Shown: positions 1-64,000 of the stretch, in pieces | How positions within the stretch are numbered: the first letter of the stretch is position 1 | How the letters are laid out: the number at the start of each line of letters is the position of its first letter | Source of the DNA: a virus | Taxonomy: Duplodnaviria; Caudoviricetes | Reading direction: 5' to 3' (one strand) | Virus record (IMG/VR): IMGVR_UViG_3300010397_000048 | Coordinates: 730-64,729 of that record | Length of the DNA stretch: 64,000 nucleotides | The notes under the pieces: generated by a model | Seen by the model: only the letters and a program-made list of their open reading frames with translations | Database searches by the model: none | Told to the model about the DNA's origin: nothing | Translations under genes and position numbers: made by a program

Positions 1-182
1 GGCGTACCTATTGGACACTAACCGGAAGAGCCGTCCCGGTAAGGTGGGAGGGAAACCGTGAGCCCGGACACGTAGACCTATCCGGTTTGATGAAACACAT
101 TTAATTGAAGCAAGGAACAGATTCCCTGTAGGAAGGCTTAGCGGTAATCGAGCTGAGAAGAATACGCTAAGGGAATCTGCGA

Positions 183-255
183 GGGGATTTAGCTCATTTG
201 GTAGAGCGCTGCACTTGCAATGCAGAGGTGACGGGTTCGAATCCCGTATTCTCCA
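183..255 (+). tRNA. tRNA-Ala(TGC)
   Basis: Cloverleaf; anticodon arm CTGCA-CTTGCAA-TGCAG; T-loop TTCGAAT. Confidence 0.93.
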
Positions 256-361
256 CTCTGTAAGTCTGGAATTAACACTCGCTTATCGATTCCAGATTAA
301 GGGATAGGATACGGAATGAGCGAGTCAACATTCCTTATTCTCTAGTCACGGGAGTTCTTCT

Positions 362-553
362 ATGTTTACTTTAGCCGAGTGGCAAGCAGCTATTCGCCTA
401 GCAAAAGATGCAAGGGCCGCTTATAAAAGCAGAGTGATATCTACTCGGGAACTACGAGAAAGATTCAATACTATTAGATATGTCATTCATGAATCTGAAC
501 TTAGTAACAAACACTTTGAGTGGTTGCTAGCGAACTTGGACGACTATGAGTGA
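362..553 (+). CDS. hypothetical protein
   Basis: 63 aa ORF with GGGAG RBS; overlaps the next gene. Confidence 0.6.
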   Translation: MFTLAEWQAAIRLAKDARAAYKSRVISTRELRERFNTIRYVIHESELSNKHFEWLLANLDDYE

Positions 554-791
554 CGCGACAGAACTCAGAATTCAGATTACTCATTTGAATCAGGAAGCAC
601 ATAAAATCATTCTGAATCTGCGACAAGCTAAAGCGAAGTTAGAAGAATTGGCTACTGCTTACGGAAATGTTAGTCCGGAATTAGAGTATGTCGAATTCAT
701 GCTAGCTGCCGCAGAGAAAATGATTGACGAACCGTTGCAGGCAATTCACACTTCTGTTCATCGTGCTAATGAATGGGCAACGAATTTATAA
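546..791 (+). CDS. small helical-hairpin (WXG100-like) family protein, copy 1
   Basis: MSDATELRIQI...ANEWATNL; shares N- and C-terminal pattern with 9 other ORFs. Confidence 0.7.
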   Translation: MSDATELRIQITHLNQEAHKIILNLRQAKAKLEELATAYGNVSPELEYVEFMLAAAEKMIDEPLQAIHTSVHRANEWATNL

Positions 792-1035
792 GCTAATGGG
801 AGCATGACTGATGGCCGCGCGGCAGTTTCTCCCATTACAGGCCGCACCAATGTGGCATGGGCGAGAGCCGAATAACATGGGCCTAGGTGACGGGTATAAA
901 GTCATGTAACATAGAGAATCAAAGAGAACACTAACCTCTGTATTCCTATGATTCAGAATTGTGGCGGGCACAGAGTCCTAGGTAGATGTGTCACGCTCTT
1001 AGATAACGGAATGCAAGTAGCTCTCTCTGATTCCG

Positions 1036-1106
1036 GATCCTATGACCGAATGGCTAGGTAGCGGACTGCAAATCCGCGTATTCCGGTTCGAATCCGGATA
1101 GGGTCT
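1036..1106 (+). tRNA. tRNA-Cys(GCA)
   Basis: GCGGA-CTGCAAA-TCCGC; U73 discriminator. Confidence 0.92.
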
Positions 1107-1143
1107 CTTTAACCATTTCACCTTAAGGGAGGGTAGATAAGAA

Positions 1144-1395
1144 ATGGCAAGTGCTGCCGAAATGAAGGTAAAGGTAGCGTCGGCTGTTGCGGATGCTCAG
1201 CAGGCACAGCAAGCATTGTTCGGTGCAATTCAGAAAATCAACGATGCAATCAGCGTATTGGTAACGGTTTCTGATAATGCAGTTCTCATGGAAGCTATCA
1301 GCGCACTCCGCAATGCTGATCAGGAAATCACAACCGCAACAAACGAAATCACTCGTGCGGCTGATCGAGCAAACGCTTACGCCGCTCCACTCTAG
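1144..1395 (+). CDS. small helical-hairpin family protein, copy 2
   Basis: MASAAEMKVKV...ANAYAAPL; A/Q-rich heptads. Confidence 0.75.
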   Translation: MASAAEMKVKVASAVADAQQAQQALFGAIQKINDAISVLVTVSDNAVLMEAISALRNADQEITTATNEITRAADRANAYAAPL

Positions 1396-1435
1396 GGGGA
1401 GACGTCGTAAAATGAACGGTCCTGGAAAACACAGT

Positions 1436-1696
1436 ATGGACAATGATGCCGTTATTCTGCGCGGGCACCTTGGAGGCATTTCTCTAAAAATCAATGAGCA
1501 GATTACAGCATTGAATTTAGCTGCTCTGGAATTAAGAGATGCAGCAGAGGAAATTTTGGCAATTCGAACCACTGATGATAAAGTGAATTCGGCTGCTGGA
1601 ATTATGACTAATCGAGTGGTTGAAGATATCAAACGATCTGTTGCACAAGTCATCGCTATTAGAGCTGAGCTAGAAAGGTTCAGGGGGAGTCTGTAA
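1436..1696 (+). CDS. small helical-hairpin family protein, copy 3
   Basis: MDNDAVILRGHL...LERFRGSL; internal ATG of ORF 1277..1696. Confidence 0.6.
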   Translation: MDNDAVILRGHLGGISLKINEQITALNLAALELRDAAEEILAIRTTDDKVNSAAGIMTNRVVEDIKRSVAQVIAIRAELERFRGSL

Positions 1697-1998
1697 TGCC
1701 TAACCGATCCGAATACCAAATTCGATACGGTACCGGAAAGAAGGATGGCCGTCCCAACACTGGAGCAAAGCGAGCTGTTCGACAAGCCAAGCGCAATGAG
1801 GCGGAGAGACGGAACGCAAATTCTCCAGAATCTAAGCGTCGGCAGTATTGGCGAGAGCGTGGTTTTGTGAACGAGTCGCACGCTGCCCGCGTAGTGAAAT
1901 CGGCAGTAGCGGAAGGCAACGTGATCAGTAAAACGATCATCCCTGACCTAGATCCACTGGAACACGGGCTCGCTGCCTACGCTCCTCATAGTAGTTGA
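1696..1998 (+). CDS. basic hypothetical protein
   Basis: TAATG coupling to the upstream gene; R/K-rich. Confidence 0.6.
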   Translation: MPNRSEYQIRYGTGKKDGRPNTGAKRAVRQAKRNEAERRNANSPESKRRQYWRERGFVNESHAARVVKSAVAEGNVISKTIIPDLDPLEHGLAAYAPHSS

Positions 1999-2175
1999 TC
2001 TAGCTCAGAGCCACGCTAACAAGATCAAAAACGGCTACCCTTACTAGACCATACGTAGGGTAGTTTTCTTCGCTCAGGGAGCCTCTGAGGGGGTTTCCTG
2101 AGGTCAAAGTTTTACACCCTGTTACAGGGTGTTCAGAGACAGGGTTACTCGTAAGTAATAAAGGAAGTTAAGATC

Positions 2176-2343
2176 ATGAAGGTTGGGCAAGTAATAAGTA
2201 ACGTGACTTGGCTAGTGCTAGCGCTCCTAGTGATCTTAGGTAGCATGCCTGGATTAGCACTAGCATGGATTCTGTTCTCAATCAGTCTTCTAGTGCTAAT
2301 CCTCTTTGTTCTTGTGGCAGTTCTTCGCACCGAGAAAGGGTAA
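2176..2343 (+). CDS. small two-TM membrane protein
   Basis: MKVGQVISNVTWLVLALLVILGSMPGLALAWILFSISLLVLILFVLVAVLRTEKG; AAGGA RBS; below the ORF-track cutoff. Confidence 0.6.
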   Translation: MKVGQVISNVTWLVLALLVILGSMPGLALAWILFSISLLVLILFVLVAVLRTEKG

Positions 2344-2347
2344 ACTG

Positions 2348-2569
2348 ATGGCATCTGGAATCCCTAAGCGTGCAATGAATCCTAAAAACAAGGAAAAGCG
2401 CGCACGTAACAAAGCAAAGAACGAAAAGCTTAAGCCGCAGCGGATTGCTGAACAGGAAGCAAGAGAAGCCAATAACAAGAAACTGGGTTCCACTGGCAAA
2501 CAGCGTGCCAATGAAACAGCGAAAGAGAAAAAGGCTCCTGTAACCCAGGAAGACCTATTGGAGATGTAA
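2348..2569 (+). CDS. basic hypothetical protein
   Basis: MASGIPKR..., K-rich; AAAGGG RBS. Confidence 0.6.
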   Translation: MASGIPKRAMNPKNKEKRARNKAKNEKLKPQRIAEQEAREANNKKLGSTGKQRANETAKEKKAPVTQEDLLEM

Positions 2570-2572
2570 TAA

Positions 2573-2821
2573 TTGGACGTTGCCGAAGTTAAAACTAGGA
2601 TCGATACCGCAGAGCGTGAAATCAATAATGCAGCCAATCTAGTACAGCAGGCAATTTACATGTTGGATACGGCGCATACTGAAATCGTGTTAGTTCGTGC
2701 GACTTCTCATGATCCTTTGGGATTGGCACAATTGAACGATATGCGTGAACAGCTAGAGCGTGTAATTGCTCAGCGGGGCGGAGTCATAGATAGTCTGAAT
2801 AACTACAAGGTAAATCTGTAA
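2573..2821 (+). CDS. small helical-hairpin family protein, copy 4
   Basis: MDVAEVKTRI...LNNYKVNL. Confidence 0.7.
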   Translation: MDVAEVKTRIDTAEREINNAANLVQQAIYMLDTAHTEIVLVRATSHDPLGLAQLNDMREQLERVIAQRGGVIDSLNNYKVNL

Positions 2822-2880
2822 GACTTGGAATAGGGAGAATACAGAACCGTAAATGAAAACGGGCACTCTCTATTCCTCTT

Positions 2881-2954
2881 ACGCCTATAGCTCAGGGGAC
2901 AGAGCACCGGGTTTCTACCCCGGGTTGTCGCGGGTTCGAATCCTGCTAGGCGTA
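2881..2954 (+). tRNA. tRNA-Arg(TCT)
   Basis: CCGGG-TTTCTAC-CCCGG; acceptor ACGCCTA/TAGGCGT. Confidence 0.88.
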
Positions 2955-3299
2955 CGTAAGTAGAAAGGAGAATAAACCATGTGGAATGTAATCCTTCAAA
3001 TTGTTTTCACTCTTCAGGTGGTTTGGCAAACATATGTCGATCATTATGATTGGTGAAGTAATTCGTTGTTACTGGTGTCATGCACCCAAACAAGAATGGA
3101 ATATGCTTTGTGAGCGATGTCATCGTCATCCCCCAAAGTGAAGAACAGGAAGATCGAGCAGCGTCTATTCAGCCTCTACATTTAGAAGCCGGTACATGGC
3201 GCTGGAATCCAAATTGGGAAGCTAGTGAATATCATTGGCTTAAATGTGGAGAGGTAATTCCTAAGAATTCCCTCTGTCAAGTATGTGGAGAAAGAGTAA

Positions 3300-3737
3300 A
3301 TGGATAGCGACGAATTGCGTACCGAAGTTGAACGAGCAGAATTAGCACTCCACACTGCTGCCCAACAGATTCGAAATCAGGAAGCTCTAGCGCTCGAAGA
3401 TGTTGGTAGAGCAATCAATGCTGCCCGTAAAGAAATAGAGTATGCAGTGCGTACCGTCTTGGATGTTCTTCATAACATTGATGATGCGAAGTCTGTTACT
3501 GTTCGTGCAATGTCGGGTAGTGCGCAAATTGGATTGGTCGCCGAAGCCCATACCCAGATTGAGGAAGCGGATATCGATCAAAGAGACATGGTACAGAAAT
3601 TGTATGCAATTAAACAGTCTCTAGATAACATTATGACTGGCATTCTTCCTGTTGCAACTCGCGATAAGGATAATGATGCAGCAAAACTTTCTGGTGCGGA
3701 AGCGAAACTGCGAGGATATCGCAGCACTATTCCCTAG
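3300..3737 (+). CDS. helical-hairpin family protein, long variant (copy 5)
   Basis: MDSDELRTEV...LRGYRSTIP; 145 aa coiled coil. Confidence 0.65.
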   Translation: MDSDELRTEVERAELALHTAAQQIRNQEALALEDVGRAINAARKEIEYAVRTVLDVLHNIDDAKSVTVRAMSGSAQIGLVAEAHTQIEEADIDQRDMVQKLYAIKQSLDNIMTGILPVATRDKDNDAAKLSGAEAKLRGYRSTIP

Positions 3738-3745
3738 GGGTTAAA

Positions 3746-4363
3746 TTGAAAGAGCTAACTCCCGGTTCCGGTAAAAAACCAGTTGGTTGGCAATTTGTTT
3801 TTGATCAGTTCAATCGATTACGAGCAATTGCTAAAAAGGCTGGCGTCAATGTCGAAGGCTGGGCACTGTATCATCCTGATGGAATTAAGGAACGTTTTCG
3901 TCACGGCTGGGAGATGCGATATTCAATTACGGATGTCCATCAACGAATTTTCTTAGCCTATGATGCAAGGGAAGCGGCAAAAGTAATTCACTCCATGATT
4001 CCGTTGTATCCTATTCATCAACGTACCGTAAAATCAGAAGTCAAACCTGTGGTAAAACGGAATCCAGCAACTGATCCCGTTATTATCAGTAAAATGTTTG
4101 AAGAATGGAGTGTGTCAGTGAAAAAGGTTGGCCATTCCATTAGTCCTTCTGAATGGGAAAAGGTGTATGCTCCTAAGTTCAGATTGCTGAGTCAACAAGC
4201 AGGAATCTTACCTATGAGCATTCGTCAATATCTTACAAATCATCCGCATGCTCAATATTGGCCAGCTCCTCCAACTAGTCAGGAACAGTTGCGAAGACGT
4301 AACGAGGAATTGCAACGAATGGTTCGTGAGCAGGAAGCACGTAAGCGTCAAGATTACTTATGA
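3746..4363 (+). CDS. hypothetical protein
   Basis: 205 aa ORF in operon. Confidence 0.65.
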   Translation: MKELTPGSGKKPVGWQFVFDQFNRLRAIAKKAGVNVEGWALYHPDGIKERFRHGWEMRYSITDVHQRIFLAYDAREAAKVIHSMIPLYPIHQRTVKSEVKPVVKRNPATDPVIISKMFEEWSVSVKKVGHSISPSEWEKVYAPKFRLLSQQAGILPMSIRQYLTNHPHAQYWPAPPTSQEQLRRRNEELQRMVREQEARKRQDYL

Positions 4364-4794
4364 CCGATGCCGAAGAAATACGTGCAGCACTTAGAGTAGT
4401 AGCTGAGACTCTAAGCCAAGCAAGGGATTCCGGTACACTGGCGACAGCTAATGTGCAGGACACAATTAGTCAGATAAATGATGCTGTTATCCATTTGCTA
4501 GATTCTCGTAATCATGCAACTAGGCAGATTGAATCCCTGAAGGTTTTGGCTAAGCAGATTGAGGCGATTGCTGAGAGATCGCTCAATGCTGATCTTGTAG
4601 ATTCGCTGAACAAGATCTACATTGCAACAAAAGATGTAACAGAATATCGTGACCGAATTCAATTCCAGATCAATAATCTGCAAAAGATTTCGGCTGTTAT
4701 TCGAATGCAACTTCAACCCCTAATTGAGACACCTACAAAAGTACTACTCACTGAAGTAGATCAAATTCTAGAGCAATACGCTCTAGGGCTCTAA
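4360..4794 (+). CDS. helical-hairpin family protein, long variant (copy 6)
   Basis: MTDAEEIRAAL...LEQYALGL. Confidence 0.7.
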   Translation: MTDAEEIRAALRVVAETLSQARDSGTLATANVQDTISQINDAVIHLLDSRNHATRQIESLKVLAKQIEAIAERSLNADLVDSLNKIYIATKDVTEYRDRIQFQINNLQKISAVIRMQLQPLIETPTKVLLTEVDQILEQYALGL

Positions 4795-4819
4795 TCCCGG
4801 GAAAGGGGAATTGTAACAA

Positions 4820-6352
4820 ATGGCTAGTGACTCCGATTTCCAGCGTAAGCTTCTCGAAGGTCTGCTTTCTGATTTCGGTAAGCAGAATACGCAGCAGGCA
4901 AGATTGCAGCAGGATGCATTGGCTGCGCTTGATGCCCTGGGTGCGCAAACTGTAAAGGAAGATGGAATCGTTTTCGAAGGAACGAAGATTGTTCTTCCGG
5001 CACAGTTCGACGGTAATCTCGACGCCGCTGCTGATTTCCTTCACGATTTGCATGCGCAAGAGGAAGAGGAATTCGAATTCGGTCGTGACTTCAAGTATCG
5101 TCCATGGGACGGCGCTGCGGCATTTGATCGGGCGCTTTATCGCGTATTCGGTACTACTGGATTCGGAAAGGCTACGCAAAGTTTCTTTGGGCCGCGACCT
5201 CCGAAGCGTATTTCCATTGCAGTAGGCCCGAATAAGACGATTCAAGTTCCATGGGGTAAAGTTTCCATGCCTCTGTTGGATGCTGAATTCACTCTCGGTG
5301 CAATGGGTGATGAGGAGTACGGATCACTTTTCTACCTTTCGGTAGTTGCACCTAAGAAGCGTAGAAAGGCACTTGAAGGATTCTTCGATGTGGTAGCCGA
5401 TGAATTGAAGAATCGTTCGATTTACAAGGGTAAGGCGTTCAATGGCGCTGAGCAGCCGGAATTCTTGGATCTGTCCAAGCTGGACGAATCCAAGGTTGTT
5501 TACGCCGATGACGTATTGGCTCAGCTCGATGCAAATCTGTGGGGCCTGATCGAGCATACTGACACCATGGTCAAGTTGGGAATTCCTCTGAAGCGGGCAG
5601 TTTTGCTTGAAGGTCCGTATGGTACTGGTAAGTCTCTCGCTGGTGTTTTGACCGCAAAGCGTGCCGAAGAGCATGGCTGGACATTCATTATCGCCCGTCC
5701 TGGCAAGGATAACGTATTCGATGTTCTCAATACTGCAAAGCTTTATGCTCCTGCGGTTGTGCAATTTGAGGATATCGATACGATTGCAACAGATGGTTCG
5801 GATCGACACATCTCGAAGTTGCTCGATGCGCTTGACGGAATCAGCAATAAGACTAATGGTGTTCTGGCACTATTCACTACGAACCATGTGGAAAAGATTC
5901 AGAAGGGTGTTATGCGTCCTGGTCGAATTGATTCCATCATTCATATTGCCGACCTCGACCGTAACGGTATCGAGCGTGCTATTCGAGCCAATGTGGATAC
6001 TTCGGTTCTCGGAGACGTCGATTACGATGTCGTGTTCGCTGAAATGCATGGATTCCTTCCGGCATTTGTGGTCGAGGCTGTAAACCGTGCAGTTCGCTAT
6101 GCGGTTTCTCGAAATCACGGTAGTGCGCAATTCACCATCGAAACTGACGACGTTGTACGTGCTGCTCAGGGCCTACGTCGTCAGCTCGAATTGATGAACG
6201 ATGCTCAGGAAGGTACTCGCGATAAGGTCACTGTGGATGGTGCTCTTAGCCGAGTGGTTGAAGCAGCTATCGAAGCGAAGCTAGATAAGGCTAAGCTCCT
6301 GGATTACGATGGCGATTTCAATGGTAATCTTCAGGTAGTTAGTGAGGATTAA
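4820..6352 (+). CDS. AAA+ ATPase
   Basis: Walker A GPYGTGKS, Walker B VVQFEDID, sensor TTN, arginine finger MRPGRID. Confidence 0.92.
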   Translation: MASDSDFQRKLLEGLLSDFGKQNTQQARLQQDALAALDALGAQTVKEDGIVFEGTKIVLPAQFDGNLDAAADFLHDLHAQEEEEFEFGRDFKYRPWDGAAAFDRALYRVFGTTGFGKATQSFFGPRPPKRISIAVGPNKTIQVPWGKVSMPLLDAEFTLGAMGDEEYGSLFYLSVVAPKKRRKALEGFFDVVADELKNRSIYKGKAFNGAEQPEFLDLSKLDESKVVYADDVLAQLDANLWGLIEHTDTMVKLGIPLKRAVLLEGPYGTGKSLAGVLTAKRAEEHGWTFIIARPGKDNVFDVLNTAKLYAPAVVQFEDIDTIATDGSDRHISKLLDALDGISNKTNGVLALFTTNHVEKIQKGVMRPGRIDSIIHIADLDRNGIERAIRANVDTSVLGDVDYDVVFAEMHGFLPAFVVEAVNRAVRYAVSRNHGSAQFTIETDDVVRAAQGLRRQLELMNDAQEGTRDKVTVDGALSRVVEAAIEAKLDKAKLLDYDGDFNGNLQVVSED

Positions 6353-6420
6353 TATCCTTGGGTTGTGCTTAGGGTATCCCTGAGCATTTCCCTAGAGTAT
6401 TACTCTACAAAGGAGGCTAA

Positions 6421-6723
6421 ATGTCACCGGGAAAAAGGTACCTTAATCTACTCAGAATTGAGTATGAGGATCTGATTAGGGCAGCCGAATTCGATGTCAA
6501 TCATGTCTGGGATTTGTTGAGTCGGTATGTGTATGCCCCGGCTGAATTCTCTGAGTACATGCGAAAGATTGGTCAGGCCAAATCAGACATCGAATATTAT
6601 AGGAAAAAGCTACAAGAGTTAGGGGGAGCTGAGAATGGGAGTCCCAATCCCACAGAATCTAAAAAGGATTCTGAATCTCCAATGCCTGGATTCAAAGGGG
6701 TTTCATGCACCACCGTTATGTAG
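6421..6723 (+). CDS. hypothetical protein
   Basis: AGGAGG RBS. Confidence 0.55.
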   Translation: MSPGKRYLNLLRIEYEDLIRAAEFDVNHVWDLLSRYVYAPAEFSEYMRKIGQAKSDIEYYRKKLQELGGAENGSPNPTESKKDSESPMPGFKGVSCTTVM

Positions 6724-6732
6724 GAATACCCC

Positions 6733-6972
6733 GTGGCAGTAGTAGTATTAGATGTTCCGAAAGCAGCCTGGAATAACGTAGTAATTCAATGCGTTGTATT
6801 AGGACTGGACTACACACCCGATGATCATAGAGAGAAAGGGAATACAGTAGTCGAAATTACGGGAACATGGGAAAAGTTAAATACAGTGGTCGCCCGAATC
6901 AAAAGAAGGGGACCAGAACTCCCAGAACTATTGGCTGTTATGGAAAGCAAACCATTAGACGTATTGGGGTGA
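6733..6972 (+). CDS. hypothetical protein
   Basis: 79 aa ORF in operon. Confidence 0.55.
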   Translation: MAVVVLDVPKAAWNNVVIQCVVLGLDYTPDDHREKGNTVVEITGTWEKLNTVVARIKRRGPELPELLAVMESKPLDVLG

Positions 6973-6975
6973 GAG

Positions 6976-7542
6976 ATGGGTAGTGGTTACAATGAATCTC
7001 TTGCTGCTAGTAGATCAGCGCGGGGAAAAGCGGATACTCGTACCCCCATTCATTTCTACTTAGCAGTGCCCTATTACGAATACGATTTGGGATGTGGCAA
7101 GAATGCCCATCTCCATACGTTTCAATCACGTACACCAATCGATGATGGTGATTGGGTGTGGTGTTCTGGGTGCCAAGAATTCAGGGAAGTAACTACCGAA
7201 CCTATGAATCGTCCGACTTCAACGGACGAAGTAGTAGCTTTTGAACAAGATAAAGGAATCCTGCGATATCGTATCGCTCTGCAATTACAGGATATGGGGT
7301 TCGTGGATAATGAAGCGGATGTCGCTGTTCTTGCAGTAGAGTTTGGTGTTCCTGTAGCAGAAATCAAAAGAATTAATGCAGGACTAAAGGCACCAGAAGG
7401 ACTTTCTGGATTACCAGAAATGTGCTCAAAAGGTTTGCACGAAATGACGGTGGACAATATCTCACTCAACGGTGCTGGTCGTCGAAATTGCAAAGCTTGT
7501 AAAACTGAAGCACAGCGAGCTAGACGTGCTGCTCGGAAGTGA
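6976..7542 (+). CDS. Zn-finger-containing protein
   Basis: CSGC and C-terminal CSKGLHEMT...RNCKAC motif seen on actinophage HNH/DNA-binding proteins. Confidence 0.65.
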   Translation: MGSGYNESLAASRSARGKADTRTPIHFYLAVPYYEYDLGCGKNAHLHTFQSRTPIDDGDWVWCSGCQEFREVTTEPMNRPTSTDEVVAFEQDKGILRYRIALQLQDMGFVDNEADVAVLAVEFGVPVAEIKRINAGLKAPEGLSGLPEMCSKGLHEMTVDNISLNGAGRRNCKACKTEAQRARRAARK

Positions 7543-7578
7543 AGCGCCGTTCCCCTGTCATAATTAGGAGGTAACCAG

Positions 7579-7836
7579 TTGGGGAGCAAGACTCAACACC
7601 CTGTCACTGGAAACGGTAATAGAACTAGAGAATTGCAGGTCAGTGAGGTTCTTACTCATCCGATGGCTGCCTCTGAAAAGGGACCATCTAGAAATAGATG
7701 GCGATACCGTTTCCTCAGAGTAACAAAATATCCTAGTCCTGATCGACCGGACAGTGGTCGATTGCTAGTGGAAAACATAGTCACAGGTAAACGTACCGAT
7801 CATTACGCAATTTTGTTTAATGTGAGGTTTCAGTGA
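7579..7836 (+). CDS. hypothetical protein
   Basis: AGGAGG RBS. Confidence 0.55.
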   Translation: MGSKTQHPVTGNGNRTRELQVSEVLTHPMAASEKGPSRNRWRYRFLRVTKYPSPDRPDSGRLLVENIVTGKRTDHYAILFNVRFQ

Positions 7837-8372
7837 TATTTGTTATGACTTTTCTAGTGTTTGCAGCGGTTTTATTTCTTATGGGTCTACCAACAATTCC
7901 AAAAAGATCTAAGAAAGTAAAGAGTAGTCGGGGTATTATTGAGCTAGCTCCTTTACCTAAAAACAAATTACCAGTCATTAACTCTTCCTATGAGGAGTTG
8001 GAGAGTTGGTATAATACTACTCAGACATTAGAGGCTGAAAATAAAAAACTCAGAGCTGAGATAGTATCTTACGAATCTAGATATTCACCTCATTTAGATT
8101 TCAAAAACACACTAGATGCTCAGAGATTAAGAAATGAAGTTTTTAAACTTAGAGATAGAGTCGCGGAGTTAGAAGAAAGTAATCGTAAAGATCTTTTAGC
8201 GCTCTTACCTAATGGTCCGGCTGAGTTGCCGGATAATCCCTGGGTGACAACTACTTTCCATTTCCGAGGCAGAGAACTAACGGAATGGGAGCAACACATG
8301 GAAAAAGAATCAAAAGTTCTTAAAAATGTGCCAGCTTATCACACGATTAATTCCATAGGACGGCAATCGTAG
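7833..8372 (+). CDS. membrane-anchored coiled-coil protein
   Basis: N-terminal hydrophobic helix followed by heptads. Confidence 0.6.
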   Translation: MIFVMTFLVFAAVLFLMGLPTIPKRSKKVKSSRGIIELAPLPKNKLPVINSSYEELESWYNTTQTLEAENKKLRAEIVSYESRYSPHLDFKNTLDAQRLRNEVFKLRDRVAELEESNRKDLLALLPNGPAELPDNPWVTTTFHFRGRELTEWEQHMEKESKVLKNVPAYHTINSIGRQS

Positions 8373-8770
8373 TGCTTTTACTAGCAGGATTAGCAGCATG
8401 GATTGCAACATCGACCATTGTGGAAGCTGAGATTTTCCGTGATGTTCGTGAAGGTTGCGATAAGGTACACGAGAAATATAATAATTGGTGGAGTTACAAG
8501 CTTAGATACCTAGTTCATTGTCATATGTGCACTGGTATTTGGGTGTCGGCAATTGTAGCTTTATTCATTCCAGCTTTTGTGTCTGGGGGCCTATTTGGCT
8601 GGGCACTTACTGCTTTGGCGATCAAAGGAATTGCTCATTCATTCCTGGTTCTTCAGAAGCTAGGTGAATCTGTCACCAATGCCCATCAGGCAAAGGCAGA
8701 CGCGCTTGAATGGGATTTGGTGGACCGTAAGGAATGGAAAGAAAGAGCACTTGCAAACGATGTGGACTGA
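8372..8770 (+). CDS. DUF1360-like membrane protein
   Basis: IF..VR...LVHCHMCTGIWVS motif flanked by TM helices. Confidence 0.65.
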   Translation: MLLLAGLAAWIATSTIVEAEIFRDVREGCDKVHEKYNNWWSYKLRYLVHCHMCTGIWVSAIVALFIPAFVSGGLFGWALTALAIKGIAHSFLVLQKLGESVTNAHQAKADALEWDLVDRKEWKERALANDVD

Positions 8771-8896
8771 CTGTTCGCCAATTCGTATTGGTGAGTGGTA
8801 GAGGTAAAAAGCGCACTGCGTGGTGTGCTTTAATCAAGGGTGTTTGGACAGAAGCATGTCCAGCAACCATTTTCCTAGATAGGGCTCATAAAGCAA

Positions 8897-9349
8897 ATGA
8901 GTAATCTCGCAGAAGATCTGAGAGAAAAAACCACTGCTGAGGTAGCGGTAGTGGCCGATGCAACAGAATGGCTAGATTCCGATGGTAATCAGCTAACGGT
9001 TGGTGCCCCGGTTTATGTAGCAGTTAATCTGCTTTCTGGTCAATGGGATTGGGTAAACGATCAAGATACGTGGGTTCCTAATCGAGTATTCGATACTGGT
9101 ACTGTAGAATCGTTGAATCCTGATGGAACTGTTTCTGTGAATTGGGATGCTGCTGGTTGCAGTTGTTTCGATGCGCGTGTTGAAAAGCCTTCAGATCTAA
9201 CCACTTCTGATCTGGAAAGCGTAATGGAATTGGCGGAAATTGTTGACGCTGTTCGTGAACAGGGTTATGAGACAGGGAAAAAGGCAGCTCAGAGAGAATT
9301 GCGAACTGTCTTAGGACTTCCGCATCCCTCAGACGAAAACAACAACTGA
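8897..9349 (+). CDS. hypothetical protein
   Basis: 150 aa acidic ORF. Confidence 0.65.
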   Translation: MSNLAEDLREKTTAEVAVVADATEWLDSDGNQLTVGAPVYVAVNLLSGQWDWVNDQDTWVPNRVFDTGTVESLNPDGTVSVNWDAAGCSCFDARVEKPSDLTTSDLESVMELAEIVDAVREQGYETGKKAAQRELRTVLGLPHPSDENNN

Positions 9350-9377
9350 AAAACAAAAGCCCAGAAATGGGCTCCAT

Positions 9378-9450
9378 GGTCTCATAGCTTAACGGTTAGA
9401 GCACCACCCTGTCACGGTGGGTTATGCGGGTTCGAATCCCGTTGAGATCG
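9378..9450 (+). tRNA. tRNA-Asp(GTC)
   Basis: CCACC-CTGTCAC-GGTGG. Confidence 0.93.
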
Positions 9451-9485
9451 CGCTTTTCCCTTTTACTAGTGAAAGGAATGGGAAA

Positions 9486-9920
9486 ATGTTCGGTAGCAAT
9501 AAGGTACGAGAAGTTCCTTATGACGGTAGAAGTTATGTATGGCCAGAACCAGCAAAATCCGTGTCTTTTGAAACGGAAAATTGGTCAGAAGCTAATCACT
9601 CGAAGGTAGCAACAAAGACTCCGGTTGAGGAACCAGTTTCCAAAGTCGTGAAAAGTCGTATTCGTGTACAGCTTTCGCGTCCATTGACGTGGGCTGAGAA
9701 AGAATGGTTGGAAACCGATAAGCTAGATCCTCATTCTCGTCGTATTGACGGAAGCGAAGGTCTTAAGGTTTGGGTTTCTCCGAACAAAGAACATGTTTGG
9801 GCAGAAGAGTTCCTCGGATCTCGCGTCCTGTTTGAATTGGTCGCAGCAGTTCTAGAAGAAGCTTTTGTAAACGTGTTCCCAAAGGCAGTTCGTACATTTC
9901 GCGAATACAACGGAGAGTAA
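9486..9920 (+). CDS. hypothetical protein
   Basis: Start moved downstream of the tRNA (MFGSNK...). Confidence 0.6.
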   Translation: MFGSNKVREVPYDGRSYVWPEPAKSVSFETENWSEANHSKVATKTPVEEPVSKVVKSRIRVQLSRPLTWAEKEWLETDKLDPHSRRIDGSEGLKVWVSPNKEHVWAEEFLGSRVLFELVAAVLEEAFVNVFPKAVRTFREYNGE

Positions 9921-10033
9921 TCCGTAAAGCAATAAATGCGAGAACATTCCTCGTGTATTAAAGGAAATAACTGCGCCGCGTTAAAAGGCAGTGGATGTGG
10001 GGAATCTCCGAGGAATTCCCGCGACATCTTTAA

Positions 10034-10105
10034 AGGCGTATAGCTCAGTGGGAGAGCAACTCGTTTACACCGAGAAGGTCGGGGGTTCAAATCCCTCTAT
10101 GCCTA
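10034..10105 (+). tRNA. tRNA-Val(TAC)
   Basis: CTCG-TTTACAC-CGAG; T-loop TTCAAAT. Confidence 0.9.
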
Positions 10106-10106
10106 C

Positions 10107-10376
10107 GTGACAGATGCAGCCGAAACCAGAGGACAATTAGACGTTTCCTTAGCTGATTTGAGTACTGCAATTGGAGTACTTGGTAGCTTAGAAGGAATTG
10201 TCGATAATCTGAAAACGAATATTACGGTCCTGGCTACTAATGTTGGTCCGGGCAGTCTGGATAGAGCACATATAATTGCACAAACTCTGTCCAGAACTCA
10301 AATGGAATTAGCGACGATTCGAACTCGATTTACTAGGTTGAGTGAAGGCATTCGTGAATGGCAACAGGTTCTATGA
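10107..10376 (+). CDS. small helical-hairpin family protein, copy 7
   Basis: MTDAAETRGQL...IREWQQVL. Confidence 0.7.
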   Translation: MTDAAETRGQLDVSLADLSTAIGVLGSLEGIVDNLKTNITVLATNVGPGSLDRAHIIAQTLSRTQMELATIRTRFTRLSEGIREWQQVL

Positions 10377-10633
10377 GTGACGCAGATAGCCTAAGAGCAC
10401 AAATCCAAAGTGCAATTCGAGCTACTGAGAATGTGCAGAAAATTGCACTTATGTATGAGCAAGCTATTCACGAACTTCAACAGCAGATTCTAATATTAGA
10501 TCTTGGTAGTGAGAATCCCTATATTCGAACCGCTGCACGAATAGCACCAGGTATTGGTGAGAATTTACCAGTAGATCATGAGGTAGTCGGACATGTTAAA
10601 GAAAGGTTACAGGATTGGTTACCTCATGTCTGA
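10373..10633 (+). CDS. small helical-hairpin family protein, copy 8
   Basis: MSDADSLRAQI...LQDWLPHV; ATGA overlap. Confidence 0.7.
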   Translation: MSDADSLRAQIQSAIRATENVQKIALMYEQAIHELQQQILILDLGSENPYIRTAARIAPGIGENLPVDHEVVGHVKERLQDWLPHV

Positions 10634-10886
10634 CGCTGCTTATATGCGTAATCGTTTCCAGAAATTGCTGGACGATAATGCCGTAGCCTTATTAAGTCTC
10701 CTTGAAGCAGATAGTAAATTCAAAGAGATGAAAGGCGAGTTATTAGAAATTGCAATTACGTCTGATGGCATAGAAATTGCTGACACTATTCGAGCATTAA
10801 CTGCATTGAATAATGACATTTTAAAAATGATGGCGAGTGTCGGTACCGTAACTAAGAATATGTCAGAATATCGGGATCATTTGTGA
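10626..10886 (+). CDS. small helical-hairpin family protein, copy 9
   Basis: MSDAAYMRNRF...MSEYRDHL. Confidence 0.7.
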   Translation: MSDAAYMRNRFQKLLDDNAVALLSLLEADSKFKEMKGELLEIAITSDGIEIADTIRALTALNNDILKMMASVGTVTKNMSEYRDHL

Positions 10887-10895
10887 TCCCTTCCT

Positions 10896-10976
10896 GGGAG
10901 CGTGGCGGAATGGCAGACGCGCTGGACTTAGAATCCAGTTCCGTAAGGAGTGAGAGTTCAAGTCTCTCCGTTCCTA
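10896..10976 (+). tRNA. tRNA-Leu(TAG)
   Basis: CTGGA-CTTAGAA-TCCAG; long variable arm. Confidence 0.93.
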
Positions 10977-11168
10977 CGAGAGTGGTTTTTAACTATGTTT
11001 TGGACTCTTTCCAAAAACTAAAATAACATAGTCATAGGTCGATCCAGCCTGGTAAATGGAAGGGAAATGGAAATGCTGTATTCAGTTCAGCAGTGAACGG
11101 TTGTCGTCGGGATGGCCTAGTAACTCTTGCCTTGTATACGGTAATAGTGCACACCATTTCCCGGCGCT

Positions 11169-11251
11169 GGAATCATGGCAGAGCGGTAATGCAGCGGTTT
11201 GCTAAACCGTAGAACCGAAAGGTTCCATAGGTTCGAATCCTATTGGTTCCG
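11169..11251 (+). tRNA. tRNA-Ser(GCT)
   Basis: GCGGT-TTGCTAA-ACCGT; long variable arm. Confidence 0.93.
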
Positions 11252-11287
11252 CACAATAAGAAGAAAGAAATCAATTAAGGGGACAAA

Positions 11288-11458
11288 ATGCCTAACCGTA
11301 AAGGCACTGGTAAAGCTGGTGGAGGATTGGTTGCCCGTATCAAGGTATGGGAATCAGAATCTCCGAACGGATATGTGAGAAACGGAAATGGCGTACCGAA
11401 TGTTCGGCACAACAAACCTGGATCTCAGAATTCGGCTAAAGGTGGTCCGGGGAAGTGA
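11288..11458 (+). CDS. small G/K-rich protein
   Basis: MPNRKGTGKAGGG...GGPGK, 56 aa, AAGGGG RBS, sits between tRNAs. Confidence 0.55.
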   Translation: MPNRKGTGKAGGGLVARIKVWESESPNGYVRNGNGVPNVRHNKPGSQNSAKGGPGK

Positions 11459-11467
11459 TTCCCCATT

Positions 11468-11550
11468 GCCCGGGTGGCGGAATGGCAGACGCGGGGGCCT
11501 TAAAAGCCCTTACCTGTTAAGGTGTGTGGGTTCGAGTCCCACGTCGGGTA
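11468..11550 (+). tRNA. tRNA-Leu(TAA)
   Basis: GGGGC-CTTAAAA-GCCCT; long variable arm. Confidence 0.92.
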
Positions 11551-11551
11551 C

Positions 11552-11833
11552 ATGTTTGTTATTGATCACGTAAAAGATGAAAGTGGCGAATGGGAAGCAA
11601 TCTTCCTAAATGATAATCTGAAATATGAGGGTCACGGTATTCCGACCTTTATTTGGCTACAGGTAATCGCAGAAAGCGCCGCCCATAACGAGATCCTAAC
11701 TCGTATTTGGGAAACGGATATGAGATCCTGTGGTGAAGATATTTACCCGGTTTCGATGACTGACCTTATGATTCGTAAAGATCGGTACCAGCTAGTAGGG
11801 ATCAACGGAGCGGATGCCTGTGTCCTTCATTGA
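11552..11833 (+). CDS. hypothetical protein
   Basis: MFVIDHV... starts right after the tRNA. Confidence 0.55.
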   Translation: MFVIDHVKDESGEWEAIFLNDNLKYEGHGIPTFIWLQVIAESAAHNEILTRIWETDMRSCGEDIYPVSMTDLMIRKDRYQLVGINGADACVLH

Positions 11834-12071
11834 TGCTGCGGAAATAAGAGAACGTTCACAAGCCATATATTTCAAAGCTAATGAGTTTCATACCAAGGCT
11901 CTGGAGTTGTTAGACATGGCTGATCAAATTAAAGACATTGTCAATAGCCTAGGAACTGGTGCACCGCCTGTTAGTACCCTTGTTACTCTAGCTATTGATA
12001 ATCTTGGTACTGCTAATCATCAAATTGGTCAAGTATCCGATTTAATTGAAGATTGGGCTAAAAAGCTTTAG
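11814..12071 (+). CDS. small helical-hairpin family protein, copy 10
   Basis: ..FIDAAEIRERS...IEDWAKKL. Confidence 0.7.
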   Translation: MPVSFIDAAEIRERSQAIYFKANEFHTKALELLDMADQIKDIVNSLGTGAPPVSTLVTLAIDNLGTANHQIGQVSDLIEDWAKKL

Positions 12072-12078
12072 CCCGTAT

Positions 12079-12165
12079 GCCCGGGTGGCGGAACTAGGCA
12101 GACGCGGCAGATTCAAAATCTGTTATCCTGAAAGGGATGTGAGGGTTCGATTCCCTCGTCGGGTA
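12079..12165 (+). tRNA. tRNA-Leu(CAA)
   Basis: GCAGA-TTCAAAA-TCTGT; long variable arm. Confidence 0.93.
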
Positions 12166-12232
12166 CTCGGTAAAGGTAGGGACCGTTAGACATCTAAAAA
12201 GCCCGCCTGACTGTTAGGAAAGACTAACTCAC

Positions 12233-12305
12233 TGGGATATAGCCAAGTGGTTAAGGCGCGAGTCCGATAAACTCGTATGCGGGGGTTCAATTCCCTCTAT
12301 CCCTA
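12233..12305 (+). tRNA. tRNA-Ile(GAT), atypical C33
   Basis: CGAGT-CCGATAA-ACTCG; T1:T72 mismatch. Confidence 0.8.
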
Positions 12306-12311
12306 CTTCGT

Positions 12312-12384
12312 GTCCACATAGCTCAATGGTTAGAGCAGCACTCTTATCAAGTGTTGGTTCAGGGTTCAAATCCTTGTGTGGATA
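12312..12384 (+). tRNA. tRNA-Ile(TAT)
   Basis: GCACT-CTTATCA-AGTGT; C37. Confidence 0.82.
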
Positions 12385-12533
12385 CATAAAGGTGAAAAAC
12401 GGCCGAGACTCTGTCGGTATTTCCAGAGGAAAAGGTATTCTAGAGGACCGTTCTTTCGCAATAGGAAATAAAATAGAGGAGAGAATAACAGATATCAATA
12501 GTCTGATCCACTATGAACTGTTATTCTCGTCAA

Positions 12534-12605
12534 GCGCTCTTAGCTCAGCGGTAGAGCAGGACACTCTTAATGTTCGGGTCGTGGGTTCAAATCCCTCAGG
12601 GCGTA
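12534..12605 (+). tRNA. tRNA-Lys(CTT)
   Basis: GGACA-CTCTTAA-TGTTC. Confidence 0.92.
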
Positions 12606-12643
12606 CGCAATTAGAAACTAGTTTCCTTTATTAAGGAGAAGAA

Positions 12644-12886
12644 ATGGCACTGCCAGAGGCAGTTAACACAGTAATAGAACCAACTGACGTAGATCGTAGC
12701 AAGGACACTATTCTCAATCTACTTGCTGAAGGTGCTTTTTACGTTTTTGTCACTCTCAAAAAAGAAGATACAGAAGACGGGGAAGCGATTGTGATTGGAC
12801 TTCAAACCGATATCGATGATCCCGAAGTCCTTAAAATTGTGCTAGAGAGTGCACAAGAGCAGGCGAATCTGTTTTCAGGACAGTGA
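12644..12886 (+). CDS. acidic hypothetical protein
   Basis: TAAGGAG RBS; followed by a CCCCCTGCT...AGCAGGGGG hairpin. Confidence 0.7.
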   Translation: MALPEAVNTVIEPTDVDRSKDTILNLLAEGAFYVFVTLKKEDTEDGEAIVIGLQTDIDDPEVLKIVLESAQEQANLFSGQ

Positions 12887-12932
12887 AGCGCCTACCCCCT
12901 GCTAATCTTAATTATGTGAAGCAGGGGGACAC

Positions 12933-13004
12933 GCGCCATTAGCTCAGAGGCAGAGCAGGGGACTTTTAATCCTCGGGTCCGGATTTCGAAATTCCGATGG
13001 CGTA
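12933..13004 (+). tRNA. tRNA-Lys(TTT)
   Basis: GGGGA-CTTTTAA-TCCTC; atypical T arm. Confidence 0.85.
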
Positions 13005-13255
13005 CAAGGTTGTCAGTAACCCTAATGTAGCTAGGTCTTTTGGGAAATAGGCACTAGTAAAACTGACTTTCCGGCAGAGAATAAATTCCCCTCGTGGCTG
13101 GAACTGGTGAAAGCCTATAGGAAAATAGGAGTTTCTATCTAGACCTGAGAAATTGGTGGTCGTGGATAGCCTATTGGAATATGGGAATGAGCCTTTTAGG
13201 GAATCGGGCGTCATTCTAGATATGAGGGTAATGTACCGAGTCCGATTCCCACAAT

Positions 13256-13326
13256 GCGGGTGTGGTGTAGAGGTAACATAAGTGTCTTCCAAACATTTGT
13301 CCAGGGTTCGATTCCCTGTATCCGCT
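13256..13326 (+). tRNA. tRNA-Gly(TCC)
   Basis: AGTGT-CTTCCAA-ACATT; U73. Confidence 0.92.
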
Positions 13327-13381
13327 CTTTGTAACAATGCTTTTTAATCGTACTGCTTATAGAAAGCTGGCGAATAATTGA

Positions 13382-13573
13382 ATGGAAACCTGGGAACAAT
13401 TTAGAGTAGTGATTGGTAATTGGGCTAAATTACGAATTACTGACGATGAATTCTATTGCTACTTAATAACTTCTGATTTTGCTAATCCAGCAGATCGCCG
13501 AGTAGCTGATATTTTTATTACGCAACATGATCACGGGGAATGGTCCCATGCCATCTATCATCGAATGTATTGA
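13382..13573 (+). CDS. hypothetical protein
   Basis: 63 aa ORF between tRNAs. Confidence 0.45.
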   Translation: METWEQFRVVIGNWAKLRITDDEFYCYLITSDFANPADRRVADIFITQHDHGEWSHAIYHRMY

Positions 13574-13751
13574 ATGTGGATATAGTCGATCTTCTGACCA
13601 AGATGGTCGCAGCTTCACTGAAGTTTGTTCAATTTGTTACCTTGAAGATTGTTCGACAATGATCTCTCCTTTAGCACTTATTTGTGACGAGTGCAGAGAA
13701 GAATTAGAACCAGAAAGACTTATCGATCCCGGTGAATCTTTGTTAATGTAG
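13548..13751 (+). CDS. Cys-rich (Zn-binding) small protein
   Basis: CIEC, CSIC and CDEC pairs. Confidence 0.5.
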   Translation: MPSIIECIECGYSRSSDQDGRSFTEVCSICYLEDCSTMISPLALICDECREELEPERLIDPGESLLM

Positions 13752-13877
13752 TCTAGATAGCTGCGCAATTGTTTGTTTGCTGGTTTCTTTGTTCCTTGCG
13801 CGTAACTGATAGGTTGAGTGATCCCGGGAATTGTTCCTCCCATCAGCCACAAATCAAAACTAAAGGAAACCAGTCTT

Positions 13878-13948
13878 TCTCTCATAGCATAAGGGTAGTG
13901 CGCGCGACTGTTAATCGCTGGATCTAGGTTCGAATCCTGGTGAGAGAG
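13878..13948 (+). tRNA. tRNA-Asn(GTT)
   Basis: GCGA-CTGTTAA-TCGC; acceptor TCTCTCA/TGAGAGA. Confidence 0.9.
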
Positions 13949-13949
13949 C

Positions 13950-14135
13950 ATGAGAACTAGACAATGTGAATTAGGCATTACGTATGAAGAAATCGAACAT
14001 GCCTTAAAAGATCGTACACAGGAGTTTTACAATTGGATGGATGGACAAACAATGGCGCTTTGCCCAGAGCATGGCGGCGTGGTTTATCCATGGGACTTAC
14101 AAAGATTTATTTCTGGTTTACCAGTAATTGATTAA
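13950..14135 (+). CDS. hypothetical protein
   Basis: FYNWMDGQT...VYPWDLQRF small-phage-protein-like motif. Confidence 0.6.
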   Translation: MRTRQCELGITYEEIEHALKDRTQEFYNWMDGQTMALCPEHGGVVYPWDLQRFISGLPVID

Positions 14136-14136
14136 T

Positions 14137-14208
14137 GCCTCCATAGCTCAGCGGCAGAGCAGCTCACTAGTAATGAGCAGGTCGTGGGTTCAATTCCTAC
14201 TGGTGGCT
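14137..14208 (+). tRNA. tRNA-Thr(AGT)
   Basis: GCTCA-CTAGTAA-TGAGC; body nearly identical to Thr(TGT) at 15045. Confidence 0.9.
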
Positions 14209-14212
14209 CTTT

Positions 14213-14266
14213 TTAGACACACACAGCAATTCAAATCCATTCCAAGGGTGAATATATTGTGTCTAG
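14213..14266 (+). ncRNA. ACAGCAA-stem ncRNA (Y-RNA-like), copy 1
   Basis: TTAGACAC-AC-ACAGCAAT...GTGTCTAG. Confidence 0.7.
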
Positions 14267-14273
14267 GTAAAAT

Positions 14274-14355
14274 GGAAGCTTCAGCATTGGCAAGCGAAAC
14301 TGTCTTGAAAACAGCAGAGGTAACACTCTTGGGGGTTCGACTCCCTCAGCTTCCG
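14274..14355 (+). tRNA. tRNA-Ser(TGA)
   Basis: CTGT-CTTGAAA-ACAG; long variable arm. Confidence 0.88.
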
Positions 14356-14687
14356 CAATGGGAAACACGTTCCGAGTGCACTTTACAAGATGTTGGAATA
14401 ATCTCAGAGAGAATAGAAAAATTGCGAAAAGTTACTCAGGCACCCAATGGTTAGGTTTGTAGCGTGTCGATACCCAGTAACAATGGCAGTTTAATACGGA
14501 AACCTAGCCCCATTACCTTGCTGCTTCTATTCTCGAATACTTCAGATGTTCTCATGCTCAATTCCAGCTCTTAGATATAATCTGGTAATAGTGGTCGCCT
14601 AGCCGTTGCCCTGTTCGGCGAAGCAACCCTAAGTTGGGAATAGACCCTGCCAGGATCAGGGAATCTACTACTGGTAGTTCTGATTAA

Positions 14688-14758
14688 TGCCCATTGGTGT
14701 AACGGCAACACTAAGGATTCTGAATCCTTCATTCTTAGTTCGAATCTAGGATGGGCAG
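14688..14758 (+). tRNA. tRNA-Gln(CTG)
   Basis: AAGGA-TTCTGAA-TCCTT. Confidence 0.92.
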
Positions 14759-14886
14759 CTTTGGTGACAGTTACCGATATAAGTTAGCTACTTTATCATA
14801 GGAACTGTTCGGATAAGAATGAGGTCGCGATATACGTCTTATCCGCCTGTCTGGTATGTGCAGGCTAGCCAATTACATACCGACTT

Positions 14887-14962
14887 GGAGCAGTATACAA
14901 ATTGGAATAAGTGGCCAGACTTTCAATCTGGTATTGTGCGGGTTCGAGTCCCGTCTGCTCTA
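14887..14962 (+). tRNA. tRNA-Glu(TTC)
   Basis: CCAGA-CTTTCAA-TCTGG. Confidence 0.9.
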
Positions 14963-14969
14963 CGATATA

Positions 14970-15039
14970 TTAGACACTTACAGCAATACTTTATTCTTAA
15001 CCCTAATATTCTGGAAATAAGAAGCCAAAATGTGTCTAG
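14970..15039 (+). ncRNA. ACAGCAA-stem ncRNA, copy 2
   Basis: TTAGACAC-TT-ACAGCAAT...GTGTCTAG. Confidence 0.7.
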
Positions 15040-15044
15040 GAAAT

Positions 15045-15118
15045 GCCTCTATAGCTCAGTTGGTCAGAGCAATCGCCTTGTAAGCGATAGGTCGTGGGTT
15101 CGAATCCTACTAGTGGCT
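15045..15118 (+). tRNA. tRNA-Thr(TGT)
   Basis: ATCGC-CTTGTAA-GCGAT. Confidence 0.93.
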
Positions 15119-15212
15119 CAAGTGAGTAGTTGTGGGTAACGTGACGCTATGTCGGTCCTCTTTGAAATAGAAGAGACATCAAATCCGGCTACAGAATTGG
15201 AACCCTCATTAA

Positions 15213-15283
15213 TGGCTCATCGTCTAACGGCAGGACAGAAGACTTTGAATCTTAGAATCGTGGTTCGAATCCATGTGAGCCAG
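15213..15283 (+). tRNA. tRNA-Gln(TTG)
   Basis: AAGA-CTTTGAA-TCTT. Confidence 0.9.
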
Positions 15284-15363
15284 CGAGAGTTAAATGGTGA
15301 CTGAATTAGCTACTCAGGTAAACATTGACCGGGCATAGACGGTTCTCAACCTATGCACTTTTT

Positions 15364-15438
15364 ATCACAGTAGCTTAATTGGGAAAGCTCCGGTCTCCAA
15401 AACCGATGTAGATTAAGGTTCGAGTCCTTACTGTGGTG
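15364..15438 (+). tRNA. tRNA-Trp(CCA)
   Basis: CGGT-CTCCAAA-ACCG. Confidence 0.88.
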
Positions 15439-15439
15439 C

Positions 15440-15502
15440 TTAGACAGCAACAGCAATCACTTATCAAACAATATATTGCATTGTAAAAGATAAGCTGTCT
15501 AG
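15440..15502 (+). ncRNA. ACAGCAA-stem ncRNA, copy 3
   Basis: TTAGACAG-CA-ACAGCAAT...CTGTCTAG (compensatory change). Confidence 0.7.
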
Positions 15503-15507
15503 TTTAA

Positions 15508-15580
15508 CGGGTATTAGATCATGGGGTAGATAGCGCGATTTGGGATCGTGAGGCGGAAGGTTCGAGTCCTTCATACCCGA
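15508..15580 (+). tRNA. tRNA-Pro(TGG)
   Basis: CGCGA-TTTGGGA-TCGTG; C1-G72. Confidence 0.9.
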
Positions 15581-15712
15581 CGTGAAACAACATGAAGTTG
15601 GAATGGTTTGGGACCATGTCCTTTGGTATTGGGAAAAATTTACTCAGTGCTATTTAAAAGGTAACCATTTAGAGAAAATGGATTCGCATGGCAAATGCTA
15701 TAGGTGTGGGAA

Positions 15713-15877
15713 ATGCTTAGCGAAGAAATGTTACTAGAGATTCGTGAACGATACACACATTATGGTGAAACTGAAAAGCTCAATAAGAGAACAGCAGTTC
15801 ACGACATTAGACTTCTTTTAGAAGAAATCGATAGACAAGAATCAGTTATAAATAGATTGGTGCTTAATCTTGTCTAA
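15713..15877 (+). CDS. hypothetical protein
   Basis: MLSEEMLLEIRERY...DIRLLLEEIDR, 54 aa, below the track cutoff. Confidence 0.5.
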   Translation: MLSEEMLLEIRERYTHYGETEKLNKRTAVHDIRLLLEEIDRQESVINRLVLNLV

Positions 15878-16037
15878 GGTAGCCTTAGATGCTGAAATAG
15901 CTAGTAGCATCTTAAAGGGATTGACCGCTTTAGATAAGGCTCTAAACAACATCGGAAAGACTCCTGAGCAGCGTGCACTTCTTAAGCGAGATATTACAGA
16001 ATTAAAGACAGCAATAAAAGTATCCCAATCATCTTGA
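15870..16037 (+). CDS. hypothetical protein
   Basis: MSKVALDAEIASSILKGL..., 55 aa, overlaps the previous ORF. Confidence 0.45.
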   Translation: MSKVALDAEIASSILKGLTALDKALNNIGKTPEQRALLKRDITELKTAIKVSQSS

Positions 16038-16059
16038 CAAAGATAAGGAAGGTAGCGAA

Positions 16060-17523
16060 ATGGGATCATTTCTAGCCGAGTTGCAGTCACAAGGAACTAA
16101 GACTGCACGCACCGAAAACGGTGCTGTAACTCATTCAACAACTACAAATGCAGTGCTGGATTTCTTTGCTCTTGCGGGAGCGAAGCGTAACGATATCGCT
16201 GGTGCAAAGACCTTGTTCCGTAAGGCTTTCCAGGAAGATCGTCAGCTAGCAATTCGTGCGCTATTCTATTTGCGTGACATTCGCGGCGGACAAGGAGAAC
16301 GTACCTTGTTCCGTGAGCTATTTAAGGAATTAACTAGATTGGATCTCGGCGCTGCTGAGAAGGTGATCGGGTTTGTTCCTGAGTACGGTCGCTGGGACGA
16401 TGTTATTTCTCTTTATGGATTTGGTGGCCTGAATAAGACTGCCTTAAAGATGATCCGTAACCAGTTGGAATTGGACGCATTGGATCGTGCAGCAGGAAAG
16501 TCAATCTCGCTAATGGCGAAGTGGCTTCCTTCGGAGAATGCTTCGAGCGCGAATTCTCGTGTGATGGCGCGACAGATTGCAACAGACTTGGGCATTTCTA
16601 ACAAGAAGTACCGTCAGACTGTTGTTGCATTGCGTAAGCACATTGGTTTACTGGAACAGCAAATGAGTACCAATTCTTGGGACTCTGTTGATTACGGTAA
16701 GCTTCCTTCTCAGGCATCACGTAAGCACACAAAGGCATTCAAGCGTCATGACGAAACTCGCTATGAGGAATTCCTCGGAGCAGTTATCAAGGGTGATGCA
16801 AAGATGAATGCTGGAACTGTTGCGACTTACGAAGTTTTGGATGTCGTACGAAAGGGAAACGACAATGCGGCCAATGCAATCTGGAAATCTCTTCCTGATT
16901 ACACAAATGGTGGAAATGCAATTGTTGTTGCCGATACTTCGGGCTCAATGACAGCGATCATTTCGGGGAGTACCAGAGCAATGGATGTTTCGACCTCTCT
17001 TGCCTTGTACTTTGCGGAACACAATGAGGGTGCATTCAAAAATTACTTCATCTCTTTCTCAGAGAGTCCAGAATTGGTAGCAGTTCGTGGGAATACTCTG
17101 ATGGAAAAGTTGCGCAACATTAGCACTACTAATTGGGGATTCAATACCAATATCGAAAAGGTATTTGATTTGATTCTCGATGCTGCAAAGCGTGCTGGTG
17201 CTGATGCTGAAGACGTCCCTAAGGTTATCTATATCATTTCAGACATGGAATTTGATTCCGTAAGAGGTGGAAGAAATGAAACCAATTACGAAGCGGCAAA
17301 GAGAAAGTTCGATGCTGCTGGGTTCCAGCTACCTCACGTAGTGTTCTGGAATGTGGCATCGAGAAACAGTAATGTTCCAACTTCTGCGGCACAAACCAAT
17401 GTGACCTTGGTTTCTGGTTTGTCACAGAGCACTTTTCGTTATGTTCTAGAAGGAAAGACTCCGGTCCAGTCCATGCTAGACATTCTTAACGGTGAGCGCT
17501 ACTCGCAGATTGTCCTTAGCTAA
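16060..17523 (+). CDS. TROVE/Ro60-like protein with C-terminal vWA domain (DUF2828 family)
   Basis: RTENGA..LDFF, YLRDIRGGQGER, EYGRWDD, AKWLPSE; vWA MIDAS DTSGSM, ISDMEFD, VFWNV. Confidence 0.85.
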   Translation: MGSFLAELQSQGTKTARTENGAVTHSTTTNAVLDFFALAGAKRNDIAGAKTLFRKAFQEDRQLAIRALFYLRDIRGGQGERTLFRELFKELTRLDLGAAEKVIGFVPEYGRWDDVISLYGFGGLNKTALKMIRNQLELDALDRAAGKSISLMAKWLPSENASSANSRVMARQIATDLGISNKKYRQTVVALRKHIGLLEQQMSTNSWDSVDYGKLPSQASRKHTKAFKRHDETRYEEFLGAVIKGDAKMNAGTVATYEVLDVVRKGNDNAANAIWKSLPDYTNGGNAIVVADTSGSMTAIISGSTRAMDVSTSLALYFAEHNEGAFKNYFISFSESPELVAVRGNTLMEKLRNISTTNWGFNTNIEKVFDLILDAAKRAGADAEDVPKVIYIISDMEFDSVRGGRNETNYEAAKRKFDAAGFQLPHVVFWNVASRNSNVPTSAAQTNVTLVSGLSQSTFRYVLEGKTPVQSMLDILNGERYSQIVLS

Positions 17524-17620
17524 GGAGTAAAGAATGGGGCCGACAAACCGGTAAAGGCTAGCAAGTTAAGGGTTGTATCTACTAGCTGCCCCATTCCCTT
17601 ATAAGAAAGGTAACCATTCC

Positions 17621-18853
17621 TTGATTAAAAAGATCGGACTACTATTAGGCTCTCTAGTTGCAGTAGTACTGTTAGCGTTTAATGGAATTGGAGTAGCAAG
17701 TGCAACTCCTATTGCTACTAGTGTTGCTGGAACAGCAACCTGTACTACTAATTCAACTGGATACTGTACGGTCAATCATGACTTAGGAACTACTCCTAAT
17801 TCAGTAGTAGTAACCATTCAAGCTGGCGGCGGATTCGCTAATGCTTATGCGTTTACTGCAACTACCTTTAAGGTTCACGCATACACTGCTGGCGGAGGAA
17901 ATGTAGTTTCTAAGCCTGTTACATTCTCATGGGTTGCTTTTGCTGGTGCAAATTCAACAACTCCACCAACTACTCTTCCGACCACAGTTCCAACAACTCA
18001 GCCAACTACTACGCCACCAACAACAGAACCAACTACTTCACCACCAACTTCAAATCCCCCGGCCGATTGGCCTAGTGCGGATAATACTGGTCCGGTAACT
18101 GGTACTGTGTTGACTGATTACACAGGATCTCTTTCGATTACTGCTCCGAATACAGTGATTGATTCTAAGACTGTGAATGGTGATCTCGATATTCGTACAA
18201 CTGGGGTCGTGATCAAGAATTCAGTTATCAATGGCGAGGTAAGCAATTATGATAACGGAGTGACTAGTTCGTTTACTATTCAGGACTCAATCGTAAAGAA
18301 TGGAAAGCGTGATGCGTGTATGTGCGTCGGCTCTCATGATTTTACTGCCCTGAGACTTGAAGTAATTGGTGGTAACCGTGGAATGTATTGTGAAAAGAAT
18401 TGTACGATTCACGATACTTATGTGCATGGCACTGATCTAAAAGCCGCACAACACGCGTCGGCCATTCGTGTAGAGCAGAATGCAACACTTGTTCATAACA
18501 AACTTCAATGTGACTGGACTGATCTTACCGATAGTGAGATTGGATGTTCGGCAGACATGACTGGTTATCCAGACTTTGCACCGATTAAGAATAACACTAT
18601 CGATAACAATTACTTTGTTGCAAATCCTGCTGGACTTGGATTCTGTGCTTACGGTGGAGACACGCAAGGTAAGCCATTTTCAAGTGATCCAAGCAATGCA
18701 ACTAACATCGTGTTCAAGAACAACGTATTCGAGCGTGGATCCAATAACAAGTGTGGAACTTGGGGTGCAATTACTGACTTCAATCCATCACGCGCCGGAA
18801 ACGTATGGACAAATAACAAATGGGATGACGGTAGTACAGTTAACCCGGAATAA
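17621..18853 (+). CDS. secreted protein with Thr/Pro linker and right-handed beta-helix (pectin-lyase-like) domain
   Basis: Signal peptide MIKKIGLLL...ASA, TTPPTT linker, WPSADNTG motif, N/D-rich beta-helix repeats. Confidence 0.75.
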   Translation: MIKKIGLLLGSLVAVVLLAFNGIGVASATPIATSVAGTATCTTNSTGYCTVNHDLGTTPNSVVVTIQAGGGFANAYAFTATTFKVHAYTAGGGNVVSKPVTFSWVAFAGANSTTPPTTLPTTVPTTQPTTTPPTTEPTTSPPTSNPPADWPSADNTGPVTGTVLTDYTGSLSITAPNTVIDSKTVNGDLDIRTTGVVIKNSVINGEVSNYDNGVTSSFTIQDSIVKNGKRDACMCVGSHDFTALRLEVIGGNRGMYCEKNCTIHDTYVHGTDLKAAQHASAIRVEQNATLVHNKLQCDWTDLTDSEIGCSADMTGYPDFAPIKNNTIDNNYFVANPAGLGFCAYGGDTQGKPFSSDPSNATNIVFKNNVFERGSNNKCGTWGAITDFNPSRAGNVWTNNKWDDGSTVNPE

Positions 18854-18862
18854 GTAATCTTA

Positions 18863-18982
18863 TTAGGCACTCACAGCAACTTTTCTTTATGAAAATTAGC
18901 TCACTTGGTAGAGCAATTGTTTATGGTACAATAGGTAACTGGTTCAACTCCAGTATTTTCAAACACAAAGTAATGTGCCTAG
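18863..18982 (+). ncRNA. ACAGCAA-stem ncRNA, copy 4, enclosing an intact tRNA-like cloverleaf (18890-18962, anticodon ATG)
   Basis: TTAGGCAC-TC-ACAGCAAC...GTGCCTAG; inner TGAAAAT/ATTTTCA acceptor plus D, anticodon and T arms. Confidence 0.78.
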
Positions 18983-19039
18983 TTAAAAGCCACCCCGGTC
19001 CCGAGGGTAAACGTAGTGGATTAAATATATCGGGCACAT

Positions 19040-19114
19040 ACGGCTATAGCTCAGTCTGGACAGAGCACTTGGCTACGAACCAAGGTGTCGGGGGTTCAAA
19101 TCCCTCTAGTCGTA
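19040..19114 (+). tRNA. tRNA-Arg(ACG)
   Basis: CTTGG-CTACGAA-CCAAG. Confidence 0.93.
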
Positions 19115-19137
19115 CTGGGAATTACATAATTCCTCAT

Positions 19138-19210
19138 GGTGGATGAAGCGGCGGCATTAGCAATTAGATTGTGGCTCTAATTCTCGCGGGTTCGAATCCC
19201 GTCTTCCACC
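19138..19210 (+). tRNA. tRNA-His(GTG)
   Basis: TTAGA-TTGTGGC-TCTAA; G-1/C73. Confidence 0.88.
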
Positions 19211-19211
19211 C

Positions 19212-19290
19212 TTAGACCCTAACAGCAATCTTAATTACAGAAAACAGAGCAGCACTGCTGACAGTTTAACAGTTAATTAATCGGGTCTAG
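19212..19290 (+). ncRNA. ACAGCAA-stem ncRNA, copy 5
   Basis: TTAGACCC-TA-ACAGCAAT...GGGTCTAG (compensatory change). Confidence 0.7.
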
Positions 19291-19299
19291 ATAAAACAA

Positions 19300-19376
19300 G
19301 GCATGGCTGCTGGGACAGAGACGGGACTGTAAATCCTGTGCGGCACGCTACCAAGGTTCGATTCCTTGACATGCCA
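19300..19376 (+). tRNA. tRNA-Tyr(GTA)
   Basis: CGGGA-CTGTAAA-TCCTG; short atypical D arm. Confidence 0.85.
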
Positions 19377-19377
19377 C

Positions 19378-19501
19378 TTAGACACGAACAGCAATTTATA
19401 ACAATTCTCATGATAAGAGAGAGGTAGTGGGTTCGATTCCCACATCCCCCATTTCTTGGGGGGTTAGCTCAATGGTAGAGCGCTAAAAGTTATGTGTCTA
19501 G
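19378..19501 (+). ncRNA. ACAGCAA-stem ncRNA, copy 6, enclosing a circularly permuted tRNA module (YrlA-like)
   Basis: TTAGACAC-GA-ACAGCAAT...GTGTCTAG; inner order anticodon arm, T arm, loop-closed acceptor, D arm. Confidence 0.82.
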
Positions 19502-19592
19502 TTTTAATAGAAGTAGTGCTCCGGAGTATTAGAATTGTAACCTGTCTCCGATTTACGAATACGGCACAGGAGCAATAATCACTACTTCTCAT

Positions 19593-19666
<74 letters not shown>

Positions 19667-19703
19667 CTGGTGACTTATCTTGTAAGATAACGACACCTTT
19701 AAT

Positions 19704-19807
19704 AGAGACGCTTACAGCAATGCCTTAGGCAGATATTTGTTCTCAGAAAACAAATTGATTTGGTTCGATTCCAAACATGGTAAACACCATGAAACTAATG
19801 CGTCTCG
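19704..19807 (+). ncRNA. ACAGCAA-stem ncRNA, copy 7, enclosing anticodon-like and T-arm hairpins
   Basis: AGAGACGC-TT-ACAGCAAT...GCGTCTCG; ATTTGTT-CTCAGAA-AACAAAT; TTTGG-TTCGATT-CCAAA. Confidence 0.75.
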
Positions 19808-19811
19808 TCAA

Positions 19812-19884
19812 CGGCAGATAGCTCAGACGGTAGAGCACTGGATTGAAGCTCCGGGTGTCACAGGTTCGATTCCTGTTCTGTCGA
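19812..19884 (+). tRNA. tRNA-Phe(GAA)
   Basis: CTGGA-TTGAAGC-TCCGG. Confidence 0.92.
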
Positions 19885-19906
19885 CTCATTAAAGAAAGGA
19901 GTACAT

Positions 19907-20737
19907 TTGCCTTTAATTGGAAACGTCTATAAAGGAACTGGTAAAGACCAGCAGCGATGGTATAGAAATAACAATACTAAGACTGAAGTTCCAGGCGTAT
20001 CAGCAATAGTCGACATGATGCCCAAGGGTGCCTTAACTCCTTGGGCCGCAAGACTTGCAGCAGAATGGGCAGTAGATAATATCAATGAGGTTCAAGAGTT
20101 ACTGTCCGAAAAGGATGGTCGTTTTCGAGCCATTGATAAGATTAAGAATGCCAGTTCTCGCTATGCAGATAAAGCAGCTAAAGAAGGAACCAGTGTTCAT
20201 CATTATGCAGAAACAGTTGCTAGAGCAGTACAAGCAAACACAAAACCTAAGGCTGACGATATGCCTCAAGGGACGATGCCTTATCTGAGGAACTACGTAC
20301 GGTTTCTAAAAGAATTCGACGTAGAACCAGTAATGCTCGAAACTGTGGTGTGGAATGAGGAAGTTGGATACGCTGGTCGAATTGATATGGCCGCTATTCT
20401 TCATAAGATTAGTGAAGATCTCGTAATCGTAGATACTAAGTCCGGTGCTTCTGGAGTTTGGGAATCTGTTTCATTGCAACAGACTGCTTATGTAAAAGCA
20501 GAATCATGGTGGGATGAAGAGGAAGATATCCTAAAACCAATGCCAGAAATCCTTGGTGCGTATGCTTTGTGGCTACGCCCAGAAGGATTCGCATTGATTC
20601 CAGTTGATACAACAGACATGGAGTATGAACAACTCAAGAGACTTCGGGGATCACTTGAGTGGAAACGAACTAGAGCAAAGAAAGTAGTTCGTCCAGCTAT
20701 TAATCAGTATCCAATTAAGAGGCAGAGGAGATGGTAG
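19907..20737 (+). CDS. PD-(D/E)XK (Cas4/RecB-like) exonuclease
   Basis: GTSVH, YAGRID, IVDTKSG, LQQTAY. Confidence 0.85.
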   Translation: MPLIGNVYKGTGKDQQRWYRNNNTKTEVPGVSAIVDMMPKGALTPWAARLAAEWAVDNINEVQELLSEKDGRFRAIDKIKNASSRYADKAAKEGTSVHHYAETVARAVQANTKPKADDMPQGTMPYLRNYVRFLKEFDVEPVMLETVVWNEEVGYAGRIDMAAILHKISEDLVIVDTKSGASGVWESVSLQQTAYVKAESWWDEEEDILKPMPEILGAYALWLRPEGFALIPVDTTDMEYEQLKRLRGSLEWKRTRAKKVVRPAINQYPIKRQRRW

Positions 20738-21117
20738 TGCTTCTCTTAGGTGGTCCTGCGCATGGGCAGGAAAGGGAATTAGAAAATGGTCAAACTGAGC
20801 TTACAATTATGGCTCCGTCACCAGGAAATCCCCTTCCGACACCGTGGAAATATGAAGTAAAAACAATTCAGGCAGAAACTAAACCTGGTTGGGTTTTTGA
20901 AAAAACTGTTCTAGTTGAAAAGAGCATGCCTGTAGATGTAGCAACTGAGGCATTGACTCAAGTTCTCCTGATTAAGTTCGGATCAGAATTAGTTAGACAA
21001 TTCATGGAAACTGGAACTATTGTAGAAAGCCCATGGCAGATGCTTGGAGGTGAAGAAAATGACACAGACTCCACAAATAGTGAAAGTCAGTCCCCCTTAC
21101 TCATTGCCAAGCGATGA
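20731..21117 (+). CDS. hypothetical protein
   Basis: LLGGPAHG N-terminal motif, also present in ORF 33843. Confidence 0.6.
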   Translation: MVVLLLGGPAHGQERELENGQTELTIMAPSPGNPLPTPWKYEVKTIQAETKPGWVFEKTVLVEKSMPVDVATEALTQVLLIKFGSELVRQFMETGTIVESPWQMLGGEENDTDSTNSESQSPLLIAKR

Positions 21118-21268
21118 TGAACTGTATTCAGAAACTCAAATGCTACGACAGGAATTAGGGTCATTGATTACTGATCTTCGAATCATGATTGGTAACATCC
21201 GAAAAACTCCTGAAGATTGGTATCCAGCAGCAATTGCCGATGCTTTAGAGGAGATTATCAATGGCTGA
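21059..21268 (+). CDS. hypothetical protein
   Basis: GGAGG RBS. Confidence 0.55.
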   Translation: MTQTPQIVKVSPPYSLPSDDELYSETQMLRQELGSLITDLRIMIGNIRKTPEDWYPAAIADALEEIING

Positions 21269-21854
21269 TAAACCGAAGACATATGCTCAGCAAGTTCAGG
21301 AACTGAAAGATCAAAAAGATGAACTGTTAACAGATATCGAAGATCTGAAAAGACAGATTTCATTCATTCCTGAACTTCAAGACGAAATCTCAGATCTTAA
21401 TGCTAGATTAGCAGCACAAGCTGATAAATCTCGAAGCTCCTTTGTAACTGACAAAGCAAAAACTACTGATTTAATTCAGCGTGCTGAGTCGGCGGAAAAG
21501 GGAATTCGGAATTTGCAAAAGCTTAATCAGGATTTGATTCGTGAAAAAGATAGCTTACAGCAGCAGCTAGACATTCTTGGAAAAGAGCGCGATAAATATC
21601 GTGGGCTTGAAGATAAGGTCAATCTTATTTCTAAAGAATTAAAGGCTGCTAATATACGAGTCGCTGCATTGAATCAACAATTACGCGATAGACAAGTAGA
21701 ATTCAATGAGGCTGCGGCCCGTACGGAAAAGGAAATTCTTTATCTGCGCGAACTAGCTAAGGCGCAAGCTGCAAGAATTCAAGATGTAACAGCAACAGTG
21801 CAAGCAATGCCAGATACTATTTCAAGTCTAAAGGACATGATTAGTAGATGGTAA
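21261..21854 (+). CDS. coiled-coil protein
   Basis: Continuous heptads. Confidence 0.7.
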   Translation: MADKPKTYAQQVQELKDQKDELLTDIEDLKRQISFIPELQDEISDLNARLAAQADKSRSSFVTDKAKTTDLIQRAESAEKGIRNLQKLNQDLIREKDSLQQQLDILGKERDKYRGLEDKVNLISKELKAANIRVAALNQQLRDRQVEFNEAAARTEKEILYLRELAKAQAARIQDVTATVQAMPDTISSLKDMISRW

Positions 21855-22201
21855 GGGCACAATCCCGAAAACATCGGGGCTATGCTACTCAGAGGCTAAT
21901 CGCTTTACGCTGGAAACAGAATGGTTTGGCTCCTTATGCTGTTCCTGTTGGTGCTGGAGAATCTGGCGAGGATATTTTGAATCCACCACCAGGATTAGTA
22001 ATTGAAATAAAGGCTCGTGATACTGTTAGCCTGCAATCAGCATTAAGGCAAGCAACGAAATCTAATCCAGAGGCAATTCCCTGGATCATTTGGCGACACA
22101 ACGGACAAGGTGAAGCCAGTTTGGATGACTGGACAGTCACCATGCGATTAAAAGACGCAGAAGAATTGTATCTGGCATGGAGGAATGTTAATAATGGATG
22201 A
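21848..22201 (+). CDS. Holliday junction resolvase-like nuclease
   Basis: SRKHRG...GEDI...IEIKAR pattern of actinophage resolvases. Confidence 0.75.
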   Translation: MVRAQSRKHRGYATQRLIALRWKQNGLAPYAVPVGAGESGEDILNPPPGLVIEIKARDTVSLQSALRQATKSNPEAIPWIIWRHNGQGEASLDDWTVTMRLKDAEELYLAWRNVNNG

Positions 22202-22772
22202 GCAGTTCGAAAAGCTTATCGCAGACGCGGTAGAGAGAAACCCAGACCTTGTAAAAAAGTTCGGGAATCCCCTAGATAAGAATGATCCTCGCAATTGGAC
22301 TCCTACTGAGAGAGCCGAAAAAGGATTATCACAAGAGGAACAGCTTAAACTTCTTGGATTAGATGTTGAATCACAGTCTATGGCTGTTGCAATGTTGGTT
22401 CAAAAGAATCTTGAACTAGAATTCCAGCTAGATAAACTTCAGCGATGGGCAGCCGATAAAATGGCTGAAGAATTCGTTACTCTTGTAAGAGAGAATCCTG
22501 AAAAGGCGTCTGAATATCTGAAGTCAATGATGGAAATGGGTGAGCCTCCATCTAAAAATGTTCCAGTTGCTGGACAAGAACCATTGCCGATGGTGCAAAC
22601 TGTAAATGGACCAATTCGCTTGGATCAGATTCCGGGATTTAAAGACGATCCTAATTGGCGTCCAAGTCCTGATTGGCTAGATGCGAATTGTACGTGTGAC
22701 GTTCATACCAAGAAACGAGCAGAGTCCGAGGGTAAGGGCCCGTTCGATTTCCCGACTGGAATGTATTTGTGA
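22194..22772 (+). CDS. hypothetical protein
   Basis: GGAGG RBS; followed by a terminator. Confidence 0.65.
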   Translation: MDEQFEKLIADAVERNPDLVKKFGNPLDKNDPRNWTPTERAEKGLSQEEQLKLLGLDVESQSMAVAMLVQKNLELEFQLDKLQRWAADKMAEEFVTLVRENPEKASEYLKSMMEMGEPPSKNVPVAGQEPLPMVQTVNGPIRLDQIPGFKDDPNWRPSPDWLDANCTCDVHTKKRAESEGKGPFDFPTGMYL

Positions 22773-22777
22773 TTAAA

Positions 22778-22810
22778 GGGTCAAGGCTGAAAAGCCTGGC
22801 CCTTTTTTCT
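22778..22810 (+). terminator. rho-independent terminator
   Basis: GGGTCAAGGC-TGAAAA-GCCTGGCCC followed by TTTTTT. Confidence 0.7.
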
Positions 22811-22833
22811 ATCCCCGGAGATGATCTTGAAAT

Positions 22834-23286
22834 ATGAGAAGTGACTGGTCTACTGTGGATGAAATTCATAGACCTCTATCTAAAGACCTTGCCGACAAGG
22901 CAGAGAAAAAGTTAGCTGAACTAGAAGCTCGAATCGAGGAAGAAGAGAATAAGTTTAAGCCTCAACCATTGAGGTCTAAACTAATCTGGGTTGGGGTAGA
23001 TTTGGACGGAACACTGGCAGAACCATTATGGACTCCTGATAATCCGACCACGGAAATTGGTGACCCTATTTGGTCCAATGTGGACAAACTAAAAGTCTTA
23101 GTAGCAATGGGGTATAAGATCTTTGTTCATACATCTAGACCATGGACTGATTACGCAATCATTGAGCAATGGTTACAACATTATGGCATTCCATACAAGG
23201 AAATTCAATGTGGAAAACCGTTATATGCTGCATATATTGATGATCGTGCGATCAATGCTGAGGAGAAATCATGGCTGCCACAATAG
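22834..23286 (+). CDS. HAD-superfamily phosphatase
   Basis: VDLDGT, HTSR, GKP, YIDD motifs. Confidence 0.85.
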   Translation: MRSDWSTVDEIHRPLSKDLADKAEKKLAELEARIEEEENKFKPQPLRSKLIWVGVDLDGTLAEPLWTPDNPTTEIGDPIWSNVDKLKVLVAMGYKIFVHTSRPWTDYAIIEQWLQHYGIPYKEIQCGKPLYAAYIDDRAINAEEKSWLPQ

Positions 23287-23915
23287 GCACGGATTCAGGA
23301 CCGTTAATTCCTTTTTCTAGTACTAGATGCATTTGCCTACACAACAGGGGGCAACACGCCCTAGGTATCAATAAGTGCGACAATTGCGATTGCTCTAAAT
23401 TCCAGTTACATAAAGTCTTGACTGCTGCGGAAGCGGATGAGTTAACAGGTGCGATGTGTGTCACACCTGAAGCGCCGGACCCCAGTCAAACTGAGAGTAT
23501 GCAAATTGTCGATAGCAATGATCGGGGGTCGGCAATTACTGTAAAACAAAAAGAGTGGGGTAAGTCCGGATTAAAAGACAGCGGTAACCGGCTGCATTTT
23601 GATTCAGGAATGGTACGTGATGTTGATGATACAAAACCGGCTTTTGATCTCGTAATTCCTGAGGGAATTCCTTATGACGAATTAATGCTTACTCGCTGGG
23701 CTGAGTTACTTCGCAAAGGTGCTATCAAATATTCTCGTCGTAATTGGGAAAAAGCTAACAGCATAGAAGAATTGGAACGTGCGAAGGCCAGTGCTTTCCG
23801 TCATTTCATTCAATGGTTCTCAGGGGAAACCGACGAAGATCACGCAGCGGCTGTATTCTTTAACATCAATGAAGTAGAAACCATCAAGTTCAAACGAACA
23901 AAGGAGACTGGATAA
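23271..23915 (+). CDS. dATP/dGTP diphosphohydrolase-like (DUF5664) protein
   Basis: KPAFDLV, GAIKYSRRNWEK, SAFRH, EDHAAAVFFN. Confidence 0.8.
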   Translation: MAATIGTDSGPLIPFSSTRCICLHNRGQHALGINKCDNCDCSKFQLHKVLTAAEADELTGAMCVTPEAPDPSQTESMQIVDSNDRGSAITVKQKEWGKSGLKDSGNRLHFDSGMVRDVDDTKPAFDLVIPEGIPYDELMLTRWAELLRKGAIKYSRRNWEKANSIEELERAKASAFRHFIQWFSGETDEDHAAAVFFNINEVETIKFKRTKETG

Positions 23916-24374
23916 ATGCCAGCAACAACAACTCGTGGTTCAAAGGTAGCAGAAAACGAAGTAGATCTACTGTCCGAAATGGACACTAACCCGACTGGTC
24001 CGAATCAGGATGAAGAGGACTTTGATTTGCTTTCTGATATGTCAGAAAGTGATGCTAAGGCATGGGTTCCGTGGAATGAAGATGACCAACCACGAGGAAT
24101 TCAGGGAACTGTTACTCACGTCGGCACCGTAACTCAGGATGCTAAGTATGGCGGAGATGAAGTTCCTTATGTGGAATTAACCGATAAAGATGGCACTGTA
24201 TGGGGAGTGCGTGGTTATTCCACTGTTCTAGAGAATCAAATGAACAAGGTCATTGACGGAGGTCTCCGTTCCGGTGACATTTTCGCGGTTGTCTACAAGG
24301 GAGAGACCACGAATCGTAAGGGTGACAACACCTACAAGAACTTCCAAGTCAAGACTAAGCACATTGGACACTGA
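23916..24374 (+). CDS. putative ssDNA-binding protein
   Basis: Acidic N-terminus and OB-fold-like pattern in a replication cluster (inference). Confidence 0.45.
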   Translation: MPATTTRGSKVAENEVDLLSEMDTNPTGPNQDEEDFDLLSDMSESDAKAWVPWNEDDQPRGIQGTVTHVGTVTQDAKYGGDEVPYVELTDKDGTVWGVRGYSTVLENQMNKVIDGGLRSGDIFAVVYKGETTNRKGDNTYKNFQVKTKHIGH

Positions 24375-24376
24375 GA

Positions 24377-24805
24377 ATGCCTTTGAAATTTAATCCTCCT
24401 AGAGAATCAGCACGATACGCATCGTTCACCTATGGAGAAATTTCTTCTGAAAGAGGAACTTTCAAGGTTTCCAATAATCTTGGGGCATTGAAGGCAGCAA
24501 CTGTTAGAAACGCTCGCTATTCTAATGTCAAACTCTTTGAGAATGTCGATGGTGATTGGTATCTGCTTTATTCGGTACCAAAAGGAAGCCTGTACGGTGA
24601 TCTTCCTTGGGTAAAGCAAGTAGGCTACAGTTGGCGCAGTACTCCGTATAAGAAGGCAGTTCCAATGACTCGTGACGAGTATGCCGAATGGCGAGTAAGA
24701 GTTGAACGTGAGAGAATTGCTGATGGATCAGCGTCTCTTGATTTGAATCCTGGTAGAGATTTCGTAAGCCCAGACGCTTATGATTCTGCCACAAATGTTA
24801 GATAA
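24377..24805 (+). CDS. hypothetical protein
   Basis: 142 aa ORF in operon. Confidence 0.6.
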   Translation: MPLKFNPPRESARYASFTYGEISSERGTFKVSNNLGALKAATVRNARYSNVKLFENVDGDWYLLYSVPKGSLYGDLPWVKQVGYSWRSTPYKKAVPMTRDEYAEWRVRVERERIADGSASLDLNPGRDFVSPDAYDSATNVR

Positions 24806-24837
24806 ATGGGTGCAGTAAAAACAAAGGAGTAATTAAC

Positions 24838-25014
24838 ATGAGTGCAGCTTCACCGCGCGAGGTTCGTGCGTACCTTCAAGAGAATTCGGAAAGACTTCCT
24901 GAGGGTGTTTCTGTTGGACAGCGTGGCCGTCTTTCTCAGCAGGCAAAGGATTTCTTTACTGCTGAAACTGGCCGTGAGGTAGTGAGCCCGGCTGTTTCTG
25001 CGGATGCTGAGTAA
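24838..25014 (+). CDS. Lsr2-like DNA-binding-domain protein
   Basis: EVRAYL...VSVGQRGRLS (RGR AT-hook); AAGGAG RBS; 58 aa. Confidence 0.7.
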   Translation: MSAASPREVRAYLQENSERLPEGVSVGQRGRLSQQAKDFFTAETGREVVSPAVSADAE

Positions 25015-25029
25015 TCAGTAGACATTAGA

Positions 25030-25064
25030 TAAGGGGTCGGTCCACATTGGATCGGCCCCTTTTC
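25030..25064 (+). terminator. rho-independent terminator
   Basis: AAGGGGTCGGTCC-ACATT-GGATCGGCCCC-TTTT. Confidence 0.75.
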
Positions 25065-25099
25065 TTGTATCTACTGCCCGACTTAAGAAAGGATTCTTC

Positions 25100-25579
25100 A
25101 TGGCAGATGATTGGAGAGTGAACGAAGCGTTAAAAATGCTCAGACAAATTGTCACTTGTCCATTATGCGGAGCATTAGTGTCAACTGCTGATGGATACAC
25201 TACTCATCAACAATGGCACGACGCTATGAATCAATACGTTGCAAGCGTTGACAATCGCTTGGCTCAATTCTCAGATTACATTATTAATCCTGAAACTGGC
25301 CTCCAAGTGCAAGTCCAGCGTAGACTGGATACTATTACAGATTACGTTGTGGCTCCGGAAACGGGTCTTGAACCAAGAGTTACCGCCGCGATCACTGCAA
25401 CTAATGGAGCTGTTACTCAGCTTAGAACAGACGCAACAAATGCCATTGCACAATTGCGATCCGACGCAACAACAGCAATTCAAGGAAACACTACTGCAAT
25501 TAATCAACTGAGAACGGATGCAACAAATGCGATTAATGCATTAGATGCAAGAGTTGATGTGTTAGAGGCTGCATCCTAA
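25100..25579 (+). CDS. Zn-finger plus repetitive coiled-coil protein
   Basis: CPLC...HQQWH; QLR[TS]DAT.AI repeats. Confidence 0.65.
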   Translation: MADDWRVNEALKMLRQIVTCPLCGALVSTADGYTTHQQWHDAMNQYVASVDNRLAQFSDYIINPETGLQVQVQRRLDTITDYVVAPETGLEPRVTAAITATNGAVTQLRTDATNAIAQLRSDATTAIQGNTTAINQLRTDATNAINALDARVDVLEAAS

Positions 25580-25599
25580 TAAAAGAATAGGAGTCGCGC

Positions 25600-27621
25600 G
25601 TGAGTGAAATCCGCGAATGGCTAGAGAGACTTTATGGTCAGTCTCCTGGTTTCTTTGGTATTACAGCCTTTGCGGGTGGCCGACCTAGAAGAACTCAATG
25701 GTTTGCAACTAGCGCGCTTGACGCCGCTGAAAAAGTAATTGTAAAATACGCAGATAAAGCAGACCTTTATCTTTCAGTTGGCACCCATTCCGAACCTCAA
25801 CCAACTCGCGGTGGCGAGTCCACAATTATTTCGATTCCTGGACTATGGTCTGATTTAGATATCGGAGAGGTTGGGCATAAGCCCGCTTCTCTTCCAAATC
25901 CGCCAAACGAAGATGATGCATTGTCCATTGTAGCTGGACTTCCTGAAGCATCAATGCTCATGCATTCTGGTGGAGGATTACAGGCATTCTGGATTTTTGA
26001 AAATGGTCCGTGGGTCTTTTCCGATGCCGAAGATAAAGCTAAGGCAAAGAAAGCTATTCAAGAGTGGGCAAATCTCCTTGAAGAAAAAGGAAAAGAACTC
26101 GGATTCCATGTTGATAAGGTTGCTGATCTAGCTCGAATTCTTCGAGTACCTGGAAGTGTTAATCACAAAGAAGGTCTAAAAAGACCTGTCCAAATTAGAT
26201 GGTCAGATAAACCAGGACACGATGTTGACGAGTTAACAGCATTCGGAATCCCTGACAGTCACCAGTATGAATCAGATCCAAAACCAGTAGAGGACAATTT
26301 TCCTCTAAGCTGGAATGAAATTCTTGCGCCACACGGCTATATTCAATGTGATGATAACAAATGGGCCAGACCAGGAAAGGATTGCTCGGAAGGAATTTCG
26401 TTATCTATTGCGGATTTTTCTCCCTTTGTAATTACCAATTGGTCTGAATCAGATGACAACTTGCCGGTAGGTAGAGGCACTAAGCTAACTAAATTACGAC
26501 TCTATGCTCTTTTGAATCACGATGGAAACATCGAAAAGGCTAAGAAGTCTCTACCGAATCGGAAGATCAAACTTACACCAGCGTCCACAATTACTATGAA
26601 ACCTGTTCGCTGGATTTGGAAAGATAGAATTGCAGAAGGTACGCTTGCTTTACTTGCTGGTCGTGAAGGAATTGGTAAATCAACTCTGGCATATACCCTA
26701 GTAGCACAGATTACTAAAGGACAATTAGAGGGAGACCATTACGGTAAGCCTCGCGGAGTAATCATTGTAGCTACTGAGGATTCTTGGGAATTTACTATTG
26801 TTCCTAGATTAGTAGCTGCTAATGCCAATTTGGACAAGGTATTTCGAGCTGATCCTGTCGACGAAGATGAATATGGAATTAGCCTGCCGCGCGATGTTGA
26901 CGAATTGAGTATGATTGCTAAAGAAAATGGGATCGGTTTCATTCTTCTAGATCCGCTGATGTCTAGGGTTGATTCCAAATTGGACTCACATAAAGATCAT
27001 GATGTGAGAAAGGCTTTGGAGCCATTAGTAAAGATGGCTATTGCATCGCAAGCTGCGGTACTGGGATTGATCCACGTAAATAAGTCAGGATCAACTGATC
27101 CATTGTCGACACTCATGGGATCACGTGCATTCTCTGCGGTTGCTCGTGCTGTACTTTATGTAGCAGAAAATCCAGAAAACCGAGAAGAAAAGGTAATGAG
27201 TCAAGCCAAGAATAACTTGGGTAGGTCCGATTTGCCGGAGCTTGCATATACGCTGACCCAAGTCACAGTTGGCATGTTTGGTGACGAGATTATTACCTCT
27301 GTCGCTCTACAGTGGGCAGGAGAAAAAGATGTTGGAACTGTTCGCAATTACATTTCTTCTAAAGGATCTACTACTAAAACTCAGGCAGAAATTGCTGAGG
27401 AATTTCTAACAGATCAATTAGCAGATGGTCCTGTACCGTCACAGCGAGTAAAAGATAAGGCTAAAGAACAAGGAATTTCAGAAGCAACTCTAAAACGAAA
27501 GTTTAGTGATATGGGCGGTATTGCAAAGAGACAGGGACATGGAAAATCCATGATGTCTACTTGGGAATTTCCTACTCCGGAAAGTAATTTCGAAGATTAT
27601 CTAGGAATGGTTAATGCTTAA
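25600..27621 (+). CDS. primase-helicase (RepB-like primase + AAA_25/RepA-type helicase)
   Basis: WSDLD, HSGGGLQAFW, RILRVPGSVNHK; Walker A AGREGIGKS, LLDP, IHVNK. Confidence 0.88.
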   Translation: MSEIREWLERLYGQSPGFFGITAFAGGRPRRTQWFATSALDAAEKVIVKYADKADLYLSVGTHSEPQPTRGGESTIISIPGLWSDLDIGEVGHKPASLPNPPNEDDALSIVAGLPEASMLMHSGGGLQAFWIFENGPWVFSDAEDKAKAKKAIQEWANLLEEKGKELGFHVDKVADLARILRVPGSVNHKEGLKRPVQIRWSDKPGHDVDELTAFGIPDSHQYESDPKPVEDNFPLSWNEILAPHGYIQCDDNKWARPGKDCSEGISLSIADFSPFVITNWSESDDNLPVGRGTKLTKLRLYALLNHDGNIEKAKKSLPNRKIKLTPASTITMKPVRWIWKDRIAEGTLALLAGREGIGKSTLAYTLVAQITKGQLEGDHYGKPRGVIIVATEDSWEFTIVPRLVAANANLDKVFRADPVDEDEYGISLPRDVDELSMIAKENGIGFILLDPLMSRVDSKLDSHKDHDVRKALEPLVKMAIASQAAVLGLIHVNKSGSTDPLSTLMGSRAFSAVARAVLYVAENPENREEKVMSQAKNNLGRSDLPELAYTLTQVTVGMFGDEIITSVALQWAGEKDVGTVRNYISSKGSTTKTQAEIAEEFLTDQLADGPVPSQRVKDKAKEQGISEATLKRKFSDMGGIAKRQGHGKSMMSTWEFPTPESNFEDYLGMVNA

Positions 27622-27922
27622 TATTGAAATGAAAGATTGGCGTGGGACTCCCATTCAGCTGGGATCAATTGTTGTTTACCCAGGAAGAAAAGGTAGTCAT
27701 CAATGGATGGTTGAAGCAGAAGTAATCGAAATATTTCAAGACTGGCAATGGGGAGAATTTAAATGGGCACTTCGTGTTCAGCCATTGCGACAAGGAACCT
27801 ACGGCCGGACCAATAAAAAACCAGTAAAAATCACAGCACTTGAAAGAGTGACTGTTGTTGATAATCCGGATCAATTAGCAAAGGTTGGGTGGCCTGACGA
27901 TGCCGTATCCGAGCGACATTAA
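27614..27922 (+). CDS. hypothetical protein
   Basis: DWRGTPIQLG..V motif of small phage SH3-like proteins. Confidence 0.6.
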   Translation: MLNIEMKDWRGTPIQLGSIVVYPGRKGSHQWMVEAEVIEIFQDWQWGEFKWALRVQPLRQGTYGRTNKKPVKITALERVTVVDNPDQLAKVGWPDDAVSERH

Positions 27923-28070
27923 TGATTCATGGGATCATTTCTATGATGATGAGGAACACGAAGATTCTTATGACGATGATGGTGACCAATTATTATTCGA
28001 AGAAGATGGTCAATTCTATTTGACTAATGACGATGACTATTGGGACGCAGAAGATAACACTTGGGATTAG
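27900..28070 (+). CDS. highly acidic small protein
   Basis: 56 aa, 23 D/E, no K/R. Confidence 0.55.
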   Translation: MPYPSDINDSWDHFYDDEEHEDSYDDDGDQLLFEEDGQFYLTNDDDYWDAEDNTWD

Positions 28071-28077
28071 GAGTTAA

Positions 28078-29916
28078 ATGATCACTTATTCACATCCGTT
28101 AGGCACTGTTTATGTTCCATTACCTGATGATGATCTAAGTGAAGCCTACCAACTCTATAGGAATACTGATGTATTCTGGGCAGCGGACACGGAAACTACT
28201 GGACTTAATCAATATGCCAAGGATTTCCGTATCCGTATTGTCCAAGTAGGAACCAAAGATAAGGCGTGGATTCTTAGACCTGAATGGCACATGCAAGCCA
28301 TTAACGATTTAACTGGTCAGGATGGTCGGCCGGTTTGGTGGCATAACTGGGTTTATGACGCACTCGCTATGGAAACATCTTTAGGACTCGATTTCGATAA
28401 CACATTTACGGGTGCACAGGATACTGAAACTGCATTCAGACTTATCGATCCACGTCCCATTATGAAAGGCGGCTCTGGACATAAGCTAGAACAGCTTGGT
28501 ACAGAGTATGTATATCCTGGTTCTAAAAAAGATGCTCGTGGAATGATCTTAGAGGAAGGTAAGCGTCTCTTTGGTCGAGCATTCAATAAGGACAATATGT
28601 GGACAATGATACCTGTCGATAATGCAGCATACAATATCTATGCCGGACAGGATGTTTTCCTCACCGCACGATTAGCGGAAGTAGGAACACATAAAATGAG
28701 GGAACTCAATTTAGAGCGTTTCTACAATTACGAAAGACCGCTTGGGTGGAGACTTGCCCAGATGCAAAGAGACGGAATTCTCTTTGACGACGAATGGGCT
28801 GCGCGCGTGGAAGCCGAGTACGACGAGATCGCAGACAAGTACGAAAAAGAACTTAGTGTAAAATGGAAGATCGCAAAGGGTAAGACTGCTAAGTCTTATG
28901 CTAATGCGGCAGCTTCTCTTATTCAGGTATTTGAATCCTTTGATGTTAAATGGACTAAGTTCTCTGATAAAACTAATCGTCCATCTTTAGATAAGTCAGT
29001 TATTAAGGAGTTAATGAATCTTGGACAGAATAAAGAGATTCAAGGATTGGCTACAGCGGTATTCGAAGCAAAAAGAAATAAGCACTATGCTGACTACATT
29101 CGGGGAATGCGAGCTGAACTCGGAACAGATGGACGAATTCATCCAAATATTCGACCTATGCAAGCAGCAACCCATAGGATGTCGATTTCAAATCCTCCTA
29201 TTCAGCAGTTCCCACGGGATGACCCACGAGTGCGAGGAACACTTATTGCTGACGATGGCGAAGTTATTATTACCGCTGACTATGCACAGGTGGAATTCCG
29301 CGTGGGCGCAGCAGTCTCGCAAGATCCGGTCCTAATTGGAAAGATCAAGAACGGTGAAGACTTACATGAAGTTACCGCGACTGCTCTATTTGGAGCGAAT
29401 TTTAATAAGGGGCAACGTCAGGCCGCAAAGCCCATCGGATTCGGCCGCCTTTATCTTGGTGGTGCCAAAGGTATTTATACCCAGATGGCTGAATCGGATA
29501 CTACTGGCTACATGCCCAGCATGGCGCAAGTAACTAAAGCAATCAGAGCATTCGACAACCAGTATAGAACTTACTATCGATGGGCAACTGGACTAAAGGA
29601 TAATGTTGAAAAGACAGGTGGAATCCTTTATACGGCAACTGGAAGACGGCTTATTGTCTCACCTTCCTATGCCGCTCCGAATTATGCTATTCAGTCGGTT
29701 GCACGAGATCTGTTTGCAGCGGGCATTAATAAGGCTCACCAAAGAGGACTCGGTCAATACATCCGATTGGTGGTGCACGACGAAATTGTTGCATCTGTCC
29801 CCGAGAACGAAGCCAGCGAAATCGGAGCAGCAATCGCCGAATGCATGACTACAGAATTCAAAGGTGTGCCCATTGATGTGGAATGGGAAATCAAAGGGAA
29901 GCGATGGACTAAGTGA
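28078..29916 (+). CDS. polA: DNA polymerase I (family A) with 3'-5' exonuclease
   Basis: ADTETTG exo I; DYAQVEFR motif A; RQAAKPIGFGRLY motif B; VHDE motif C. Confidence 0.95.
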   Translation: MITYSHPLGTVYVPLPDDDLSEAYQLYRNTDVFWAADTETTGLNQYAKDFRIRIVQVGTKDKAWILRPEWHMQAINDLTGQDGRPVWWHNWVYDALAMETSLGLDFDNTFTGAQDTETAFRLIDPRPIMKGGSGHKLEQLGTEYVYPGSKKDARGMILEEGKRLFGRAFNKDNMWTMIPVDNAAYNIYAGQDVFLTARLAEVGTHKMRELNLERFYNYERPLGWRLAQMQRDGILFDDEWAARVEAEYDEIADKYEKELSVKWKIAKGKTAKSYANAAASLIQVFESFDVKWTKFSDKTNRPSLDKSVIKELMNLGQNKEIQGLATAVFEAKRNKHYADYIRGMRAELGTDGRIHPNIRPMQAATHRMSISNPPIQQFPRDDPRVRGTLIADDGEVIITADYAQVEFRVGAAVSQDPVLIGKIKNGEDLHEVTATALFGANFNKGQRQAAKPIGFGRLYLGGAKGIYTQMAESDTTGYMPSMAQVTKAIRAFDNQYRTYYRWATGLKDNVEKTGGILYTATGRRLIVSPSYAAPNYAIQSVARDLFAAGINKAHQRGLGQYIRLVVHDEIVASVPENEASEIGAAIAECMTTEFKGVPIDVEWEIKGKRWTK

Positions 29917-30177
29917 TTAAAGTACAGATCCAAGTTACAGTGAACAGTATGGAATTTTCTTACGACGTAGAGCAACTTAATATTCCCAGAGACGATAATA
30001 CGGTCTTATACGAAAAGGCTCAGAGTTTGTTATCTGATGCTAATAGTAAGGTACGTAGAGCTTTGGAGAGTCAGAAATGAACTTCATCGATAGAAAAGGC
30101 CAAGAAGAAGCCCCTAAAACTCAACGACCAGAACGACCTTCTAAACCACCTGAAGCCCCGCCAGTAAGTGGAGGTAA

Positions 30178-30456
30178 GTGCAAATGAATCAAGGAATTGT
30201 CAATGAGGTAATGGATATTATTGCTAATGGCTATGGTTCCATGCCGACAGGTATTGATCGAGCAGTGGCATTGAATGTTGTGAATTACTTCTATCGAAAA
30301 GGGTGGCGTGGGCCGGAAGATATTGCCGAGTTAATCAAAAATGCTAAAGTTAATCCCGATGCTGAAGTCAGAGTAGTAAATAGCGGGCCTATTGATATGA
30401 AATATGTAAGAGGTGCAGAGGAGCGCATCAATGCTAATCCCGGTCCTCACTCCTGA
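30178..30456 (+). CDS. hypothetical protein
   Basis: GGAGG RBS. Confidence 0.55.
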   Translation: MQMNQGIVNEVMDIIANGYGSMPTGIDRAVALNVVNYFYRKGWRGPEDIAELIKNAKVNPDAEVRVVNSGPIDMKYVRGAEERINANPGPHS

Positions 30457-30691
30457 TATTCAAGTAAATATCGAAGAGGAATTAAGAGACGATGAACATG
30501 CACACGCTATCCCTTTTTGTGCTGAACATCATCACCCAGAGTTTATGCCTGTATCAGGTACCATTGTTCAGGCAATGTGCAAACAGCTATTTAGATTTAA
30601 TAGACTTTCAACCGACACTCCAAAATGTACTCAATGTTCTGAACCAATGGATTCCAACTGCTACGTATGTGGCAAGGAATTATACGGATGA
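30413..30691 (+). CDS. Cys/His-rich hypothetical protein
   Basis: AMC...CTQC...CYVC. Confidence 0.5.
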   Translation: MQRSASMLIPVLTPDIQVNIEEELRDDEHAHAIPFCAEHHHPEFMPVSGTIVQAMCKQLFRFNRLSTDTPKCTQCSEPMDSNCYVCGKELYG

Positions 30692-30981
30692 GATTTACGG
30701 AAGGCAGGGCATGGCTTTCGCGATGTCCTGTCTCCCATTGTGAAGAACCTGTTATTGAAGCTCACGTATATGGTCTAATTCTCCGCCTAGATACTAAAGC
30801 CGTACCGGCTGATGATGCTTCAATTCTAAATAAATATCGAGAGATCGTGATCAATGTGTGGAAAGGGCCTACTCAATTGTGGGCTACCGCATGGTTCCGA
30901 GATCAAGGGAAACCAGACAAGGGACATTTGTACATTCAACATGTTCACGGTCGCAAGAAATATAAGGAGATAAATGAGTAA
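30667..30981 (+). CDS. hypothetical protein
   Basis: ORF in operon. Confidence 0.5.
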   Translation: MWQGIIRMRFTEGRAWLSRCPVSHCEEPVIEAHVYGLILRLDTKAVPADDASILNKYREIVINVWKGPTQLWATAWFRDQGKPDKGHLYIQHVHGRKKYKEINE

Positions 30982-31750
30982 TAAAACTAATGCGGTAGTC
31001 ATTCTTCCGGATTGGCAAGTACCATTACATCGAGAAGATATCATTAAACGTGTAGCTGATTTTGTTGGGGACTTTCAGCCAATTCGATTAGGCCATGTAG
31101 GCGATATGACAGATTCAACTCAGATCGGCCGATGGGCACAAGGTCTGAGACAAGAATTCGATGGAGGATTAGAAGGTGGTTTCGAAAAGACCCGAGAACT
31201 CTTGGAATATTACCGTACAAAATACGATGGTCCGTGGGATCTCGTCAGATCCAATCATGATGAAAGATTGGAATTGGCGATCGAGAAACGGTTACCTGGC
31301 ATTGCTGGACTTACTATCCAAGGTTATAAATTCAATATCCAAAACGCTCTTAGACTTGATCAATTCGGAATCGAGTGGCATGAATCTCCTGTATCGATTG
31401 CTCCTAATTGGATTATGGCGCATGGCGACGAGGGTAGAGTTTCTCAAGTCCCAGGAGCAACAGCGCTTAACCTCGCGAATGAAATTCATCAATCAGTCGT
31501 CTGTGGACATACACATAGAGCAGCCCTTGTCTGGTCCTCAAAGGGACTATCTGATAAGAGAGAAGCTTTTGCGGGACTCGAAGTTGGGCACATGATGGAT
31601 ATTCCAGCGGCCGAATACTTAGGTCGCGCTAGACTTAATAATTGGGGAACGGCATTTGGCATTCTGTGGTTGAATGGTGATGAGGTGTTTCCTGAATTAG
31701 TGCCCATCAATCCTGATGGACATTTTATGGTAAATGGTGAGAGGTACTAA
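30974..31750 (+). CDS. calcineurin-like metallophosphoesterase
   Basis: PDWQ, GDMTD, SNHD, AHGD, GHTH. Confidence 0.88.
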   Translation: MSNKTNAVVILPDWQVPLHREDIIKRVADFVGDFQPIRLGHVGDMTDSTQIGRWAQGLRQEFDGGLEGGFEKTRELLEYYRTKYDGPWDLVRSNHDERLELAIEKRLPGIAGLTIQGYKFNIQNALRLDQFGIEWHESPVSIAPNWIMAHGDEGRVSQVPGATALNLANEIHQSVVCGHTHRAALVWSSKGLSDKREAFAGLEVGHMMDIPAAEYLGRARLNNWGTAFGILWLNGDEVFPELVPINPDGHFMVNGERY

Positions 31751-32077
31751 TGTCACGAGTTATCGTCTATGCAATGGAGTTCCCAGCGACAAGCGAACCA
31801 TATGTCATTGAAATGGATAAAGAAGCAGCGATAGAGTTATTGAAATTCCTGATGAAAACTCCAAAGCATAACAAAGAAATCGCTAGGTTAACTAAACAAT
31901 TAAAGAGGGTATTAGCACAGTGAGGCTGCTATTTACTATAGGTAGATTGACTATTTTCGATTTTCATCTATTCGAAATTGATGACTCCACAGAGGAGTCT
32001 CCAGATGTAATTGTTGTTCACCATCATGAAGGTGAAGACGAAGGTGAAGACCCCGGTGATATCTTTGGTAAAGGGAA

Positions 32078-32311
32078 ATGATGGAAGATCCAAGATTAGA
32101 AATTAAAGGATTAAAAGAAAAGCTCGGAGTAACTGATGAGCAACTTGACAATCTTAGAGAATTGAAAGTTGCCACTCAAACCAGAGAAGCCTTTATGATG
32201 TTTAATATCTGGAAACGCGGCGGCAACATTCATGGAGTAAACGAAACTGCGACTCAGAAACGTAGAGCTAAGAATAAGGCAGCAAGAAAGGCTAGACGTG
32301 GAAATCGGTAA
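32078..32311 (+). CDS. hypothetical protein
   Basis: C-terminal KRRAKNKAARKARR typical of small actinophage proteins. Confidence 0.6.
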   Translation: MMEDPRLEIKGLKEKLGVTDEQLDNLRELKVATQTREAFMMFNIWKRGGNIHGVNETATQKRRAKNKAARKARRGNR

Positions 32312-32506
32312 AGGACAATGGAGGATGGATATTAAGCGTAAAGAATCTCCAAGCAGTATTACTCTGACAGTTAACGGTATTGAGAATCCAAGAACTGTTG
32401 TGCTTCAGAAGGGTGATACACTACATTTAGTCTTGCCACCTGTTACTGCACAAATTGGCAATCAATCCTTTACTATCGATGTCTCTCCTATCGAGGTGAC
32501 CTACGA

Positions 32507-33217
32507 GTGAGTGAAAGACTCAATTTCACTAGTGAAATGAAGGTAGAGTACATCGATCACCTTGGATCTGATCTGGAAATCGCGAGAGCTGCTTGGGTAT
32601 CCACAATGGGTGAAAGAGCAGAAGAAGGAGATCCGGCACGGGTAAAGGGATTAGTTAATATGCTCATGCGTGACCGGCACGGTAGTCCATTTGAACAAGG
32701 ATTAATGCGTTTCAGAGTCACTGCCCCGATCGTGGTGTTTCGTGAGCATCATCGGCATAGAATTGCATCGTACAATGAAATGTCTGGTCGTTATACAGAA
32801 ATGAAACCTAATTTCTATGTACCTGATTTTACGCGGCCACTTATTCAGACTGGTAAGCCTGGTGCCTATATATTTGAGCCAGGAACTCCGGAACAATTCG
32901 GTGCAGTACAGCATTACTTTAAACTAAATTCTCAGATGTCATGGGATGCCTATAAAGAGATGCTAAATAATGGAATCGCAAAAGAAATATCTAGAATGGT
33001 ATTACCGCTAAATCTCATGTCAACTATGATTGTTGCTATGAATCCACGTGCATTGATGAATTTCCTAAGCCTGAGAGTTAAGGATTCCTCAGCGAGATTC
33101 CCTACTTTTCCTATGTGGGAAATCGATCAGGTCGCACGACAATATGAAATCTATTTCTCACAGGCATTTCCTTATGCTTGGGAGTCCTTTGTAAATAACG
33201 GAAGAGTTGCACCATGA
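32507..33217 (+). CDS. thyX: FAD-dependent thymidylate synthase
   Basis: HGSPFE, REHHRHRIASYNEMSGRY signature. Confidence 0.95.
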   Translation: MSERLNFTSEMKVEYIDHLGSDLEIARAAWVSTMGERAEEGDPARVKGLVNMLMRDRHGSPFEQGLMRFRVTAPIVVFREHHRHRIASYNEMSGRYTEMKPNFYVPDFTRPLIQTGKPGAYIFEPGTPEQFGAVQHYFKLNSQMSWDAYKEMLNNGIAKEISRMVLPLNLMSTMIVAMNPRALMNFLSLRVKDSSARFPTFPMWEIDQVARQYEIYFSQAFPYAWESFVNNGRVAP

Positions 33218-33403
33218 CAAAGAAAAAGAGAGCTAAAAACGAGCCTACTAAAGGGGATCTATTAGCTCAGAATTATAGAAATAGAGCAGCCATGAGAAGA
33301 GTATTTGAATCGAGTCTGTTTGCGAAGCACGATACACCAAGTGAACTAAGTCAATTACGATACTGGACTCCTCGCAACATGGATGCCTGGGAGGTGAATT
33401 ACA

Positions 33404-33589
33404 TTGGCACGTAAAGTGTCCTATGAAGCGGATAGTCCAAAAAAGGGAATGTCCTTAAAGGAATTATTAGATAATGTTAACGAAGCTGTTGGCCTAGCTA
33501 AGATTAACGAAAAACCATTAGAAGATTCTAAGGTAACTGTATTCGTTAACTTTGGCGGCGGTGTTAAGCAACTTATTGTGGAGGTATAA
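33404..33589 (+). CDS. hypothetical protein
   Basis: GGAGG RBS. Confidence 0.55.
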   Translation: MARKVSYEADSPKKGMSLKELLDNVNEAVGLAKINEKPLEDSKVTVFVNFGGGVKQLIVEV

Positions 33590-33801
33590 TGTTTCATCAG
33601 TTTTATGCCACTACTAAAGATAAAAAAGGGCATGAACACAATTATCGACTACCGGCCGGTGAAGCTGTACCTAGTGGACACGAAATAACTGACCTTTCAG
33701 TCGCTGGAAGATTCAAGTTTTCTGAAATCGTAGGCGATAAAATGGCAAAAGATCTGAAAGAGTTGTTTCCTGTAAAGAAGCGTGATCGTGCCAAGGCGTA
33801 A
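33589..33801 (+). CDS. hypothetical protein
   Basis: GGAGG RBS; TAATG coupling. Confidence 0.55.
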   Translation: MFHQFYATTKDKKGHEHNYRLPAGEAVPSGHEITDLSVAGRFKFSEIVGDKMAKDLKELFPVKKRDRAKA

Positions 33802-33842
33802 TAATCGGGATCGTCGTTACGAACCCAAGGAATATAATAACA

Positions 33843-34256
33843 ATGAGGGAAAATTTACTAATGACTCAAACATCCCTTCAGAAAAGGGAAAACCAGTACG
33901 AAGAAGAAAAGGTAAGTGGGACAAGAACATCTACAAAGAAAACGAATAAGCTTCTTGTAATTGGTGGCCCGGCTGAGGGTAAAATGTTAGAGGAAACTGA
34001 ATTCAGGTCTATGGTTTATGCACAAGTCAAACCTGTCTCTTGGCAATTGTGGCAAGAAGATATAATTGATGATCCTCAGGATTTGGGTTACATTTCACAT
34101 GTGTATAATGTACAAGAATTAGTGTTCCAAGATAATAAAGAAAGTAGACCTTATTTCAAAAAGATCTACCTACATTCTTCATTGACCATTGAAGCAGGAA
34201 TGGAGAGATTGAAAGCTTTCCTAGTTGAACAGTTCATTAAAATGGACCTCTCATGA
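33843..34256 (+). CDS. hypothetical protein
   Basis: LVIGGPAEG motif shared with ORF 20731. Confidence 0.55.
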   Translation: MRENLLMTQTSLQKRENQYEEEKVSGTRTSTKKTNKLLVIGGPAEGKMLEETEFRSMVYAQVKPVSWQLWQEDIIDDPQDLGYISHVYNVQELVFQDNKESRPYFKKIYLHSSLTIEAGMERLKAFLVEQFIKMDLS

Positions 34257-34573
34257 CTATCATTGATGAAAATGGTTGTCTAGTATTTGGTCCTAGGTCT
34301 AAGAGTTGTCCGTCATGGCCTGTTAGAGTAACAGGATTCCAGGGATTATGGAGATACGCTGGAATAGTTCCTGATTCTAATACTTACAATGATATCTTTG
34401 TAGAAGTTATTGGTCCATACTTCCCCGGCAATCCCTCTAGGAATGGTGGGAGATCAAGGATCTTCAATATAGATAAACTGAAATATGCAGGAAAAAACGC
34501 AAAGCCTGTTGATGTCATTAGTGTCGAGACACATGCAATCAGTCTTGACGCACAGCGCGCTCAACGCCGCTAA
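34253..34573 (+). CDS. hypothetical protein
   Basis: ATGA overlap. Confidence 0.55.
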   Translation: MTIIDENGCLVFGPRSKSCPSWPVRVTGFQGLWRYAGIVPDSNTYNDIFVEVIGPYFPGNPSRNGGRSRIFNIDKLKYAGKNAKPVDVISVETHAISLDAQRAQRR

Positions 34574-34590
34574 TTAAATATTGCTTACTT

Positions 34591-34629
34591 AATAAGGGAG
34601 CAAGGTCATTTCGATCTTGCTCCCTTATT
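34591..34629. terminator. strong hairpin upstream of RNR
   Basis: AATAAGGGAGCAAG...CTTGCTCCCTTATT. Confidence 0.6.
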
Positions 34630-34646
34630 GGCGTTGAAAGGAAATT

Positions 34647-36692
34647 ATGTCTTATCTTAGTTTCAATTTGACCGATTCCTTTGTGGACGGTTACAAAGAT
34701 CGGGAAGCTCCGTTTGGCTTCCGTGACGCTGGCGGAAATAGCCTCGGAGAAATCACATTTATCCGCACCTATTCGCGTACTAAAGAAGATGGCTCAAAAG
34801 AGCGATGGTGGGAAACTTGTCGTCGAGTAATCGAGGGAATGTATTCAATCCAAAAAGATTGGGCAAAGGAGCACGTACTTCCATGGAATGATCATAAGGC
34901 ACAGAAATCTGCTCAAGAAGCTTATGATCTTTTATTCAATATGAAATGGACTCCGCCCGGTCGCGGGTTATTTGCCATGGGGACTTATGTAGTGAACGGA
35001 CGTAAGGATTCTACAGCTTTACAGAATTGCGCGTTTATTTCTACGCATGACATGACCAAGGCAGATCCTAGCAATCCTTTTACGTTTTTGATGAATGTGT
35101 CAATGCTCGGTGTGGGAGTTGGCTACGACACTCGCGGCGCGGAGAAAGAATTTGTGATTTATTCTCCTGGCCAATCGCAGGATGAAGCTAAAACCATTAC
35201 GTATTACCAAATTCCTGATTCCCGTGAGGGTTGGGTAGAGTCATTGAAGATGAAATTAGAATCTTATCTAATGCCGCAGAAGCCAGAAGTGGTATTTGAT
35301 TATTCCCTGATTCGGCCCAAGGGTGCACCGATTGTCACATTCGGAGGAACTGCACCAGGGCCGGAACCATTGAAGAGACTCCATACAATGATTGACCGAA
35401 TTCTTGGTAACAGGGAGGGGGAAATTCTAAGTGATGTTGATATTGCTGACATTGCAAATCTCATTGGTGATTGCGTTGTTTCTGGCAATGTACGGCGCTC
35501 GGCCTTACTTGCTTACGGGCGAAAGGAATCTAAAAACTTCCTCAATCTCAAAAATCCAGAAGTATTCCCGGAACGAAATTCCTATGACCCTGAGAATCCT
35601 GGCTGGGCTTATATGTCTAATAACTCTATTCGTGCTTTTGTGGGTGATGACCTTAGTAGTATAATTCCAGGTATCGCACTAAATGGTGAGCCTGGTGTTA
35701 TTTGGGAAGATGTTGCCAAACAATATGGACGATTAGCTGATGCACCGGATAATAAAGATTGGCGATTTGCTGGATTTAATCCATGCGTGGAACAGCCATT
35801 AGAGTCTGGTGAAATGTGTACTCTGGTGAATGTACACTTATCTAAAATAATTGATGAAGCTGAACTGAAGAGAGTATTAAAATATGCCTACCTCTATGCC
35901 AAAACCGTCACATTACTTCCGACGGGTATTCCACGGACTAATGCCATTATGCAGAGAAACCGAAGAATCGGAATCTCTATGTCGGGAATTGCAAATTTCG
36001 CAGACAACAACGGAAGATCTGTCCTCCGTAATTGGATGGATTCGGGATATGGAATTATCAAAGAATATGACAAAATCTATTCAGAATGGCTTTGTGTACG
36101 CGAGTCCATTAAAGTCACTACTGTTAAACCTACGGGAACCACTTCGTTACTTGTCGGGGAAAGTCCTGGCGTTCATTGGAGTCCTGGAGGAAGTTACTTT
36201 AATAGAGCGGTAATCTTTGATAAGGATCACCCAGTTGTTTCTGTATTCCGAGATGCGGGATACACTGTGGAGACTTCGATAACTAGTCCCGATTCCAGTG
36301 TAGTTATTTACTTTCCCATTCACTCTGATGCTGCACGCTCAGAAAAGGATGTCACTATTTTTGAAAAAGCTTCACTAGCTGTTGAAGCTCAGAGATGGTG
36401 GAGTGATAATGGTGTATCTGTCACAGTGTCATTTGATGCTGAGAAAGAAGCCAATCATGTATCAACTATTCTCTCTATGTACGATGGGCAACTAAAGGCT
36501 ATCTCCTTCTTACCTATGGGAAATAAGGTATATCCTCAGCAGCCGTATACTAATATTAGCTCGATCGACTATACGAACTTAGAAAGTGCTCTGTCTAAAG
36601 TAAACATGAATCTTCTTTATGATGAATTGATCGTGGACGCGGATGGTGAGCAATACTGTACTAATGACGTGTGCGAGATTCCTAAGAAATAA
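34647..36692 (+). CDS. nrdJ: class II (B12-dependent) ribonucleotide reductase
   Basis: RTYSR, PPGRG, LQNCAF, GNVRRSA, NPCVEQ, TVKPTGT, C-terminal CTNDVC. Confidence 0.93.
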   Translation: MSYLSFNLTDSFVDGYKDREAPFGFRDAGGNSLGEITFIRTYSRTKEDGSKERWWETCRRVIEGMYSIQKDWAKEHVLPWNDHKAQKSAQEAYDLLFNMKWTPPGRGLFAMGTYVVNGRKDSTALQNCAFISTHDMTKADPSNPFTFLMNVSMLGVGVGYDTRGAEKEFVIYSPGQSQDEAKTITYYQIPDSREGWVESLKMKLESYLMPQKPEVVFDYSLIRPKGAPIVTFGGTAPGPEPLKRLHTMIDRILGNREGEILSDVDIADIANLIGDCVVSGNVRRSALLAYGRKESKNFLNLKNPEVFPERNSYDPENPGWAYMSNNSIRAFVGDDLSSIIPGIALNGEPGVIWEDVAKQYGRLADAPDNKDWRFAGFNPCVEQPLESGEMCTLVNVHLSKIIDEAELKRVLKYAYLYAKTVTLLPTGIPRTNAIMQRNRRIGISMSGIANFADNNGRSVLRNWMDSGYGIIKEYDKIYSEWLCVRESIKVTTVKPTGTTSLLVGESPGVHWSPGGSYFNRAVIFDKDHPVVSVFRDAGYTVETSITSPDSSVVIYFPIHSDAARSEKDVTIFEKASLAVEAQRWWSDNGVSVTVSFDAEKEANHVSTILSMYDGQLKAISFLPMGNKVYPQQPYTNISSIDYTNLESALSKVNMNLLYDELIVDADGEQYCTNDVCEIPKK

Positions 36693-36736
36693 AAATAGCC
36701 CCTGGCTACCAATTACGGTAGCCAGGGGCTATTTTT
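36691..36736. terminator. bidirectional terminator between the converging arms
   Basis: AAAAATAGCCCCTGGCTACC-AATTAC-GGTAGCCAGGGGCTATTTTT. Confidence 0.92.
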
Positions 36737-36756
36737 GTTATGGGGCGCAGTAAAGA

Positions 36757-37062
36757 TTACTTAGCACTGTCCTCAGTGGACTTTGCTGATGTCGCTTTTT
36801 CTTTTGTAACAGGCTTTTCTTTAGCGTCATAATACGCTTTTAGATATTTACCTACTTCATTGTCCGCTACTCGAACAGTGTGACGATCTCCATTTTTAGT
36901 GAAAAGAACGAGAGTACCATCACTCTGTCCCTCGCTCTCTCCACCACGTTCAAAGGAAACCGATTCCACATCGGACAACGAAACTTCTAGATTGGACTTA
37001 TTACGGCCAACTCTTTCTACAGTCAGCGTACCGTTTTCAATCTTAATTGTTTCACTTGCCAT
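36757..37062 (-). CDS. hypothetical protein (PH-like beta fold?)
   Basis: AAAGGA RBS; last gene of the late operon. Confidence 0.65.
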   Translation of the reverse strand: MASETIKIENGTLTVERVGRNKSNLEVSLSDVESVSFERGGESEGQSDGTLVLFTKNGDRHTVRVADNEVGKYLKAYYDAKEKPVTKEKATSAKSTEDSAK

Positions 37063-37077
37063 GTCGGTTCCTTTCGA

Positions 37078-37479
37078 TTACTTATCAGTTGGAAGCTTTC
37101 CCTTTGCACCTTGACCAGCGGGTGTCTTAGCTGGATCAGGGGTTACAGTCTTTTCGCGAATAGTCTTAGGATCTGAATCAGATCCGGCTTCTTCCTTATT
37201 CGCGTCGGCCAATTCCTTATCTGCCTTTTCTGCTTCCTTTGCAGCTTCATCATAGGTCTTCTGGTTAGCTTCCGCTAATTCAACAGGACCATTAGTAAAA
37301 GCTGCTGGGTGTACGCGATTAGGAACTGAAATCGGACGCTCTACACTTTCGTCATTTACAGCGATAGTGTATTCCGGGTTCCCGCCATTAGTCCCGACGT
37401 GAGTAACAACACCCGAAACAGTAATCTCGTCACCTACTGCATGAACTTTATCGTTCGCCATTAGATTGACTCCTAACAT
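37078..37479 (-). CDS. hypothetical protein
   Basis: ORF in the late operon. Confidence 0.65.
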   Translation of the reverse strand: MLGVNLMANDKVHAVGDEITVSGVVTHVGTNGGNPEYTIAVNDESVERPISVPNRVHPAAFTNGPVELAEANQKTYDEAAKEAEKADKELADANKEEAGSDSDPKTIREKTVTPDPAKTPAGQGAKGKLPTDK

Positions 37480-37736
37480 TAGTTGTCAGACTTGGGCTTT
37501 GCAGCGAGGATCGGAATATAATTTTCCAGGAATTCCTCAACAGCAGGCAAAGCCATTACACGAGTTAAAGCACCGGCAATTGCGATTGCAATACCAGCAA
37601 TACCAACTGGCGCAATACCAGCGGTAGACAATACCAGGGGAAGAATTGCAGCGGCTGCAACTACTCCCTGGAAAATAGTTCTAAAAGTCGCGCGACCTGG
37701 GTGCGCTACCTGAGTCGGCTTTCCACCAACAATCAT
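37479..37736 (-). CDS. putative holin
   Basis: TQVAHPGRATFRT..Q, two TM helices, LTRVMALPAVE pattern of actinophage holin-like proteins. Confidence 0.7.
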   Translation of the reverse strand: MIVGGKPTQVAHPGRATFRTIFQGVVAAAAILPLVLSTAGIAPVGIAGIAIAIAGALTRVMALPAVEEFLENYIPILAAKPKSDN

Positions 37737-37747
37737 CTTTTCTCCTT

Positions 37748-38296
37748 TTAATTAGAAACCCATCGAACCCGTAATGCACAACATTCTCCATCTGAAGGAT
37801 TCGCAGTAGTAAATGATGCCCCATCACAGAAAATTCCTAAATGCATCCAATCACCTGCATTAAAGAAAAGATTTGTTTCTTTTCTCATAGTGTTATTCGG
37901 TGCCGATGGCACAGTAGGCTGATCATATCGTAATAATAATTCGCTACTAGTAAATCCGTTCTTATACAGACCCATAATCACTCGGGTATCTGTAGCAGTT
38001 CCCATTGCAATTCGAATTTCACAGGAATACCATCCCGGTTCAGTGATCGTAATTTTATCAGGAGACCCTGCATCGAAAAAACCATAAGGGTCATAAGAAT
38101 TGAATAAAGTATCAAAACTAATTTTAGTCCAGGTGTTGGACGTAATTGATTGACCCGTAGAACGGCGAGCCACATGAACCATAGGGGGATTTCTGAGCCA
38201 CTTAATTACATCACCAATTTCATTCATTCTTGCTGCATTGAATTCTTCACCTGCAAACCAGTGATGAACGTTAGGAACACTCATGGTGCAAACCAC
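37748..38296 (-). CDS. minor tail protein (C1q/TNF-like beta sandwich)
   Basis: W.AGE N-terminus, QSI..NTWTKISFD, PGWY; paralog of the next two ORFs. Confidence 0.7.
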   Translation of the reverse strand: MVCTMSVPNVHHWFAGEEFNAARMNEIGDVIKWLRNPPMVHVARRSTGQSITSNTWTKISFDTLFNSYDPYGFFDAGSPDKITITEPGWYSCEIRIAMGTATDTRVIMGLYKNGFTSSELLLRYDQPTVPSAPNNTMRKETNLFFNAGDWMHLGIFCDGASFTTANPSDGECCALRVRWVSN

Positions 38297-38823
38297 CTTA
38301 ATGTAACATCTGGCTGACGATCAATAATACTAGTTTCAATATTCAATGACCCACCCGAAACTTGGAATAACTCAATAGTAATATAGTCAGTTGTTCCATT
38401 AAATTGTTCAAAAAACACATTGCCTCTTGATACTTCCGTATAAGTTGCATTAGTATAAGCGTCCTGATGAACAACCATAGTTTTCACAGTACCAGAGCTG
38501 TTTTTAATGACTTGACCAGCTCTATAGCTAGTCGCATTTCCAACAAAGGACCATCCAAAAGATCCGATATAATAACCAGGAACACTTGGAGTAAGCTTAG
38601 TCGGATTGGCCGAATCCCAGAAATTTACGGTTTCAACTTCAACATAATCCCAACTAACAGCAGTAAATGTATTATGAGGAACAGATTGTACAGTAGTTTT
38701 ACGTAAGCGAACCATTGGAGGATTCATTAAAAAATTAAATGGGTCCTCAAGGTATGAATTCATATCTCTGAAATTAGGCTTATCTCCATTTGCCCAGGTA
38801 TGAACTGTCGGTACAGTGCCCAT
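38281..38823 (-). CDS. minor tail protein
   Basis: Paralog: TWANGD, NPPMV, QSV..NTFT.VSWD, PGYY. Confidence 0.7.
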   Translation of the reverse strand: MGTVPTVHTWANGDKPNFRDMNSYLEDPFNFLMNPPMVRLRKTTVQSVPHNTFTAVSWDYVEVETVNFWDSANPTKLTPSVPGYYIGSFGWSFVGNATSYRAGQVIKNSSGTVKTMVVHQDAYTNATYTEVSRGNVFFEQFNGTTDYITIELFQVSGGSLNIETSIIDRQPDVTLRWFAP

Positions 38824-39377
38824 TATACATAATCTCCTACATAATAAAGAAGTATTCTCGGATTAGCTACTAAAGTACTTCCCATTACCGCTGTTCCTGC
38901 TGATAATTGCATTGTCATTGTAATAACATCATTAGCCGCAGCATCTAGAGTAAGGGAAGCCGATACGCTCCAAGCGGCAGTAGCTTCTGGCTTCATTGCA
39001 GCAATGGCTACTTGAGTACCATTCTTCTTTAAACGAATAACACATTTACCAGTAATAACGCTGAGTGTTGCAAAAGCCCCCCACATATAACCTTGGTACT
39101 GCCCTGTGTAAGGTAGCGTAATCTGGTCGTTATTAGTACTAGTAGAATGTGTCATGTTACCACGCTTCAATAATTCATTATTAAAAGGAACATTATATTC
39201 TGTAACAGAACTACTTAAAGAGGTTCCTGTAGTTGAATGAGCCCAAATAATAGGTCTGGTATTACCTAGTAAAAAATTCAGAGAATCTTTCCACTCCACG
39301 TTTAAGTCATCGGCAGTAGGAATATTTTCCGGATCATCTCCATCAGTCCAGACAATAGGGCTAAAAATTCCAGACAT
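38823..39377 (-). CDS. minor tail protein
   Basis: Paralog: WTDGD..TADDLN. Confidence 0.7.
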   Translation of the reverse strand: MSGIFSPIVWTDGDDPENIPTADDLNVEWKDSLNFLLGNTRPIIWAHSTTGTSLSSSVTEYNVPFNNELLKRGNMTHSTSTNNDQITLPYTGQYQGYMWGAFATLSVITGKCVIRLKKNGTQVAIAAMKPEATAAWSVSASLTLDAAANDVITMTMQLSAGTAVMGSTLVANPRILLYYVGDYV

Positions 39378-40694
39378 TTAATATCCAATCTTATATTTGG
39401 TACCTAGATTCGATACGCCGATCTCAAATACCTGATTGAAGCGATATGGACTTAGCTGCAATCTCACAATCCACACTCTATTTTTTATGTCAGCACTGAT
39501 ACTAATTTTCTCTACTGTGAAATCCATTTGAACTTCTGGTGCGTCACTTGGAGGCATTTCATCTAAGACAATATGATCCCCGATATTTACTCCACCTGTA
39601 CCAATCCATTCAATTAAATCACTAGACTCAGCACGTAATGACACGTCAGAAATTCTCACTACTGCATCTCTATAATTAGAAGCAACCCACGAAACAGCAT
39701 TTTGTAGTTCTTCATGAGTTGTAACAGGAATCGAGAAAGAGTAAGTTTTTCTACCGTAAGCAGATCTTGAAATATTATCTACAAGCCGAACAGTTGACCC
39801 AAAAGGTCGCTCACCTCTAACATCATTGTAAATTCGACTATCATCAATAGTAAATGTAATCCCGTATTCTGGTGCAGAATCAGTAGACTCCGCTAAAGTA
39901 GCAACAGACCAACGATTATATCTATGTCTACGATTATGATAAACAAGTCTGGATTGCCCATCAGCATAGATTAATCCACCAATAGCCGTTGCAGTATCCT
40001 GAAAAGCTGTTAAGGCATTAGCCCCTTCTACTTGAATTCCTTGCAAAAATCCTAGTGCTGGTTCGAATTCCCGAGACTGATCAGGAACTTCTGCCCAGTC
40101 TGCAATTCGAGTAAGACGAGTAACCTCATCATCTCCATAGTAGACTGTTCCACCTGAACCCGCCGTATAGTGTTCAAAGATACGATTATCGGTAAGCGGG
40201 TATTCGTAAATTGTTGGATAAGCTAACCACTTTTCCCAAATAAAGGAACCAAAGTCACCTACCTGTGGAGCATATTGAGCACCAAAAGTAAAAATACCTG
40301 GATTCCAGTTTAGAGCCGAAGAGGCAGTGCCGCTTGCATAAGACGCCCCGTCTAAGAAAATAGTCCAGCTAGTTTTATTAGTTCCCATTCTTAATGCAAC
40401 ATGATGCCATTGGTTATCATTAGCGTATCCTCCCGGACTACCATCAGTCCAAGAAACTACTTGTGTACCAGCAGTAACTCCCTCATTCCATAATTGAAGT
40501 GAGAGAGCACCGCTGGTCGCAGCTACTTCTACTAATAATTGTCTACCAATACCATTCACACCGACTTGCCACGATACAGCAGCTTGTGTTCTTTGATTAA
40601 AAAGAGTTGCAGCAATCGAAGCTGGAATAGCGTCTCTTTTAAACCAAACCTCAATGGTAAAACCACCTGTAGGTGTCACATATCCAAATGCCAT
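39378..40694 (-). CDS. minor tail protein with LamG/ConA-like domain
   Basis: FTIEVWF, DNQWHHVA, FLDG. Confidence 0.75.
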   Translation of the reverse strand: MAFGYVTPTGGFTIEVWFKRDAIPASIAATLFNQRTQAAVSWQVGVNGIGRQLLVEVAATSGALSLQLWNEGVTAGTQVVSWTDGSPGGYANDNQWHHVALRMGTNKTSWTIFLDGASYASGTASSALNWNPGIFTFGAQYAPQVGDFGSFIWEKWLAYPTIYEYPLTDNRIFEHYTAGSGGTVYYGDDEVTRLTRIADWAEVPDQSREFEPALGFLQGIQVEGANALTAFQDTATAIGGLIYADGQSRLVYHNRRHRYNRWSVATLAESTDSAPEYGITFTIDDSRIYNDVRGERPFGSTVRLVDNISRSAYGRKTYSFSIPVTTHEELQNAVSWVASNYRDAVVRISDVSLRAESSDLIEWIGTGGVNIGDHIVLDEMPPSDAPEVQMDFTVEKISISADIKNRVWIVRLQLSPYRFNQVFEIGVSNLGTKYKIGY

Positions 40695-40702
40695 TTTACC
40701 TT

Positions 40703-43700
40703 CTACTTTCTGTATTTGATCGTGATATATGGTCTAGCAGACTGTGATGCTCCGAAGAAATAACCATAGTTGTCATGATCATTGGTAGCTTCAGGTCCAA
40801 TCCCGATTCCACGTGATGCTCCACTTAGGAATTCTTTAGCTAACTGAATACCTGTATTAATAGTCAGAGTTCCTCCTTCAGCTACCCACTTATTACCATA
40901 GCGTCTTTCGATTACATTAGAACCATTCCAAGTAGATGGTTTTGAGGTATAGTTATGAGTACCTACTTGGGCATAAAGACCCTTGTTCCATCTCGCATGT
41001 GAATTCTTAATAGTGATATAGCATTCAAGGATCTCTGCACCTCGCAAGGTTGCTGCAATATTATTGTAATCAAATCCAGCCAATGATTTCTGATTACCTG
41101 GCGATGAAGAATCAAATGATCCTTGATACATATATGGAGAATCATCGAATCGTGTCGAGTTATCACCTTCATAAGATCTAGACCATGTTGCATACCATTT
41201 TTTAGTATATGTAGATTTCTGTGTAGGAGTCGAGGGAGGCGGCGGTTTAGGAGTAGGCTTAGTTTGGGGAGGAGATGCGGGCGGCGTGATGTAATCCTTA
41301 GTATACGGAAGAGTAAAGAAATAACCTTTACCATTCGCAACTCCAGGTTGCGCCGGAATTCCCTTCCATGAAGCCTCTCCCGTAGGCCCGTCATCCGTTA
41401 AAGTCGTATATGTAGATGTACTCAAATCTCCTCTAGAATGATTAATGTCTACATAGGTCGGTCCACCTTCTTCCGCCGACCACGACCCTAATTGACTAAA
41501 TCGGCCAGGAGTATCGATCATTGAATCACTTAGTGGCATTACTAATGAAGGACCATCCACAAATAGAGATTCTCTAAGAGTATTAGAAAGTTCTACACTT
41601 CCTAATCTTTTCATTCTATCAGTGACCGTGATATTCATTTCAATATTACCGGCAACAGCAGGCCATGACTCAATCCATCCTTCAAAAATATCCTTAGGTC
41701 TTTTCCAAGAAGTAAAATCAGTATCTGTTGCGGTCGCGGGTAAGGACAAGGTTAAATTATCTCCATACTCCACTCTAAGCTTTCTAATTTGAAGACTAGG
41801 AATACCTGGTGCCGTATTATCATACAAACTTACATCATCAACATATAATAATGTACCGTTAGCTGGACTGCTAAACATTGTCGGCCCAATCCATGCAAAA
41901 CCATTGACCGGGGCCGCTGCTGTTACACTAATTTTCGTCCATGTGTTTGCTGTTACAGCAACCGCGTTTGTTGATGTACTATTTAGAACTTGTCCTGTTG
42001 TGAACCAATCAATAGTCGCAGAAACACTTCCCGAAGTTGATCTGTACACCCACATTTCTGCGGTATAAGAGTGCCCACTAATAACACTAATACCATTAGT
42101 ATTTCTTGTTTGTGATTGTGTCGGACTTCCACTTACAGTCAATAACAAAGACTTAGTTCCAGCATGGGCTTGCACTGAACTTTGAGTAACAGTTCCTCCG
42201 GCAGCAGTCCAAGGACTAATACTTGTTTCAAAATCATACCAAGGATAAACAGGTCTTTGTAAAATCCATCGTAATTCCTGTTCGGCCTGTTGTGCAATAA
42301 AAGAACAGGTATATTGAGTAAAAGATGTTGCACTGACAATAGGACCAGTTTCCCCTTCATTACCAGTGAATTGAACCGTAGGTCCGGTATTAATGATTTT
42401 TGCTTCCACTGTTGCAGTATATGCCTCACCTGGGATTAGATGTGGAATAGTAGTGAAGAAACTTGCATCATTTGCTCCCCATTTAACTTCCATGTACGTT
42501 TGGGTGACATCACCGCCCAATGGTACATTGTAATAGTCCCCATCCGCATCGCCTTCTACTTGCCAACTTTGAATGTCTCTAAATCCAGAGATATCTGGTG
42601 CAAGAGTTACGGGCAATTCACTTTGGACACCAGTGATTCCGAAAACTACGGGGCCAGCATTAGTTGCTGACATAGAAACTACAAAAGACATGACACAGTA
42701 TTTTGCAGTCGATGGCGGAGCATGTGACATTCCTGATTGTGTCGGAGTCGTTGGTGTACTTGGAGAAACCCAAGCCCAAGAAACATCGGTACTACCAGTA
42801 ATGTCATTAAAATCTTTATCAAGATAATAGATACGTAATCGAGAAATAAGTCCTGTAGGATCTGTTCCGCTTACTTTCCACATATACGCTGAATGCGCTA
42901 GTCGAACTCCGTATTCCAAGGGAACAAACCAACCAAAGGTTGGAATCTCAACACTTGTGGCCCTGCCTGATGGAATCGTGATCTCAAGATAATGAGTTAA
43001 ATCACTATCAGGAAGTAATAAGTCGTCTGGCGTATCGTATTGCAACTCCCATTCAGCTAATTGGGTATATGTATCTCCATTATTTTGAGTAATATTTAAT
43101 TTATAATATAAATAATAACCAGGAGATGTAATTGTATAAGTGTGCTTTTCATAGCGATCCGTAAACACGTCACCAGTCACTGTATGCAATGGGGTCCATG
43201 TGCTTCCGTCATTAGATCCACATAATGTCCAATTCTTAGGATCTCTGATAGAGAAGTCATTAGCAGAGGTTACAGTGTAACTAGAAAATCTAATACCAAT
43301 CGCATACTTATATTGAAGCCAACCAGTGTTAGCAAAAGTTAACCACTTAGTTTGAACTAAACCATCATTCGCTTTCTCTTTAGCTTCATCCGGGGCGTTC
43401 TCTCCACTAGCTGTAACAACACGCACTGTATCAAAAGAATAAACATTTCCAAAATAATTCGTACTGTATCCTGAACCATATTGCATAAACCCTGAAGTAT
43501 TGTGATCGCGGCTTCCTCCCCGAGCAACATTCGGATGCACCATATTCTTTCCTCTAATACGAAATCTACGGTCCGATTTCACATACGGGTAATAAGGTGA
43601 TTGAACGCTGCCGGGGAGAAAGCGGCCATCGCTATTGTCAAGAACGACTGAAAGGCTTCCGGCTTCCGTTTGATCTAATTCATATTCTCTTCCTCTTAAG

Positions 43701-43819
43701 TCACCATCGAAAGATGACACAAAAGGCAGAATTGAAGTCCACCCGGATTGACCAGAGGTAGTTTCATCAAAATCATTATTAAAAGCGATCTCAATTTCTA
43801 GATCAGCAGGAAAAGCCAT
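40703..43819 (-). CDS. large minor tail/baseplate protein with discoidin (F5/8C) and CBM-like domains
   Basis: RGREYELDQTEAG..LDNSDGRF; YTVTSAND..RDPKNWTL.GSNDG..W; downstream of the tape measure gene. Confidence 0.8.
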   Translation of the reverse strand: MAFPADLEIEIAFNNDFDETTSGQSGWTSILPFVSSFDGDLRGREYELDQTEAGSLSVVLDNSDGRFLPGSVQSPYYPYVKSDRRFRIRGKNMVHPNVARGGSRDHNTSGFMQYGSGYSTNYFGNVYSFDTVRVVTASGENAPDEAKEKANDGLVQTKWLTFANTGWLQYKYAIGIRFSSYTVTSANDFSIRDPKNWTLCGSNDGSTWTPLHTVTGDVFTDRYEKHTYTITSPGYYLYYKLNITQNNGDTYTQLAEWELQYDTPDDLLLPDSDLTHYLEITIPSGRATSVEIPTFGWFVPLEYGVRLAHSAYMWKVSGTDPTGLISRLRIYYLDKDFNDITGSTDVSWAWVSPSTPTTPTQSGMSHAPPSTAKYCVMSFVVSMSATNAGPVVFGITGVQSELPVTLAPDISGFRDIQSWQVEGDADGDYYNVPLGGDVTQTYMEVKWGANDASFFTTIPHLIPGEAYTATVEAKIINTGPTVQFTGNEGETGPIVSATSFTQYTCSFIAQQAEQELRWILQRPVYPWYDFETSISPWTAAGGTVTQSSVQAHAGTKSLLLTVSGSPTQSQTRNTNGISVISGHSYTAEMWVYRSTSGSVSATIDWFTTGQVLNSTSTNAVAVTANTWTKISVTAAAPVNGFAWIGPTMFSSPANGTLLYVDDVSLYDNTAPGIPSLQIRKLRVEYGDNLTLSLPATATDTDFTSWKRPKDIFEGWIESWPAVAGNIEMNITVTDRMKRLGSVELSNTLRESLFVDGPSLVMPLSDSMIDTPGRFSQLGSWSAEEGGPTYVDINHSRGDLSTSTYTTLTDDGPTGEASWKGIPAQPGVANGKGYFFTLPYTKDYITPPASPPQTKPTPKPPPPSTPTQKSTYTKKWYATWSRSYEGDNSTRFDDSPYMYQGSFDSSSPGNQKSLAGFDYNNIAATLRGAEILECYITIKNSHARWNKGLYAQVGTHNYTSKPSTWNGSNVIERRYGNKWVAEGGTLTINTGIQLAKEFLSGASRGIGIGPEATNDHDNYGYFFGASQSARPYITIKYRK

Positions 43820-43831
43820 CTTTACCTTCCT

Positions 43832-46800
43832 TTAGCTCTGTGGGAGTCCACTAACTCCGCCATTTCTTTTTGCTAGTTTTAGCAATTCGTTTCTAATATT
43901 CTTTACGTCTTGCTGAGTATAACCAGTACCTTGTAGCACAATAGTTACATTATCAATCTGAATAGTCGGCCCAATAAGATCCTTATTTACTAAGGTTTCT
44001 GGACGACCAGTCCCATTATATCCACTGAACCATCCTGGCTGGACGCGGGAAACCGAATCCATTGCCCAGTGCACGTGAGCATTATTTCCATATACACCGT
44101 GCTGTGCATCAATGGCGTCATCGTAATCATGGAACTTACCATTTCTCAAGTCTAACTGAGGCCATGGAGTAATAAGTTCTTTCGAAGAGTTTCCATAATG
44201 AGATCTAATCCAGTTTGCAACTGCCTTGATAGGCGGAACGTCAACTGCACGACCTAATGCGTGATATGACAAGTTACCAGAAAGGGTATGCGCTCCTGGA
44301 CGGAATCCAGAGATTAGCGCAAGACCTGGGAATGCGGAATGCAAGACACGCATTTGGTTTTGCCATCCCATTCCGGAGCCTCCACCCCCGCCAATTGCTC
44401 CACCTTCTTTATCTTTGCCAGCAACCCACGAAACTAGATTATTCAAAATATTATTTGCACCGCCACGCATAAGACCAGAGAAACCATCAGGTGATAAACC
44501 AGAATTAATGAAGTTTCGAATCTGGTTAACAACAGGCTTGATAACAGTACCAGCAACTCCCTGGAAAATGTCCTTTGCCTTATGTCCTAACCAATTGATA
44601 ACTCCATTACCGTCTCCACCAACAACTCCACCTTTATTATACATAGCTAGAGATTGACGGAATTTCTTGAACCCAGTCGGACCACCTAGTTTACGCATTT
44701 CTTTAGTGGTAAGAATACCTTCACCACGAGTAAGCAAAGCTAGCTGATCGTCCTTTGTACCATAACCGTTTCCGACAGTTCCACCACGAGCAAAACCTTT
44801 AATCGGATCTAGTCTAGTTTTAATTCCAAACTTCTCTGCAACCTTATTCCACAGTGCACGAATTCGGTTATTATAAATATCATTAATAACAAAATTAACA
44901 GGAGCCTTTGCAGTATCCTTTAACTTATTCCAGGCTTTTTCTACTCCTTGGACACCAACTTCGAATGCAGTTTTAATTGATCCCCAAACACTCTTTACTT
45001 TTCCTGAAACAGCATCCCAAAGAATATTCCAACCAACCTTAAAGGCTGCAATCTTGTTCTTGACCCAGTCAATAGCTTTACTGAAAATTGCGTTAATAGG
45101 CCCAGCAACAGCATTCCAGACTGCACGGATTTTATTAGCGACTTCATTCCATCTAGCCGCTAAGTAATCCTTTAAGATCTGGGTAGTAAGCTTAATTGCA
45201 TCCCACACCTTCTTAATGAATGGGAGTGCAGTGTTCGTAAGCCATCCGACAAACTTGCCAATAACATCTTTCATGGCTAGCCAAATTGGCTTCCAGAAAG
45301 TATTATATAGCCACGAAATGATTCCAGCAATTTGTGTAAATACCCACTTGATTAACGGCCACACAACATTTTGTAGATACATTACAAAAAGTTTAACAGC
45401 AATCTGAACTAAGATCCAAACAATTTTCCAAGCATTAGTATAGAAAGTCCAGAAAATCTGAGCTAGGTGTGTAATGAACCCAGCAATAGGGGAAATAACT
45501 GCAATAATCTTTTGAATGATCGGCGCAACAAATCCCCAGATAGCATTCCATACCTTCATCGTGTTATCTGCTAACCAGTGCCACCCCGCAACCAAAGCAT
45601 TTACTGTAGCTTCGAACGCAGTTTTAATCGCATCCCAGACCTTTTTAATTGCAGGCCATAAAACAGTCAAAACGAATTTACGGAATCCTTCGTTATTTTT
45701 CCATAATAGAACAACTGCTGCAACTACTGCGGCAATTGCTGCAATGATAAGGCCAATCGGATTAGCAGTCATAGCAGCGTTCCATAGCCATTGTGCAGCA
45801 GTAACAACCTTAGTCCAAAATGCTACCGCTTTTTGAGCAATAGCGAGAGCACTAAGATATCCAGCAATTTGTAAATAACTCGCTGCCGCAACTGCACCGT
45901 TATAAGCCCATTGAACTGCGGTAATAGTTTTCATTACTGACATTACTAAAGCAAGATTCTTAAACATTGCTAGTAATCCACCAGCAGCTTGCACCGCAGT
46001 TACAATTGCATAGGCCTTAGTAATGGCGTATAGTGCAGTCATTGTACCGATTAATGCTTTAGCTACTGTATCATGCTGTTTGAACCATGAAATCATCTGT
46101 TTGGTTGCTTCAATTACTTGAAGAAGGGCATCGTAGACTTCTCTAGCTGCAACTCCGATTTTCTCGAAGGTACCAACAATTCCCTTACTAGTTACATCTC
46201 CTTCTTTAAAGGCAGCAACCATTGCCCGGATACCAAGTCCAACTTGATTAAGAGTCCCTGAAAAACCTTTTAGCTTACCTTGTCCTTGCAACCCGGCAAA
46301 GAAATTAGAAAACCCAGCACTAAGCAAATCAACAGCTTTCTTAGCACCAGGCAGTGCAATACTTGCAAGATTTCCTAAACCAGATTTCATAGTATCCATA
46401 AAGGTGGACCATTTACCGGCCATCGTTTCCGATTGAGCCTGCATCATTCCACCAAAACCCTTTACATTCTTGGTACCTTGTTCTAGGCCCTTGATAATTA
46501 AAGGAATAGCTTTTTTGGAAAGAATATCCCCGTTAGAGATCATCTTTGACATCTCGCCAGTTGATACATGGAAACTATCTGCTAGAATCTGAATGGCTGG
46601 AACACCTTGTTCAGCAAGCTGCATAATTTCTTCACCAGAAACTTTACCCTTAATTTGCATTTGAGTAAGGGCAGTTGTAATGGTGTCAATTTGTTCAGCC
46701 CCACCACCCATTGCCGCAACAGCGTCACCAACAGCAGTAAGCATAGGAATTACGTCTTTGGCAGCAAATCCCATTGATAGGAATTTCTGAGCTGCACCAG

Positions 46801-47137
46801 TTACATCTTCAAATTCAAATGGTGTAGTATTCGCGAAAGCCTGCAATTGCTTTAAGAATTTTTGAGCTTTCTGCGCTGAACCCAACATAGTCGTAAATCC
46901 AACTGAAACCTGTTCTAGTTGGGTGGCAGTTGAGAATCCCATTGTTGCAGCAGCAGCGCCTAAACCACCTAATGCAAGAATTCCTTTCCCTGCCATCCCG
47001 GCAATTGTTTTAGTCAGGGTGACAAGTTTACTTTGTGAGTTTTCGGCAGACTTACCAACTTGTTCTAGGGCTTGTTGTGCTTCTCCGGACTCACCGGTTA
47101 CCACTACCCTTAATCGACGAGTGTCGTTGTTTGCCAC
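43832..47137 (-). CDS. tape measure protein with C-terminal peptidase-like domain
   Basis: FANTTPFE tape-measure domain, W-spaced helical repeats, SGFRPG..YHALGRAVD..HVH. Confidence 0.92.
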   Translation of the reverse strand: MANNDTRRLRVVVTGESGEAQQALEQVGKSAENSQSKLVTLTKTIAGMAGKGILALGGLGAAAATMGFSTATQLEQVSVGFTTMLGSAQKAQKFLKQLQAFANTTPFEFEDVTGAAQKFLSMGFAAKDVIPMLTAVGDAVAAMGGGAEQIDTITTALTQMQIKGKVSGEEIMQLAEQGVPAIQILADSFHVSTGEMSKMISNGDILSKKAIPLIIKGLEQGTKNVKGFGGMMQAQSETMAGKWSTFMDTMKSGLGNLASIALPGAKKAVDLLSAGFSNFFAGLQGQGKLKGFSGTLNQVGLGIRAMVAAFKEGDVTSKGIVGTFEKIGVAAREVYDALLQVIEATKQMISWFKQHDTVAKALIGTMTALYAITKAYAIVTAVQAAGGLLAMFKNLALVMSVMKTITAVQWAYNGAVAAASYLQIAGYLSALAIAQKAVAFWTKVVTAAQWLWNAAMTANPIGLIIAAIAAVVAAVVLLWKNNEGFRKFVLTVLWPAIKKVWDAIKTAFEATVNALVAGWHWLADNTMKVWNAIWGFVAPIIQKIIAVISPIAGFITHLAQIFWTFYTNAWKIVWILVQIAVKLFVMYLQNVVWPLIKWVFTQIAGIISWLYNTFWKPIWLAMKDVIGKFVGWLTNTALPFIKKVWDAIKLTTQILKDYLAARWNEVANKIRAVWNAVAGPINAIFSKAIDWVKNKIAAFKVGWNILWDAVSGKVKSVWGSIKTAFEVGVQGVEKAWNKLKDTAKAPVNFVINDIYNNRIRALWNKVAEKFGIKTRLDPIKGFARGGTVGNGYGTKDDQLALLTRGEGILTTKEMRKLGGPTGFKKFRQSLAMYNKGGVVGGDGNGVINWLGHKAKDIFQGVAGTVIKPVVNQIRNFINSGLSPDGFSGLMRGGANNILNNLVSWVAGKDKEGGAIGGGGGSGMGWQNQMRVLHSAFPGLALISGFRPGAHTLSGNLSYHALGRAVDVPPIKAVANWIRSHYGNSSKELITPWPQLDLRNGKFHDYDDAIDAQHGVYGNNAHVHWAMDSVSRVQPGWFSGYNGTGRPETLVNKDLIGPTIQIDNVTIVLQGTGYTQQDVKNIRNELLKLAKRNGGVSGLPQS

Positions 47138-47321
47138 TTTCCCCTCCCTGACTATTTACGTGATTCATGTATTCACGAGCTACATTTAATTCGCGAATGG
47201 AAAGGGATCGAATGTAATCAAGAGTCCATCCATTATAAAAGTGCGCAAGTTCCATCATAATACGTAACCTACGCTCTTTTTCCTTGTCTAGCTGTCGATC
47301 TCTTTCTGTTCTTCTTTTCCC
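47091..47321 (-). other. -1 frameshift extension of the tail assembly chaperone (slippery GGGAAAA at 47321-47315)
   Basis: The -1 frame is open: ...RRTERDRQLDKEKERRLRIMMELAHFYNGWTLDYIRSLSIRELN...GNR*. Confidence 0.8.
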
Positions 47322-47635
47322 TCTTCATTCTCGACCAAATCAAAATCAATTTCAGAGAGTTTCATACTACGAACAGCTTCCCAAGTAATATCCGGTTCAT
47401 CTCTGCGCAATGAAAGATATACCATTCCCATCATTGCTTTTACACCCATCTTAGTTTCTGTTAGTGGACGACCTTTAGGATCATCCGGATCAGCAACTCT
47501 ATTTCCCTTGCTATCTCTTACGTATTCAGTTTTAATGGCGTCTGACATAACTAAGCCAGTTACCTCTTCAAAGAGTTCAAGCTCACCAAAGGTCAGATCA
47601 TCCATATTAATTTGAATCTTCTTCTTTTCACTCAC
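47288..47635 (-). CDS. tail assembly chaperone
   Basis: Upstream of the tape measure gene; slippery site near the C-terminus. Confidence 0.8.
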   Translation of the reverse strand: MSEKKKIQINMDDLTFGELELFEEVTGLVMSDAIKTEYVRDSKGNRVADPDDPKGRPLTETKMGVKAMMGMVYLSLRRDEPDITWEAVRSMKLSEIDFDLVENEEGKEEQKEIDS

Positions 47636-47653
47636 TTTGCTACCAATCCTTTA

Positions 47654-48094
47654 CTATCCGCTGAACAGATCTTGTACGACTGTCCATACTTCGCGCACCC
47701 ATAAATTAATCATATCTTCATCTCTAAATTCTCTAATAGCAGGCCAGAAGAAATAACCAGCATCTTGCTTATTACCTCGCCAAATAGGGAATTGTTTATA
47801 CACATAAGCTCCAAACTCAGCACCCATAGCACCGGGCATTCCTCCATAGGAGACGGTACCCCCGCCAGTTTGCTTAAGTGTTACAGCGAAATGTGTTTGC
47901 TGCGGACCTTCTTGAATTGCAAGTTGTTTTGCAGTGGTATAGACTGTAGCCGCAGCAATAGTCTGAAATACTTTTTCAGCTCTCGCCATCTGAGACGGGA
48001 TAACTCCCATATCTTTTAGGAATCCTTGTAATCCTTCAATGGTGGCATTTACCGGTTGTCTCCGACTAGTGCCACGACTACGTGTCTGTGCCAT
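47654..48094 (-). CDS. neck/tail-completion protein (HK97 gp10-like)
   Basis: IEGL...GAEFG...GYFFWPA. Confidence 0.6.
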   Translation of the reverse strand: MAQTRSRGTSRRQPVNATIEGLQGFLKDMGVIPSQMARAEKVFQTIAAATVYTTAKQLAIQEGPQQTHFAVTLKQTGGGTVSYGGMPGAMGAEFGAYVYKQFPIWRGNKQDAGYFFWPAIREFRDEDMINLWVREVWTVVQDLFSG

Positions 48095-48103
48095 CTTAAA
48101 TCC

Positions 48104-49126
48104 TTACTGAAGAACAGTTGCATCCTGTGACTTATAAGTAACAGTGATAGGTGAAGTCGATCCGTCATACAGCCCAACACCACTGAAAGTCTGCTCTAGC
48201 ATTCCATCACCATCAACATTTGGCCCACCCTCATCAAATCGAGCAACTGGAATATCGATAGTAATACATGGATAAAGTGGAGTAGAAGTACCAGGAATTG
48301 AAATTAATCCTACCCACTTAGCTTGCAAAGTTGCATAAGAACCTGCAACTGTAGCAGAGCTTACCTTTTCCCAAAGGTTGTTATCAGCATAAGTAGTAGT
48401 AAATGACCAAGTAACTTCACGCTTACCATCTTGAATCGGTTCACGCTTAGATGCGCCCTGGCGAATGAAATATCGATCAACATTCAAGGAGTTATCTACA
48501 CCTATAGTTACTTCGCTAATATCGTAAGCAGTACCACCTACGCTAATAGTTCCCTGATCCCATACGAAAACATTCGCACCAGTTGGCGAACTGGGCAATG
48601 CAGTCAATGCAGTTCCAGCATAAACACCAGCGGGGGAATCTGGATTGGATTCTAATTCAAAGTCCATATTCACAGTGCATCGAAGAGTCTGATCAACTGA
48701 ATTACTAAATTCGTAACTAGTTACCTTTCCACCTTCATATGTCCAAGGTCGTCCAACTCCGCCTTCATCGAAACGAATAACTTGAACAGTTAAATTCTTA
48801 CCATTCAAACTGTTAATGGTTCCAGTATGAGTATAGGCAGCAGTTTCAACAGGACCAGTAGTAGCAACCTGTCCCATCATGAAGTTAAGCCATGCTCCAA
48901 ATCCTCTGGTGAATGGCTCTAAGGTTACTGATCCTTCAGCACCTTTCTTATTCACTGAGAATCTGTCAGAACGCATTACATAGGCACCGGAAAGTGCTTC
49001 CGCATTTGTACGCTCATATTTACCTGCAAAATCCTCACTCATAATTTCAAAGCTGTCGGTAATGGCAACGGCAGTACCGTAAGTGGTTTCCTTCCCTATA
49101 CCGAAGCGAGTCAATGATCCTGACAT
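48104..49126 (-). CDS. major tail (tube) protein
   Basis: GIGKETTYGTAV start; position in the module. Confidence 0.85.
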   Translation of the reverse strand: MSGSLTRFGIGKETTYGTAVAITDSFEIMSEDFAGKYERTNAEALSGAYVMRSDRFSVNKKGAEGSVTLEPFTRGFGAWLNFMMGQVATTGPVETAAYTHTGTINSLNGKNLTVQVIRFDEGGVGRPWTYEGGKVTSYEFSNSVDQTLRCTVNMDFELESNPDSPAGVYAGTALTALPSSPTGANVFVWDQGTISVGGTAYDISEVTIGVDNSLNVDRYFIRQGASKREPIQDGKREVTWSFTTTYADNNLWEKVSSATVAGSYATLQAKWVGLISIPGTSTPLYPCITIDIPVARFDEGGPNVDGDGMLEQTFSGVGLYDGSTSPITVTYKSQDATVLQ

Positions 49127-49144
49127 TTAGTCATTCTCCTTTTC

Positions 49145-49606
49145 TTATTTACGCGCAGTAACATTCACTTGCAATGCCATGAATGCAGCGCGTCCACCTT
49201 CAGCACCACCAGGACCCTCACCAAGTCCAATGGGGACAATGCCGATTCGAACCAATCCGGGAGCGGCGGTGGCAAATAAATCATAATGCCCAACCATGTC
49301 CTCTAGATCTTGCATAATGGCTTTCGCTTTTGCATTGGCATCTGATTGAGTTTCATCATTATCATTGATCTCAATGCCAACTCTAATGTTGTATTCTTCC
49401 TCACGCGATGGTGGGGTTCGACCGAATGCAACATTCTGATCTAATGCCCATACAATTTCCCCGACCCATAAAAGTTGTCTAGGCCGCTGGGTACCAGAAT
49501 AGGCACTGTCCCAAATTGCATCATCACTTGCTAAAGCTGATAGGGCAGATCGCAATTTCGATTGTGCAATAAGACGATCCTTAATATCGAATGCAGTAGT
49601 ACCCAT
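49145..49606 (-). CDS. tail terminator-like protein
   Basis: REEEYNI motif; immediately upstream of the tube gene. Confidence 0.6.
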   Translation of the reverse strand: MGTTAFDIKDRLIAQSKLRSALSALASDDAIWDSAYSGTQRPRQLLWVGEIVWALDQNVAFGRTPPSREEEYNIRVGIEINDNDETQSDANAKAKAIMQDLEDMVGHYDLFATAAPGLVRIGIVPIGLGEGPGGAEGGRAAFMALQVNVTARK

Positions 49607-50496
49607 TAATAAACACCCGCCCCACCATCTAACGTATAACGACGTAGAACTACGTCAATATCCGGTACTCCTGTTTCAGATCCTCTTTCTCCAGGAGTAG
49701 CCAGATTAACCTGACCAATATCAGGAAGCAACATAGTAGTTGCTCTTTCATCGATAGTAGACTTTAATCCTAATAAATTCTGTTTTGCTCTCTTCAATGC
49801 CTTAGTCTTAATAGGAATTGGAACCTGTTTCATTCCGTACTCATACTCGGCTGAGATCGGGTAATACAAAGTATCATAATTAAATAAATTAGTAGCATAG
49901 TTAGTTACATGAATACCTCTTGGAGAATGCTTGTCTCTAACTAAATAACCACTAGTGTAATATGATAAATGATCTTGTCCAGCTTGAGAAAGTACAGTAA
50001 ACACATTAGCTTCAGGCTTCTCTGTCCAAATCATCCATTCATCAGAGTCAGTTTCCAATGAAGCTTCTCGCCAGAATCTAGGAACAAATGCACGATGACA
50101 AATGTCTTCAAACTCCGATTCTACTTGATCTCTCGCATCAGCTAGCATAGAATCTGGATATTTAGTTGTGTTTGCAAAAGTTGACTCGTATGATCTTAAT
50201 TCTCCGAGAGAGAAATAAAATCCACCAACAATTTCTACTTCTGATGTAATAGTTACTGGTGTTCCAGTAAACGAACCAGTCCACGATAGAGTAAGAAAAT
50301 TTAGAGCAGATTGAGCCGGAATCACAACAGAATAAACTCCAACCGCAGGCTGATTTGTTGCAGTTGTACTAAGCAAAGTAGAGCCATCAGCTTTTTTAGC
50401 TACTACTGTAACTGCGCCATCAGCTTCTACTGCGGTTGTTCCATTGTAGAAGGTTACGCTGACTGTGGCAGCAGTATTTCGCAAGACACGTTCCAC
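49606..50496 (-). CDS. head-tail adaptor-like protein
   Basis: FE..CHRAFVPR; TGVPDIDVVLRRY C-terminus. Confidence 0.7.
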   Translation of the reverse strand: MERVLRNTAATVSVTFYNGTTAVEADGAVTVVAKKADGSTLLSTTATNQPAVGVYSVVIPAQSALNFLTLSWTGSFTGTPVTITSEVEIVGGFYFSLGELRSYESTFANTTKYPDSMLADARDQVESEFEDICHRAFVPRFWREASLETDSDEWMIWTEKPEANVFTVLSQAGQDHLSYYTSGYLVRDKHSPRGIHVTNYATNLFNYDTLYYPISAEYEYGMKQVPIPIKTKALKRAKQNLLGLKSTIDERATTMLLPDIGQVNLATPGERGSETGVPDIDVVLRRYTLDGGAGVY

Positions 50497-52437
50497 TTAA
50501 CCTCCTTCAATGATAATTGTAGACGAAGTCGATCCTTCATAATTATTAGACGATGCACTATCTGCTTCCATTCCATTAGAGGTAACTGCTCCAAATTCGA
50601 TAAGAGTAAATACCCATGGAGGGTTAGCTTGTCCTACTGCCAAAAGTGTCAGAATTGAAGAAAGATTAGCTACTCCATTATAGACAACAGGAATAAATCC
50701 GGTAGCAAACAATGTGGACTGTGCACTTAATACAGACGATCCAAGTTTTGTAATAACTCCAGTTACTGCCAAAGTGGTTGTCGTGCTTAGACCACTAGCG
50801 GCAAATGTACTTGCTTTTCCGTTAGCTGCCAACGAAAGATCAGCACTAAGGTTAGCTGTCCCAATTCTTGCAATAACCGCTGTTACAGATAATGCACTAT
50901 CCGCAGAAAGGAATGCAGTAATCGGTAATGCACCAACAGTTCCCGAAGCTGTCAAAGTAAGAATTGCTGATAGTGCAGAAACACCAGTTGTTGAAACTAA
51001 TGAATTTGCTACCAATGTCATATTCTGACTCAGGCTTGCTGTTCCTAGTCTAGTGATTATGCCACTTACTGTCATTGTTGCATTTTGACTTAGTGTCACA
51101 GAAGGAAGCTCTGTAACCAATGCGGCAACAGTCATTGTAGACTGTCCACTTAAAGCAGCACTAGGACCCGAAGTAATAACGGTTCCTGTTGCTGATAATG
51201 TGGCAATAGCACTTTGAGAACTGGTACCGAATACAGTTACTAAATTACCAATTGCTAGATTCGTCTGTGCGGTTTCGGCACTAGCTCCTAGCACAGTAAC
51301 TAGTGCTGACGTATTCTGATTGGCTTGAATAGTAAAAGCAGCCGACGCTAGAACAGCGTTCAAAGCTGCAACCGTCAGAATTGCTTGTCCTGTAAGAGCG
51401 GCAGAGGGTAATTCAGTGATTAAAGCACTAGCAACTAATGTCGCATTCTGACTTAAACTTGCATCTCCTTTGACAGTCGGAATTGCAACCATTGTTGAAT
51501 TCTGACTCAGGCTGGCAGAAGCCAATACTGTGTTTAATGCAGGAGTTACCATAGCAGACATTGCGCTTAATCCAGCGCTCGGTAACTCAGTTACTAAAGC
51601 ACTAGCTGCTAATGTTGAATCTTGACTTAATGCAGCATCGCCATTAACAACCGGAGTCCCGCCGCCACCCACATTCACCGCAATAGATACACTTGCCCAT
51701 GCACCAATTGAAGAACTAAATGTCCATGTTCGTGTTCCCGTAGCACCGGCTGAAGTTAATACTTCTGTTCCTAATGAAGTTGTGAATGCGAACGATGGAT
51801 CATTAGTTGTAGCTCTTTTAGTAGTACCAGCAGGTGGAGTATATGTACCACCAACAGCACCAAGTGTAGTCGGCATTGTTAAAAGAATATCAGTTGTGCC
51901 ACTCGTGGTTACTGTCGGACAAACTTGGGACGCCGATGCAGGCCCATTGTTTCCGGCCGCACCATCCACAGTGTATGATCCACTATTAAATACCACAACA
52001 AAAAGTGCATGCTCTTCACCACTAACGGTAGGTTGCACAGTAATCGTTTGTGTGCCACCAGTTGCTGAACCACTCCATACTCTTACGTGAGACGATAATG
52101 TTCCATTATCTCCGCTTGCTTGAAGTGTCCACGATCCCGTAGTAGGAGGAGTAAGATTTACTAAATCATTGTAGTCATTAGAATGGAATACTAAAATTAA
52201 GTCACCGGCCACAGTTCCTGAACCGGTATTTACCGAAATATCAACTCCTGATCCCTCATTAGAAAGAATCTCTCTAATATAAGACATAGCATCTGGACCA
52301 GAAGAAAGACTAGCTAGTAATTGTTGCTTTAAGGCTTTTGGGTATGCGGACGGTGACGGACCAACTAATAATCCGCCTGCCGTTACAATGTCACTGGTGA
52401 GCGGGGTCCGGCCCGCCGTATAAATTGGGCCGGGCAT
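50497..52437 (-). CDS. large A/T/S-rich virion protein with ~25-aa repeats
   Basis: Recurrent A.LS....L.A.A.V pattern; AGDLILVF domain. Confidence 0.7.
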   Translation of the reverse strand: MPGPIYTAGRTPLTSDIVTAGGLLVGPSPSAYPKALKQQLLASLSSGPDAMSYIREILSNEGSGVDISVNTGSGTVAGDLILVFHSNDYNDLVNLTPPTTGSWTLQASGDNGTLSSHVRVWSGSATGGTQTITVQPTVSGEEHALFVVVFNSGSYTVDGAAGNNGPASASQVCPTVTTSGTTDILLTMPTTLGAVGGTYTPPAGTTKRATTNDPSFAFTTSLGTEVLTSAGATGTRTWTFSSSIGAWASVSIAVNVGGGGTPVVNGDAALSQDSTLAASALVTELPSAGLSAMSAMVTPALNTVLASASLSQNSTMVAIPTVKGDASLSQNATLVASALITELPSAALTGQAILTVAALNAVLASAAFTIQANQNTSALVTVLGASAETAQTNLAIGNLVTVFGTSSQSAIATLSATGTVITSGPSAALSGQSTMTVAALVTELPSVTLSQNATMTVSGIITRLGTASLSQNMTLVANSLVSTTGVSALSAILTLTASGTVGALPITAFLSADSALSVTAVIARIGTANLSADLSLAANGKASTFAASGLSTTTTLAVTGVITKLGSSVLSAQSTLFATGFIPVVYNGVANLSSILTLLAVGQANPPWVFTLIEFGAVTSNGMEADSASSNNYEGSTSSTIIIEGG

Positions 52438-52441
52438 AGGC

Positions 52442-52882
52442 TTACTCCAATACCTTTACATAAACATCATAAGTGACAGCGGAAGAAGAAATCTGCCAAA
52501 TAACAGGAGCTGTTGTTGTAGTAATAGATGCTGGAACAGTGAATTCGCCAGGTGCCCATGTCCAAATCACACCAGCTCCGATTACTGCTGGTAATTGAAT
52601 TCTTCGCATAAACACTGACGGAGCAGTAACACCAGAAGCATAAGAAGTAAGGTTAGAAGTTCCCGCTTCATCTGCGGTATCCATTGCCTGTACCAATACA
52701 CTAGTAGGAGTTGCGCCTGTTCCTGTCGCTCTGCCTAATCCAAATTCACCAGCAACAGCAGTTGTTGCAAATACACCAATTTCTAGAATTGATGCACGTC
52801 TAGTACCAGTAGTGATACTGAGAATTTGCCCGGCTGCTGCACCAGTTGTTTTCGTAGTCGCAGCTTCATAAATACGTGCCAT
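52442..52882 (-). CDS. virion structural protein
   Basis: T/A-rich; in the head-tail module. Confidence 0.65.
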   Translation of the reverse strand: MARIYEAATTKTTGAAAGQILSITTGTRRASILEIGVFATTAVAGEFGLGRATGTGATPTSVLVQAMDTADEAGTSNLTSYASGVTAPSVFMRRIQLPAVIGAGVIWTWAPGEFTVPASITTTTAPVIWQISSSAVTYDVYVKVLE

Positions 52883-52898
52883 GTACTCACACTCCTAA

Positions 52899-53294
52899 TT
52901 AGGCAAGCGTCATGGTCAATTGTCCGGATGTAATCGTAAACGTATCACCCGAGTTTGTTGTCTTGCTTGCTGATAAAGCGCCATAAGCAAGTCGAACTGG
53001 AGAACCAGCAGTATCCCAAATTTCAACACCAACAATTGTTGCAGCAGGCATGTTAGTCCAACTAACATCGGCATTAGTAGCAACGGCACCAGAAGCTGCG
53101 GCAGCAAAAACAACAGTCGATCCGCCAGCAGTATATCCACCACTAGTTCCCAATTCTGTTCCCGCTGATGAATCGCTTCCATTTGCTGTCATCAGTTTTA
53201 ACTTTAATGGCAGAGTCGGGCGAGTCGCTGTCTGGTTATTGAATAAGAAATTCAGCGCAAGATTCTCAGCAGCGTCAGTAAGGTTATCAGCCAT
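52899..53294 (-). CDS. virion fibre/decoration-like protein
   Basis: EN.ALN..F; GYT; IWD..G..L.YGAL...KT..SGD.F pattern. Confidence 0.7.
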   Translation of the reverse strand: MADNLTDAAENLALNFLFNNQTATRPTLPLKLKLMTANGSDSSAGTELGTSGGYTAGGSTVVFAAAASGAVATNADVSWTNMPAATIVGVEIWDTAGSPVRLAYGALSASKTTNSGDTFTITSGQLTMTLA

Positions 53295-53656
53295 TACTCA
53301 ATCCTCCGCAATCTTGTATTTACATCATGTAATTGGGCAGATACTTCTTTAAGCTCTTGCCGCAATGTACTATTTTCACATTTAAGTTCAGTAATTTCCT
53401 CTTCTAGTTCATTGATTCGTTTTTCACATTCTTCATTCGAGGTCTTCAATGTTCTCTCCATCAGTAGAAGGGCACCTTCGGCTCCGCGAATAACAATAGA
53501 ATCGCGTTCAACGTCGGAAATTGCTTGTTTCTTATTTAATTCTTTTTGCTCTTTGTTAAGTTGTCTTCTTCGATCAATAAACTTGATTCCGGCACCGAAT
53601 AAGGAAATCAACATTGCCAAAAGAGCAATAATAGTCCCTGCTTCTAATCCGAACAC
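53294..53656 (-). CDS. TM plus coiled-coil protein
   Basis: N-terminal TM helix followed by heptads. Confidence 0.7.
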   Translation of the reverse strand: MFGLEAGTIIALLAMLISLFGAGIKFIDRRRQLNKEQKELNKKQAISDVERDSIVIRGAEGALLLMERTLKTSNEECEKRINELEEEITELKCENSTLRQELKEVSAQLHDVNTRLRRIE

Positions 53657-53661
53657 CGGCG

Positions 53662-54156
53662 CTACTCCTTGTCTTCTTTAGCCCGTAGAAAATGCCATCT
53701 AAGTCTACCTGATAGCTTAATTAATCTACCTAATACCCAATAGCGCGCAGCCATCGCCAATACAAATAACATGTAAGTAACAAAGGCAATCCAAGATCCG
53801 GGAAGAAGTGTAGTAAGTGCTAAGGCATAAACAAACGCACCAGATAAGAGTAATAATACTCCAATTTGTTCCATTCTAAAATCACTACCAACAATTCCCC
53901 AAATAGTGATTCCTCCACCTAGCAAAAATTGACCAGCCCATAAATCAACCAACCAGAAGGGAAGTAGCTTAACTAAACTTCCAGAAGCTAATGATAATCC
54001 AACAGGATCAATAATAACTGGTATTCCAGTTAAAACTGCAACAATTGCTAGAAAGAACTCGACCGAAGTTAAAACGATAGAGTAGAATACTCGTCTCCAA
54101 AGTTTATGTTCTGTGCCTTCAAGTTCGGGCATTAAAACAAGTCTGTCTGGCATCAA
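53662..54156 (-). CDS. 4-TM membrane protein
   Basis: Hydrophobic segments. Confidence 0.7.
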   Translation of the reverse strand: MMPDRLVLMPELEGTEHKLWRRVFYSIVLTSVEFFLAIVAVLTGIPVIIDPVGLSLASGSLVKLLPFWLVDLWAGQFLLGGGITIWGIVGSDFRMEQIGVLLLLSGAFVYALALTTLLPGSWIAFVTYMLFVLAMAARYWVLGRLIKLSGRLRWHFLRAKEDKE

Positions 54157-54170
54157 TGCTCTCCCCTATC

Positions 54171-54216
54171 TAAAGTGGACTGTGCCCCGTCGTGAGATTC
54201 GAGGCACAGTCCCTTT
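54171..54216 (-). terminator. terminator after the capsid gene
   Basis: GGACTGTGCC...GGCACAGTCC flanked by A/T runs. Confidence 0.65.
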
Positions 54217-54254
54217 CTATATGTAATTATAAGTTGTCCCTACAGGACAGAGAA

Positions 54255-55556
54255 TTATGTAATAGAGTTTAGAGCAGAGAACGCATCGTCATCGATTGCG
54301 TCACCATCGGCACGCATTACAGCCTTTACAGACAATAGGTCATTAACCCATGCAAATTCCATCGACCATTCGATACGAACATCCTTCACCATGCGCACGT
54401 AGTACGCTGAGAAGTCACCAAATAGCGCAGTAACACCAGCATTGGACGCAGCAACTGGAATATTCGGATCAGTCAATAGCGGATAACCCAAGAAAGTATC
54501 AGGAGCACCAGCAGTCTGTAGATTCGGTTCCCAAGCGTAAACAGAACCCATCTTCAACTTACGTAGCGAGAATGAAGAAGAATCGTTTACAAGCCACTTA
54601 CCATTACGACGGTATCCAGGCTTTACCTTTCCGATTACATCGAAGAACTTATCGAAATCAGTAGTATCCCACAAACCACCTGCGGCAGTAGACACCTTGT
54701 TTCCAGCCTGAACAACAGTACGTACACCACGAGGTTCACCGGTTCCAGTTCCAAGAGTTAAGTCATAACCAATGAAGTTAGAAAGGTTACGTCCAAGAAC
54801 TTGTCCCAATAGCGCTTCGATATCGAGAACACCATCCTCGACCAATTCACGAGAAACCTGCGTGTATTGTGCATACTTATAAGCGTCCAACTGAACCTGA
54901 TCAAAACGAGGTTCACCTTCAAGAATAGGTCCGGCTTCTGCGACCTTTGCATTGGCCTGAGTGAATGCGGAACCACCAGGAGTAAGAACTAATGAAGTCA
55001 ATCGAGGTAGCTTCATAGTTTCACCTGAATTGGTACGCAAAACAGTAGGTCCAGCCTGTAGAACAGCAGAATCATCAAATAGCTTCTGGTATAGGGTTTC
55101 TACCAAAGTAGTTGGAACGGTTGCCCCACCTACGTTTGCAGTTCCTACAACCAAATCACGATGTTCTGGCAATTCCTGATAAGCCCCACCATTACGAGTT
55201 TCTCCACGACGCGATGCCGCTAGATCTTCACGCATTTTCTGTGCTAGTCCGCCGCGCTGTTCTTCACCTTTACGATCACCACGCTGACGAGCTTCATTTA
55301 CCTTTTGTACACCTGACTCGTAAGCAGCAGCAAGATCGCTGTCATTCTGAATACGATCGATTTCATCCTTAATCAATTTACCATAATGGTCAATTGATCG
55401 AGACGCCTTTTCGAATGCTTGATTGTCTTCAGCAGACAATTCCTCACCATCAGCAGCACGCTCTAGGTATTCCTTGCGAGCGTGAGCAGCAGCAATACGC
55501 TGTTCATTAAGGCGCTTTAGCAGCGGAGTTTCCGCTGGAAGATTCTCATTTGCCAT
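54255..55556 (-). CDS. HK97-family major capsid protein
   Basis: Coiled-coil delta domain, GG.TVP, VSRELVED, GTGTGEPRG, FGDFS.Y. Confidence 0.95.
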   Translation of the reverse strand: MANENLPAETPLLKRLNEQRIAAAHARKEYLERAADGEELSAEDNQAFEKASRSIDHYGKLIKDEIDRIQNDSDLAAAYESGVQKVNEARQRGDRKGEEQRGGLAQKMREDLAASRRGETRNGGAYQELPEHRDLVVGTANVGGATVPTTLVETLYQKLFDDSAVLQAGPTVLRTNSGETMKLPRLTSLVLTPGGSAFTQANAKVAEAGPILEGEPRFDQVQLDAYKYAQYTQVSRELVEDGVLDIEALLGQVLGRNLSNFIGYDLTLGTGTGEPRGVRTVVQAGNKVSTAAGGLWDTTDFDKFFDVIGKVKPGYRRNGKWLVNDSSSFSLRKLKMGSVYAWEPNLQTAGAPDTFLGYPLLTDPNIPVAASNAGVTALFGDFSAYYVRMVKDVRIEWSMEFAWVNDLLSVKAVMRADGDAIDDDAFSALNSIT

Positions 55557-55622
55557 GAGGTATTCTTCCTTTCTTTTAAAGCGATTAAAGAAAAATAACG
55601 GTGGCTTTAATCCGGCCGTCTT

Positions 55623-56375
55623 TTAGAAATTAAACTCTTCCGCCAATTGACGCAACTCATCTTGCGCAAGTAGCTTACGAGCAATTTCTTTATTTAGCTT
55701 GCTATTCTGCTGAGTGGTATTATCTGATTCCGGCTGAGAATTAGCTCTATCCTCAGTGGACTCGCCCGGCTCAAGTAGTCGTGCAATAGCTTGCTTGATT
55801 GCTTCATCAGTATCTAATGTAGAGTCGATGTCACAACCATTAATGCCACATCGCTTCGCTAAACTCGTAAGAGCATTACGACGCGCTACCCCAGAAGTGG
55901 CATCGGGGTAAGCAGGAAATGTTACTGGTGCTACGTCAATTAGACCAACTTCAATTAGACTTCTTTGCGGATAGCCTTCTTCTGTTAAATCCCAATCGTC
56001 TTGCACCTTAAAAAATGTGAATGAAGATTCACGAACATCTCTACGTTCCAAAAGCTCAGCTAAATCCTTAGCATAACTGGTATTCGGGAGTAAAGATCGA
56101 TAATATAATCCACTGTTATCAATGGACAGTTCTAAAGTACCGGCACCTGTTCGACCGATAACATATTGAGGATCATGATTCCATAGTGCACGAACATCAG
56201 CCTCGCGAATTGTTTTATTAAAAGCAGTCGGCTTAACTTTTTCAACAAAGCCACCAAGATTACCGCTACGCTTTTCGAATACAGAAGCATATCCTTCGGC
56301 ATAAATGCTCGATCCTTTTGCTCTAACTTCGACTTCACCCGTAGTCATGCGGCGCTCAAGCAGTCTTTGAGTCAT
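55623..56375 (-). CDS. HK97-family prohead protease
   Basis: GYASVF, ALWNHD, SSFTF, DVAPVTFPAYPD; start MTQRLL after GGAGG. Confidence 0.93.
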   Translation of the reverse strand: MTQRLLERRMTTGEVEVRAKGSSIYAEGYASVFEKRSGNLGGFVEKVKPTAFNKTIREADVRALWNHDPQYVIGRTGAGTLELSIDNSGLYYRSLLPNTSYAKDLAELLERRDVRESSFTFFKVQDDWDLTEEGYPQRSLIEVGLIDVAPVTFPAYPDATSGVARRNALTSLAKRCGINGCDIDSTLDTDEAIKQAIARLLEPGESTEDRANSQPESDNTTQQNSKLNKEIARKLLAQDELRQLAEEFNF

Positions 56376-56501
56376 CCTGCTTTCCTCCCTCCGAAGTAGA
56401 CACCGCTTTAGTATTACGGGCATCTGCCTTGGCTTCCTTAAAGGCTTTCCGTAAATCGTCAAGATTCAATCGATTGACAGGAAGCAAATAAACCTTACTC
56501 A

Positions 56502-57167
56502 TTAGAATGCTACCGCCTTAGCTAATGCAAACCACAGTTTGCGACTTCGAATTGCTTCGGAAATCTCTACCGATCCTTCAGCAACACTTTGCAAAGTCTC
56601 CGCTGATTGTTGCACAGCCTCTTCGGTATCGTCATCGACCACAATGGACACGAATTGTGCACCCTGGTCTAGGTATGGCTGCATTTGTTCCAGCCATCTC
56701 GCCAAATCAGCGAATCTTACATTTTCACCTTCTAGAATTGCAGCAGTTTCTGGATTTAATTGGATACCACTACTAAGATTAATTTCAAGTCCTTCAGTGT
56801 CTCCGATCACTTCCATTGCAATATCACCTAAATGTAATTGCTTAAAGAATCGGCTCTCAGGATCTCCTACCCCAGATTCAACAGAATCACTCACCACATC
56901 GCAATCACAATGCGGATGAACAGGAACATTATTAGGATCTTCATTCAATCGGCATCGTTCACAGATCTTAAGTTTTTTGATAATTCGTCGTTCTACTTTA
57001 GACGTACGAGACGCTCGGGATTCTGAATCATTTTCCGCAGCAGCAATTTTAGAAGGAAGTAATTTAATTTGTGCCTCAACTTCTTCCTTCAGAAGAGTCT
57101 TACCGGAATTATCAAAAAGGCCCTGTGGCTCATCTAATAAATTAGTCATTAGCTTGCTCCACTTCAA
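56502..57167 (-). CDS. protein with MuF-like CxxC...P.HPxCxC motif
   Basis: CERC...VPVHPHCDC; located between portal and protease. Confidence 0.55.
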   Translation of the reverse strand: MKWSKLMTNLLDEPQGLFDNSGKTLLKEEVEAQIKLLPSKIAAAENDSESRASRTSKVERRIIKKLKICERCRLNEDPNNVPVHPHCDCDVVSDSVESGVGDPESRFFKQLHLGDIAMEVIGDTEGLEINLSSGIQLNPETAAILEGENVRFADLARWLEQMQPYLDQGAQFVSIVVDDDTEEAVQQSAETLQSVAEGSVEISEAIRSRKLWFALAKAVAF

Positions 57168-57996
57168 TATTAACAGATTTACCTTTTCTTGTGACTCTTC
57201 TTACTCTGACTTTGCCTTGGAATAAGTGCTCGTCATCCATAATTCCAGAACCGACAATATCGCTAATATCTGCTGATTTCTTTGAACCAACCATTCGCAA
57301 AACTACAGCATGATCTCCGACAATTCCTAATGATTCGTTTGGCCGAGCATAGGCATAGACTTCAGCAGTTTCTCGTTTCTTTGCCCAACTAGAAATAGGC
57401 GTCTCGAAAGTATCCCCTGGTTTTGGTAAATCTTTACGATTCAAAAGAATCCCACGATATAATGGACTTCTATGAGTTGATGCAGTATCCATTCGATGTT
57501 GAAGAACAGCAGCAGCATTTCGGATATCTGCTTTTAAATTCTTTTCCTTATACGGTCCAGGTTGTCTGGTTCCATCCGGTAAGTCTTTAGCTCCCGCTTG
57601 TAATAAAGTATACTGATGTCCACCTAATGGCACATCTTCGAGAGTAGGCTTTCCTGTTTTATTATTAGCAACTGCTTTTGTAACTTGTTTATGTCCAGCA
57701 TATGATTCAGACCATAATCCACCAGCACGCTTTTCCATATTACTAGAACTCTGCCAGGGTGCGCCAAAAGGATAAACGTCATTCTGATTCATAATCATCA
57801 TGTCAGGGTCATCTTTTCCTACTTTCTCAGTAGGAGCACCAGAAGAAGAATGCTTTGCAAATTTACCAGCTTTATCGTGATAGGGATTAGCGCGAATATC
57901 ATAAACAGCTTTATCTTTAGAAGTCATTCGACCATTAGCGTCCCGATAAGGGTTGCCTCTCTTTTTCTTAGGGGCACTCTCCACAATGGCCTGCAA
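57142..57996 (-). CDS. putative ADP-ribosyltransferase (R-S-E clan) with N-terminal NPY[RH]DxxG repeats
   Basis: LYRG ... ISSW ... DEHL; GNPYRDANGRM and ANPYHDKAGKF. Confidence 0.55.
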   Translation of the reverse strand: MQAIVESAPKKKRGNPYRDANGRMTSKDKAVYDIRANPYHDKAGKFAKHSSSGAPTEKVGKDDPDMMIMNQNDVYPFGAPWQSSSNMEKRAGGLWSESYAGHKQVTKAVANNKTGKPTLEDVPLGGHQYTLLQAGAKDLPDGTRQPGPYKEKNLKADIRNAAAVLQHRMDTASTHRSPLYRGILLNRKDLPKPGDTFETPISSWAKKRETAEVYAYARPNESLGIVGDHAVVLRMVGSKKSADISDIVGSGIMDDEHLFQGKVRVRRVTRKGKSVNIEVEQAND

Positions 57997-58007
57997 AGAG
58001 TGCCATT

Positions 58008-58235
58008 CTAGAAAGGGTTATCAGGTTCACGCTTTCTAAGCTCAGTTAACAATGTTTCAGTATCCATAGTAGATGGATCTGCTGATCTTGATTGTGGTTC
58101 CTCGTCATCGATTTCAGGACTTAATTCAGGAATTCCTTCATCTTCAACATCAAACTGAACAGTATCAAACCATTCTTTTAATAATGCTGCTTCTTCTTCA
58201 GCAGTAAAGGTATGAGCTTCATAAACATCAGTCAT
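58008..58235 (-). CDS. acidic hypothetical protein
   Basis: TAATG coupling to the portal gene. Confidence 0.6.
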   Translation of the reverse strand: MTDVYEAHTFTAEEEAALLKEWFDTVQFDVEDEGIPELSPEIDDEEPQSRSADPSTMDTETLLTELRKREPDNPF

Positions 58236-60571
58236 TACTCAATCCAGCTCCCATCCTTTACCCATGGTGTAAACACTGTCGGATTAATATAAGAACTTAA
58301 TGCCATTGATGCATCATTTCCTAATTCAGTAGCAACTCGACGCCCGATTTCCTTACGTGCCTTCAAAAAATCAGGCTTAGACTGAGGAGGTTCGATATTT
58401 TTAACCTCGCGCAATGCAACCACATTAGCGTGATTAGTACGTAGATCTTTTAGTAGAAATTCTTTAGGAATTCCACCTTCACTATTCATATACCGACGTA
58501 CTTTATCTTCATTAGTATTAAAAAGCTGTTCTTCCGAATCCTTACCGATATGACGAGATCGAAGAACATCGACCACCTTAGAGTCATGTGTCTTTAGTAC
58601 AATGTGGACTCCATCTTTACCAGTGAAATCAAGGGTTGCAGAGCCATCGTCATTGAAATGTACGTGCTTTGCTTTTAGGTTCGTAGCGCCGTGTGCTTGT
58701 ACCTTTGCACCACGATTAGCATTAGACCCTGGTCGCATTCCCATCCGACGAATTAGAGTAAGTGCTCCCGCTTCATCGCTAGTTAATGCATCTCGCTCTA
58801 GTGCTGAATCCAATTTATCTAAATGGGGTTGCAATTCTTTGTTTCGCTGGAATTTCTTTTCGGCCTGACGTGCTGTGTGTTCCTTTGAATACCATGCTTG
58901 TCTACGACCTTTTGAATCTCGGCCTAAAACCTGAAGATCAGCAGTTTCTAAATTATCAGCAATTTGAACATCAGTCCAAGCAGGAGGAATTGACTTACCA
59001 GTAACTTCTTTGAATCGAGCCTTACTTTCATCAGTTGCTGGTGACATTCCTTCTTTAGAAGCAAATTGTCCACTAGCTTTACTGTGAATTTTATTAAAGC
59101 GCGATTCCGAAGTAGCAGCTTCGAATTCTTCATCTAAAATATCTAAAATAGAGCGTCCTGCTGCGGCATCCTGTTTACGTAATTTATCTTCTTGCTTTGT
59201 ACGTCCACCTTCACCCGGTGAATTAGCACCGCTCTTTGGCGGAGACGGTGTACTATTCGCAGGATTAGGAGAATTCTGAGCCATCGCGTCACCCTGCACT
59301 TTAGCCAATTCCTGCTGCTGTGCCGATGCAATTTCGGAAAAGAACTTATCTCCGTCAGTAACTTTAGGAAGTCCTAATTTCATACGTGTTTCATTTTTAG
59401 TAGAAACATCTTTTTCAAATAGACCAACCCAAGTATCAGACAATTCCTTAAAGGTACCCATAAGCAATGCTGAGGTATCGAGTTCAATAAATGTACCCAA
59501 ACCTTCATTACCAGGAGCATAAGCACTTAAGGCATCCTGTAAGCGCGTGATCCACGGTCCGAAAGTTCCCTGTAGCATTGCTGTATTTTGCTCTGCTAAT
59601 CCAGAACCCCATGAGGTAGAAGCGCTTACAATTCCCACTCGGTGCGGCGGAACTCGGAACCATCTAGCGATGTCAATTGCCTGATGTTCACGCGACTGAA
59701 GGAACTGTGCATCATCCGGCGGAATAGTGATTTGATGAATCTTTGCTCCACCCGATGCAATTGCTGGACGATGCCAATTGTTCTTTCCTCTGTGGAATCG
59801 CTCGAATGTACGAACAATGTCCTTTGCCTTTGTTTCATCGACATTGTTAGGAATTTCCAAAACAATCTTAGCTTGTGACCCTTGACCGAAATAGCGGGCA
59901 CCATATTCTTCTAAGGTAAGTCCTAATCCAATAGCTTCACGCGCATATTGAATTACTGACATTCCGGCAGGCATTCCTGGTAAAGTAGGTCCTTGCACAT
60001 GGAAAATATCAAAAGACGTGTACCATGGTCCGTTACCACCAACACGATACCTACGGAATCCGGCCTTATTCGGGTCCCATTCCACAGTAACCGATGCAGG
60101 ATCTAAAACATCCAATCCCACAATTACACCATCACTTGGACGACGACGGAAAGCAGCATACCCGTTTCCCCAAGTCAATGCAGAAACTAGTAATTGATTA
60201 AAAATATCAAATCTTCTAATTTCCGGGTGAGGCGCACGAATCCACTGTGGAACTTCCTGTTCCTGGCGATTACCGTCAGCACCTAGTGTATAAGCGTGTG
60301 GTGGCAAAGAAGCAACACCATCAGCAATAAGTGTAATTGCAGCAAACACAACACCCATTTTAAAGGCCGAGTCCTCACTTACATACACACCACTATTGGT
60401 TTTAGTTCCTTCATCTTCATTTCCATAGACATTCCATGGGAGCACAGCGCGTAATTCTTCAGGCATTGAGTTCCATGCGTCTCTAGTTAATCCAGTTTCT
60501 GGATCATATTCGATAACCCTAGATTCAGTGGCAGACCGCTTGTTAATGCGGAATAAGTCAAAAAATGCCAC
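58235..60571 (-). CDS. HK97-family portal protein fused to type IB DNA topoisomerase
   Basis: Portal motifs (GNGY, DAQFLQSR, IARWFRVPPH, TKNETR); C-terminal IPPAWTDV, GRDSKGRRQ, MRPG, FTGKDG, KDLRT, LGN, SYINP. Confidence 0.9.
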   Translation of the reverse strand: MAFFDLFRINKRSATESRVIEYDPETGLTRDAWNSMPEELRAVLPWNVYGNEDEGTKTNSGVYVSEDSAFKMGVVFAAITLIADGVASLPPHAYTLGADGNRQEQEVPQWIRAPHPEIRRFDIFNQLLVSALTWGNGYAAFRRRPSDGVIVGLDVLDPASVTVEWDPNKAGFRRYRVGGNGPWYTSFDIFHVQGPTLPGMPAGMSVIQYAREAIGLGLTLEEYGARYFGQGSQAKIVLEIPNNVDETKAKDIVRTFERFHRGKNNWHRPAIASGGAKIHQITIPPDDAQFLQSREHQAIDIARWFRVPPHRVGIVSASTSWGSGLAEQNTAMLQGTFGPWITRLQDALSAYAPGNEGLGTFIELDTSALLMGTFKELSDTWVGLFEKDVSTKNETRMKLGLPKVTDGDKFFSEIASAQQQELAKVQGDAMAQNSPNPANSTPSPPKSGANSPGEGGRTKQEDKLRKQDAAAGRSILDILDEEFEAATSESRFNKIHSKASGQFASKEGMSPATDESKARFKEVTGKSIPPAWTDVQIADNLETADLQVLGRDSKGRRQAWYSKEHTARQAEKKFQRNKELQPHLDKLDSALERDALTSDEAGALTLIRRMGMRPGSNANRGAKVQAHGATNLKAKHVHFNDDGSATLDFTGKDGVHIVLKTHDSKVVDVLRSRHIGKDSEEQLFNTNEDKVRRYMNSEGGIPKEFLLKDLRTNHANVVALREVKNIEPPQSKPDFLKARKEIGRRVATELGNDASMALSSYINPTVFTPWVKDGSWIE

Positions 60572-60582
60572 GGTCTACCCTC

Positions 60583-62292
60583 CTAATCCCAATCATCATC
60601 AAAAGCATTATAGTTATCACCGAACAATTCATTGTCGGAGAATACAAACAAGTTTGCTTCTTTTTGAATATCAAGTCCAACTAATACTGTAAGTGCAGTA
60701 ACCAATGCCATCAACCCATCAATAGGTGCCTTGGATTTTAGCTTGTCAGGCTTAATTTTACCTTCTGAATCTTGCTTATAATTGGCATTCGATGCCATCC
60801 ATCGCATCATTCCGTTTTGATTCGTGGTTAACTGACGAACACCCATTAGACGAGTTAATTCCTGTGAACCAGGATTTAAGCGTGTAGTGGTCTGTGGAAC
60901 GGAAATACAAAGCACATCAGTTTTACCTTCAACCTGATTAATAATCGAAGGAGCCTGATGTTGGTCATAACCAATTGTAGTAATGTTATATCTTTCAATA
61001 TCTTCCAAGATATGTTTTGTGATCATGTCATAGTCATGACTATCACTTTCTACAATAGTCAACCAACCTTGTGCTTCCCAGTCTAAGAATCTCTCACGCA
61101 TTCTTCTATGTCTATTTCCTAAAGTCTTACGTGGCACCCAAAAATGAGGCTTTACCATCGTTTTTTCGGGAGTTTGCCACACAAGTACCCAAGCAGTTAA
61201 GTCCTGAGTGGACGCTAGGTCAAGTCCGCCAATAGCGGGGATACCCTTCAATTGCTCAGGGTCAAATAATCCAGCAGCTTCTTCACTCTGATCCCAAATA
61301 GTCATATCGAGCCATCTATTTGCATCATTACCCCATTGATTAAGTCGGAAAATGCGGAAATTGTTCAATGCCGCATAATCTCCCTTTTCTCTAGCAGTCT
61401 TCAACTCGTCGCGTAACTGCTGGATATCGAAGAATGTACCTAAAGCTGGATTTGCTTCATACCAAAGATTTTCATCTTCATAGTCTGCTTCTTCGTCCAC
61501 ATAGGCCACAAAAGAAAATCGCTTAGGATCAATGGTCGGATTAGTTGTAGCCGCTCGAATACTATGCTGGTGCTCAGTATATGCGAACGATTCACGATCA
61601 GGTCCAGCGGTAGTAATACCAATAATCAATTGATTAGGTCGGGTACCAAAACCTTGTGCAAGTGAGTCCCACAAATCACGATTCGGCTGAGCCAAAACCT
61701 CATCAATAAGAACTGCATAAGGATTTGCTCCCAGGTTGCTCATTGCATCCGCAGAAACTACCTGATAGGTAGACATCGTTGGTCTGTAAAGGATTCGCTT
61801 TCGTGAATCGATAATTTCCAGATCACCCTTTTCTTTCAATTTAGAAAGAGCAGGAGAAAGATTAATCATGTCTCGCGCAACATTGAAAACTGCCGATGCC
61901 TGGTTCTTATCTGAAGCTGCACCAATGATCTCAGCCGACCATTCACCGTCATAAATAAGCAAATACAAGGCCAGAGCTGCAATTAGTTCTGATTTTCCTT
62001 GTTTTCTTGCCATTTCAATCCACGCTGTGTTGTATTGTCGCACCCACTTCTTCCAGAACTGAGAATAGGTAATGGTTCCAAAAAGCGGAGCTATAATGCC
62101 CTCTAATTCCCATCTACCTTCGTCGTTCTTTTTGGCGCTACCTTTTTGCCAGTCTTCAAGAACAAATGGTTTTCTTGCCCACGTCGATTTAGTGTGTACA
62201 GTCATCCGTTCAATGAAATTAATGGCCTTTTTTGCTCTCTTAGCCGAAAACTCCGCACCTTCTGGAAGGGTAGAAGTATGAACAATCGGCAT
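60583..62292 (-). CDS. terL: terminase large subunit
   Basis: LEDWQ, ARKQGKS, LIDEV, ITTAG, GLDLAST.DLTA, IDG. Confidence 0.95.
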   Translation of the reverse strand: MPIVHTSTLPEGAEFSAKRAKKAINFIERMTVHTKSTWARKPFVLEDWQKGSAKKNDEGRWELEGIIAPLFGTITYSQFWKKWVRQYNTAWIEMARKQGKSELIAALALYLLIYDGEWSAEIIGAASDKNQASAVFNVARDMINLSPALSKLKEKGDLEIIDSRKRILYRPTMSTYQVVSADAMSNLGANPYAVLIDEVLAQPNRDLWDSLAQGFGTRPNQLIIGITTAGPDRESFAYTEHQHSIRAATTNPTIDPKRFSFVAYVDEEADYEDENLWYEANPALGTFFDIQQLRDELKTAREKGDYAALNNFRIFRLNQWGNDANRWLDMTIWDQSEEAAGLFDPEQLKGIPAIGGLDLASTQDLTAWVLVWQTPEKTMVKPHFWVPRKTLGNRHRRMRERFLDWEAQGWLTIVESDSHDYDMITKHILEDIERYNITTIGYDQHQAPSIINQVEGKTDVLCISVPQTTTRLNPGSQELTRLMGVRQLTTNQNGMMRWMASNANYKQDSEGKIKPDKLKSKAPIDGLMALVTALTVLVGLDIQKEANLFVFSDNELFGDNYNAFDDDWD

Positions 62293-62407
62293 TTCTACCC
62301 TCCTAAAGGTACTAAAGCCAGATAATCAGCACTAAAATCAATGCGACTACTGAAAAAACAAGTGCTAGTGTCGCTCGGTCCATAGTAGAACCTCCCTTTC
62401 TAGCTAA

Positions 62408-62557
62408 TTAGCTTTCGTCAGCTTTTCCTGGGTCAATTGGCTTGGTATCCAAGCGATTACCCGTATTTTTAACCTGAGCAGTTACAGAAGCCGGGCGACC
62501 CTTATTCGGATTTCCTACAGCCTTAACATGAACAGGCTGACGTGATTTATTAGTCAA
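62408..62557 (-). CDS. small hypothetical protein
   Basis: MTNKSRQPVHVKAVGNPN..., 49 aa, overlaps the peptidase stop. Confidence 0.4.
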   Translation of the reverse strand: MTNKSRQPVHVKAVGNPNKGRPASVTAQVKNTGNRLDTKPIDPGKADES

Positions 62558-63338
62558 GGCAACCCCACTTTCCAGTTAGGAATAAGTTATAAAGTTTCTC
62601 AAGGAACGAACATTTCTTATTGATTGGTGGTACTGGAATCGGTTCAGGAGTAGGAGGTACTAATGGAATTCGAACTGGCTTACACACATCGCCATTCGCA
62701 GCAATCAGTTTTGCCATATCGGTCCGATAAATCTTAGCCTCTCCGTTGTCACCCCACGACTGTCCCCACGAATTACGAATAGTATAAAAACCACTCTCGT
62801 AGTTAATTCCAATCACTACTACACAGTGTCCACCAACAACTTGCCCAGTAGGATGTAAATAGCCATTAGAATCCGGATCCATCATTCCTTCATACCAGTC
62901 GATACCAATAATCACCGGACCATAATTAGAAATCGTACGTGCCATATCCAATTCATTATCTGCCCACAGATAATTACTGTAGTAACCTCTATTTTTAGCT
63001 ACTTTAGCTCCTGCTAATACAGAAGTTCCTTCGTAATCTTCTCCTGGCCATTCATCGATCCTTTTAGCATCATTGTAGACACTCATTGCAAAGTTATAAT
63101 TGATATTAGGAACTGGCTCTGGTTCAGCGGCCAATTCGCCAGAAGTACCGAATCCGACACACGCACCGTCTGATCCCTGATCTAAAATAGCGTAATCTTG
63201 CCACTTTTTAGTAAAGATCTCGGGTGCTTGAATCATTGTGCATTGTGCAAGTTCCTTAGTCCACATTAGAGATACAGGATAATTTCTATTCCGTAAGTCA
63301 TCAGAAGGTACTCGATCAAATTTGCGAGTTACAGTCAT
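62550..63338 (-). CDS. papain-like (C1) cysteine peptidase
   Basis: DQGSDGACVGF (Q, C), GGHCVVVIG (H), RNSWGQSWGDNG (N). Confidence 0.9.
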   Translation of the reverse strand: MTVTRKFDRVPSDDLRNRNYPVSLMWTKELAQCTMIQAPEIFTKKWQDYAILDQGSDGACVGFGTSGELAAEPEPVPNINYNFAMSVYNDAKRIDEWPGEDYEGTSVLAGAKVAKNRGYYSNYLWADNELDMARTISNYGPVIIGIDWYEGMMDPDSNGYLHPTGQVVGGHCVVVIGINYESGFYTIRNSWGQSWGDNGEAKIYRTDMAKLIAANGDVCKPVRIPLVPPTPEPIPVPPINKKCSFLEKLYNLFLTGKWGCLD

Positions 63339-63341
63339 TTC

Positions 63342-63848
63342 CTATAGTTCCTCTCCGAAATCTTCCCCTGTGTCATCGTCTCCCAGTAATAGACCAAGCA
63401 CATCTTGATCATCTTTAGGAATACGAATTCTGCTTCGTGCACTAGGAGAGAGTCCGAATTCACTTACGAATCCTCGGATCGCAGTACTAGCTTGTCCGAA
63501 TGCGGCAATCGCTGGATTACGAACCCAACCACGATGCCCCATTACTTGCATTCCGTTAGCTTGAATATCTAACTGAGCCTGAATTAGTAAATCAATGTTC
63601 ATACAATAAGCTTGAAAGGCTGGCAGATCACTTTCCGTTAACATTTTAGCTGCTACCAATAACGGACCAGTTCGATCCCATTCTTTAATTCCGTACTCTC
63701 CCAGATATTTCGGAGCCGGAGGTAATTGGAATAAGACTTCTAATTTAGGTAATTTATCTTTATGCAAATTAGCTTTACCAGGGTTACCTCTTGCTTCTTT
63801 ATCCTCCACTGACAAGGGTGCTGGTCCCGGCGGTCTACTCATATTCAC
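63342..63848 (-). CDS. terS: terminase small subunit (P27 family)
   Basis: GNPGK, PP.YL...EW, D...F.AYC, NPA, EFGLSPSARSR. Confidence 0.93.
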   Translation of the reverse strand: MNMSRPPGPAPLSVEDKEARGNPGKANLHKDKLPKLEVLFQLPPAPKYLGEYGIKEWDRTGPLLVAAKMLTESDLPAFQAYCMNIDLLIQAQLDIQANGMQVMGHRGWVRNPAIAAFGQASTAIRGFVSEFGLSPSARSRIRIPKDDQDVLGLLLGDDDTGEDFGEEL

Positions 63849-64000
63849 CTCCTTTAAATAGAATTTGCTTCAATTAATCATTACTCTAAGTAATTGTGTC
63901 AGACCGTCTCAGATCGATTCAGATCAATATTCAGTCGGCCTGCATAATATGCAGTAAAATTGGATTAAATTTATGTATCTTCCGGCCGTGCACGCGACTG

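What the first reader, a model, noticed from the sequence alone, without database searches (positions are those of the whole stretch)
18863..18982. Intact tRNA-like cloverleaf with anticodon ATG nested in an ACAGCAA stem
Seen: 18890-18962 folds as a normal-order tRNA (acceptor TGAAAAT/ATTTTCA, D arm GCTC/GAGC, ATTGT-TTATGGT-ACAAT, T arm ACTGG-TTCAACT-CCAGT). It has an almost all-AU acceptor, no His identity element (no G-1/C73) and an A34 His-type anticodon that bacteria do not normally use; a regular His(GTG) gene sits ~150 nt downstream. Inference: a captured tRNA converted into cargo of the Y-like RNA rather than a decoding tRNA, possibly an evolutionary intermediate.
Basis: partly seen in the sequence, partly recalled or inferred. 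Interest (0 to 1): 0.7.

Follow-up and report, generated by a model that had tools for sequence, protein, structure and literature searches.

The report
Whole tRNA inside phage Y-like RNA
A complete tRNA-shaped fold sits inside one of seven small stem-closed RNAs that a soil phage encodes beside its Ro60-like protein, and it most likely acts as a tRNA look-alike for that protein, not as a working tRNA.

Summary
Window 18890-18962 is a canonical cloverleaf (Rfam tRNA 60.6 bits, anticodon ATG). It is closed by a 7-bp stem (18864-18870 / 18975-18981) with ACAGCAA on the 5' side.

The window is a phage contig. It holds seven such stem+ACAGCAA modules in its tRNA cluster, around a gene (16060-17523) whose predicted structure matches Ro60. 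The same module lies beside this gene, on the same strand, in 76 of 84 sources examined, including cultured Mycobacterium, Escherichia, Listeria, Bacillus and Campylobacter phages.

A normal-order tRNA inside the module is rarer but recurs: 21 of 35 distinct examples from one pattern scan of viral contigs.

Several features argue against a working tRNA-His:
- no G-1/C73;
- no C after the discriminator, which all 28 other tRNAs here have;
- one G:C pair in the acceptor;
- orthologues with the same tRNA body carry ATG, TTG or TTC.

All 28 helix pairs are kept across the orthologues, four by compensatory change, so it is not decaying.

Best reading (0.6): a Y-RNA-like tRNA mimic docked on the phage Ro-like protein. 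This is a new variant of the YrlA kind. No RNA data exist, so excision as a real tRNA is not excluded.

The parts
18864..18981 (+). Whole module: basal stem, ACAGCAA, short middle helix, complete normal-order tRNA cloverleaf
   Evidence: Script detection. MFE fold is stem + cloverleaf. Four orthologues keep all 28 pairs, four of them by compensatory change.
18864..18870 (+). 5' arm of basal stem (TAGGCAC)
   Evidence: Pairs with 18975-18981. In L200 the stem is TAGACGC/GCGTCTA, two double changes.
18873..18879 (+). ACAGCAA motif, unpaired on the 5' side of the internal loop; presumed docking site of the Ro-like protein (inferred)
   Evidence: Family consensus is A-G-R-C-N-C-N(0-3)-ACAGCAA over 161 distinct modules. 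Strand and stem enrichment against controls.
18890..18962 (+). tRNA-like domain, normal order, anticodon loop TTATGGT (ATG), discriminator A, followed by ACA
   Evidence: ARAGORN. Rfam tRNA 60.6 bits. Acceptor and flank table.
18975..18981 (+). 3' arm of basal stem (GTGCCTA)
16060..17523 (+). Ro60-like protein gene (487 aa), presumed protein partner
   Evidence: Pfam DUF7788 5e-47, DUF2828 5e-31, VWA_2 2.5e-6. phrog_850 'RNA-binding protein' 2e-148. AlphaFold2 model pLDDT 89.5. The 13 PDB matches with E <= 0.001 are all Ro60/TROVE, TM 0.35-0.58. The TROVE Pfam model itself does not match.
14214..14265 (+). Sister module, short; apical hairpin with a 7-nt loop; lies between tRNA-Thr(agt) and tRNA-Ser
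   Evidence: z -2.15.
14971..15038 (+). Sister module, short; lies between tRNA-Glu and tRNA-Thr
15441..15501 (+). Sister module, short; lies between tRNA-Trp and tRNA-Pro
   Evidence: z -2.65.
19213..19289 (+). Sister module; lies between tRNA-His(gtg) and tRNA-Tyr
19379..19500 (+). Sister module with a permuted tRNA-like domain (T arm, closed acceptor hairpin, D arm), the YrlA type
   Evidence: Rfam YrlA 37.7 bits, below the gathering score of 69; E 2e-5 and 2e-6. Fold z -5.0.
19705..19806 (+). Sister module with a D-like hairpin, an anticodon-like arm (7-nt loop), a T arm and a closed hairpin: another permutation
   Evidence: z -3.8.

Best explanation
Window 18864-18981 encodes a phage Y-RNA-like small RNA.

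How it is made (inferred): the tRNA-cluster transcript is cut by the host's tRNA-processing enzymes at the neighbouring tRNAs. This frees stem-closed RNAs of about 50-125 nt.

How it docks (inferred by analogy with Ro60 and Y RNA): the 7-bp basal stem plus the unpaired 5'-side motif AGRCNC-N(0-3)-ACAGCAA is the docking site for the phage's Ro60-like ring protein (16060-17523).

What it carries: the distal part is the payload, and here it is a complete L-shaped tRNA in normal order. It serves as a tRNA mimic. It presents elbow, acceptor-like helix and an anticodon stem-loop to some tRNA-recognising factor while anchored to the Ro-like protein. It is not a member of the phage's decoding tRNA set.

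Shown: the fold, its conservation, the module family, the Ro60-like fold of the neighbouring protein and their co-occurrence.

Inferred: transcription, protein binding, the partner factor, and the absence of aminoacylation.
For: (1) The neighbour is Ro60-like.
- Model pLDDT 89.5.
- The 13 PDB matches with E <= 0.001 are all Ro60/TROVE, including a phage Ro60.
- Mycobacteriophage homologues are annotated 'Ro-like RNA binding protein'.

(2) The module travels with that gene.
- 208 modules on the gene's strand, in 76 of 84 sources.
- ACAGCAA occurs 357 times on the gene strand against 38 on the other; with a closing stem, 193/357 against 5/38. Same-composition control words give 56-150 hits and 11-30% stems.
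- 161 distinct modules carry 97 different 5' arms, so the stem covaries.
- Modules lie right beside the gene in cultured Mycobacterium, Escherichia, Listeria, Enterococcus, Campylobacter, Bacillus and Ralstonia phages.

(3) tRNA-like payloads are attached in several circular permutations: YrlA type at 19379-19500, another at 19705-19806, and hairpin-first types in other contigs. In several of these an aminoacylatable end is impossible, yet a canonical 7-nt loop is kept.

(4) The nested tRNA is the outlier among the window's 29 tRNAs.
- A follows the discriminator, where 28 of 28 others have C. The same holds in L002 (13 of 13).
- It has 1 G:C acceptor pair against 2-5.
- Its GC is 0.34 against 0.44-0.66.

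(5) Orthologues ranked by Ro-like identity (94, 83, 73%) carry anticodons ATG, TTG and TTC on an almost unchanged body. 4 of 7 loop columns vary against 7 of 66 elsewhere (Fisher p 0.008). The discriminator and six of the seven acceptor pairs do not change; pair 7:66 changes only by a compensatory swap in L002.

(6) It is under selection as a structure: 112 of 112 cells paired, 4 compensatory pairs, 0 of 500 shuffles as good.

(7) Where the tRNAs of a relative could be listed (the L002 locus, which holds about 10.6 kb of a 54.9-kb contig, and the records G001 and G004), a free, GC-normal tRNA with the same anticodon exists beside the nested one, in 3 of 3 cases. The loops are identical in 7/7, 7/7 and 6/7 positions.

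(8) Precedent, from sections 6, 8 and 10 of Chen et al. 2014 (PMC4201824): bacterial Y RNAs carry tRNA-like domains and lie within 4 kb of Ro60 on the same strand. M. smegmatis YrlA, which has a 7-bp acceptor, is cut by RNase P, yet both halves stay on Rsr.
Against: - No expression or binding data. No RNA run holds the stretch, and the protein-RNA contact is by analogy only.
- ACAGCAA is not the experimentally supported Rsr motif GNCGAAN0-1G. The protein does not match Pfam TROVE.
- This element is the most tRNA-like of its class: a perfect 7-bp acceptor, all conserved tRNA positions, 60.6 bits. [quoted passage not shown]
- All three orthologous loops keep T33 and a purine at 37.
- In another lineage the loop CTGTTAA is conserved across three different anticodon stems. 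The loop sequence is therefore read by something, and decoding is one candidate.
- The C-after-discriminator signature is an observed regularity. Its role in processing is inferred.
- The folding energy is not better than shuffles.
Confidence: 0.6

Rival explanations
1. It is a genuine tRNA gene. RNase P and 3' trimming excise it from the stem, CCA is added, it is charged, and it reads CAU (or, in relatives, CAA or GAA). The flanking stem+ACAGCAA only governs its processing or stability.
For: - Full canonical cloverleaf, 60.6 bits.
- Perfect 7-bp acceptor, the determinant that made M. smegmatis YrlA an RNase P substrate (PMC4201824, section 8).
- T33 and R37 are kept in all orthologues.
- The loop is conserved in the GTT lineage.
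- The phage carries another A34 tRNA, Thr(agt), that looks normal.
Against: - No G-1/C73 for His.
- The anticodon class changes three times (His-, Gln- and Glu-type) with no change in the discriminator or in six of seven acceptor pairs; the seventh changes only by a compensatory swap. For GlnRS and GluRS the anticodon is a main identity element (established knowledge).
- It lacks the C at position 74 that is present in 28 of 28 and 13 of 13 free tRNAs.
- One G:C pair in the acceptor.
- It duplicates a free tRNA of the same anticodon in 3 of 3 relatives checked.
- Sister payloads are permuted and cannot be charged.
Confidence: 0.22
2. The stem+ACAGCAA elements are not partners of the Ro-like protein. 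They are punctuation of the polycistronic tRNA transcript, such as RNase III/E sites or spacers. One of them happens to flank a tRNA.
For: In the window the modules abut tRNAs with 1-8 nt spacers. The Ro-like gene itself sits inside tRNA clusters in all six cultured phages fetched, so co-occurrence with the gene could be indirect.
Against: - Mycobacteriophage Crossroads has three modules directly after the Ro-like gene, and ARAGORN finds no tRNA in that 6.4-kb locus.
- Loci L004-L007, L012 and L013 have modules next to the gene and no tRNA.
- An invariant single-stranded heptamer conserved across phages of Actinobacteria, Firmicutes, Proteobacteria and Campylobacter fits one conserved protein reader better than host-specific RNases.
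Confidence: 0.1
3. It is a decaying tRNA pseudogene, formerly Gln(TTG), that drifts neutrally inside an old module.
For: T34 is probably ancestral (T in L002 and L200, A in the window and L196). The A34 anticodon is one that bacteria do not normally use (established knowledge).
Against: - All 28 pairs are intact in four orthologues, with four compensatory double changes and no one-sided change.
- The sequence is identical in contigs of three other runs where they cover it.
- The class recurs widely.
Confidence: 0.05

Closest known systems
YrlA (Rfam RF02553), the tRNA-like Y RNA bound by bacterial Ro60/Rsr (Salmonella, M. smegmatis; Chen et al. 2014, PMC4201824; Wang et al. 2018 preprint 10.1101/312249, passages read)
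   Same: - A small RNA encoded within 4 kb of a Ro60-type gene on the same strand.
- A terminal stem with a conserved 5'-side motif, plus a tRNA-like domain with canonical D and T arms.
- A 7-bp acceptor, as in the M. smegmatis form.
   Different: - YrlA is circularly permuted (T arm, closed acceptor, D arm). [quoted passage not shown] Here the order is normal and a 7-nt anticodon loop is present.
- The motif is ACAGCAA, not GNCGAAN0-1G.
- The Rfam YrlA model does not match this element at E <= 10.
- The protein is the DUF2828/DUF7788 type, not Pfam TROVE.
Deinococcus radiodurans Yrn1 (PMC4201824, sections 6 and 10 read)
   Same: A Y RNA whose tRNA-like part is drawn in normal order, with a stem-loop in the position of the anticodon arm.
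   Different: Per that paper, Yrn1 has no clear D arm, a 6-nt 'anticodon loop' and no variable arm. The element here is a complete cloverleaf that scores as a tRNA.
Thermus phage phiLo Ro60 with Yrl1/Yrl2 (PMC12135203, abstract and passages read)
   Same: A phage-encoded Ro60 homologue with adjacent Y-like RNAs (stem, bulge, stem). They are shown to bind each other and host PNPase.
   Different: Those RNAs carry the CGAA motif. No tRNA-like domain is mentioned in the passages I read. The protein is a TROVE-type Ro60.
Bas63 (Felixounavirus) gp130, a Ro60-like protein that counters the Ppl defence (preprint 10.1101/2024.10.10.617714, passages read)
   Same: Felixounavirus homologues of the window's protein are 35% identical and sit upstream of the tRNA cluster. 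[quoted passage not shown]
   Different: That was a guess without RNA analysis. In the Felixounavirus I examined (GEP101, L083), the four ACAGCAA modules lie between the annotated tRNAs, and none nests a tRNA.
tmRNA and viral tRNA-like structures (as summarised in 10.1101/312249)
   Same: tRNA mimicry used for something other than ordinary decoding.
   Different: Those mimics have a free CCA end and are charged. Here charging is doubtful, and the mimic is tied to a Ro-like protein module.

Membership tests
tRNA (RF00005), structural membership | Cloverleaf with 7-bp acceptor, D, anticodon (5 bp, 7-nt loop, U33, R37) and T arms; score above the gathering threshold | tested here: met
   60.6 bits against 29; ARAGORN call.
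Functional tRNA-His | G-1 paired with C73 (bacterial HisRS identity; established knowledge) | tested here: not met
   -1 is A and 73 is A. The regular His(gtg) at 19139-19211 has G at -1 and C at 73.
Functional tRNA of this phage's set | C directly after the discriminator, as in the other tRNAs of the cluster | tested here: not met
   28 of 28 others have C; the nested one has A at 18963. In L002, 13 of 13 others have C and the nested one has A.
Functional tRNA of any isotype | Anticodon conserved among orthologues | tested here: not met
   ATG, ATG, TTG and TTC in four orthologues.
Functional tRNA of any isotype | Excised, CCA-added, aminoacylated | not testable with these tools
   No RNA holder listed.
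YrlA (RF02553) | Within 4 kb of a Ro60 orthologue, same strand (criterion of PMC4201824) | tested here: met
   1,340 nt downstream of 16060-17523, + strand. The protein is Ro60-like by fold but not by Pfam TROVE.
YrlA (RF02553) | 5' motif GNCGAAN0-1G | tested here: not met
   ACAGCAA instead.
YrlA (RF02553) | Permuted order T arm, closed acceptor, D arm; no anticodon loop | tested here: not met
   Normal order with an anticodon loop.
YrlA (RF02553) | Covariance-model score at or above 69 bits | tested here: not met
   No YrlA match on 18864-18981 at E <= 10. The only match is 19395-19511 at 37.7 bits.
Phage stem+ACAGCAA module (defined here) | 7-bp closing stem, AGRCNC-N(0-3)-ACAGCAA on the 5' strand, same strand as a phrog_850 Ro-like gene nearby | tested here: met
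Ro60/Y RNA ribonucleoprotein | Direct binding of the RNA by the Ro-type protein | not testable with these tools
   No protein-RNA tool and no RNA data.

The most novel reading that the evidence does not exclude
The nested tRNA is an anticodon-arm decoy or sensor. The Ro-like particle displays a copy of the anticodon loop of a particular tRNA. In L002 and G001 the nested loop equals, 7 of 7, the loop of a free phage tRNA of the same anticodon. This would trap, titrate or report a host factor that attacks or reads that loop, such as an anticodon nuclease of an anti-phage defence. The fast turnover of the loop on a frozen body (ATG / TTG / TTC) would be the trace of an arms race. The several circular permutations would be different ways of mounting the same bait on the same protein.
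Probability: 0.2. Interest if true: 0.85.

Novelty: new variant of a known kind. Interest (0 to 1): 0.62.

Why it matters
Y RNAs that mimic tRNA are known only in permuted or partial form, and their tRNA part has no known partner. Here the mimic is a whole tRNA with a real anticodon loop, mounted on a module that accompanies a Ro60-like gene.

That gene occurs in 710 cultured phage records, among them Felixounavirus, where the protein was reported to counter a defence system. No module in the four cultured-phage loci scanned matched an Rfam family. The changing loop gives a handle on what the tRNA part is for.

On the practical side, tRNA finders will report such elements as odd tRNAs (His-ATG here). 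That distorts phage tRNA inventories and codon-usage arguments.

Tried and rejected
- Megablast of 18000-20500 against cultured phages: no match.
- blastn (distant mode) of the element: 19 records, each covering only 46-47% of the query (the tRNA core); none reaches the stem or ACAGCAA.
- Pfam TROVE in the phage record: no match at E <= 1.
- Sequence search of the protein against PDB: nothing relevant. The fold search was needed.
- Sequencing runs: no RNA holder listed. The contigs laid only confirm the DNA.
- Folding energy as evidence: z -1.6, not significant. Set aside in favour of covariation.
- Promoter and terminator scans of 15500-20000: not above shuffles for promoters (6 against 8.6), and no + strand terminator near the element.
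- Literature search for ACAGCAA with 'Y RNA': 1,940 chance hits, uninformative.
- Searches for Ro-like/phage/tRNA and Y RNA/tRNA-like/phage/anticodon/Rsr listed no paper whose title or abstract describes a normal-order tRNA in a Y RNA.
- The supplementary tables of Chen et al. 2014, which list their 22 phage YrlAs, could not be opened. Some ACAGCAA modules may already be listed there.
- First alignment attempt failed on a stop codon in L041; repeated without that row.
- Considered and rejected: a recent duplicate of a window tRNA. The best match is 50 of 73.
- Considered and rejected: anticodon-anticodon pairing with tRNA-Met as a specific signal. Any complementary pair of anticodon loops shows it, so it is no evidence.
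- The strict detector found no module in KVP40 or the Staphylococcus phage locus. This may be a limit of the detector.

Full report
WHAT THE WINDOW IS. The window is almost the whole of a 64.7-kb viral contig, 84% complete by CheckV. It encodes DNA polymerase A, a primase-helicase, ribonucleotide reductase and a major head protein. All 29 ARAGORN tRNA genes lie on the + strand between 183 and 19885. No cultured phage is close at the DNA level. The same DNA occurs in soil and rhizosphere metagenome runs.

THE OBSERVATION.
- ARAGORN reports tRNA-His(atg) at 18890-18962.
- Rfam's tRNA model gives 60.6 bits against a threshold of 29, with every helix canonical.
- The acceptor is TGAAAAT/ATTTTCA with one G:C pair. 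Base -1 and base 73 are both A.
- The tRNA is enclosed by TAGGCAC (18864-18870) and GTGCCTA (18975-18981). ACAGCAA sits two bases after the 5' arm.
- RNAfold returns basal stem, a 5-bp middle helix and the cloverleaf as the minimum-energy structure. The energy is not better than shuffles: z -1.6.
- Contigs of two other runs cover the whole tRNA and a third covers it up to 18946 (through the anticodon loop), all with no difference. A slightly diverged metagenome relative also has ATG. The odd anticodon is therefore real.

THE SURROUNDINGS. The same architecture, a 7-8-bp stem with ACAGCAA just inside the 5' arm, occurs six more times in the cluster: 14214-14265, 14971-15038, 15441-15501, 19213-19289, 19379-19500 and 19705-19806. 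Most are wedged between tRNA genes with spacers of a few bases.

Each folds with the stem closed, ACAGCAA unpaired and apical hairpins. The element at 19379-19500 carries T arm, closed acceptor hairpin and D arm. It is the only YrlA match in the region: 37.7 bits, below the gathering score of 69, E 2e-5 to 2e-6.

In the middle of these RNAs lies a 487-aa ORF (16060-17523).
- It matches Pfam DUF7788, DUF2828 and VWA_2 and phrog_850 'RNA-binding protein'. It does not match Pfam TROVE.
- An AlphaFold2 model built on 31 homologues has pLDDT 89.5.
- The 13 PDB matches with E <= 0.001 are all Ro60 or TROVE structures, including a Thermus phage Ro60, over the full length (TM 0.35-0.58).
- Mycobacteriophage homologues (46% identical) are already annotated 'Ro-like RNA binding protein'.

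THE MODULE IS A FAMILY TIED TO THAT GENE. Relatives of the protein are encoded in 364 viral contigs and 710 cultured phage records.

With a strict detector (exact ACAGCAA, 7 paired bases of which at least 6 are Watson-Crick, 30-230 nt span), 208 modules lie on the gene's strand in 76 of 84 sources.

A control that does not presuppose the stem was run in 80 loci (972 kb).
- ACAGCAA occurs 357 times on the gene's strand and 38 times on the other.
- 193 of 357 against 5 of 38 have a closing stem.
- Eleven same-composition words (leaving out the overlapping AACAGCA) give 56-150 hits per strand and 11-30% stems.

The 161 distinct modules use 97 different 5' arms. The 5' side has the consensus A-G-R-C-N-C-N(0-3)-ACAGCAA. 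The median length is 63 nt.

Modules lie directly beside the gene in these cultured phages:
- Mycobacterium phage Crossroads: three, in an unannotated gap, in a locus where ARAGORN finds no tRNA.
- Escherichia phage GEP101: four.
- Listeria, three; Enterococcus, one; Campylobacter, two; Bacillus, five; Ralstonia, one.
- The KVP40 and Staphylococcus phage loci gave none with this detector.

Rfam matched none of the modules in the four cultured-phage loci scanned at E <= 0.01.

A WHOLE tRNA IN THE MODULE IS RARE BUT RECURRENT. Among the 208 modules near the gene, only two hold an ARAGORN tRNA: the window's, and its orthologue in the closest relative L002.

A scan of all viral contigs for ACAGCAA followed within 8-30 nt by one common D-arm sequence gave 110 stretches. 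After requiring a closing stem 80-150 nt away, 35 distinct sequences remain, including the window and L002.
- 21 of 35 contain an ARAGORN tRNA. The calls are Asn-gtt, Thr-tgt, Gln-ttg, His-atg, Arg-gcg, Asp-gtc, Leu-tag, Gly-tcc, Lys-ttt and some irregular loops.
- 14 of 35 have a hairpin in place of the acceptor's 5' strand, followed by D, anticodon-like and T arms.
- Acceptor helices in this class are A/U-rich, with 0-3 G:C pairs.
- 11 of the 33 new ones have the Ro-like gene in the piece of contig held, always on the same strand, 23-1822 nt away.
- Of five whole records searched, three have the gene. The two without it are 66% and 24% complete.
- The pattern fixes the D arm, so these counts are lower bounds and are biased to one tRNA type.

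Taken with the two permuted forms in the window, the tRNA-like body is joined to the stem at four different places at least.

IS IT A WORKING tRNA? Evidence against:
1. No His identity pair.
2. In all 28 other tRNAs of the window the base after the discriminator is C. Here it is A. In L002 the count is 13 of 13 against the nested A.
3. One G:C acceptor pair against 2-5, and GC 0.34 against 0.44-0.66.
4. A 24-base probe found orthologues in metagenome contigs. By identity of the adjacent Ro-like protein (94, 83, 73%) the series reads ATG, TTG, TTC. The discriminator, D arm and anticodon stem do not change. Acceptor pair 7:66 changes once, by a compensatory swap in L002.
5. Four of seven loop columns vary against seven of 66 elsewhere in the tRNA (p 0.008).
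6. Where the tRNAs of a relative could be listed, a free tRNA with the same anticodon exists beside the nested one.
   - L002: Gln-ttg, loops identical 7 of 7.
   - G001: Asn-gtt, 7 of 7.
   - G004: Thr-tgt, 6 of 7, plus a nested Leu-taa with two free copies.

Evidence for a working tRNA:
1. The fold is perfect and is kept by selection: 112 of 112 cells paired and four compensatory double changes (two in the basal stem, one in the acceptor, one in the T stem), with 0 of 500 shuffles as good.
2. T33 and a purine at 37 are kept in all loops.
3. In the GTT lineage the loop is invariant over three different anticodon stems, so the loop sequence matters there.
4. A 7-bp acceptor made M. smegmatis YrlA an RNase P and CCA-enzyme substrate in vivo, although both halves stayed on Rsr (PMC4201824, section 8).

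No RNA data could be found.

MECHANISM. I commit to the Y-like reading at 0.6.
- The RNA is released from the tRNA-cluster transcript.
- The stem and ACAGCAA dock on the Ro60-like ring. This follows Ro60's recognition of the 5' strand of the Y RNA stem (PMC4201824, section 6).
- The tRNA body is the effector end. It mimics a tRNA for a factor still unknown.

Shown: fold, conservation, family, co-occurrence, the Ro60-like fold of the protein.
Inferred: expression, binding, absence of charging, the partner.

The finding that nested loops copy the loop of a free tRNA, and that the loop turns over on a frozen body in this lineage, suggests bait for a loop-reading factor. I keep that as the novel case at 0.2.

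Two published results make a role in defence or RNA turnover plausible, but they are not evidence for this element.
- A Felixounavirus homologue of the protein counters the Ppl defence, and its authors guessed that some neighbouring 'tRNAs' are Y RNAs (10.1101/2024.10.10.617714, passages read).
- A Thermus phage Ro60 with its Y-like RNAs engages host PNPase (PMC12135203, passages read).

COMPARISON AND NOVELTY. The closest family is YrlA. This element fails three of its defining features: motif, permuted order and model score. It meets the genomic criterion.

D. radiodurans Yrn1 is drawn in normal order, but per the paper it lacks a clear D arm and has a 6-nt loop.

I found no paper describing a complete normal-order tRNA in a Y-like RNA, or the ACAGCAA motif. 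The supplements of Chen et al. 2014 could not be read and may list some of these phage RNAs.

Verdict: a new variant of a known kind. It is real, under selection, and mis-called as tRNA-His by gene finders.

Noticed in passing
window, all 28 free tRNA genes (183-19885); L002: Every free tRNA gene is followed by exactly one encoded C after the discriminator and then diverges: 28 of 28 in the window and 13 of 13 in L002. Full CCA is not encoded. This may be a processing signature of this phage group.
   Followed up: partly
window 14137-14209; L002:318-392; L196:249-321: A tRNA-Thr with anticodon AGT (A34) has a normal GC-rich acceptor and the C after the discriminator. It is conserved in three related phages. 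An A34 tRNA other than Arg(ACG) is unusual in bacterial systems.
   Followed up: no
window 19379-19500 and 19705-19806; L088, L089, L109, L141 and others: The tRNA-like body is attached to the ACAGCAA stem in at least four circular permutations: through the anticodon stem, at the 7/8 junction, at the 65/66 junction, and at the normal ends.
   Followed up: partly
L197:1459 and 1659; L198:2657 and 4731; L199 (minus strand) 595, 2642, 3446: A second flank motif, TTACTTCG after a short stem, surrounds tRNA bodies homologous to the window's (same D arm and anticodon stem) as well as small T-arm RNAs between tRNAs. It is often followed by TTTTCTC. This may be a sister module family with another protein partner. 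No Ro-like gene lies in the pieces held.
   Followed up: partly
L200:489-606 (minus strand): The orthologue with the TTC loop has CCAGCAA in place of ACAGCAA, so the first base of the motif is not absolutely fixed.
   Followed up: no
window 17573-18853: A 426-aa ORF lies between the Ro-like gene and the nested tRNA, with no Pfam or PHROG match. The only lead is weak: a right-handed beta-helix (atlas score 0.85). The gap between the Ro-like gene and the nested tRNA is about 1.4 kb in L196 and L200, as in the window, so the ORF may be there too (not translated). In L002 the nested module follows the Ro-like gene directly.
   Followed up: partly
L201:2463-3014 (Listeria phage vB_Lino_VEfB7): A sub-threshold ROOL RNA match (87.4 bits against a gathering score of 99.1, E 2e-16) lies in the same tRNA cluster, about 650 nt upstream of the three ACAGCAA modules and the Ro-like gene. 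A 'putative tRNA ligase' gene lies 1.3 kb downstream of it.
   Followed up: no
window 19452 and 19457: One run's contig carries T>C at both places. Both lie in the loop of the closed acceptor hairpin of the YrlA-type module. These are the only differences in 1,051 bases.
   Followed up: no
G001 (record of L111) 14931-15010 and 16283-16372; L063:5177-5254: ARAGORN calls tRNAs with anticodons tca ('SeC') and cta ('Pyl') in large phage records that also carry the Ro-like system. They may be suppressor-type tRNAs.
   Followed up: no

Follow-up and report, generated by a model that had tools for sequence, protein, structure and literature searches.

The window, the whole 64,000 bp stretch of DNA analysed here, comes from an uncultured soil phage whose metagenome-derived record is about 84% complete by estimate. 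At positions 58235-60571 it carries a gene of 778 codons plus a stop, which begins with a GTG start codon 11 nt past the stop codon of the large terminase gene directly upstream (60583-62292, minus strand; Pfam TerL_ATPase and TerL_nuclease). The first-pass annotation described this single 778-aa open reading frame with correct coordinates but did not state its strand; the gene lies on the minus strand, the whole-record search recovers it as one unbroken 779-codon frame, and the plus strand across the same interval is full of stops. The N-terminal part had been assigned as an HK97 portal, and this is borne out at several levels. Pfam Phage_portal (PF04860) matches residues 74-400 (59372-60352, minus strand) with an E-value of 6e-66 and 223 bits against a cut-off of 39.1, NCBIfam TIGR01537 (portal_HK97) gives 176 bits against a cut-off of 112, and the portal-like part extends to about residue 428. 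Portals of phiXa (9lbn, E 1e-35) and HK97 (gp3; 8cez, E 2e-30, with 8fql a further structure of the same portal) match in sequence, and Foldseek aligns the portal part with 8cez at E 1.4e-17 (TM 0.59 by target); the AF2 monomer of the portal is patchy, with pLDDT below 50 at residues 207-239 and 259-333. The phage shares the HK97-family gene order of terminase, portal, protease and capsid, but whereas ordinary portals of this family end at about 400-430 aa, this one runs some 350 residues further.

The additional residues include a complete type IB topoisomerase (TopIB) module at residues 508-778 (58238-59050, minus strand), with an N-terminal beta domain and a catalytic domain. Its previously proposed start near position 59047 corresponds to residue 509, where the AlphaFold model turns confident (pLDDT about 80-93 over the module). 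Pfam Topoisom_I (PF01028) matches residues 568-755 with E 1.3e-15 and 57.8 bits against a cut-off of 23.7 (61.2 bits in the whole-record search), and both profiles that the first-pass annotation suggested for a check, Phage_portal and Topoisom_I, thus score above cut-off; Top1B_N_bact gives 22.9 bits at residues 527-552, under its cut-off of 27. The best sequence match among solved structures is the TopIB of Deinococcus radiodurans (2f4q, E 6e-10; also 3m4a), which differs in being a stand-alone chromosomal enzyme. The variola enzyme (2h7f) matches at E 6e-8, and the isolated vaccinia N-domain (1vcc) at E 0.016. Foldseek aligns the module with the full variola enzyme (2h7f; E 6e-12 over 282 columns, TM 0.59 by target) and with 3m4a (E 6e-11).

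All five catalytic motifs that had been recognised from the sequence alone stand up to residue-for-residue alignment with solved TopIB structures. Arg613 of MRPG (58733-58735), Lys652 of GKDG (58616-58618), Arg711 of DLRT (58439-58441) and the active-site Tyr761 of SYINP (58289-58291), all encoded on the minus strand, correspond to the R, K, R and Y of the variola enzyme (2h7f), with Arg613 aligned to the first catalytic Arg of both the pox and Deinococcus proteins; Asn752 of LGN (58316-58318, minus strand) aligns with a His in 2h7f and with an Asn in 2f4q. In a set of 59 proteins with diverse carriers, the two Arg, the Lys and the Tyr never vary and the Asn is conserved to at least 90%; in a further 44, all five are invariant. 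From these intact residues the domain is predicted to be apparently active; type IB topoisomerases relax supercoils without ATP. Poxvirus TopIB has the pentamer CCCTT as its target site; we find 99 copies in the phage DNA against 118 +/- 8.8 expected, a mildly low figure that is uninformative about target-site bias. The conservation also bears on the idea that TopIB performs no strand passage and instead serves to clamp or plug DNA or to hold its end, for example by anchoring a genome end at the portal. TopIB enzymes do encircle duplex DNA, as in the matched structures 2h7f and 3m4a, and a T4 review has the DNA termini colocalising above the portal (PMC10893049). However, the five catalytic residues (R613, K652, R711, N752 and Y761) do not vary in any of 40 close relatives (40 of 40) and hardly vary among 103 distant ones. 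Such conservation argues for catalysis, and a clamp-only role seems very unlikely to us.

Portal and topoisomerase are joined by a linker at residues 429-507 (59051-59287, minus strand). Its earlier description as P/S-rich is roughly right; this low-complexity segment is enriched in A, S, E, Q, K, G and P, and is predicted to be disordered, with AF2 pLDDT below 50 at residues 429-457 and 469-507. Its length, counted from F410 to M509, varies from 60 to 99 aa among 40 relatives, and mean identity among 39 relatives is 43% in the linker, compared with 73% in the portal part and 75% in the TopIB part. Within the linker there is a conserved basic helix (residues 457-473; 59153-59203, minus strand; AF2 helix 459-472) with invariant R457, D462, R465, K466, Q467 and A470, present in 46 of 47 close-family proteins and in none of 250 other proteins tested. 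No cleavage site separating portal from TopIB was found. A short motif precedes the TopIB module, and it is missing from the capsid protein, the prohead protease and the 221-aa and 75-aa open reading frames described below; because the capsid protein and protease lack it, it is not obviously a maturation-protease site, and that candidate assignment is unsupported. An internal start at Met509 yielding free TopIB was also considered and dropped, since a purine-rich stretch abuts the ATG with zero spacer and since Met509, which is invariant among relatives, lines up with a residue position in the hydrophobic core of the pox enzyme.

The grounds for suspecting an artefact, in which a stop or frameshift in the linker was overlooked or two genes were merged by chimeric assembly, are only the metagenomic origin of the record and the low complexity of the linker. 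Two other sequencing runs, X5 and X10, supply contigs that cross the linker with zero indels, and six of seven related IMG/VR loci, from other assemblies, have the unbroken frame with all five motifs; in the seventh the frame is still open where the contig ends. The missed stop that the first-pass annotation had raised as a possible refutation does not show in these contigs and loci. The survey for the same architecture that it proposed finds both parts in 45 protein clusters besides the window's own, from four sources (JGI, ENA, Logan and NCBI), and 23 run rows from 22 studies contain the stretch wholly or partly. Twelve of 13 natural variants in the gene are synonymous, including all eight in the TopIB part and one at 58289 in the Tyr761 codon, and the frame is under purifying selection. 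Fusion of a portal and a complete TopIB in one chain is confirmed as real, and the artefact reading is effectively refuted. Two further run observations carry no weight: depth gaps over most of the gene in run X6 are meaningless for contig data, and a single 198-nt contig over 59839-60036 in metatranscriptome run X23 was rejected as a sign of transcription because DNA may occur in such libraries.

PF04860 and PF01028 each match the record once, in either case within this open reading frame, and the gene sits between the large terminase gene and the prohead protease and capsid genes. As the sole portal gene of the record, placed in the head module, it must serve as the phage's portal. The genes that follow it look like a polymorphic region resembling ejected cargo, a feature that the first-pass annotation missed in its view of the locus. 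Immediately downstream is a small acidic 75-aa open reading frame (58008-58235, minus strand), whose start overlaps the portal-TopIB stop by one base. Family searches with it gave no match, and its position is conserved in sister phages; in two of these the same sequence makes up the N-terminal end of a larger protein, and this speaks against the small protein simply conferring immunity to TopIB. The next gene encodes 284 aa (57142-57996, minus strand), comprising a disordered leader of about 58 aa with two copies of the motif NPx[RH]Dxx-G-[KR]-[FM] and a putative ADP-ribosyltransferase fold. The fold was suggested by an Atlas language-model lead and by an AF2 model (pLDDT 77, pTM 0.71) that Foldseek matches to Vis toxin (4y1w/4xzj, E about 2e-7) and to C3-like ADP-ribosyltransferases. 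By sequence the assignment gains no support: Pfam gives nothing even at E 10, and BLASTP against the ADP-ribosyltransferase-bearing proteins P0066 and P0106 is not significant. In 15 of 30 homologues the leader is joined to unrelated C-termini. A 221-aa open reading frame (56502-57167, minus strand) contains a CxxC...HPxCxC segment that resembles the conserved core of MuF minor head proteins and also occurs behind the leader in P0318, P0321 and P0326; Pfam gives no MuF match for it, and the likeness is a lead only. The prohead serine protease (Peptidase_S78, Pfam E 7e-45; 55623-56462, minus strand) and the HK97-fold major capsid protein (54255-55556, minus strand; Pfam Phage_capsid at residues 143-429), which carries an N-terminal extension of about 142 aa, come next.

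A partial family scan of the phage's genes identifies its own DNA polymerase A, helicase, ribonucleotide reductase and ThyX, and no other topoisomerase among the genes scanned. These findings, together with expression of the portal-TopIB gene with the packaging genes, given its start 11 nt past the terminase stop, are compatible with a role in the producing cell, in which fusion would time TopIB with head assembly, the enzyme would act where packaging takes place, relaxing or resolving DNA that is replicating or concatemeric, and virion copies would be incidental. There is some precedent in the jumbo phages phiRSL1, Lu11 and PaBG, which are described as having a phage-specific TopIB-type topoisomerase I (PMC7824862), encoded among replication and recombination genes unlike the structural fusion here. 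Against this, a C-terminal portal fusion faces the prohead interior, away from concatemer and terminase, and co-expression by itself does not readily account for the repeated, independent joining of TopIB to virion carriers; we judge the producer-cell role improbable.

The evidence for repeated fusion comes from the relatives of the TopIB domain. The first-pass annotation missed that the fusion belongs to a large family and is not a one-off: the phage-type TopIB clade comprises 733 clusters (50% identity) at E<=1e-30, and its usual place is the C-terminus of other carriers, namely three portal families, MuF and multi-domain proteins with ADP-ribosyltransferase, Acb1, 2H or NUDIX domains. Among the 120 matches listed there are 49 with PF04860, four with Portal_Mu, four with Phage_portal_3, 11 with MuF, six with ADP-ribosyltransferase and four with a 2H domain. 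A Pfam scan of ten of the 120 confirmed the carrier or partner domain in seven, including Phage_portal_3+TopIB, Portal_Mu+TopIB, MuF+TopIB and Phage_portal+Acb1+TopIB, and InPase and Zeta-toxin domains are further partners of TopIB in single chains. For the best 150 representatives of an exhaustive search, TopIB lies within 30 aa of the C-terminus in 128, is preceded by at least 150 aa in 96, and has under 150 aa on both sides in 47. Most N-terminal extensions of the other TopIB proteins belong to no recognisable family, and the label of virion carrier consequently holds for a minority. The named structural carriers, portals and MuF, are all located at the portal vertex, which is equally compatible with a job at the portal. 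In a tree of 196 TopIB domains, 20 cellular-type rows, including a Kitasatospora protein, are separated by a long branch from 175 phage-type rows, and the labels require at least five changes for the HK97 portal, at least four for the Mu portal and at least three for MuF; joining of TopIB to carriers has thus been repeated.

The portal-TopIB fusion is absent from 50,697 deposited phage records, with no cultured phage among them having it, and a literature search found no description of it, in keeping with the earlier statement that it is uncharacterised. A tblastn search of these records with the TopIB domain at E<=1e-3 has as its sole match a stand-alone gene in a Bacteroides phage, and does not detect the jumbo-phage enzymes. 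Because the family lies wholly in uncultured phages, a class of virion enzymes may have been overlooked.

The explanation that we favour, and to which we give about an even chance, is that TopIB is head cargo that is released from the portal and ejected with the DNA. TopIB very probably lies inside the head, because it is attached to the portal C-terminus. In P22 the portal C-terminal domains form a barrel putatively reaching inwards (PMC4992974); one passage of a T4 review locates GFP on the portal C-terminus to the prohead interior, and a second passage describes it as 'exterior to the wing domain' (PMC10893049). If the C-terminal (crown) end faces the capsid interior, up to 12 TopIB domains would therefore lie inside the prohead, dodecamer assembly would place them there with a separate targeting signal unneeded, and the virus would probably carry up to twelve enzyme copies in its head. 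T4 head cargo consists of free proteins with a short N-terminal targeting sequence that is removed by the prohead protease. Without cleavage TopIB could not reach the cell, because the portal stays in the particle. TopIB would be cut from the portal within the linker during or after maturation, with the Peptidase_S78 prohead protease, four genes downstream, presumably the simplest candidate cutter, and the freed enzyme would leave the particle with the DNA at infection. In the cell it would relax supercoils without ATP ahead of any phage gene expression, its target being the incoming genome, where it could aid early transcription or circularisation, as has been proposed for the topoisomerase of poxvirus virions, or alternatively the host chromosome. 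We infer each of these elements, the interior location, cleavage, ejection and target, and of the two roles that the first-pass annotation had offered, torsion relief on a tether or cleavage and injection, the comparative evidence leans to release and injection, short of proof. This leaning rests on MuF, the other portal families and the multi-domain partners, as in portal+Acb1+TopIB: a portal-borne chain with Acb1, NUDIX, 2H or ADP-ribosyltransferase must be released and delivered, because the substrates of these domains are found only in the host cytoplasm.

A tethered enzyme is the main competitor to released cargo, though a doubtful one in our estimation. TopIB would stay on the portal crown and free twist above the channel during packaging or ejection. 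The three portal families and the MuF carriers are all at the portal vertex, and the MuF protein Gp7 of SPP1 is described as binding the portal (PMC5576092). With its 60-99 residues the linker can span the distance to DNA as this emerges from the channel, the basic helix conserved in the close family could contact DNA, and the failure to find a cleavage site is consistent with tethering. Torsional packaging models exist, and according to a review passage T4 heads fill less well when topoisomerase II is missing (PMC10893049). However, the Acb1, ADP-ribosyltransferase, 2H, NUDIX, InPase and Zeta-toxin partners have no capsid substrate, and TopIB forms with little or no extension exist (the 47 of 150 representatives with under 150 aa on both sides). 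In most tailed phages packaging proceeds with no enzyme of this kind, and a nicking enzyme beside tightly packed DNA risks covalent protein-DNA adducts.

Released cargo has parallels in several known systems. The poxvirus enzymes (vaccinia H6R and variola; 2h7f, 3igc) resemble portal-TopIB in two-domain fold and catalytic positions, and are virion-carried as proposed for the phage cargo; they differ in belonging to a eukaryotic virus, whose core contains them as free proteins of about 314 aa, unfused to a structural protein, with His at the Asn position and remote sequence similarity (E 6e-8). Poxvirus TopIB has a proposed role in early transcription. In one source vaccinia H6R topoisomerase is counted among known virion enzymes (PMC1540416). 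The polyvalent proteins of Iyer et al. 2017 (PMC5512222) and the MuF toxins of Jamet et al. 2017 (PMC5576092) follow the same logic, in which a module for virion incorporation precedes an enzyme that is also met on alternative carriers, and effector domains fused to MuF or portal are predicted there to be packaged and injected. Portal-TopIB likewise has an incorporation module and an enzyme in one chain, with alternative carriers and effectors, and its ADP-ribosyltransferase, 2H, InPase, NUDIX and Zeta-toxin partners belong to the repertoire of those papers. TopIB is not named as an effector domain in the main text of either, where 'topoisomerase' occurs once, in a reference title (PMC5512222), and not at all (PMC5576092); the supplements might list it. 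MuF toxins are described as known only from temperate phages (PMC5576092). Phage T4 packs enzymes, Alt and the internal proteins, into its head and injects them together with its DNA, as summarised in PMC5512222, and the putative ADP-ribosyltransferase encoded beside the portal-TopIB gene extends the parallel with Alt. The carrier here is the portal, in contrast to T4, where the cargo is a free protein; a T4 review mentions a capsid targeting sequence (PMC10893049).

A broader version of the cargo scenario would see a modular head-cargo system of soil phages in which portal, MuF and short leader are interchangeable, a motif like NPx[RH]Dxx-G-[KR]-[FW] marks the release junction, and TopIB, loaded at the portal and leaving with the DNA, both relaxes and holds or joins the genome ends. 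End joining by TopIB would then amount to ligase-independent circularisation, or to end protection against host nucleases. We consider this full version unlikely; were it true, this would be the first case of a phage particle delivering a topoisomerase, and a new answer to the 'naked linear DNA' problem with which infection begins.

The usual picture of tailed phages is that they deliver nearly bare DNA, sometimes plus a few injected proteins such as RNA polymerases, ADP-ribosyltransferases and anti-restriction proteins. With a topoisomerase as part of the portal, the virion would also bring along a means to control DNA topology, in parallel to the poxvirus core enzyme. This natural construct makes it testable whether twist accumulates in packaging or ejection and how portal-borne domains exit the particle, and a self-assembling 12-mer ring bearing an ATP-independent DNA-relaxing and DNA-joining enzyme is a possible tool.

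Among cellular genomes, a scan of 185,579 species genomes with a family alignment, in which both search patterns were taken from the portal part, gives 42 loci that match the portal part only, at 28-37% identity. They are mostly from Streptomyces, plus other actinobacteria and a few MAGs; none of the 42 has TopIB within 6 kb of the portal, and all portals there end before TopIB, so that the scan assigns the phage to no host. The large terminase matches Firmicutes gut phages at 39% identity, a direction that differs from the Streptomyces portal matches.

The window makes up nearly all of a 64,729-base IMG/VR virus record whose completeness is estimated at 84%. One uninterrupted minus-strand ORF (58235-60571; 778 codons, initiated by GTG) encodes both a portal and a type IB topoisomerase (TopIB), as the first-pass annotation had proposed from the sequence alone. 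The Pfam families Phage_portal (residues 74-400, E 6e-66) and Topoisom_I (residues 568-755, E 1.3e-15) both match this one ORF well over their curated cut-offs, and the bacterial TopIB N-terminal domain is matched below its threshold at residues 527-552. The protein is also matched by portal_HK97 (NCBIfam) and by portal families in PHROGs, with the TopIB part covered by one phrog of unknown function. Searches against solved structures relate the first half to the HK97 and phiXa portals and the last 290 residues to the TopIB enzymes of Deinococcus radiodurans (E 6e-10) and variola virus (E 6e-8). Alignment to these two enzymes places the five motifs picked out in the first-pass annotation exactly at the catalytic Arg, Lys, Arg, His/Asn and Tyr; the fourth position is Asn, which is shared with the bacterial enzyme.

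An AlphaFold model made with 40 relatives is confident across the TopIB module (residues 508-778, pLDDT approximately 80-93), and in places only for the portal part. Foldseek ranks HK97 portals at the top (8cez, E 1.4e-17), followed by variola TopIB (282 columns, E 6e-12) and then the Deinococcus enzyme. The linker is predicted to be disordered, with pLDDT below 50 at residues 429-457 and 469-507 and one short helix at 459-472. This helix (59153-59203, minus strand) is basic and conserved although the rest of the linker varies; 46 of the 47 proteins in the close portal-TopIB family have it, and no other protein tested does.

The catalytic residues R613, K652, R711, N752 and Y761 are invariant in an alignment of 40 family members that are 61-84% identical to the window protein. 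On average the relatives are 73% identical to the window protein over the portal part and 75% over the TopIB part, against 43% over the linker, whose length varies from 60 to 99 residues. Two sets of distant relatives on other carriers conserve the same positions: in the first, of 59 proteins, four are invariant and the fifth, N, is nearly so; in the second, of 44, all five are invariant. This conservation indicates that the TopIB part is selected as an enzyme.

The fusion is not an artefact. Of seven related IMG/VR loci in other assemblies (portal part 73-100% identical), six have the same uninterrupted frame, of 664-775 residues to the stop, and all five motifs; the frame of the seventh is still open at the contig end. 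A protein search adds 45 further clusters, drawn from four data sources, with matches to the portal half as well as the TopIB half (636-781 aa, TopIB part 55-88% identical). This stretch or part of it is found in 23 run rows from 22 soil or rhizosphere studies, four of these rows being possibly the source. A stop codon or frameshift missed in the linker had been a concern of the first-pass annotation; Logan contigs of two non-source runs, X5 (58526-60571) and X10 (58750-60518), span the whole linker with zero insertions or deletions. Of the 13 single-base differences in these runs only R18K changes the protein; the other 12 are synonymous and include all eight in the TopIB part. A single 82-nt contig of depth 3 contributes four of them.

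The gene lies within a minus-strand series that begins with the small terminase, a papain-family cysteine peptidase (Peptidase_C1, phrog_16701; 62550-63338) and the large terminase. Downstream of the fusion are an acidic 75-aa ORF (58008-58235), a 284-aa ORF (57142-57996), a 221-aa ORF (56502-57167), a Peptidase_S78 prohead protease (55623-56462) and an HK97-fold capsid protein (54255-55556), all on the minus strand. Since the fused protein is the sole portal match of the record, as well as its sole TopIB match, it must serve as the portal. The location of a papain-family peptidase between the two terminase genes is unusual.

Sequence comparisons indicate that the portal fusion is one case of a wider tendency in this TopIB clade. 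A TopIB-only query against proteins of 427-1362 aa gave 132 matches, and among the best 120 of these 132, which were labelled, there are 49 HK97-type portals, 4 Portal_Mu, 4 Phage_portal_3, 11 MuF, 6 ADP-ribosyltransferase, 4 2H and 3 DUF5872 proteins, most labels being precomputed Pfam columns. A separate Pfam scan of ten of these proteins (E 1e-3) detects a second family in nine, among them the combinations Phage_portal_3 and TopIB, Portal_Mu and TopIB, MuF(+intein) and TopIB, and Phage_portal, Acb1 and TopIB. A metagenome protein of 919 aa from the TopIB search (P0121) has an HK97-type portal, the anti-CBASS nuclease Acb1 and TopIB in a single chain, and is a portal bearing a known counter-defence enzyme along with the topoisomerase.

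An exhaustive phmmer search of 1.84 billion cluster representatives yields 3,341 matches at E<=1e-3 and 733 at E<=1e-30. In the best 150 representatives TopIB ends no more than 30 residues from the C-terminus in 128, and at least 150 residues lie N-terminal of it in 96; 47 have fewer than 150 residues on both sides, some of them surely fragments, as may be the case for any apparently solo TopIB from a short contig. Pfam at E<=1e-5 matches nothing in most of the extensions of 103 extended representatives (roughly 60% of the N-terminal extensions), and elsewhere among them finds MuF (11), a portal family (7), ADP-ribosyltransferase (6), 2H (3), DUF5872 (3), PI3/PI4-kinase-like (2) and GNAT acetyltransferase (2) domains, with one each of Acb1, InPase, NUDIX, Zeta toxin, PolyA_pol, RtcB, HD_4 and AAA_33. 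A FastTree of 196 TopIB domains, from which two short fragments and a duplicate of the window protein were excluded, has a long branch dividing 175 phage-type rows from 20 cellular-type rows, and the window protein falls in a group (support 98) of 46 portal fusions and three short proteins that are possibly fragments. At least 5 label changes are required for HK97-type portals, 4 for Mu portals, 2 for Phage_portal_3 and 3 for MuF; because the tree was built quickly and has no root, these counts are minima for gains or losses and not a history.

The neighbours of the fusion gene also look like cargo. Neither Pfam nor PHROGs matches the 284-aa ORF, whose model (pLDDT 77, pTM 0.71) is disordered over its first 58 residues and folded thereafter. 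In Foldseek the folded part resembles ADP-ribosyltransferases, first Vis (E approximately 2e-7, TM 0.53-0.56 by target) and then C3-like enzymes, and a language-model lead agrees; the predicted structure of this domain matches an ADP-ribosyltransferase fold. Half of its homologues (15 of 30) have only the first 40-70 residues in common (46-85% identical), followed by unrelated sequence; three of these leader-sharing proteins have a Pfam ADP-ribosyltransferase label and three run on into a segment known from the 221-aa ORF. Because the leader is common to unrelated C-terminal domains in sister phages, the 284-aa ORF appears to be a polymorphic cargo gene. The 221-aa ORF segment has a CxxC...HPxCxC pattern resembling the MuF minor-head-protein core, which we treat as a lead only, and Pfam detects no MuF in this ORF. 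In some sister phages the segment comes straight after the cargo leader.

The leader of the 284-aa ORF contains two copies of a motif, NPx[RH]Dxx-G-[KR]-[FLM] (57888-57917 and 57954-57983, minus strand), and cargo leaders repeatedly contain it in the general form NPx[RH]Dxx-G-[KR]-[FW]. In 82 of 237 proteins, compared with 1 of 237 shuffled controls, a looser form precedes the TopIB module by 10-60 residues; it does so in 39 of 190 outside the close portal family, and in the window protein it is at residue 496. The motif is absent from the window's capsid protein and protease, and may signal release or docking.

All six sister loci whose sequence extends past the fusion gene are organised alike: a small ORF of 75-84 aa (in four), one to three motif- or leader-bearing ORFs (in five), and a MuF-like ORF (in five) after which comes a protease-sized ORF. 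The 75-aa ORF is very acidic, is conserved in sister phages, and starts one base inside the fusion's stop codon; in two of the six loci its sequence forms the N-terminus of proteins of approximately 460-475 aa. Its role may be that of an adaptor, a chaperone or an inhibitor. Two sister loci (L005, 6519-9114, and L003, 5053-6909) differ: after the fusion one has three motif-bearing ORFs in succession, and in the other a single open frame of 618 aa contains three copies of the motif together with a MuF-like core. The cargo region is thus undergoing reshuffling.

It is established that portals form a crown at their C-terminal end and that this crown faces the capsid interior, so that twelve TopIB domains, approximately 31 kDa apiece and on flexible tethers, would be built into each prohead. 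Passages of a review of T4 locate GFP on the gp20 C-terminus in the prohead interior and elsewhere place it beside the wing (PMC10893049), and an abstract describes the C-terminal barrel of the P22 portal as putatively directed inward (PMC4992974). A cut in the linker would free TopIB from the portal; the prohead protease is the obvious candidate, but no cleavage site was found. Freed TopIB would be ejected with the DNA into the cell and there may relax the incoming genome, helping early transcription or circularisation as for poxvirus virion TopIB, which has a role in early transcription; alternatively, it may relax the host chromosome. Poxvirus TopIB is listed as a known virion enzyme in a passage of PMC1540416.

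In a rival and less probable reading, TopIB stays on the portal as a swivel that relieves twist during packaging or ejection; this would suit the basic helix conserved in the linker and the portal-vertex position of every named structural carrier of TopIB. The comparative data instead favour release and ejection, because the same module also rides on MuF and on three portal families, and because it is chained with Acb1, NUDIX, 2H and ADP-ribosyltransferase domains, whose substrates occur only in the host cytoplasm. This pattern of carriers and partners is that predicted for injected effectors (PMC5512222; PMC5576092). The location, cleavage, ejection and target of TopIB are all inferred.

The TopIB enzymes of poxviruses and bacteria are already known. 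Some jumbo phages have a phage-specific TopIB-type enzyme (PMC7824862), and effector domains fused to MuF or portal proteins are a known principle (PMC5512222; PMC5576092), TopIB not being named as fused cargo in the main text of the latter two. The searches agree with the suggestion that the fusion is uncharacterised: the literature searched contains no description of a portal- or MuF-TopIB fusion, and in 50,697 deposited phage records a query with the portal part finds bare portals only, at no more than 35% identity, and one with the TopIB part a single weak stand-alone gene in a Bacteroides phage. The window protein is therefore a virion-carrier and effector fusion of known type in which the cargo is new and unexpected.

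The other arm of the genome encodes DNA polymerase A, an AAA_25 helicase-type protein, a class II ribonucleotide reductase and ThyX. It also includes 29 tRNA genes for all 20 amino acids (183-19885, plus strand), in a phage of approximately 65-77 kb with a G+C content of just 41-46%. The nearest relatives of the portal and DNA polymerase are in high-G+C actinobacterial phages and prophages, at approximately 33% identity, and given this difference in G+C the full tRNA set may compensate for a codon-usage mismatch with the host. Soil actinobacteria are tentative host candidates. Within this tRNA-rich early arm, a 487-aa ORF (16060-17523, plus strand) has DUF7788, DUF2828 and VWA_2 domains.
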